A DNA stretch of 24,293 nt from an uncultured Methanosarcinales archaeon (GCA_964385745.1 CAYLQB010000006.1:1-24293), one strand, 5' to 3'. Positions 1-24,293 are shown, numbered from the stretch's first letter. The notes: generated by a model from the sequence alone, not told the origin. A program made the numbers and translations.

Positions 1-132
1 ATGTTCACTTTGTGAAATCCTCCGAACCGAAGGAAGTTTCGTTAATGGCAAAAACCCAAGCAGAATAAAACAATAAAATCAAAAAGCTGATGAAAGTCCC
101 GGCCGGCGCATTTATTTAACATCAATCATGCA

Positions 133-153
133 AATAGAACATGCTGTTCTATT
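133..153. terminator. Perfect 9-bp inverted repeat downstream of the dCTP-deaminase-family gene
   Basis: AATAGAACA-TGC-TGTTCTATT begins 23 nt beyond the stop codon at 176-178. The strand of action is not determinable. Confidence 0.25.
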
Positions 154-175
154 CTTCCCTAAATTAATAAAACAA

Positions 176-1375
176 CTAATAGAACTCTCTGTTTGACTTA
201 ATAAAATTAGGCCTCTTAAAGAACTTTGACGGTCTCGGACCAAACTGTCCCTGATAATGAGAACCTATTTTTTTACTATAAACCTTATCAGGCAATTCGA
301 TTGTTTTAAACAAATCAATCTTGCTTATGGGCATTCCATCTTCTAGCATCATAGTAGATGACTCATTTGAGATTACTTCAAGGACTAAATCGCCATAAAA
401 ACCATTATCTATGAAACCGGCAAAATGCAGTGTTCCCATAAAACCGAGGCCTGAATGACTCCTGACCTCACAACTTAAATGTCGGGGAACTTTAAATACC
501 TCCTTGCTGGAAAACAGGTAGAACTGACCTGGCTCGAGTTTTATTTCTTTGCCTGCTTTTATCGGCTCAAAAAAATCATAAACATTGTAGTATCTCCCCT
601 TTTTCAGGTCTATCGGCTCCCAATTGTTTCTCGCCCTCAAGCCGATAACCCCATCTGTATCATCCCCGCTTAAATTAAGATGAACGTGCAGACCATCAGT
701 AATCTCAGGATTTTTTATAGGAGAGAGTCCTGCTTTTTCTTTTGCATATAATATAGGAGATTTATCAAACTCCTTTTTTATTTCATAAGTGTTCAATCTT
801 CCATCTCCCATATTGAAGAATCTCAACTGATTGAGGGACATTCCAGGATAAATAATCGAGTTAAACACCTGGGGCTGAACAAGAAGCCATAGTTTAATTT
901 CCTTGTTCTTTATTGTCCTTATTTCGTCGAATGAGGCATTGTAATCAGCCATTAATCTTGTGTTAAAGAACAACCTGCCGAAACTGCTCTTTGGAGAGGA
1001 CCTTATAAACGAATCAGGTAAAAAACCAATCTTTTCTCTAAGTGGAATTAAATAAGTGAACCCACGCCTGAGTTCAAATCCGTCTTTGATGTCATAATGT
1101 TTTCTTCTTCTCTCAGGCAATTTCATAAGAGTAGTATAAACTTCTTCATCAGCTCTTGGCCTGAAAACACTTGCCTCTGTATCTATAACAAAGAGTTCGT
1201 CAGATATAACCGGCTCAAAAGATGAGGGCTGTATCTTATCCTCAACATACTTAGTTATTATTTTTCCCTGTTTTATTAAAGCCCTTATATTCTGAGAAGC
1301 CAATGTCCCTTCAGAGACATCTTTGGAGATAAAATTATCCGACTCCCCGCTTTTCTTTAAATTCTCCCCCCGCAT
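176..1375 (-). CDS. Long-form 2'-deoxycytidine 5'-triphosphate deaminase family protein (DCD / PF06559-like, about 400 aa)
   Basis: ATG-initiated 399-aa ORF. It is collinear with my memory of the long DCD family: IQPSSFE near the N-terminus, YLIPL...SSPKSSFGRL (family signature NPKSSTGRLD), FFEPI, HFAGFIDNGFYG, LVLEV, and C-terminal GSHYQGQ...SKFF. There is no SD. An AT-rich TATA-like box sits about 30 nt upstream, giving leaderless geometry. Confidence 0.7.
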   Translation of the reverse strand: MRGENLKKSGESDNFISKDVSEGTLASQNIRALIKQGKIITKYVEDKIQPSSFEPVISDELFVIDTEASVFRPRADEEVYTTLMKLPERRRKHYDIKDGFELRRGFTYLIPLREKIGFLPDSFIRSSPKSSFGRLFFNTRLMADYNASFDEIRTIKNKEIKLWLLVQPQVFNSIIYPGMSLNQLRFFNMGDGRLNTYEIKKEFDKSPILYAKEKAGLSPIKNPEITDGLHVHLNLSGDDTDGVIGLRARNNWEPIDLKKGRYYNVYDFFEPIKAGKEIKLEPGQFYLFSSKEVFKVPRHLSCEVRSHSGLGFMGTLHFAGFIDNGFYGDLVLEVISNESSTMMLEDGMPISKIDLFKTIELPDKVYSKKIGSHYQGQFGPRPSKFFKRPNFIKSNREFY

Positions 1376-1398
1376 TATTGTAGGTATTTACGACAAGC

Positions 1399-1410
1399 TT
1401 AAATATATTT
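1399..1410 (-). promoter_or_regulatory. TATA-box candidate for the dCTP-deaminase-family gene
   Basis: The minus strand reads AAATATATTTAA, centred about 30 nt upstream of the ATG at 1375. There is no SD. Confidence 0.35.
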
Positions 1411-1527
1411 CTATAATCAAGTACATAAGCAGAGAATATAAGAAAGAAGTGAAAAATAAAGATTAGCATAAGAACAGGAAAGAGAAATTAAAATGAAGAA
1501 AAATAATGATAACTAAGAGTTGTTATT

Positions 1528-2811
1528 CTAAACCTCATTCTTAATTAGAGTAGAAAGTCGATGTATGCCTTCATCTATTTCTTCCTCATTTGGAAATGTA
1601 AAATTCAACCTTGCATATGACTTTGAACCACCAGAACAATCAAAGGCATACCCTGGGATGAACACAACCTTATACTTTTCAATAAGAGGAACTACATTAT
1701 CAGGTGTAAATTTGTAAGGTGTTTTAAGCCATAAGAAAAAACCTCCCTCCGGCTTATTCCAAGTAACACTCTCAGGCATATATTTTTTCAATGCATCAAT
1801 CATCCTGTTCCTCTTCCTGCGATATAAATCTTTCAAATCCTCAATATGTTCCTCTAAGCCCTCTTTTAAAAGAGGAGCAACTAAGGCCTGGCTTAAAGGA
1901 GGATTACAAAGAACTGTCCCCTGCTTCAATTTGTTTATTTTATCAACAATTGTTTTATCAGCAACGACCAGTCCTTCTCTTAAACCAGGAGCAAGTATTT
2001 TTGATAATGTCTCCATAAGTATAACTCTATTGCTCCCTCTTTCTTGAGCAAGTTGATAAACTAAGGGAATTGTTTCGCCTTCATAACGCAGATTTCTGTA
2101 AGGAGCATCCTCAACTATTAAAAAATCATAATTCTCAGATAAATCAAGCAGGTGTTTTCTCCTCTCAAGAGACATTGTAACACCAGCAGGATTTTGAAAA
2201 TCAGGAATAACATAAACAAACTTCAAGCTGTGCCCATCATTTGACATTTCCTTTAATTTATGCTCTAAATCACCGGTCTTTAGACCATTCTTATCAAGAG
2301 GGATTCCTACAAAATCTGGCTCTTTCAATTTGAAGGCAGACAGAGCACCAAGGTAAGTTGGCAATCCAACGGCTATTTTATCACCTTTATTGATAAATGC
2401 CTCTGCAACCAATTTAAGAGCAAGCTGCGAACCAACTGTTGATATTATATCATTATTGTACTTAACAGGGTCAATATGAACACCATCTCTCTCAAAAAAA
2501 CTTTTTGCTTCATTCAGATATGAATCAAGACCCGCTGTATTTGTATATTGGAACATACCAGAACTGTTTTCCTCAATATTCTTTTCCCATGATTCATTAA
2601 AATCAGATACAGGAAAAGTAACAGGGTCAGGTAATCCACCACCAAGAGATACAAAGCCCGGCTTTCCAGCGTATTTTAAGAAAATTCTTATGAGAGATGA
2701 CTTGGCCTGATTTGCCTCCTCTGAGAACATAGCCATAAAGTCCTTCTCTGATAGAGTCCTGTTGTTGTCCGAACCTAATAACTTCTTAATATTAGAATTA
2801 TTTTCCCCCAT
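1528..2811 (-). CDS. PLP-dependent aminotransferase, class I/II (ARO8 / LysN / 2-aminoadipate-aromatic aminotransferase-like)
   Basis: 427-aa ORF. SLGGGLPDPVTFP is typical of this subfamily. The PLP-lysine motif is present as TLSKILAPGLREG (consensus SxSKxxxPGxRxG), and the C-terminus has YARLNFTF. Substrate specificity cannot be read from the sequence. Confidence 0.8.
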   Translation of the reverse strand: MGENNSNIKKLLGSDNNRTLSEKDFMAMFSEEANQAKSSLIRIFLKYAGKPGFVSLGGGLPDPVTFPVSDFNESWEKNIEENSSGMFQYTNTAGLDSYLNEAKSFFERDGVHIDPVKYNNDIISTVGSQLALKLVAEAFINKGDKIAVGLPTYLGALSAFKLKEPDFVGIPLDKNGLKTGDLEHKLKEMSNDGHSLKFVYVIPDFQNPAGVTMSLERRKHLLDLSENYDFLIVEDAPYRNLRYEGETIPLVYQLAQERGSNRVILMETLSKILAPGLREGLVVADKTIVDKINKLKQGTVLCNPPLSQALVAPLLKEGLEEHIEDLKDLYRRKRNRMIDALKKYMPESVTWNKPEGGFFLWLKTPYKFTPDNVVPLIEKYKVVFIPGYAFDCSGGSKSYARLNFTFPNEEEIDEGIHRLSTLIKNEV

Positions 2812-2843
2812 TGTGTTTCACAATTTTAATTCAAAAGTGGTTA

Positions 2844-2855
2844 CTTTATATAAAG
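2844..2855 (-). promoter_or_regulatory. Palindromic TATA-box candidate upstream of the aminotransferase gene
   Basis: CTTTATATAAAG is a perfect palindrome centred about 38 nt upstream of the ATG at 2811. Confidence 0.3.
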
Positions 2856-2954
2856 ATTTCCAAACCACAAAATAACTATTGAACAACAAAGGTTTAAACA
2901 AATAAAAGCAATATTAACCAACATAAAAATAATAGCATAGAAGTAATATTTAGT

Positions 2955-3839
2955 TTAAAGGTTTTCAAGGGCCTTAATCCTGTCATCTATCGGAGGGTGA
3001 GTTCTAAAGAGGTTGTATATTGCTTTTTTAGGTAAGGGATTCGCAATATACATGTGCGCTGTCGCAGTTGTGGCATGCTTCATAGGCATATTCTCTACCT
3101 TAATCTTCTTTAAAGCACTTATCAGACCTTTGGGATTATGGGTGAGCAATGCAGAATCAGCATCAGCCAGATACTCTCTCTTTCTCGAAACTGCCAATTG
3201 AATAATTTGAGCGATTAAAGGAGAGAGGGCAATAAGCAGGAGCCCAAAAAGCATAACTATAAGATACAGGCCTCCACTATTATTCTCATCCTTCTTCAAA
3301 CCACCATACCATACCCATCTTAAAGCAAGGTCGCTCATCACTGCGACCACTCCAACAAGAGTCGACACGACAGTCATGAGTTTTATATCATAATTCTTTA
3401 TGTGACTCATCTCATGACCCAGGACACCTTCTATTTCCTGCCTGTTAAGTTTTTTCAAAGCCCCTTTAGTTATGGCAATGGAAGCATGTTTCGGGTCACG
3501 GCCAGTTGCGAATGCATTGATTGAATCATCGGGCAGCACATAAATATTCGGGGTTGGAAGGCCATCTCCAAGGGCCAATGCCTCAACGATGTTAACCAGA
3601 TAAGGATACTCCTTCTTAGACGCAGGTTTTGCTTTTGAAATTTTAAGAACTATCTTATCTCCTTTATAATAACCTGAGAGAGACATACTTACCGCTATAA
3701 TCAAAGCTAAGACAATTCCAACACTGCCATAATTAAGAAGATAATCAAATAACCAGCCGAGCAGAAGTACAAGTATTATGAAAAAGAAAATCAAAAAAAA
3801 TGTCTTCCTGTTATTTGATTCTATTCTTTGATATATCAT
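2955..3839 (-). CDS. htpX: HtpX-like M48 zinc metalloprotease (membrane protein quality control)
   Basis: 294-aa ORF with N-terminal TM helices and two central TM helices. The HExxH zinc motif HEMSH is encoded at 3402-3416. AFATG and YLADAD-type downstream motifs are present. It lies directly downstream of lemA, a common pairing. Confidence 0.85.
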   Translation of the reverse strand: MIYQRIESNNRKTFFLIFFFIILVLLLGWLFDYLLNYGSVGIVLALIIAVSMSLSGYYKGDKIVLKISKAKPASKKEYPYLVNIVEALALGDGLPTPNIYVLPDDSINAFATGRDPKHASIAITKGALKKLNRQEIEGVLGHEMSHIKNYDIKLMTVVSTLVGVVAVMSDLALRWVWYGGLKKDENNSGGLYLIVMLFGLLLIALSPLIAQIIQLAVSRKREYLADADSALLTHNPKGLISALKKIKVENMPMKHATTATAHMYIANPLPKKAIYNLFRTHPPIDDRIKALENL

Positions 3840-3864
3840 CTTGTTCCTGCCGCGGACAGATAGT

Positions 3865-4407
3865 TTAGAATTTTACCTTTGGAACCTTCTTGTCCTCAGA
3901 TGATGCCTCAAACATGTCCATCTCCTTGAAGTGGAACATAGAAGCAATCATATTCGTCGGGAACTTTTGTATCGCCGTGTTTAACATCATAACAGCGTCG
4001 TTGTAGAATTGTCGCGCATATGCAATCTTATTCTCTGTACCTTCCAACTCTTCCTGCAACATCTTAAAGTTTTCATTGGCTTTCAATGTAGGATAATTCT
4101 CGACAACAGCAAACAAACTCTTTAAAGCACCTGCGAGTTGAGAATTGGCTTTTGCCTTTTCTTTGACTGTCTTTGCATTCTGCATTAAATTTCTCGCCTG
4201 CGTCACTAACTCAAATGTTTCTCTCTCATGCTTTGCATAACCCTTAACTGTCTCAACAAGATTTGGTATTAAATTATATCTCCTCTTAAGCTGAATATCA
4301 ATCTTTGACCACGCATTCTTAGCCCTAACTCTTAAAGAAACTAACTTATTGTACTCAAGAATAACAAAAATTGCAATCAAAAGCAACAATAACCATAACC
4401 ATATCAT
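3865..4407 (-). CDS. lemA: LemA family membrane protein
   Basis: The LemA signature is YNKLV...[41 protein letters not shown]. The ORF track extends to an ATG at 4464. The ATG at 4405-4407 is preceded by a full SD (AGGAGGTG, then 5 nt, then ATG) and starts exactly at the N-terminal TM helix ([14 protein letters not shown]), as in other LemA proteins, so I prefer 4407 as the start. Confidence 0.8.
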
Positions 4408-4478
4408 AATAACACCTCCTGAACTTAAAATTAAAGTCCTGCTTTTAAATTTTTTGGTAATCATAAAGTAAAAGATTA

Positions 4479-6647
4479 TTAGCCACCAACACCGGGAACT
4501 GCAGAACTCATATGTCCTGTGACCGCATTCGCAATCAAGTTAAAGGCAAGAGTTATCACAAAAGTAATAACCACATAAAGAAGAGTCGAGTTTATCAATG
4601 ACTTCCCAACAGTATACCTCTCTCCAAGAGAATCAGCCCCGTTTTCAATGCCATTGGCCAGAACCGCCAAAATGTAAATTAATTCAACAATGTATATCCC
4701 AACGACGAGCTGAAAGTAATATGTTGGTATTCCAAGACTAAAAAGCTTTCCCATTTGATCGCTATATTTGGAATTCAACTCAACGAGTTCACCAGAATTT
4801 ACTGAGGCCCTAAGTTGTCCCACTATCTTCGTTATCATAGATGTCAATCCAACGACAATTCCAGCTATCGCAGGAGTTATAAAAGATATTTGGGTTTTCA
4901 TAGATGAGATTGTATCAGCAAGCAGGTCCTTCAATCTCTCATTGACACGATGCATCTCTTTAATATAATGAGAGACATTCATCAAAGCATTTGAAACAAT
5001 AATAGGTCCCTTCTTGGCACTCTCCACGAGAACCTTCATAGAACTCTCTATCATGTTTGACGGGAAGTATACTAATGCACCTCTTTCTTTGTTGAATATT
5101 GCATCTTTAATTCCCATTCCTGAGCGTGTTAGGTTAGTAGTCACTATCTCAAAGAACTTCCCTGAAAGAGTACCCTGCATAACCTCAGCAACCTTCTGGC
5201 ACGCAATTTCGACAGGCAGTCCATCACCTATCCTATTGCCTAACTGAAACAATGCAGAAGCAAACTCCTGCTCGAGTTTTTTCGCATTACCCCTTATCAT
5301 AATCAATGTCTTTGAGCCCAAATAATAGTAAAGCCCCACTGAAATCCCCAAGCCCAGTGTTATGAACAAACTTATCAAACCGGCTCCGAGACCAAAAGGA
5401 CCAACCTCTACTCCTTTGTCCTCTATATAACCAAAGAAATTAAAATGAGTTATCTGATTAAAGTTACTGTCAAACTGGCTCACAAAACCAGGAGCTACCG
5501 CATGTATAAGAAGGGGAGACACTCCTATAAAAAAACAAATTAAGAAAACAGGCAAAGCAACAGTGAATGGCTTTAGTTTAAACTCCTTAGAGCCAATCTT
5601 TATAATAATATTTGAGTATTTTTTGAAGTTCTTATGATATTGTGATATATCAACATCACCATAGCCCGTCGGCCTCTTGGACAACAAGCTTCTTCCCAGA
5701 AAATAAACTCCTATTGGCAACAATATATCATAAAAGAAAGCAAGGTGATACCACTTAACTCCACCAATAAAATTAATCGCCAGCGGCAGAATAACCAAAC
5801 TAAGTATAGGAAGTATAATACCAAACATATTCAACATTGTCATAGGTGACTTCAGGTTATGAGCATAATGCAGCATCCTTTCATAGGTCTCATCAAGCAT
5901 CAAAGAAAGCGATTTTTCAAGTGCATTTATTCTACGGTCTTCTGAACTCTCAAACAATGAGGATTCTATTAAATGGAATGACTCAACAAATTCCGTGCTC
6001 CAGTCCTTCCAGGTATCTAAATACCTATCCATGGATTCTTTAATAGAAGGGTATTTCTGGGTTTCAACATTCCATAATACCTTCTTAAGGTCTGTTGAGA
6101 GGGGTGGTGATAAGTGCTGAGCAGCAAAATTTACCGCAAGCTCAAGATTGGATGTGTGCCTCATATAAGTCACAACATAGAAAACGCAGAGAACCATCTG
6201 GCTACTTGCCTTTAACCTCCAACTGTCTGCTATCAAAAAAGGGAGTTTCTGGAGCATTGCAAACAAAACCAATCCGAGAAGGAAGGTGAAGAGGACAGCC
6301 AGAAGAGAATTAAATATCAAGAAACTGAACAGGCCAAAGAATAAAATAAATAATACAGGTACAAGAAGAGATAAACTATACGCTCCAGTAGGAGTAATAT
6401 CCAAATGGCAGATATCTATCGCTTTCTGAAAATCTTGCTGTGTCTTCTTGTCAGGAGCGACTTTCAATAAATTTTCACTCATAGCGCAAAGCTTCTCATA
6501 CAATGATTTCTTTCTCTTCGTCAATTCAGTTTTAAACTGGACATACTGACGAGATTCTAGAGGAGATTCTTCAACAGAAATATTCTGCTTCAATCTCTGT
6601 TTATATTTGTCCATCAAATCCTTGAGGTCTTTCTCTGAGAATGTCAT
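4479..6647 (-). CDS. Polytopic membrane platform protein of a type IV filament system (FlaJ/TadC/PilC-like, two T2SSF-like repeats)
   Basis: 722-aa ORF with many TM helices. Two soluble helical segments (about aa 150-290, nt 5778-6200; about aa 452-600, nt 4848-5294) each fit the T2SSF pattern of helical bundle followed by TM helices, for example [39 protein letters not shown] and [29 protein letters not shown]...GIKDAIFN...[19 protein letters not shown]. It sits divergently next to the secretion ATPase. The assignment rests on pattern and context, not on a search. Confidence 0.55.
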
Positions 6648-6666
6648 AATTAAACTTCAATACTTG

Positions 6667-6682
6667 ATTTAAAATAATAAAA
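6667..6682 (-). promoter_or_regulatory. TATA-box candidate for the platform-protein gene (leaderless geometry)
   Basis: The minus strand reads TTTTATTATTTTAAAT, centred about 28 nt upstream of the ATG at 6647. No SD lies between them. Confidence 0.4.
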
Positions 6683-6848
6683 GTTTTGTGAGTATTCATA
6701 AGTAAAGAAATAGATTAAAATAATATTATTGAAGGGCTAATTCACAAAAAATATACAGTGGAAGAAGTTTATGAATTTATAGATAATAAGTAATAGAAAG
6801 ATAAATAAAGGAGTAAAGGGATAAAGTTATTAAAAAAGAGGTTTTAGT

Positions 6849-9143
6849 ATGGCCAAAACTAATTTAAGCTGCCCCCATGAAATTATAAGAGAAGGGGAAG
6901 ATGTTATATTAAGAATAAACTGCTCAAAGTGTCCTCTTGTTCCCAGCTTGGAAGATACTCCTAATTGTATGACATCTGTGATAACAAAGTTGGTAGAAAA
7001 CAATGATGTCACAAAAGTAATATTTTCCCAGAGGAGGGATTATGAATATGATTACAACCAAATCCAACTATTAATAGAAATCGCTAAAATTTACAAAAAG
7101 CTCATCAAGAATAAAGATATAATCAGTTATTATGGACTATCCCGGGGTCTTGAAACAAATAAATTCGTAAAAGAATGGTATAACCAGATTCACAGCATAA
7201 TCTTTGACCTGCTAAAGAGTGATCCCTTAGGTGCTTATGTCGAATTAATAAGAATCCGGAGAGTAGAGCAGATAGAACTCGAGAAAACCACCCTGATAGA
7301 GGAGGTTCATGCTCACGAGAAATATATATCCATATTGAATCAGATTATAGAGCTTCTCAAGAATACAAAATTAATAACAATAGCGGGGCCTTACTTGAAC
7401 GGTTACATCATTGGAAACCGAGATGTATACAGGAAAATATTCTCACCAACAATAAAACCCGACTTTATGTTTACAAAACTGATGGCTTCTTATCCAGAAG
7501 ACGCTGAAGAACTTGCCAGTTATACAGTTGGAAAAAACACAGAAATTACAATATTCAAATTGCCTAACTCTATACAAAATTTATATCATATAATGCCTCC
7601 TGAATTCAAACTGTTTGAGGAAAAATATGAACTACTGGACACAGCAAGGAAGATTATAGCTGAGCATAAACCAAAGAAATCTGAATTCGTCGACCCACAG
7701 AGGATGAGGCAGGTCTTCTATAATGTAGGTCATGATTTAATTGAAGAATTAGCAAGTTACCAGAGTTTAGAACTCAAACAGGATGAGATAGATGAATTGA
7801 CAGAAATCCTAGTCAGATACACTGTCGGCTTTGGATTAATAGAGGTCTTATTGCAGGATGATAAAGTTCAAGATGTAACAATAAACAGTCCTATGGGTCA
7901 GGTTCCTATGTTTATAGTTCATCAGGACTTCGAGGACTGCATAACAAATGTAGTCCCAACAAAATCAGAAGCAGAATCCTGGGCATCAAAATTGAGAATG
8001 ATGTCAGGCAGGCCGTTAGATGAAGCTAATCCTATACTGGATACAGAAATACAACTGCCAGGAGCAAATGCAAGAGTGGCTGTTATATCAGAGCCGCTTA
8101 ATCCGTCCGGGTTGGCATACGCATTCAGAAGGCACAGGGATAAACCATGGACCTTGCCCCTGTTTATAAAAAACAGAATGATTACTCCACTAGCAGCTGG
8201 AATAATAAGTTTCATTATAGATGGTTCAAGGACAATATTAGTCGCTGGAACAAGAAGTGCTGGAAAAACATCCCTTCTTGGTGCCCTCATGGTAGAGATA
8301 ATGCGAAAATACAGGATAATAACAATAGAAGACACTCTCGAATTACCAACTGCCTCTTTAAGAAAATTGGGTTATAATATTCAACCAATGAAAGTCGCAA
8401 GTGCAATGACAAAAGGAACATCAGAGGTCTCAGCTGATGAAGGAATAAGAACAACATTAAGAATGGGTGACTCCTCATTAATAGTCGGTGAAGTAAGAAG
8501 TAAAGAAGCAAGAGCACTGTATGAGGCAATGAGAGTGGGTGCATTGGCTCATGTTGTCGCAGGAACAATACATGGTGATTCCCCATATGGAGTATATGAC
8601 AGAGTTGTAAATGATTTGGAAGTTCCAAAGACAAGTTTCAAAGCAACGGATATTATTATAGTCGCGAATCCAATAAGAAGTCCAGACGGACTTCACAGAT
8701 GGAGGAGAGTGACTCAAATTTCAGAGGTAAGAAAATTTTGGGAGGAAGATCCGCTTTTGGAGAATGGTTTTGTTGATTTGATGAAGTATGATGCCAAGTC
8801 AGACGCGCTCAAACCGTCACAGGACTTAATAAACGGCGACTCAGAGATAATAAAAGCAATAGCAGGAAATGTAAAAGAATGGGCTGGAAACTGGACTGCT
8901 GTCTGGGATAATATCACATTAAGAGCAAATATAAAAGAACTTATGGTAAAATACTCTGAAAAAATAAAAAATCCTGAGTTACTCGAGGCAGAACATGTTA
9001 TACAAGCCAATGACCAATTTCACAGGATATCAGATGATGTCAAAGAGGAATTTGGTTTTATAGACACGAAGAAAGTAGCATTCAAATGGGAAGAATGGTT
9101 AAAAAGATATATTAAAAAGAAACAAATAAATGGAAAACTCTAA
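6849..9143 (+). CDS. Type II/IV secretion-system ATPase (archaeal FlaI/PilB/VirB11 superfamily) with long N- and C-terminal extensions
   Basis: 764-aa ORF. Motifs present: Walker A GTRSAGKT (nt 8247-8270), Asp box IITIEDTLEL, Walker B-like SLIVGE (Glu at 8490-8492), and His box AGTIHGDS. An SD (GAGGT) lies 6 nt upstream of the ATG. About 330 aa precede the canonical N-terminal domain, including four Cys (C8, C25, C28, C40). Confidence 0.9.
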   Translation: MAKTNLSCPHEIIREGEDVILRINCSKCPLVPSLEDTPNCMTSVITKLVENNDVTKVIFSQRRDYEYDYNQIQLLIEIAKIYKKLIKNKDIISYYGLSRGLETNKFVKEWYNQIHSIIFDLLKSDPLGAYVELIRIRRVEQIELEKTTLIEEVHAHEKYISILNQIIELLKNTKLITIAGPYLNGYIIGNRDVYRKIFSPTIKPDFMFTKLMASYPEDAEELASYTVGKNTEITIFKLPNSIQNLYHIMPPEFKLFEEKYELLDTARKIIAEHKPKKSEFVDPQRMRQVFYNVGHDLIEELASYQSLELKQDEIDELTEILVRYTVGFGLIEVLLQDDKVQDVTINSPMGQVPMFIVHQDFEDCITNVVPTKSEAESWASKLRMMSGRPLDEANPILDTEIQLPGANARVAVISEPLNPSGLAYAFRRHRDKPWTLPLFIKNRMITPLAAGIISFIIDGSRTILVAGTRSAGKTSLLGALMVEIMRKYRIITIEDTLELPTASLRKLGYNIQPMKVASAMTKGTSEVSADEGIRTTLRMGDSSLIVGEVRSKEARALYEAMRVGALAHVVAGTIHGDSPYGVYDRVVNDLEVPKTSFKATDIIIVANPIRSPDGLHRWRRVTQISEVRKFWEEDPLLENGFVDLMKYDAKSDALKPSQDLINGDSEIIKAIAGNVKEWAGNWTAVWDNITLRANIKELMVKYSEKIKNPELLEAEHVIQANDQFHRISDDVKEEFGFIDTKKVAFKWEEWLKRYIKKKQINGKL

Positions 9144-9301
9144 TAATCAATAAACAGATGATGTAAAACAAAAAGAAAACACAAGAAAGATAAATGAGAA
9201 ACCATTAATAGAATATAATAACAGAAGTCCCAGATATTAAGAAAAGGCAGATAATAAAAGGGAAGATTACTATTGAATTAATAAAATAATAAGGTGCTTT
9301 T

Positions 9302-9718
9302 ATGGATGCAAAAAAAACAAACCAGACCAATGCTGAAAGGAATATGATTAATACAGGAGTACAAGCTCAAGCAGGTCCAAATCTGTCAAGCATATCACGA
9401 AGATTGAGAATGCTTGAAGAAAGGTATACTAAATTAGTGAGCAGGTTACAATTAAATGAACATGATTCTATGGATTTTAAGAAAAGAACAAATGTCAATA
9501 TAAGAACAATAAATTCTGAACTTGATGAGATTAAATCAGAGATAAACGAGATAAAAGACAGAATAATCTTGATAGTTAAAGAATTAAAGTTAACTGCAAA
9601 GAAGGAAGATGTCAATATTTTAAAGAGGTACATTGAGATGTGGGAGCCAGTCAATTTTGTAACAAGAGATGAACTAAATAAAAAACTCAATGAATTAAAG
9701 AAGGAAATAGAAAGATAA
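9302..9718 (+). CDS. Small coiled-coil protein, function unknown
   Basis: 138-aa ORF with SD AAGGTG 5 nt upstream of the ATG. Heptad-like charged repeats run through most of the length (RRLRMLEERYTKLVSRL...ELDEIKSEINEIKDRIILIVKELK...LNELKKEIER). There is no TM helix and no catalytic motif. Confidence 0.6.
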   Translation: MDAKKTNQTNAERNMINTGVQAQAGPNLSSISRRLRMLEERYTKLVSRLQLNEHDSMDFKKRTNVNIRTINSELDEIKSEINEIKDRIILIVKELKLTAKKEDVNILKRYIEMWEPVNFVTRDELNKKLNELKKEIER

Positions 9719-9866
9719 AAAGCAACGATATTCCAGATAGGAGTCAGAAAAACAAAAATTTTAAAAACAGAGAGATAAAGGTATATTAATAGTAGTTAAA
9801 AGCGATATAAACAAAGCAGGATGATGATAATGCTGTTGTTTATAAACAAATAAGAAGAGGTATAAA

Positions 9867-10496
9867 ATGCCAGACAATGTCCCAATCAATAAGGTTCTAC
9901 AGATGAGAACTCAAGGACTAAATAATTCTCAAATCATAGAGGCCTTGGAGAGAGAAGGTTATAACCCAAACCAGATATTTGATGCTATGAACCAGGCAGA
10001 TATGAAAGCATCAATTGAGAAAGCGCCAAATCTCGAAACTGTCCAAACTCAGAATCCAATAGACCCGACTATAAGTGCACAACAACCACAGATAACTCCA
10101 CAAGCAACCCAGACGGCACCAGGACATGATTATTATAATCAGGATTATGGAACAGGAATGCTTGACACAGATACAGAAAAAATAGAGGAGATAGCAGAGG
10201 CAATTATCAATGAGAAATGGGAGGATTTAGTGACAAGCTTAAATGAGGTAGTAGAATGGAAGAACAAGACAGAGCAGAGAATAAACAAGTTCGAGCAGAG
10301 AGTTACTGATTTAAAAGATGCCTTCACACAGTTGCAGAAAGGACTTATGGACAAGATTTCGGAGTATGACCAGCACATTATGGATGTCGGAACAGAAGTA
10401 AAGGCAATGGAAACAGTGTTCAAAAAAGTCCTGCCGACATTAACATCAAATGTAACAGAATTATCAAGCATTGTAAACAAACTAAAAGAGAAATAA
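9867..10496 (+). CDS. Three-part protein: small N-terminal helical domain, P/Q/T-rich linker, C-terminal coiled coil. Function unknown.
   Basis: 209-aa ORF with SD GAGGT upstream. The N-terminus is INKVLQMRTQGLNNSQIIEALEREGYNPNQIFDAMNQA. The linker is TVQTQNPIDPTISAQQPQITPQATQTAPG. The C-terminal region is EKIEEIAEAIINEKWEDL...KAMETVFKKVLPTLTSNVTELSSIVNKLKEK. Confidence 0.6.
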   Translation: MPDNVPINKVLQMRTQGLNNSQIIEALEREGYNPNQIFDAMNQADMKASIEKAPNLETVQTQNPIDPTISAQQPQITPQATQTAPGHDYYNQDYGTGMLDTDTEKIEEIAEAIINEKWEDLVTSLNEVVEWKNKTEQRINKFEQRVTDLKDAFTQLQKGLMDKISEYDQHIMDVGTEVKAMETVFKKVLPTLTSNVTELSSIVNKLKEK

Positions 10497-10661
10497 AAGA
10501 AAGCGAAGATAACATAAAGACAAGCTGGAATGGACTAACAGTTCATAAAGTTTATTTCTCTTCGTTAATAATCATTAACAAATAAGAAAAGATTTAAATA
10601 AAAGAATGATTTTATTTAAGAGTATAATAATATATGTAAAAAGATTGTATGAGGTGTCAAT

Positions 10662-10928
10662 ATGCTGAGAATGAAATTATTAAGCGAAACATATAACTTA
10701 GATGTGTTCACAGAAGATGGAGATTACTTTGGGTACATTGAAGAGCCCTTACTTACTGAAAATAAGGTCGGAGCATGGCGCATAAGGGCGAAGAAGGGCT
10801 CTGTCCTGAGCAAGATTGTTGGAGGAGGGGCAAAGGGAGTTATAATACCACATCAACTCGTGAAAACCCTGGGAGATATTATGATTATAAGCAAGCAGGC
10901 AGTTCCAAGCTACAAAGAAGAAGAATAA
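10662..10928 (+). CDS. Single-domain PRC-barrel protein
   Basis: 88-aa ORF with SD GAGGTG 5 nt upstream. The PRC-barrel pattern is present: VFTEDGDYFGYIEEPLL..NKVGAWRI.....GVIIPHQLVKTLGDIMIIS. Its size matches the stand-alone archaeal PRC-barrel proteins. Confidence 0.6.
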   Translation: MLRMKLLSETYNLDVFTEDGDYFGYIEEPLLTENKVGAWRIRAKKGSVLSKIVGGGAKGVIIPHQLVKTLGDIMIISKQAVPSYKEEE

Positions 10929-11002
10929 ATAACAAGAACGCCTGAATAATATTTTAATTTAATTTTCTTATCTTTACATTGCAATTCTCTTCTCTTGTTT
11001 AA

Positions 11003-11028
11003 TATTTCCTGCTCAACAGTAGGAAATA
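11003..11028 (+). terminator. Hairpin downstream of the PRC-barrel gene (possible 3' end of the ATPase-led transcription unit)
   Basis: TATTTCCTGCT-CAAC-AGTAGGAAATA forms an 11-bp stem with one G-U pair and a 4-nt loop. It lies 75 nt after the stop at 10928 and is preceded by T-rich runs (TTTTAATTTAATTTTCTTATCTTT). Confidence 0.3.
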
Positions 11029-11150
11029 CTATTGTCATTCTATTCTTAGATTATAATAAACCAGGCATCGGCAGGCCACCAGACAAAATTCGACTTGGAA
11101 GACCATTTAAACTACTATTAAATGAATAAAGTAAGCAGAAAAAAGTAAAG

Positions 11151-11160
11151 TTTTTTATAT
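11151..11160 (+). promoter_or_regulatory. TATA-box candidate for the 414-aa orphan gene (leaderless geometry)
   Basis: TTTTTTATAT is centred about 31 nt upstream of the ATG at 11188. It is preceded by a purine-rich, BRE-like AAAAGTAAAG. There is no SD. Confidence 0.4.
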
Positions 11161-11187
11161 TTGTAAAACAATCCTCAATTAAGACAA

Positions 11188-12432
11188 ATGTCAAATAAGG
11201 AATATAAAGAGAAAATAAATAAATGGAATAAGGAAGATTTTCTAATCTGGAAGAAGTTCAATTTAGGCCTGGAAGTCAAGGAGATAAAGAAAAAGTCAAA
11301 GAGAAGAGGACTGGGAGAGAACAGGAAAGAAAATGAAATAAGGGGAATTGAGAATATTATTAATGCGATAGAAAGCATTAAGCCCAACGAGTATATTATA
11401 ATAGATGGAAGACAGATTATCCTACCTCAAGATAATCCTCGCTTTGAGATGAGCGCAAAGGGATTTAAAAAAAGAACGAACGCATTTTACCTGAAGAGAT
11501 TAACAATAGCAGAGCGGATGGATAAAAGAGAAAGTCCTCAAAAGATGCTTCTGGATATTATAAAAAAAGAATCAGAAACTTATATCATAAAAGGGAAATC
11601 AAAAGAACACTCATTCAGCGATGAGGACTATCCTTATCTTGCCCGCAGGGGATTTCACTGGTATAAAACAAACAGTACTCATGTATTAATGCCTCAGGTG
11701 GATATTCTAAAAGCAATCATATTGAGTTCTTTAATCATACATTATGACCGGCTTGGAAAAATGAGGTTGACATACTCTAATCCAGGAGGTAATTTTAATA
11801 TAGACATACCGAGTAGGGAAAATCCAAAGAATACATATCAGGTAAAGTTAAAGAATTTGGTTACAGAACTTCCTGATGGTTACGGCAACTGGGTAAATAT
11901 CGAGGGAATCACATCAGCACCATATGGTTCGAACAGCAGAATAGATTTATACAGTAATGAGAGCAACAGAACAAAACACTCTGAGATGAGATTAAACCAC
12001 ACAGTATTAACCGCTCTAATATTAAGACAGCATTTCAATGATGAAAGGTTAGGTTTAGGCAAATTCAAGAGCTCAAAAGCGATAAACAGAGAAACAAATA
12101 AAAGCCATCCAATACCGAGAGTTCTGCTTAACATAGTACCTTTACCAACAGAAGGACTCCTTAAATTTTATTTAAAATTACAGAACAATGTTTTAATATC
12201 AAAGAGAGAAAGTAACAGCAAAGGGAAGTATAACATAAGGTTAAAAAAACTAAATCAGGCCCAGGAGGAGGCCTTAATATCAGTAAGAAACATGCTCCTT
12301 CCAAGAAAGGCCTACCAAATAGACGACCAGTTTAACACTCTGGATAAATTAGTTTATTCAACCCTAAAAGAACTTCAAACTTATACAGGATACAAAATAA
12401 GAGACCTAAGGAGAGAAAAACATTTTATTTAA
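11188..12432 (+). CDS. Hypothetical protein: basic, cysteine-free, no recognisable domain
   Basis: 414-aa ATG-initiated ORF with a Lys/Arg-rich N-terminus, no TM segment and no Cys. There is no SD. A TATA-like TTTTTTATAT lies about 30 nt upstream, giving leaderless geometry. Long intergenic regions flank it on both sides. Confidence 0.6.
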   Translation: MSNKEYKEKINKWNKEDFLIWKKFNLGLEVKEIKKKSKRRGLGENRKENEIRGIENIINAIESIKPNEYIIIDGRQIILPQDNPRFEMSAKGFKKRTNAFYLKRLTIAERMDKRESPQKMLLDIIKKESETYIIKGKSKEHSFSDEDYPYLARRGFHWYKTNSTHVLMPQVDILKAIILSSLIIHYDRLGKMRLTYSNPGGNFNIDIPSRENPKNTYQVKLKNLVTELPDGYGNWVNIEGITSAPYGSNSRIDLYSNESNRTKHSEMRLNHTVLTALILRQHFNDERLGLGKFKSSKAINRETNKSHPIPRVLLNIVPLPTEGLLKFYLKLQNNVLISKRESNSKGKYNIRLKKLNQAQEEALISVRNMLLPRKAYQIDDQFNTLDKLVYSTLKELQTYTGYKIRDLRREKHFI

Positions 12433-12494
12433 CCAAGCGAAGAAGAGGTTTTGATTTATTCAGCATTCTCTTTTTATTTGAAAAGATATCTGAG

Positions 12495-12521
12495 GAATCA
12501 CATCAAGAATCACATCAAGAA
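12495..12521. repeat. Short tandem repeat (12 nt x 2.25) in a convergent intergenic region
   Basis: GAATCACATCAA GAATCACATCAA GAA lies between the 3' ends of the orphan gene and rps10. Confidence 0.6.
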
Positions 12522-12623
12522 ATTAAGACAATAGATAAGATTTTTAAACGATACCTAAAAAGAATAAAGTTTTCTCCTCAAAGAAGGATCAACATTATAA
12601 AAAAAGAAGGATATATTAAAAAT

Positions 12624-12956
12624 TTAATCAATCATTTCTATCTCAATATTTAAGCCCTCAGGGACAGGAACTCTCATTATCAACCTTAAAGTTCTCTCGT
12701 CAGCATCTAAATCAATTAATCTCTTGTGAATCCTCATTTCATACCTTTCCCATGTTGCTGTTCCATCTCCACACGGGCTCTTTCTTGTTGTGATTCTAAG
12801 CTTCTTCGTAGGCAAGGGTATTGGTCCTCTCATTCTTACACCTGTCTTTTCAACTACACTCTTAATATAATCGCAGGTCGTGTTGACCTTTTCAATATCC
12901 GTACTCGCTAATTTTATCCTTGCCTTTGGCATTTTTCTCACACTTCTCGCTGTCAT
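12624..12956 (-). CDS. rps10: 30S ribosomal protein S10 (uS10)
   Basis: [43 protein letters not shown]...[12 protein letters not shown] is typical archaeal uS10. An alternative start at the second Met (ATG ending at 12932, MPKARIKL) fits family N-termini better. The longer start at 12956 has leaderless geometry. Confidence 0.9.
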
Positions 12957-13000
12957 AACAAAGTAAACTTTGTTATAACAACATTTTATTTATTAATTCG

Positions 13001-13026
13001 TATCTTTTATTTCATATCTTTTATTT
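13001..13026. repeat. Direct repeat of a 12-nt AT-rich box upstream of rps10
   Basis: TATCTTTTATTT-CA-TATCTTTTATTT (minus strand AAATAAAAGATA x2) lies 45-70 nt upstream of the rps10 ATG. Confidence 0.5.
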
Positions 13027-13060
13027 TTCAATTAAAAAATACTAAAAATAAAATATTTAC

Positions 13061-14347
13061 TTAAATCTCCTTCTTCACAAGGTCAATGCACATTCCAGCC
13101 GCAACTGTCATGCCCATATCCCTGACCGCAAACTTTGCCAACTGTGGAATCTCCTTCTGCTTTTCAATAACAACAGGTACTATCGGCTTCACCCTTACTA
13201 TTGCAGCATCTCCTGATTTCAAGAAGTCAGGATGCTCTTTTAGAACTTCTCCTGTTGCTGGATTTATCTTCTTGATTAACTCGACAAATTGGCACGGAAC
13301 CTGTGATGTATGTATGTGGAAGACAGGTGTATAACCAGTTGTCAATACAGTTGGGTGATTCAAAACAATAATCTGTGCAGTAAACTCTGTTGCTATTGTT
13401 GGTGGAGTGTCAAGGTGTCCGATAACATCTCCTCTTGTTATGTCCTTCTTTCCAAACCCACGGACATTAAAGCCGATGTTATCTCCTGGCTCTGCTTTAT
13501 CCAATCTCTCGTGGTGTTCTTCTATGGTCTTGACTTCTCCTTTAACACCCTTTCCTTCTCTTCCGGGAACAGCGATTATTTTATCGCCAACCTTCAAAAC
13601 ACCGGTCTCTACTCTCCCAACAGGGACTACTCCAATTCCAGTTATGTTATAAACATCCTGAATAGGCAATCTCAAAGGAAGATTTGTTGGTTTCTCAGGA
13701 ACCTTCAAGGTATCCAATGCCTGGAGAAGTGTTAATCCCTTATACCAGGCCATATTCTCTGATTTCTTAACAACATTATCTCCCTTATAAGCAGATATTG
13801 GAATGAATGGAATCTCATCTGTCTTGAAACCGAGTGTCTTCAATAACTGTGTAACTTCATCCTTGATTTTGTTGAACTTTGCCTCTTCATACTTTGCCAT
13901 GTCCATCTTGTTGACTGCAACAATCATCTGCTTTACGCCCAATGTTCTGGCCAGGATAGCATGTTCTTTTGTCTGTGCCTGAACACCCTCATTCGCTGAT
14001 ACAACGAGGACAGCCGCGTCTGCCTGAGAAGCACCGGTTATCATGTTCTTGATAAAATCCCTGTGACCTGGAGCATCTATTATTGTAAAGTAATACTTCT
14101 GACTCTCAAATTTCTTATGAGCCAAATCAATAGTAACTCCTCTTTCTCTTTCCTCTTTCAAATTATCCATAACGAAAGCGAACTCAAATCCGCCCTTACC
14201 TAACTTCTCTGCTTCCTCTTTCAATTTTCTAAGCTTCTGCTCCCCGATATTTCCGGAATCGTAGAGTAATCTACCTACTGTTGTTGACTTTCCATGGTCA
14301 ACATGTCCTATAAAGATAAGATTTATGTGTGGTTTTGTATTTGCCAT
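13061..14347 (-). CDS. tuf: Translation elongation factor 1-alpha (aEF-1A / EF-Tu family)
   Basis: [10 protein letters not shown]1 motif, DAPGH, NKMD, and full-length collinearity with aEF-1alpha. The ORF track starts at a TTG at 14351-14353. The ATG at 14345-14347 (MANTKPH...) follows GGAGGT by 8 nt and is preferred. Confidence 0.95.
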
Positions 14348-14617
14348 TTTCAATAACCTCCTAAATTTTCAGTTTAATTTTTATTTAATATTTTATTTAA
14401 TGTCTTCCTAATATTCTATTACTGCTTTTATTTACTCCTCAAAAAAATGTAATCTTTGATTATTCTGCTTCTCAATTACCCCTCTTATAGGAGTTTGGTT
14501 TTTATTTATAAAACTTATGGTTTATAGGAGCTCAATAATGCGCCTCTTTTTATGAAGCCCTTACGAAACTCTTATCGTATGCTTTCGAAATGCAACCATA
14601 AATCTTAACTACATTAC

Positions 14618-16819
14618 TTAAGCGTTGTCTCTGACAGCAATACCAAACTCATTAACCTTCAATCCCTTTCTGTTTCTTATCGCCTTAATTATCTTAATCT
14701 GCAAGTCATAAGGCAACTTCTCAAATGTCTGGTCAACAACGAACTGCATTCCCCTTCCACTGGTGGCTGATCTAAGTTCAGAGCTTAAACCAAATGTTTC
14801 TGCAACAGGTAGTTTACACTTGACTACAATCTCACTTCTCTCCTGTTTCATATCCAACAATTGTCCTCTCCTGTTATTAATCAACTTTGACAACTCTCCC
14901 ATATATTCTTCAGGAGCTTCAAACTGCATTGTCTGAACTGGCTCGAGCAGCAAAGGTTTTGCCTGCATCATAGCCAGTCGTATTCCATCCCTTACAGCAG
15001 GATATATCTGTGCTGGCCCACGGTGAATTGCATCCTCATGGAGTTTAGCATCTGTTAGCATAACCTTAACTCCTGTACACGGCTCTCGAGCAATTGGACC
15101 TGCGGACATAACATCCTCAAACATATCCATAACCATTTCAATAATTTCTCCAATATGAATAATACCACGGGTCATATCAATCAAGAGATTTCCGTTAAAG
15201 ATATCTCTAACTTTCCTTGATATCTTAGAATCCATACCATGCTCTTCAAGTGCTTTCCAAACTGCTGCGTCCTTTTTCTTAACTCTCATTTCAGGTATTT
15301 TGCCCTCTTTTATGGCAAGCCATAATTCTTTATCGAGGGGCTCAACAATAAATCTTAATTTGTTATGCTTATTTGGGGACTTACCTTCAACCTCTATACT
15401 TTTTTGAGTTACTGTCTCCCTATAAACAACTATAGGATTGCTCGTCTTTACATCAACCTTCTTCTCAGTTCTAATCCTGTTTTCTATTACATCAAGTTGC
15501 AATTCTCCCATACCACTGATTAAATGCTCACCTGTTTCCTCATTGATTTCAATACGAACACCAGGGTCTTCCTTTTTAACTTCTCTCAAAACTTCAATAA
15601 GTTTAGGAAGGTCAGACGCCTTCTTTGCTTCGATGGCTTTTGTAACGACTGGCTCAAAGAGATGCTTCATCTCTTCAAACGGCTCCATTTCCTCGCTAGA
15701 TATTGTCTCACCAGCTCTTACATCTTTCAATCCGACGATTCCGATGATGTTCCCTGCCTCTGCCTCACTGATAATCTCCCTCTTTGGTCCATTATAAACA
15801 GAAACCTGCTGTATTCTGACTCTCTTCTTTGCGAGGTTCATATACACTTCCATACCTGGTTTTATCGTACCTGAAAAAATACGGCCAGCTGCGATTTCAC
15901 CAGCGTGCTTGTCAATAACAATTTTAGTAACACCAAAACTCAATGGTCCACCAGCGTCACAATTCAACAAGGCCTTTCCAACCTCTGAATCGAGGTCGCC
16001 ATACCATATTTTTGGAATTCTGTACTTTTGTGCCTCTCTTGGATTCGGCAGGTGCTTTATAACCATATCCAGAACAACCTTATGGAGAGGTGCCTTTTTA
16101 GCCAGTTCTTTTATTGCATCAGGACTTTCAGATGTGTAAGCGTCTATAACATCCTTGAATGTTATACCTGTCTTTTTCATAAATGGAACTGACAGAGCCC
16201 AATTATGAACAGCAGAACCAAACGCCACAGTTCCCATATCGACATTTACCTGCCACTTATGCTTATACTCATCCTCTGCAATCTTACCAATAAGTTCATT
16301 AACATGGTTTATGATTTTAACAAATCTCTGCTGCATCTGCTCAGGAGTCAACTTCAGTTCCTTTATTAAACGGTCGACTTTATTGATAAACAAAACCGGT
16401 TTAACCCTTTCCTTCAATGCCTGCCTAAGAACTGTCTCTGTCTGAGGCATAACCCCCTCAACAGCACACACAAGGACAACCGTTCCGTCCGTAGCCCTCA
16501 TAGCACGAGTAACATCACCACCAAAATCAACGTGGCCGGGAGTATCAATTAGATTAATCAAATACTCGCTATTGTCAAACTCATGAACCATAGAGCAGTT
16601 AGCTGAATCAATTGTTATTCCCCTCTGAGCTTCATCCTCATGGAAGTCAAGGACCAACTGCTTACCTGCCAGGGCCTCAGACATCATTCCGGCACCGGCT
16701 ATTAAATTATCTGAAAATGTTGTCTTACCATGATCAATATGAGCCGAAGTACATATATTCCTTATATACTCGACATTCTTCATAATCCTCAATATTTTAT
16801 CAACCATTTTTTCTGCCAT
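14618..16819 (-). CDS. fusA: Translation elongation factor 2 (aEF-2)
   Basis: AHIDHGKTT, DTPGHVDF, NKVDR, and the diphthamide-region motif HEDAIHRGPAQ. The 733-aa length is typical. SD AAGGTG lies 5 nt upstream of the ATG. Confidence 0.95.
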   Translation of the reverse strand: MAEKMVDKILRIMKNVEYIRNICTSAHIDHGKTTFSDNLIAGAGMMSEALAGKQLVLDFHEDEAQRGITIDSANCSMVHEFDNSEYLINLIDTPGHVDFGGDVTRAMRATDGTVVLVCAVEGVMPQTETVLRQALKERVKPVLFINKVDRLIKELKLTPEQMQQRFVKIINHVNELIGKIAEDEYKHKWQVNVDMGTVAFGSAVHNWALSVPFMKKTGITFKDVIDAYTSESPDAIKELAKKAPLHKVVLDMVIKHLPNPREAQKYRIPKIWYGDLDSEVGKALLNCDAGGPLSFGVTKIVIDKHAGEIAAGRIFSGTIKPGMEVYMNLAKKRVRIQQVSVYNGPKREIISEAEAGNIIGIVGLKDVRAGETISSEEMEPFEEMKHLFEPVVTKAIEAKKASDLPKLIEVLREVKKEDPGVRIEINEETGEHLISGMGELQLDVIENRIRTEKKVDVKTSNPIVVYRETVTQKSIEVEGKSPNKHNKLRFIVEPLDKELWLAIKEGKIPEMRVKKKDAAVWKALEEHGMDSKISRKVRDIFNGNLLIDMTRGIIHIGEIIEMVMDMFEDVMSAGPIAREPCTGVKVMLTDAKLHEDAIHRGPAQIYPAVRDGIRLAMMQAKPLLLEPVQTMQFEAPEEYMGELSKLINNRRGQLLDMKQERSEIVVKCKLPVAETFGLSSELRSATSGRGMQFVVDQTFEKLPYDLQIKIIKAIRNRKGLKVNEFGIAVRDNA

Positions 16820-16944
16820 ATTTCCACCTTACTATTTTAACATTTTAATACCAAATGATTATTACAAATGAGATTAAATGAATAACAACGAACAAACCTG
16901 TGACTTAAATAAAAATACATAATCATAAACAAATAAAAGTATAA

Positions 16945-17424
16945 TCAAAAAACATGCTTCTCGTTTACTGTTTCATAATTAAACAGCTCATCATCTGAAA
17001 ACCAGAGGGCAATCTCTCTCTTTGCCGCTTCAATATCGCTGGATGCGTGTATCAAATTTTTGACAGCGATTCCCTTTTTATCAGCATATTCTGCTGAGTG
17101 CATTGCAAAGTCCCCTCTTATTGTTCCTGGAGGTGCTTTTCTCGGTTCTGTTGGACCAACGAGTTTTCTTACAATTTCAACACCGTGAACTCCTTCAATC
17201 ACCATCGCAATAACAGGACCCTCTGTTATCATAGTTTCAAGGAATTTATAAAATGGCTTGTCAACATGCTCTGCATAATGCTTCTTTGAAAATTCCTTAT
17301 CAATCCAGACCATTTTCATACCGACGATTTTTAGACCTGCCCTCTCAAAGCGTGAAATAATCTGGCCAACAACCTGCCTCTTAACAGCGTCAGGTTTCAA
17401 AACAACCAATGTCCTTTGAATCAT
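16945..17424 (-). CDS. ndk: Nucleoside diphosphate kinase
   Basis: RTLVVLKPDAV, GPVIAMVIEG, TIRGDFA, and the active-site histidine in NLIHASSD. An SD (GGAGGG) lies upstream. Confidence 0.9.
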   Translation of the reverse strand: MIQRTLVVLKPDAVKRQVVGQIISRFERAGLKIVGMKMVWIDKEFSKKHYAEHVDKPFYKFLETMITEGPVIAMVIEGVHGVEIVRKLVGPTEPRKAPPGTIRGDFAMHSAEYADKKGIAVKNLIHASSDIEAAKREIALWFSDDELFNYETVNEKHVF

Positions 17425-17489
17425 GAAACATCCCTCCGTTATTCAATAAATTCTTCAGTAAATCTTCTGATTTTATTGTCCAAATGACT

Positions 17490-17753
17490 TTACTTCTTTT
17501 TATGTGTATTCTTACTCTTTTTACTCTTTGCAGTTTTAACCTTAACCTTCTTGTCTGATTTTGAAGTATTACTTTTTACCCTTAACTCTCTGTGCTTCGC
17601 AGTCCACTTTATTTTTGCGGGCTTTCTCTTTAATTTAAGATAATTTTTCATACATTTGCTCGAACAAAAATTCAGGATAGTGCCATTTTTCTTGACGAAG
17701 ACGATTCCTGTTCCAGGAGTTACTGTTTTTCCACAAAAGCTACATTTTACCAT
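17490..17753 (-). CDS. rpl24e: 50S ribosomal protein L24e (eL24) with a Lys-rich C-terminal tail
   Basis: The zinc-ribbon core is CSFCGKTVTPGTGIVFVKKNGTILNFCSSKC. SD AAGGTG lies 5 nt upstream. The tail is SNTSKSDKKVKVKTAKSKKSKNTHKKK. Confidence 0.9.
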   Translation of the reverse strand: MVKCSFCGKTVTPGTGIVFVKKNGTILNFCSSKCMKNYLKLKRKPAKIKWTAKHRELRVKSNTSKSDKKVKVKTAKSKKSKNTHKKK

Positions 17754-17789
17754 ATTATCACCTTAAGCGAATTGTTAGATTTAATTTGC

Positions 17790-18083
17790 TCAACCTCTCC
17801 TTTTCTGTATTAAACCTCTGGCTTCAAATTCTGTCTCTCTAAGCATCAAAATATCACCAATTCTAACAGGACCCATAACATTTCTCCTTATTATCTTATT
17901 AGCGTCATTTCCCTCCAGGATTTTGCACCTTACCTGAGTCACCTCACCCCTCATACCTGTTCTTCCGAGTATCTCTTCAACTCGAGCAGCCCATGCAGGA
18001 GAAAAACTAACTTTGTTGCCGGTTGTCTCTGTTTTTGTTCCAGATCTTCTACGATTATAATCCTTTCTTTTTTGCATTCCCAT
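17790..18083 (-). CDS. rps28e: 30S ribosomal protein S28e (eS28) with a basic N-terminal extension
   Basis: The core [25 protein letters not shown]...[26 protein letters not shown] matches eS28. About 25 extra basic residues precede the conserved core. I saw no in-frame alternative ATG closer to the core. Confidence 0.85.
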
Positions 18084-18104
18084 TTTCCAGCACCCTTCAG
18101 ATGA

Positions 18105-18533
18105 TTACTCCTTCTTTGGTTCTTCATCCCTTTTCTGTTGCTCCTGTTTCTGCTCCTCTGACTTGCTCTCTTTCTCTACTTTAGGAGTTTCCTCAGGTGA
18201 AGAAGCCAACAACTTTTTGGCTATGGCAACAATCAACTTTTTTGAGTCGCCTTCCTTTACTATGGCAACACTGGCTGTCGGAACACCGAGACCAGCGGCA
18301 ACTCCAAGTTCTTCCCTGCTTGGAACTTCAACAACCGGAATTTTCTTCTCCTTAGCCAATAAGGGTATATGCATAATTATTTCCTTTGGACTTACATCTG
18401 TAGCAACTATAACGAGCTTCGCATTCCCCCTTTCTATTGATTTGGTCACTTCATTTGTTCCTTTCCTTATTTTACCGGTTGTTCTGGCTATCTCCACAGC
18501 TTCGAGCGCTTCATCAACAATTTTTTCAGTCAT
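18105..18533 (-). CDS. rpl7ae: 50S ribosomal protein L7Ae (K-turn binding) with an acidic/basic C-terminal tail
   Basis: [61 protein letters not shown] matches L7Ae. SD AAGGTG lies 5 nt upstream. About 30 aa of K/E/Q-rich sequence ([29 protein letters not shown]) extend beyond the usual end. Confidence 0.9.
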
Positions 18534-18858
18534 AATCCCACCTTTTACATTTTAGTTTTAATTATTCTCCAAAAATATCTAACACCTATGAGAGCAAAAT
18601 CCTCTTTCATAAACACAGATTTTGCATACTCACAAACAAAAACAACAGGAATAAACCCTCATTCGAGCACAGCTCTCATCAATCATAGGCAAGAGTAGTG
18701 GATTACAGACCTATTTATAAATGTTTTGTTTGGAACAAGAAATACAAAGTTTATAATTCTCTCCTATAACATAGCAAAAAAACATTTTAAAAGAGGAGCA
18801 TATTATTAGGTTATAACAGTTTGTGGGAAGAGGACATTGTAAATAAAAATCACCCGCC

Positions 18859-18868
18859 CTTTATAATG
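18859..18868 (+). promoter_or_regulatory. TATA-box candidate for the pilin gene cluster
   Basis: CTTTATAATG is centred about 39 nt upstream of the ATG at 18903. It lies inside the 369-nt divergent intergenic region shared with rpl7ae. Confidence 0.3.
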
Positions 18869-18902
18869 AACCAAGAAGTATAAGAGGAGTATAAGAATCC
18901 AA

Positions 18903-19322
18903 ATGATATCAAAAAGTACGAAAAAAGGGCAAGTAAGTATCGAATTTATGGTTGTTGTAGGTCTCATGCTTTTAGTTCTCGTGCCATTAATCATCGCTTA
19001 CTATGAGAATACTCGAGCATCATCCAATACTATACAGAGCGAACAACTCGACAAGGTCGCCAAGGAAATAACAGACACAGCAGAAACAGTTTACTATATG
19101 GGAGAACCTTCAAAAATTACAATTCAAGCATACATTCCCCACGGAGTTGAGAGTGTTTCAATCAGCAACAATGAGATAGTTTTTAAGGTTGTTAGAGGGG
19201 ATAATACCTCTGATATAGTTAGTGTTTCAAAGGTCAACATATCTGGCTCAATAAGCAACTCAGAAGGAATACACAATATCATTCTGGAAGCAAAGGAGGG
19301 CTATGTTGAGATTAATGGTTAA
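18903..19322 (+). CDS. Archaeal type IV pilin-like protein (class III signal peptide, QxSxE type)
   Basis: The N-terminus is MISKSTKKG|QVSIEFMVVVGLMLLVLVPLII: a basic leader, Gly at -1, Gln at +1, Ser +3, Glu +5, then a hydrophobic helix. This is the DUF361/Class_III-signal pattern QxSxExxxL. The remainder looks beta-rich. Confidence 0.75.
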   Translation: MISKSTKKGQVSIEFMVVVGLMLLVLVPLIIAYYENTRASSNTIQSEQLDKVAKEITDTAETVYYMGEPSKITIQAYIPHGVESVSISNNEIVFKVVRGDNTSDIVSVSKVNISGSISNSEGIHNIILEAKEGYVEING

Positions 19323-19746
19323 TAAGGTGTCTAAATTGCCTAACAGAGAAGGAAATAAAAAAGCTCAGATTACCCTTGAATTCATACTCTTATTTAGTAT
19401 AGTGTTTTTTCTTTTTATCGGCTTGGAAAAGGTCATAAGTGTCAGGATAGGACTTAGAAGAGACGCAAAGATAAACAATGCTCTGGAGGACATTGGAGGA
19501 GTGGTTAAAGATGAAATTTCTAATGCTCAGAAAGCAGTTGGTGATTACTCAAGAACATTCGATATCCCTGATAACCTGTTCGGAATGAATTACAGTATCA
19601 ATATTGAAAATCAATTTTTAGTAGTTGAATATGACAAATATCAGTTTATTACATTAGTAGAAAATATCAGCGGACAACCAAAACCTGGCAGTAATATTAT
19701 AAGAAAAATCAACAAGAAGATTTGCATAAATACAGAATGCACTTAA
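19303..19746 (+). CDS. Archaeal type IV pilin-like protein (class III signal peptide, QxTxE type)
   Basis: ...NKKA|QITLEFILLFSIVFFLFIGL. The start is uncertain. The ATG at 19303 overlaps the upstream gene by 20 nt. The ATG at 19315 gives an ATGGTTAA start/stop overlap. An in-frame TTG at 19336 has the best SD geometry (AAGGTG, 6 nt, TTG) and would give a 10-aa leader. Confidence 0.7.
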   Translation: MLRLMVNKVSKLPNREGNKKAQITLEFILLFSIVFFLFIGLEKVISVRIGLRRDAKINNALEDIGGVVKDEISNAQKAVGDYSRTFDIPDNLFGMNYSINIENQFLVVEYDKYQFITLVENISGQPKPGSNIIRKINKKICINTECT

Positions 19747-19836
19747 TAACCTCAAAATAGAATGACCAATTATAAGAAGTGGGTAAGCATACATTAAATA
19801 AGAATTAATATAAACTCAAAGTAAACATACAGGTTA

Positions 19837-20349
19837 ATGAAGATGAACAAGAAAGCACAGGTCTGGATACTTGATTTTATTATAGGATTTTTATTCTTCA
19901 CAACGGCTTTAATTGTATTCTTCAAGTATACTCCTAATCTTTACTTGAAAACAGACACAGGGGATTTACTAAATGAAGCAAAAATGCTCTCAGATAAATT
20001 TATGAGTTCAGGAATGCCTGAAAATTGGGAAGAATTAAACCTGAACAATGAAGAGAACATGTCAAGAGTATCTTATTTTGGAATAACAAATGACAACTTC
20101 AGGATTAACAATTCCAAGTTAAACAGAATAATGAACATTACAAACACCAGCTACGATGAGGTAAGGATTAAACAAGGACTTAAGTATGACTTCTTTGTCG
20201 AATTAACCCAGAGGGGTAATGTTAAGGTAAGTTTTGGTCATGATTTTGAGCCAGAGTACAACAAGATAAAGAATCTGGTTAAGGTTGAGAGAATTGTAAT
20301 TTTAAACAGCACAGTAAGCAAATTGAAGATAATAGTATTTGAAGAGTAA
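19837..20349 (+). CDS. Pilin-like protein with a variant class III signal peptide
   Basis: MKMNKKA|QVWILDFIIGFLFFTTALIVFF: basic leader, Ala at -1, Gln at +1, an acidic residue at +6, and a hydrophobic helix. By SD spacing (AGGT upstream) the second ATG at 19843 is the more likely start. Confidence 0.6.
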   Translation: MKMNKKAQVWILDFIIGFLFFTTALIVFFKYTPNLYLKTDTGDLLNEAKMLSDKFMSSGMPENWEELNLNNEENMSRVSYFGITNDNFRINNSKLNRIMNITNTSYDEVRIKQGLKYDFFVELTQRGNVKVSFGHDFEPEYNKIKNLVKVERIVILNSTVSKLKIIVFEE

Positions 20350-20401
20350 ATTAAAAGTATAAAACAAAAAAGATAATTACAGCAAAAAGGATAAGATAAA
20401 T

Positions 20402-23212
20402 ATGAAAAAGAGAGAGAAGAGAAAAAACAGGAATGCCAGCTGGCATCGAGGAAAAAAGAACTGCAGGGGAATCTTTTTTTCCATAGATGGAATACTCGCA
20501 TCAGGAATAATCATACTGGCTTTAATACTCTTATCAAGCTTTTACTTAAACAAACCCAACACAGTAAACATGAATTACAATGCAGAGGACCTTGCTGGCG
20601 TATTATCAAACATAAAAGTTGGGGAGTTGAACAATAGCTACAAAGATTACTTAATCAACAGCAGCATAATAAAGGATTATGACTTGAACAAGTCAATTCT
20701 TGAGATTATTGGGAAATTGTATGTTACAGGACATGAAGCAGAGGCATCAGAATTATTCCAGAATATAAGCTCTGGCTTATTTGATAACAGGGGCTATGGA
20801 TTGTATCTAGATAAGAACACTATCTTTGAAAAAAATCTTTCCAACAAAGAGAGAAACAATATCATAAGCTTCCCAAGGGTAATATCCGGAATTGAAGAGG
20901 AAAAACCAATTGAGGGGTACACAGCCAGAGCATTCATCAAATCGATAGATGGAAAAACATTTTCAAATTATATTTTCTTCGGAGGATTAGAAGGACAGGG
21001 CAACTTAACCACACGAATGGAACTGCCTGATTTCACAAACATAACAAAAATTTATTTAGAGTTTGATGCCGAGAGCAACTTCTCGCTTTTCATAAACAAC
21101 AATTCTGCAGGGACTTTCCCGCAGGGGTGCACTGGCGGTGGTTTTATGAGAGCGTACAAGTGCTATGTTAATGAATCATACTTTAATTTACTCCATCAGG
21201 GAACAAACAAAATTGAGATAAGATTCAACAATGATTTAAACCACTCTTATATAGGAGGTGGATTTTTGAGGGTCAATTTCGATACTACCAACTTGAACTA
21301 TTCTGACATCAACTACAATGAAGATGAGAACTTAGCATCACAAAGGGACTGGTTAATAGGTGTCAAAGGAGTAATAAACAAATATTCTTCTCTTTATATT
21401 CCCGGAAATTTAACAGGGATGGAAATGTTTTTAAACTTCAGCGCGGATTACCCGTTGTTTGTAAACCTTGGAAACACAACAATCTACGATGGAAACATAA
21501 ACAATGACACAGGAAATGTAACTGTAATTCTGAATAATTCTAAGTTATCTTCAATGCTTAACTATAGCAACATATCGTTAAAAACCCTTCCTCTAAGAAT
21601 GGGACACACAGAAGTTAAGCAGGTAGGAATTATAGGCCACAAGGCAGATGTTGTTTTAATCACAGACCTCTCAGGGAGTATGAAATGGAGATTCGACTCT
21701 GATGACACAGGGACAGTAAGAAACTGCTCTGACCCTTTGCTCTATGACAACAGCACAAGAAGAATCTCAGTTGCCAAATGCCTGGACAAACAATTCGTCG
21801 ATGTTATAATGAATGAATCAAATCCAGGAAATAGAATGTGGCTGGTTGACTTCAACGACGACGCAAATTCATATTACAGCGACAACAAAAGCGATTTGGA
21901 GAACCATATTGACAATTATCCAGATGATCCGTCTGGCGGAACATGCATATGCTGTGCTGTTAATGAGGCATACAATATACTCAATGCAAATAGCAATTCA
22001 TCAAGAGATAAATTTGTCGTTGTGATGACAGATGGGCTGCCGACATATTGCTGTGGAAAAGAACTTGATTATTGTGTATGGTGGTGGTGTTATTATAAGT
22101 GCCAGACAACAGGGAATGCAACTTCATACCAATATTATTCTTCTAGTTGCGGAGGCGGTTCAGACGACTGCACAGGAAGTGACTGCGAAGGTCCAATAAA
22201 CTCATCTATATATTCTGCTTATAGAGTACATACTTACCAGAATGCGACAGTTGATACAATAGGATTCGGACCTGTATCAAACTGCACTAATGCGAACTAT
22301 ACACTAACAGAAATGGCATATGAAGGAAACGGAAGTTACTTCGCAAGCCAAGACCCAAGTAAACTAGCAAATATTTACTTAACTATCGCGCGCAGGATAA
22401 ACAACAAGTCAGCCATATATGAGTACCAGAGAATATTAGTCAATAATGTTACATCTGAATTGTACGACAATTCATACATCTTAATAAATTATACACCTTT
22501 AAACAAGCCATATGTCTACGGAAAGATTCCTTTAAGGATTGAAACAGACAGTTTTAACAACAATATTACACAGGGAGAATTTTTAGTTCCTGAGAATACG
22601 AGCGTAATAGAAGGGTATGCAACATCTTACTCTTCTTATTATTGGAGTAATAATCTTACAATAAACTCTAAACAGGTCTTTAACCTAAATGACTTTGGAA
22701 GCGAATACAACCTTTTGGGAGATCCCTTTATCATAAATATTCCTATCAATAAAATAAACATTGGGAACAATTCCGTTATTATAACGACCGCTTCAGCCCC
22801 CGGCAATTATACAGGAGGTTCTCCTGATGACAAAGTGATTTATACTCTGCTAATAAAAAATTTCGTCAGTTACTCTGCCGTTGAGTCAAAAGCAGAAGGA
22901 TGCAACTGGACTGTGTACTTTGAAGACGGGAGCAACACTACACTAATTGTCCCTGATAGTTACTCTGGTACTAATTACTGCATTTACAATGCTTCTATTT
23001 CTGGAACGCACTGCACTTACAACGGAGACAGCGAGACGAACGACGCAATAAACAAGGCAATATGCCAGCTTCTTACACAACTTGACCCGGATAAGAATGG
23101 AAAAATAAATGTCAAAGTATCACAGGATAATTTAAAATTAGATACTATAGTCATAAAAAGAGTCCCCTCACTCTGGGGGCCTGCTATCCTGAGATTAAAC
23201 ATATGGAACTAA
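20402..23212 (+). CDS. Large modular pilin-like surface protein with a von Willebrand factor A (vWA) domain: candidate tip adhesin
   Basis: 936 aa. A polybasic leader is followed by RG|IFFSIDGILASGIIILALILL. The vWA domain spans about aa 415-667 (nt 21644-22402) and has a complete MIDAS: DLSGS (21665-21679), GGT (Thr at 21941-21943) and MTDG (Asp at 22031-22033), then TIGFG. A Cys/aromatic-rich insert lies between them at nt 22046-22186. I hand-counted about 45 N-x-S/T sequons. Confidence 0.8.
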   Translation: MKKREKRKNRNASWHRGKKNCRGIFFSIDGILASGIIILALILLSSFYLNKPNTVNMNYNAEDLAGVLSNIKVGELNNSYKDYLINSSIIKDYDLNKSILEIIGKLYVTGHEAEASELFQNISSGLFDNRGYGLYLDKNTIFEKNLSNKERNNIISFPRVISGIEEEKPIEGYTARAFIKSIDGKTFSNYIFFGGLEGQGNLTTRMELPDFTNITKIYLEFDAESNFSLFINNNSAGTFPQGCTGGGFMRAYKCYVNESYFNLLHQGTNKIEIRFNNDLNHSYIGGGFLRVNFDTTNLNYSDINYNEDENLASQRDWLIGVKGVINKYSSLYIPGNLTGMEMFLNFSADYPLFVNLGNTTIYDGNINNDTGNVTVILNNSKLSSMLNYSNISLKTLPLRMGHTEVKQVGIIGHKADVVLITDLSGSMKWRFDSDDTGTVRNCSDPLLYDNSTRRISVAKCLDKQFVDVIMNESNPGNRMWLVDFNDDANSYYSDNKSDLENHIDNYPDDPSGGTCICCAVNEAYNILNANSNSSRDKFVVVMTDGLPTYCCGKELDYCVWWWCYYKCQTTGNATSYQYYSSSCGGGSDDCTGSDCEGPINSSIYSAYRVHTYQNATVDTIGFGPVSNCTNANYTLTEMAYEGNGSYFASQDPSKLANIYLTIARRINNKSAIYEYQRILVNNVTSELYDNSYILINYTPLNKPYVYGKIPLRIETDSFNNNITQGEFLVPENTSVIEGYATSYSSYYWSNNLTINSKQVFNLNDFGSEYNLLGDPFIINIPINKINIGNNSVIITTASAPGNYTGGSPDDKVIYTLLIKNFVSYSAVESKAEGCNWTVYFEDGSNTTLIVPDSYSGTNYCIYNASISGTHCTYNGDSETNDAINKAICQLLTQLDPDKNGKINVKVSQDNLKLDTIVIKRVPSLWGPAILRLNIWN

Positions 23213-23273
23213 AATCAGATTTAACCAAAGAAACATAAGGTAAATAAGCACAGTAATCAGAACAATAAACAAG

Positions 23274-24293
23274 ATGACAAACAAAATGAAAAAGAACAAT
23301 AAGAAAAACAGGAAAAACACGGGCAAGAGGAGGATTAATAAGAAAGGTATCTTCTTTACACTCACCGCAATATTGCTTATGGCTCTTATATTATTAATTT
23401 CTACTTACACTTACTCATTTAAACTGAGAGACAGGGAAGAAGTAATATCATCAAGGATTGATACAATTAATAATTTTATAAAAGGAATTGACAGTGATCT
23501 CGACAGAGAAATTTACATATCCGGATTCAGAACCATACTCGGAATGCAGGATTATATGGAAGAGAAGGGAGAATTCTTCAACAACAGTCAGGAGGCATTC
23601 AAAGAAATTTTTTTGTATGGAAAATATGGAAATGAAACAATCGACATAATGAATGACACAAGTTTTACAAATTGGAGTAACAGAATGAAAGACAAAGCAG
23701 AAGAACTTAATATTATAATAAACTTCACAAATGTTAGTTTTAAGGTCTTTCAGGATGAGCCATGGGGTATAAAAATAAACATGATAATTAAATCAGAGAT
23801 TAAAGATGTAAATGGTTTAGCATATTGGAATTATACTTTCAACAAAAACAACAGCATAAGCATAATTGGATTTGAAGATCCGCTGTATACAATAGGGACT
23901 TATGGAAAAGTGAGCAACATAATAAATAAAACACCCTACGAGCATTTTGTCATTGGAAACAACACGAATAATCTGCTCAACCACTTAAACAGGTCCTATT
24001 ACAAAGAATCAACAACAGCCCCTGACTTTTTAATGAGATTCTCAAATAATCTGTCAAATTCATCTTATGGCATAGAAAGCATGGTAAATGTTCAGAAACT
24101 TATTGACTCCGGGCTTACAACAAAAACAAAAAGCGTTGTTGATTATATATACTTTGGAAATAGAAGTACAAGCAATTTGTGCATAAACAACACAAAGGCA
24201 GATCCGGACATGCCAAGCTGGTTTAGATTGGACCAGGATGATAATCATGTATCAAGCTACGAAACGAGTGACATAAGTGAGACCTGTCATTAA
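23274..24293 (+). CDS. Pilin-like protein with a long polybasic leader (related N-terminus to the vWA protein)
   Basis: MTNKMKKNNKKNRKNTGKRRINKKG|IFFTLTAILLMALILLIS shares the G|IFF[ST][IL] junction with the previous gene. I hand-counted 15 N-x-S/T sequons in 339 aa. The stop codon TAA forms the last three bases of the window. Confidence 0.55.
   Translation: MTNKMKKNNKKNRKNTGKRRINKKGIFFTLTAILLMALILLISTYTYSFKLRDREEVISSRIDTINNFIKGIDSDLDREIYISGFRTILGMQDYMEEKGEFFNNSQEAFKEIFLYGKYGNETIDIMNDTSFTNWSNRMKDKAEELNIIINFTNVSFKVFQDEPWGIKINMIIKSEIKDVNGLAYWNYTFNKNNSISIIGFEDPLYTIGTYGKVSNIINKTPYEHFVIGNNTNNLLNHLNRSYYKESTTAPDFLMRFSNNLSNSSYGIESMVNVQKLIDSGLTTKTKSVVDYIYFGNRSTSNLCINNTKADPDMPSWFRLDQDDNHVSSYETSDISETCH

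Follow-up and report, generated by a model that had tools for sequence, protein, structure and literature searches.

In bacteria, vWA-bearing minor pilins or their partners prime and cap filaments (PMC8179133, PMC12607857, PMC12075869). They include the TadG/CpaL proteins of Tad pili, exemplified by Aggregatibacter TadG, Caulobacter CpaL (PMC12607857) and Myxococcus KilN (PMC12075869), and PilB of Streptococcus sanguinis (PDB 7B7P), a demonstrated adhesin that is proposed to reside at the tip (PMC8179133). Archaeal Epd-type pili are the presumed source of Tad pili (bioRxiv 10.64898/2026.04.22.720090). The archaeal loci known as system 1 or clade 1 are defined by one ATPase, two platform genes and several class III signal proteins (bioRxiv 10.64898/2026.04.22.720090; PMC4858521), and DPANN archaea are among the listed system 1 carriers (bioRxiv 10.64898/2026.04.22.720090). 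For clade 1 loci, at least five minor pilins and two large tip-adhesin candidates have already been predicted (PMC4858521). A vWA-bearing class III signal protein is mentioned in neither of these two archaeal studies, and we found no description of an archaeal protein combining a class III signal with a vWA domain in the literature searched.

Here we describe such a candidate, encoded in a stretch of 24,293 nucleotides (the window) that would come from a DPANN archaeon, probably a Woesearchaeota-like one. A first reading of the window from its sequence alone (hereafter the sequence-only reading) had singled out one gene as encoding a modular pilin-like protein with an intact MIDAS.

A filament locus that recurs in DPANN archaea

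The gene in question is an ORF with an ATG start at positions 20402..23212 of the + strand, stop codon included, which encodes a protein of 936 aa (the vWA protein). The sequence-only reading had given the ORF exactly, and every string it quoted is present in the translation: RG↓IFFSIDGILASGIIILALILL at aa 22-44 (the arrow marks the putative cleavage site here and below), IFFGGLEGQG at aa 191-200, CTGGGFMRAYKCY at aa 243-255, IGGGFLRVNF at aa 284-293, DLSGS at aa 422-426, GGT at aa 512-514, TDG at aa 543-545 and TIGFG at aa 619-623. Upstream on the same strand lie three genes for small pilin-like proteins: p1 (18903..19322, 139 aa), with the N-terminus KKG↓QVSIEF, Glu at +5 and one N-terminal hydrophobic helix; p2 (19303..19746, 147 aa), which overlaps p1 by 20 nt and begins KKA↓QITLEF, again with Glu at +5; and p3 (19837..20349, 170 aa), with a single N-terminal helix, the N-terminus KKA↓QVWILDF and Asp at +6. 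A second large pilin-like protein of 339 aa, g5 (23274..24293, + strand), follows the vWA gene; its N-terminus, KKG↓IFFTLTA, leads into a helix without an acidic residue, and it carries 15 sequons where 6.5 are expected. The Class_IIIsignal profile scores p1 at 20.8 bits and p2 at 22.2 bits, both just below the gathering threshold of 23.7, and p3 gives a weak match to DUF7287 in Pfam.

The motor was not visible to the sequence-only reading because the ATPase and platform genes lie past the end of the window. The 32.5-kb contig carries, in this sequence, p1, p2, p3, the vWA gene, g5, a gene for an HTH/coiled-coil protein, a T2SSE ATPase gene and two T2SSF platform genes, the T2SSE and T2SSF genes being situated 2.5-6 kb downstream, with an S-layer protein gene immediately beyond the filament locus. 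In NCBIfam the ATPase scores 283 bits as FlaI-like and 201 bits as TadA-like, both under the cut-offs. No major pilin was identified on this contig, which has the gene content that defines system 1 and clade 1. Judged by this content and by the NCBIfam similarity of the ATPase, the locus is of the Epd/'system 1' type of type IV filament loci. Membership of the vWA gene in a filament locus is supported by three small pilin-like genes, a FlaI-like ATPase gene and two platform genes, in an order that relatives keep.

Among 83 related loci from DPANN lineages (denominators vary by gene), homologues of p1/p2 precede the vWA gene in 63 of 70, a p3 homologue is directly upstream in 68 of 70 and a g5 homologue directly downstream in 69 of 72, so that the five-gene module (p1, p2, p3, vWA, g5) recurs in roughly 90-97% of them. 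The same gene order is found in Aenigmarchaeota and Altiarchaeota, and a relative occurs in at least 497 species-level genomes; a tblastn search of plasmid-borne sequences with the vWA domain gave no match. The motor is within 10 kb in 28 of the 41 loci with enough flank and absent in about a third.

Modular layout of the vWA protein

The protein opens with a Lys/Arg-rich n-region (aa 1-23, 20402..20470), which contains Cys21 and, as read from the sequence, ends in a putative prepilin-peptidase site at R22-G23. A hydrophobic helix follows (aa 24-46, 20471..20539; helix 22-46 in the AF2 model, in line with hydropathy), and behind it a helical subdomain that g5 appears to share (aa 54-123, 20561..20770; AF2 helices 54-70, 79-86, 92-96, 99-108 and 112-123). 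A beta-sandwich region defined by AF2 strands and without a Pfam model (aa 131-402, 20792..21607) then leads to the vWA domain (aa 415-670, 21644..22411), which is recognised by Pfam, by Foldseek against the PDB and by a family profile against PDB sequences. Accordingly, the 360 or so residues ahead of the vWA domain that had been described as beta-rich do contain a beta-sandwich, but they begin with some 70 aa of helical subdomain. Since about 390 aa of helical and beta-sandwich sequence intervene, the vWA domain is not fused directly to the signal peptide as had been stated; the accompanying remark that no such archaeal protein was known to have been characterised by experiment agrees with the literature searched.

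C-terminal of the vWA domain, the further Cys-containing sequence noted in the sequence-only reading corresponds to beta-rich domains (aa 685-935, 22454..23206) with conserved Cys834 and Cys860, for which neither a Pfam relative nor a PDB sequence relative was found as a domain match. Within them, a DxDxDG-like loop, D-P-D-K-N-G (aa 895-900, 23084..23101), is conserved across the family with the consensus LDxDxDGKxD, L894 and D895 being conserved in at least 90% of 37 sequences. A weak Pfam match to EF-hand_STIM1 spans aa 882-912 (E 0.018), and the loop is possibly a calcium-binding site.

The vWA domain carries an intact MIDAS

Both Pfam models for the domain score above their curated thresholds, VWA_2 with 32.7 bits (gathering threshold 27, E 1.2e-7) and VWA with 26.9 bits (threshold 23.8); VWA is also matched by 31 of 37 homologues, with a best E of 1.5e-11. 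The MIDAS consists of D422-L-S424-G-S426 (21665..21679) at the C-terminal end of strand beta1, the threonine of G-G-T514 (21935..21943), after which come the conserved residues C515-I-C517-C518, and the aspartate of T-D544-G (22028..22036) at the end of strand beta4 (536-543). Across 80 aligned homologues (30-79% identity), D422, S424 and D544 are invariant and S426, T514, C515, C518 and G545 are each at least 90% conserved, which bears out the claim of a vWA domain with every MIDAS element. The AF2 model (pLDDT 87.5) yields the expected Rossmann-like fold; going by its secondary structure, the MIDAS residues lie where beta1 and beta4 end and immediately ahead of helix 516-530. The Foldseek matches of the model in the PDB, at probability 1.0, with E values as low as 1e-10 and a target-normalised TM of as much as 0.76, are the vWA domains of PilB, Mfa5, SpaC, RrgA, PitA, ITIH1, BatB and LapA. 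ITIH1, a vWA protein unrelated to pili, ranks first, the top matches otherwise being mostly vWA pilus adhesins (PilB, Mfa5, PitA, SpaC and RrgA, E 1e-10 to 3e-6). Searched against PDB sequences, the family profile retrieves Mfa5 (2.3e-15) and PilB (7.4e-10) as well as GBS104 and RrgA, and its DxSxS motif aligns with those of Mfa5 and 4rck. The MIDAS would be expected to hold Mg2+ or Mn2+, the metals used in ThermoFluor assays of PilB (PMC8179133).

Next to the MIDAS aspartate, a Cys-rich 'arm' is inserted in the vWA domain (aa 546-595, 22037..22186), with a beta-hairpin at 553-567. Its position matches that of the insertion in Mfa5 and of the arms in the profile-matched adhesins, and its length varies across the family, in which long variants have about 250 extra aa at the arm or 160-390 aa after aa 531-534.

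An extracellular-type composition

With a predicted N-in/C-out topology, nearly all of the vWA protein would face outward. It has 43 N-x(not P)-S/T sequons, close to the earlier hand count of about 45, of which 42 fall C-terminal to the membrane helix, where 5000 composition-preserving shuffles give 16.4 +/- 3.5 (z = 7.2, no shuffle reaching 42). The enrichment, for which a test against shuffled sequences had been suggested, extends to the family: z exceeds 3 in 80% of members, and the N201 sequon is kept in 76 of 80. Cysteines number 21, near the 22 or so estimated; because Cys21 falls in the leader, the mature protein would carry 20, and 64 of 80 family members have even counts. The sequon excess and the mostly even Cys counts agree with the glycosylated, disulfide-stabilised extracellular protein that had been envisaged.

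A pilin-type leader without a pilin head

The N-terminus, ...KKNCRG↓IFFSIDGILASGIIILALILL, has the layout of a pilin-type leader: a basic n-region, [KR]-[GA] at -2/-1 and then a hydrophobic helix of about 20 residues, the hydrophobic stretch as a whole forming a 23-residue helix (aa 24-46). Throughout the family the n-region has a median length of 6 aa, and the motif [KR][GA]x[FY][FY][STM]xD is present in 148 of 237 members (210 of 237 in a relaxed form). Asp29, at least 90% conserved in 80 sequences, is at +6, not +5, if cleavage follows Gly23; the small neighbours p1 and p2 have Glu at +5. In bacteria, pilins have Glu5 as the acidic residue early in the mature helix. Profiles for class III signals and pilins (Class_IIIsignal, Pilin_N, N_methyl) or for Tad N-termini, taken from Pfam and NCBIfam, did not match the 936-aa protein at E <= 0.1, and the Phe-Phe at +2/+3 would presumably break the FlaFind pattern. 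The helix extends only about 25 residues past the putative cleavage site, ending around aa 46-49, and in the AF2 model it is followed by the helical subdomain, with no alpha1C/beta-sheet pilin head behind it. Likewise, Foldseek with aa 1-410, for which the model is of moderate quality (pLDDT 70.8), returned no pilin fold; the weak matches of this region are jelly-roll domains that bind sugars (GH86, the GH2 N-terminal domain, BcsB and CBM36; E about 1e-4, TM <=0.22 normalised to the query). The description of the N-terminus as prepilin-like stands for the [KR]G site and the hydrophobic helix, but neither a class III or pilin profile match nor a pilin fold backs it.

Used as a profile, the N-terminal module matches 1023 clusters at E <= 1e-10, and it sits at the extreme N-terminus in all of the best 150 of 1373 matching clusters. 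By hhalign, the g5 family aligns with the helical subdomain of the vWA protein at 85% probability (E 6e-6); the N-terminal modules of the two proteins appear homologous on this evidence, and g5 would be a paralogue. The leader is probably cleaved after Gly23 by an A24 prepilin peptidase. A prepilin peptidase gene was found neither in the window nor on the 32.5-kb contig, and only 1 of the 83 related loci has one within 10 kb; in the Woesearchaeota genome L008, a Peptidase_A24 gene (36.5 bits, threshold 26.5) lies about 2 kb from the cluster.

A candidate tip subunit and its alternatives

On balance, and with moderate confidence, we hold that the vWA ORF encodes a minor-pilin-like subunit that primes or caps an Epd/'system 1'-type filament and presents its MIDAS face. 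This partly bears out what the sequence-only reading meant by the ligand-binding subunit of the filament, for which the vWA domain with its MIDAS, the extracellular composition and the filament locus all speak; a strict pilin label is what the missing profile match and pilin fold argue against. In such a scheme, the Lys/Arg-rich leader would remain cytoplasmic while the helix of aa 24-46 enters the membrane, and the A24 prepilin peptidase would cleave. The helix may then form a bundle with its counterparts in the other four proteins of the module, of which p1 and p2 have Glu at +5, p3 has Asp at +6 and g5 lacks an acidic residue. The resulting five-protein complex would prime the polymerisation that the FlaI-like ATPase and both platform proteins carry out, riding outward on the growing filament. 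We infer that the protein, once incorporated and positioned at the tip, would offer the MIDAS face of its glycosylated, disulfide-stabilised ectodomain of about 890 aa, with bound Mg2+ or Mn2+ and flanked by the Cys-rich, length-variable arm, to a ligand on a surface or host cell.

The lack of a canonical pilin head and of a class III profile match also suits a protein whose helix, cleaved or not, simply stays in the membrane. The vWA protein would in that case be a membrane-anchored base component or a pilus-independent surface adhesin, its ectodomain crossing the pseudo-periplasm and the S-layer to anchor or stabilise the filament or to act as a fixed adhesin, in the manner of the archaellum proteins ArlF/ArlG or of an older proposal in which TadG tethers the Tad pilus to the membrane. 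[quoted passage not shown] However, a conserved acidic residue near the helix start and a short n-region with [KR][GA] typify subunits that enter filaments rather than plain signal anchors, the vWA domain has mostly tip adhesins as its nearest relatives in fold and sequence, and the length-variable arm next to Asp544 of the MIDAS suggests that contacts with external ligands diversify. In addition, recent work locates TadG/CpaL-type proteins at the tip (PMC12607857, PMC12075869). We regard a basal or pilus-independent protein as somewhat unlikely, if the most serious competitor.

An invariant MIDAS core is also what one would predict for an invariant partner, and the MIDAS might bind a part of the machine itself, such as an acidic residue in g5, a small pilin or the S-layer protein. 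This would give the vWA protein a structural or priming role, with its vWA domain serving as a clamp in assembly or as a mechanosensor rather than as the adhesin. The strict adjacency of the vWA gene to g5 in 69 of 72 loci and the N-terminal module common to both products are consistent with this, as is the behaviour of Caulobacter CpaL, which acts as a surface-sensing regulator rather than a simple adhesin (PMC12607857). Large lineage-specific vWA insertions, including the arm by Asp544, are nevertheless better suited to variable external targets, and vWA domains of the PilB, Mfa5, RrgA and SpaC type bind external ligands (PMC8179133), which renders a purely internal function improbable to our minds.

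Very improbable is an unrelated vWA membrane protein merely beside pilus genes, an ArnB-type cytoplasmic regulator or BatA/BatB-type aerotolerance protein: although ArnB-type proteins are the only vWA proteins earlier tied to archaeal type IV filament systems (PMC4858521) and BatB (3ibs) and 4jdu match the vWA core well (target-normalised TM 0.70-0.74), an extracellular protein is indicated by the N-in/C-out topology, the strong enrichment in sequons and the pairing of Cys, FHA/ArnA, MoxR and GvpN partners were not found in the locus, and the order with pilin-like genes is kept across several DPANN lineages.

Returning to the tip-subunit reading, a pilin-type leader and an integrin-like vWA domain in a module kept by hundreds of the tiny DPANN archaea offer a candidate means of attachment to surfaces or hosts, and the conserved place beside a pilus motor makes this candidate concrete though unproven. 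A bolder conjecture, which we think rather unlikely as a whole, is that the five-gene module forms a tip complex with which an Epd/Tad-like pilus, common to most DPANN archaea, recognises hosts or surfaces, that the MIDAS and the hypervariable arm set the partner specificity of these episymbionts, and that the module is the evolutionary counterpart in archaea, possibly the ancestor, of the bacterial minor-pilin set TadE/TadF/TadG.

Parallels with known pilus-associated vWA proteins

Within archaea, the adhesin candidates of clade 1/'system 1' (arCOG03508 and DUF2341 proteins; PMC4858521; bioRxiv 10.64898/2026.04.22.720090) come from the same type of locus, encoding an ATPase, two platform proteins, no fewer than five class III signal proteins, a pair of large secreted proteins and, in some cases, a MinD-like ATPase, which we also saw in the related locus L002. 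They differ in carrying DUF2341 or galactose-binding-type domains and no vWA domain.

Of the bacterial adhesins, RrgA, GBS104, SpaC and PitA of sortase pili and Mfa5 of type V pili are among the best vWA matches, have an insertion after the beta4 'DG' and are tip adhesins, but they are assembled differently (by sortase or type V strand exchange) and without a hydrophobic N-terminal helix; the likeness is convergent or a modular reuse of the vWA domain. PilY1/PilC of type IVa pili resemble the archaeal protein in the vWA domain, the proposed tip site with minor pilins and the priming role, and the EF-hand-like calcium site of PilY1 may be set beside the conserved DxDxDG-like loop of the archaeal family. 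PilY1 itself, however, does not belong to the pilins; it carries a Sec signal and ends in a beta-propeller. Neither the PilY1/PilC domain nor DUF2341 was detected in the vWA protein or in 37 homologues.

PilB shares with the archaeal protein a vWA domain with a functional-type MIDAS and arms, an N-terminal pilin-type leader and significant matches by fold (E 2e-10) as well as by sequence profile (E 7.4e-10). In the bacterial protein, a canonical pilin module (IPR012902 leader and alpha/beta pilin head) is joined straight to the vWA domain, whereas the pilin part of the archaeal protein is reduced to the hydrophobic helix, with unrelated intervening modules and extra C-terminal domains.

TadG/CpaL proteins likewise have a leader and hydrophobic helix, a large ectodomain whose MIDAS-bearing vWA domain is interrupted by an inserted beta-rich segment, and a genomic place beside two or three small pseudopilins (TadE/TadF; here p1-p3), a TadA/FlaI-type ATPase and two platform genes. 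SpaC, RrgA, Mfa5 and PilB, reported as closest to CpaL in structure (PMC12607857), are also the set recovered for the archaeal vWA domain. Unlike TadG/CpaL, where the leader motif is G/A-x4-E/F, the archaeal protein has G↓xFFSxD, together with N-glycosylation sequons of archaeal type and about 390 aa of helical and beta-sandwich modules ahead of the vWA domain; the Pfam Tad and TadE N-terminal domains match neither it (E <= 0.1) nor any of 37 homologues, and any homology so far is that of the generic vWA fold. The vWA protein would be an archaeal analogue of TadG/CpaL and PilB, and its closest bacterial precedent, which the sequence-only reading did not name, would be TadG/CpaL of Tad pili, by similarity in how the proteins may work rather than by membership of one family.

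Locus context of the vWA gene

The ORF of the von Willebrand A (vWA) protein is found where the sequence-only reading had placed it, at 20402-23212 on the + strand of the window, with an ATG start and 936 aa, and all of the motifs quoted from it are present in the translation. The strongest evidence of the analysis is the locus context. The window closes with the stop codon of g5, a 339-aa pilin-like protein with the N-terminus KKG/IFFTLTA encoded directly downstream of the vWA gene (window 23274-24293; 12873-13892 of the fuller 32.5-kb contig, L001), and this contig continues with filament-machine genes. g5 is followed by a 382-aa HTH protein with a long coiled coil (L001 14100-15248), then by a T2SSE ATPase of 548 aa that matches the archaellum ATPase FlaI best in NCBIfam (283 bits), and by two T2SSF platform genes. 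Immediately after the pilus locus, and convergent to it, lies the gene for a 782-aa S-layer protein (S_layer_C; L001 19400-21748, - strand); S-layer-like genes are frequent companions of archaeal type IV pilus loci (Makarova et al., PMC4858521). Upstream of the vWA gene, three small pilin-like proteins begin with KKG/QVSIEF (p1), KKA/QITLEF (p2) and KKA/QVWILDF (p3), and two of the three score just under the Class_IIIsignal threshold. According to hhalign, the 339-aa family and the vWA protein share a GIFF-type leader, the helix and the helical subdomain (probability 85%, E 6e-6, a score inflated by the shared hydrophobic helix).

The same gene order recurs in an Aenigmarchaeota contig (L002) and an Altiarchaeota contig. 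Neighbours were counted over 83 loci, including for each gene only those with enough flank: p1/p2 precede the vWA gene in 63/70 loci and p3 in 68/70, a protein of the 339-aa type follows it immediately in 69/72, and the ATPase with two platform genes is found within 10 kb in 28/41. As p3 and g5 are under-detected by single-query phmmer, iterative jackhmmer counts were used instead, which shared hydrophobic N-termini have perhaps slightly inflated. What separates the pilin-like set from the ATPase differs by lineage, with HTH and coiled-coil here, a MinD/ParA-like ATPase in Aenigmarchaeota (L002 12279-13022) and a weak DUF2226 match in the Altiarchaeota locus L003 (13419-14786); these genes probably encode cytoplasmic proteins with a regulatory or assembly role. 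Directly after its platform genes, L002 encodes an extra 158-aa protein starting with MKRKG/QGALEYL (16914-17390), a candidate major pilin. No equivalent of it was found in the window's contig, where the S-layer gene stands instead. A regular-expression search for the peptidase motif GxGD[VA]K over the 83 loci gave no match. Scanning for multi-TM ORFs followed by Pfam uncovered a Peptidase_A24 gene (36.5 bits, with a weak Arc_PepC_II match) in a Woesearchaeota MAG (L008 6979-7857, - strand), roughly 2 kb upstream of that locus's p1-p3/vWA cluster, the single case within 10 kb among the 83 loci.

We tentatively favour a reading of the vWA protein as a minor-pilin-like subunit: together with p1, p2, p3 and g5 it would prime the filament, reach its distal end as the filament grows and there display the face carrying its MIDAS, a metal-ion-dependent adhesion site. 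The acidic residues of the N-terminal helices are compatible with an ordered cap: p1 and p2 carry Glu at +5, p3 and the vWA protein carry Asp at +6, and g5, which could be the capping subunit, lacks an acidic residue in its hydrophobic helix. The tip pseudopilin GspK lacks Glu5. The interpretation offered by the sequence-only reading is supported in part, and the locus context, which was invisible to it, strengthens the case.

Domain architecture and metal site

Alignments of 37 and 80 family members and an AlphaFold model built from the 80-sequence alignment (full length, pLDDT 87.5, pTM 0.62) divide the vWA protein into a basic n-region ending in R-G (aa 1-23), a hydrophobic helix (aa 24-46) whose Asp29 recurs in at least 90% of members, a helical subdomain (aa 54-123), a beta-sandwich sequence (aa 131-402), the vWA domain (aa 415-670) and beta-rich C-terminal domains (aa 685-935). 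The vWA domain had been described as fused directly to the leader; the helical subdomain and beta-sandwich (aa 54-402) in fact lie between them. Modelled alone, the N-terminal 410 aa (pLDDT 70.8, vs about 85-95 in the full-length context) retrieved no pilins with Foldseek, only weak matches to sugar-binding beta-sandwiches, on which we assign no lectin function. By neither profile nor fold does the protein qualify as a canonical pilin. Since its N-terminal module matches no current pilin profile here, pilin predictors may miss such proteins. The main rival draws on the same observations: lacking a canonical pilin head and a class III profile match, the vWA protein might be a base component retained in the membrane or a fixed surface adhesin, which we regard as possible but distinctly less probable than a minor-pilin-like subunit.

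The vWA domain itself exceeds both curated Pfam thresholds (VWA_2, 32.7 bits against a cut-off of 27; VWA, 26.9 bits against 23.8). Foldseek against the PDB matched vWA domains with probability 1.0; ranks 1-3 are ITIH1, a non-pilus vWA protein, and the other top matches are pilus adhesins, namely PilB of the Streptococcus sanguinis type IV pilus, Mfa5, PitA, SpaC and RrgA. Searching PDB sequences with the family profile likewise recovered Mfa5 (2.3e-15), PilB (7.4e-10), GBS104 and RrgA, relatives that surfaced only with this profile, as phmmer with the single sequence found no match there. At residue level, the DlSgSM, ggT and sDG motifs of the family align onto the MIDAS motifs of the solved proteins. 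D422, S424 and D544 are invariant and S426 and T514 are at least 90% conserved; by secondary structure, the model shows the MIDAS elements in canonical positions, at the C-terminus of beta1, immediately ahead of helix 516-530 and where beta4 ends. A conserved DxDxDG-like loop in the C-terminal domain (aa 895-900, window 23084-23101; family consensus LDxDxDGKxD) gives a weak EF-hand match (E 0.018) and, judged by its sequence, may be a calcium site recalling the EF-hand-like site of PilY1.

A Cys-rich arm (aa 546-595) is inserted after beta4, at the same site as the insertion in Mfa5-type adhesins. Family members longer than 1000 aa (e.g., P0047, P0070, P0052 and P0061) keep all three regions, and the 118-1179 aa that they have in addition sit in insertions at two hot spots of the vWA domain, one within the Cys-rich arm (query aa 566-582, about 250 aa) and the other after query aa 531-534 (160-390 aa). 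Such a pairing of an invariant metal site with elaborations that vary within the vWA domain is what one would expect of an adhesin that binds a ligand. That the MIDAS instead binds a partner within the machine seems to us unlikely, more so than a base component or fixed adhesin. Topology, composition and gene context all but exclude an ArnB-type cytoplasmic regulator or a BatA/B-type protein.

Sequon and cysteine content

The counts of about 45 N-x-S/T sequons and about 22 Cys proposed from the sequence were close, with 43 and 21 found. Sequons are enriched over composition-preserving shuffles, 42 lying after the membrane helix vs 16.4 +/- 3.5 expected (z = 7.2). Their density is 4.6 per 100 aa, vs 0-1.4 in the cytoplasmic proteins of the window and 2.3 in its ribosomal L24e; g5 carries 15 sequons vs 6.5 expected. 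Across the family the median density is 3.5 per 100 aa, z is above 3 in 80% of members, and several sequon positions are conserved, among them N201 (in 76/80), N96, N358, N471, N614, N632 and N802. The Cys count is even in 64/80 members; as Cys21 sits in the leader, the cleaved vWA protein would keep 20 of its 21 Cys.

Family distribution and genomic surroundings

Public databases hold a 100% identical, unnamed copy of the vWA protein as well as full-length homologues (30-65% identity), labelled only 'vWA domain-containing protein', from Woesearchaeota, Pacearchaeota, Nanoarchaeota, Aenigmarchaeota, Altiarchaeota and one Micrarchaeia order. Scanning one genome per species, we found relatives in at least 497 species-level genomes. 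Among the best 80 of these, 57 bear DPANN lineage names, 13 are named 'archaeon' only and 10 are labelled as deposited Methanosarcinales, Methanobacteriota or Euryarchaeota; the 'uncultured Methanosarcinales' labels on several relatives in the genome collection look doubtful. A profile of the N-terminal 410 aa collects 1373 clusters at 50% identity, 1023 of them at E <= 1e-10, and in the 150 best of the 1373 the module always stands at the extreme N-terminus, in proteins of 800-2031 aa. As the closest named relatives are Woesearchaeota (53-55% identity), the source organism is probably Woesearchaeota-like.

The window is archaeal: genes for L7Ae, S28e, L24e, NDK, aEF-2, aEF-1alpha and S10 separate the pilin-like cluster from a secretion-type ATPase gene upstream, and the uniform G+C across the window means that nothing points to foreign DNA. 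P0256 (NIA04158.1), at least 90% identical to the vWA protein, was deposited from a 3.2-kb contig as 'Nitrospiraceae bacterium'; because the window carries archaeal L7Ae, S28e, L24e, aEF-2 and aEF-1alpha genes, mis-binning of an archaeal contig is the near-certain explanation. The upstream region (4479-12432) may encode a further system, secretory or resembling type IV filaments, that comprises a 764-aa T2SSE-family ATPase (6849-9143, +), a divergent 722-aa polytopic membrane protein without Pfam match (4479-6647, -) and, downstream of the ATPase, two coiled-coil proteins (9302-9718 and 9867-10496), a PRC-barrel protein (10662-10928) and a 414-aa basic protein without match (11188-12432).

Comparison with known systems

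DPANN archaea are mostly uncultured and ultra-small and are thought to depend on physical attachment to a host; few of the molecules mediating this contact are known. The vWA protein is widespread in DPANN and undescribed in the literature searched: queries combining DPANN or Woesearchaeota pili or pilins with vWA or von Willebrand returned nothing relevant, the only paper retrieved being a study of a CPR bacterium. The five-gene module is specific and widely conserved, combines recognisable adhesion chemistry (MIDAS) with a variable arm, and offers defined targets for antibodies, metal-site mutants, recombinant-vWA binding assays and cryo-ET of DPANN-host co-cultures; the vWA protein lends itself to direct tests.

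Numerous class III signal proteins together with a single ATPase and two platform genes characterise the archaeal 'system 1' (clade 1, Epd-type). It has been reported from DPANN archaea, Methanococcales and Thermococcales, and bacterial Tad pili are considered to derive from it; vWA proteins go unmentioned in a 2026 survey of archaeal type IV filaments (all bioRxiv 10.64898/2026.04.22.720090). The vWA locus likewise has an ATPase, two platform genes and class III-type proteins. Clade-1 loci were predicted to encode at least five minor pilins and two large DUF2341 tip-adhesin candidates, vWA proteins were treated only as cytoplasmic ArnB-type regulators, and the pilins for nanoarchaeal ATPases were not identifiable in this 2016 census of archaeal type IV pili (Makarova et al., PMC4858521). 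Unlike those adhesin candidates, the vWA family lacks DUF2341; Pfam searches of 37 members for DUF2341, Tad and PilY1 domains returned vWA families only. Among bacteria, the Myxococcus gliding adhesin CglB is likewise a Cys-rich vWA adhesin, with a weak NCBIfam match far below threshold (32.9 bits, cut-off 200), and a tblastn search of PLSDB plasmids with the vWA domain, for TadG-type relatives, gave no match. PilB and PilY1 had been cited as precedents, and the closer one, TadG/CpaL, had been missed. PilB, in which a vWA domain is joined to a pilin module, has been proven to act as an adhesin (PMC8179133). For CpaL/TadG, a minor pilin whose vWA domain bears a MIDAS, a tip position alongside two small minor pilins is predicted (PMC12607857), and tip complexes have KilN/TadG as their backbone (PMC12075869). 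For these bacterial precedents this design is either established or backed by strong argument, and the vWA protein would extend the 'modular pilin' principle of PilB and TadG/CpaL to Archaea.
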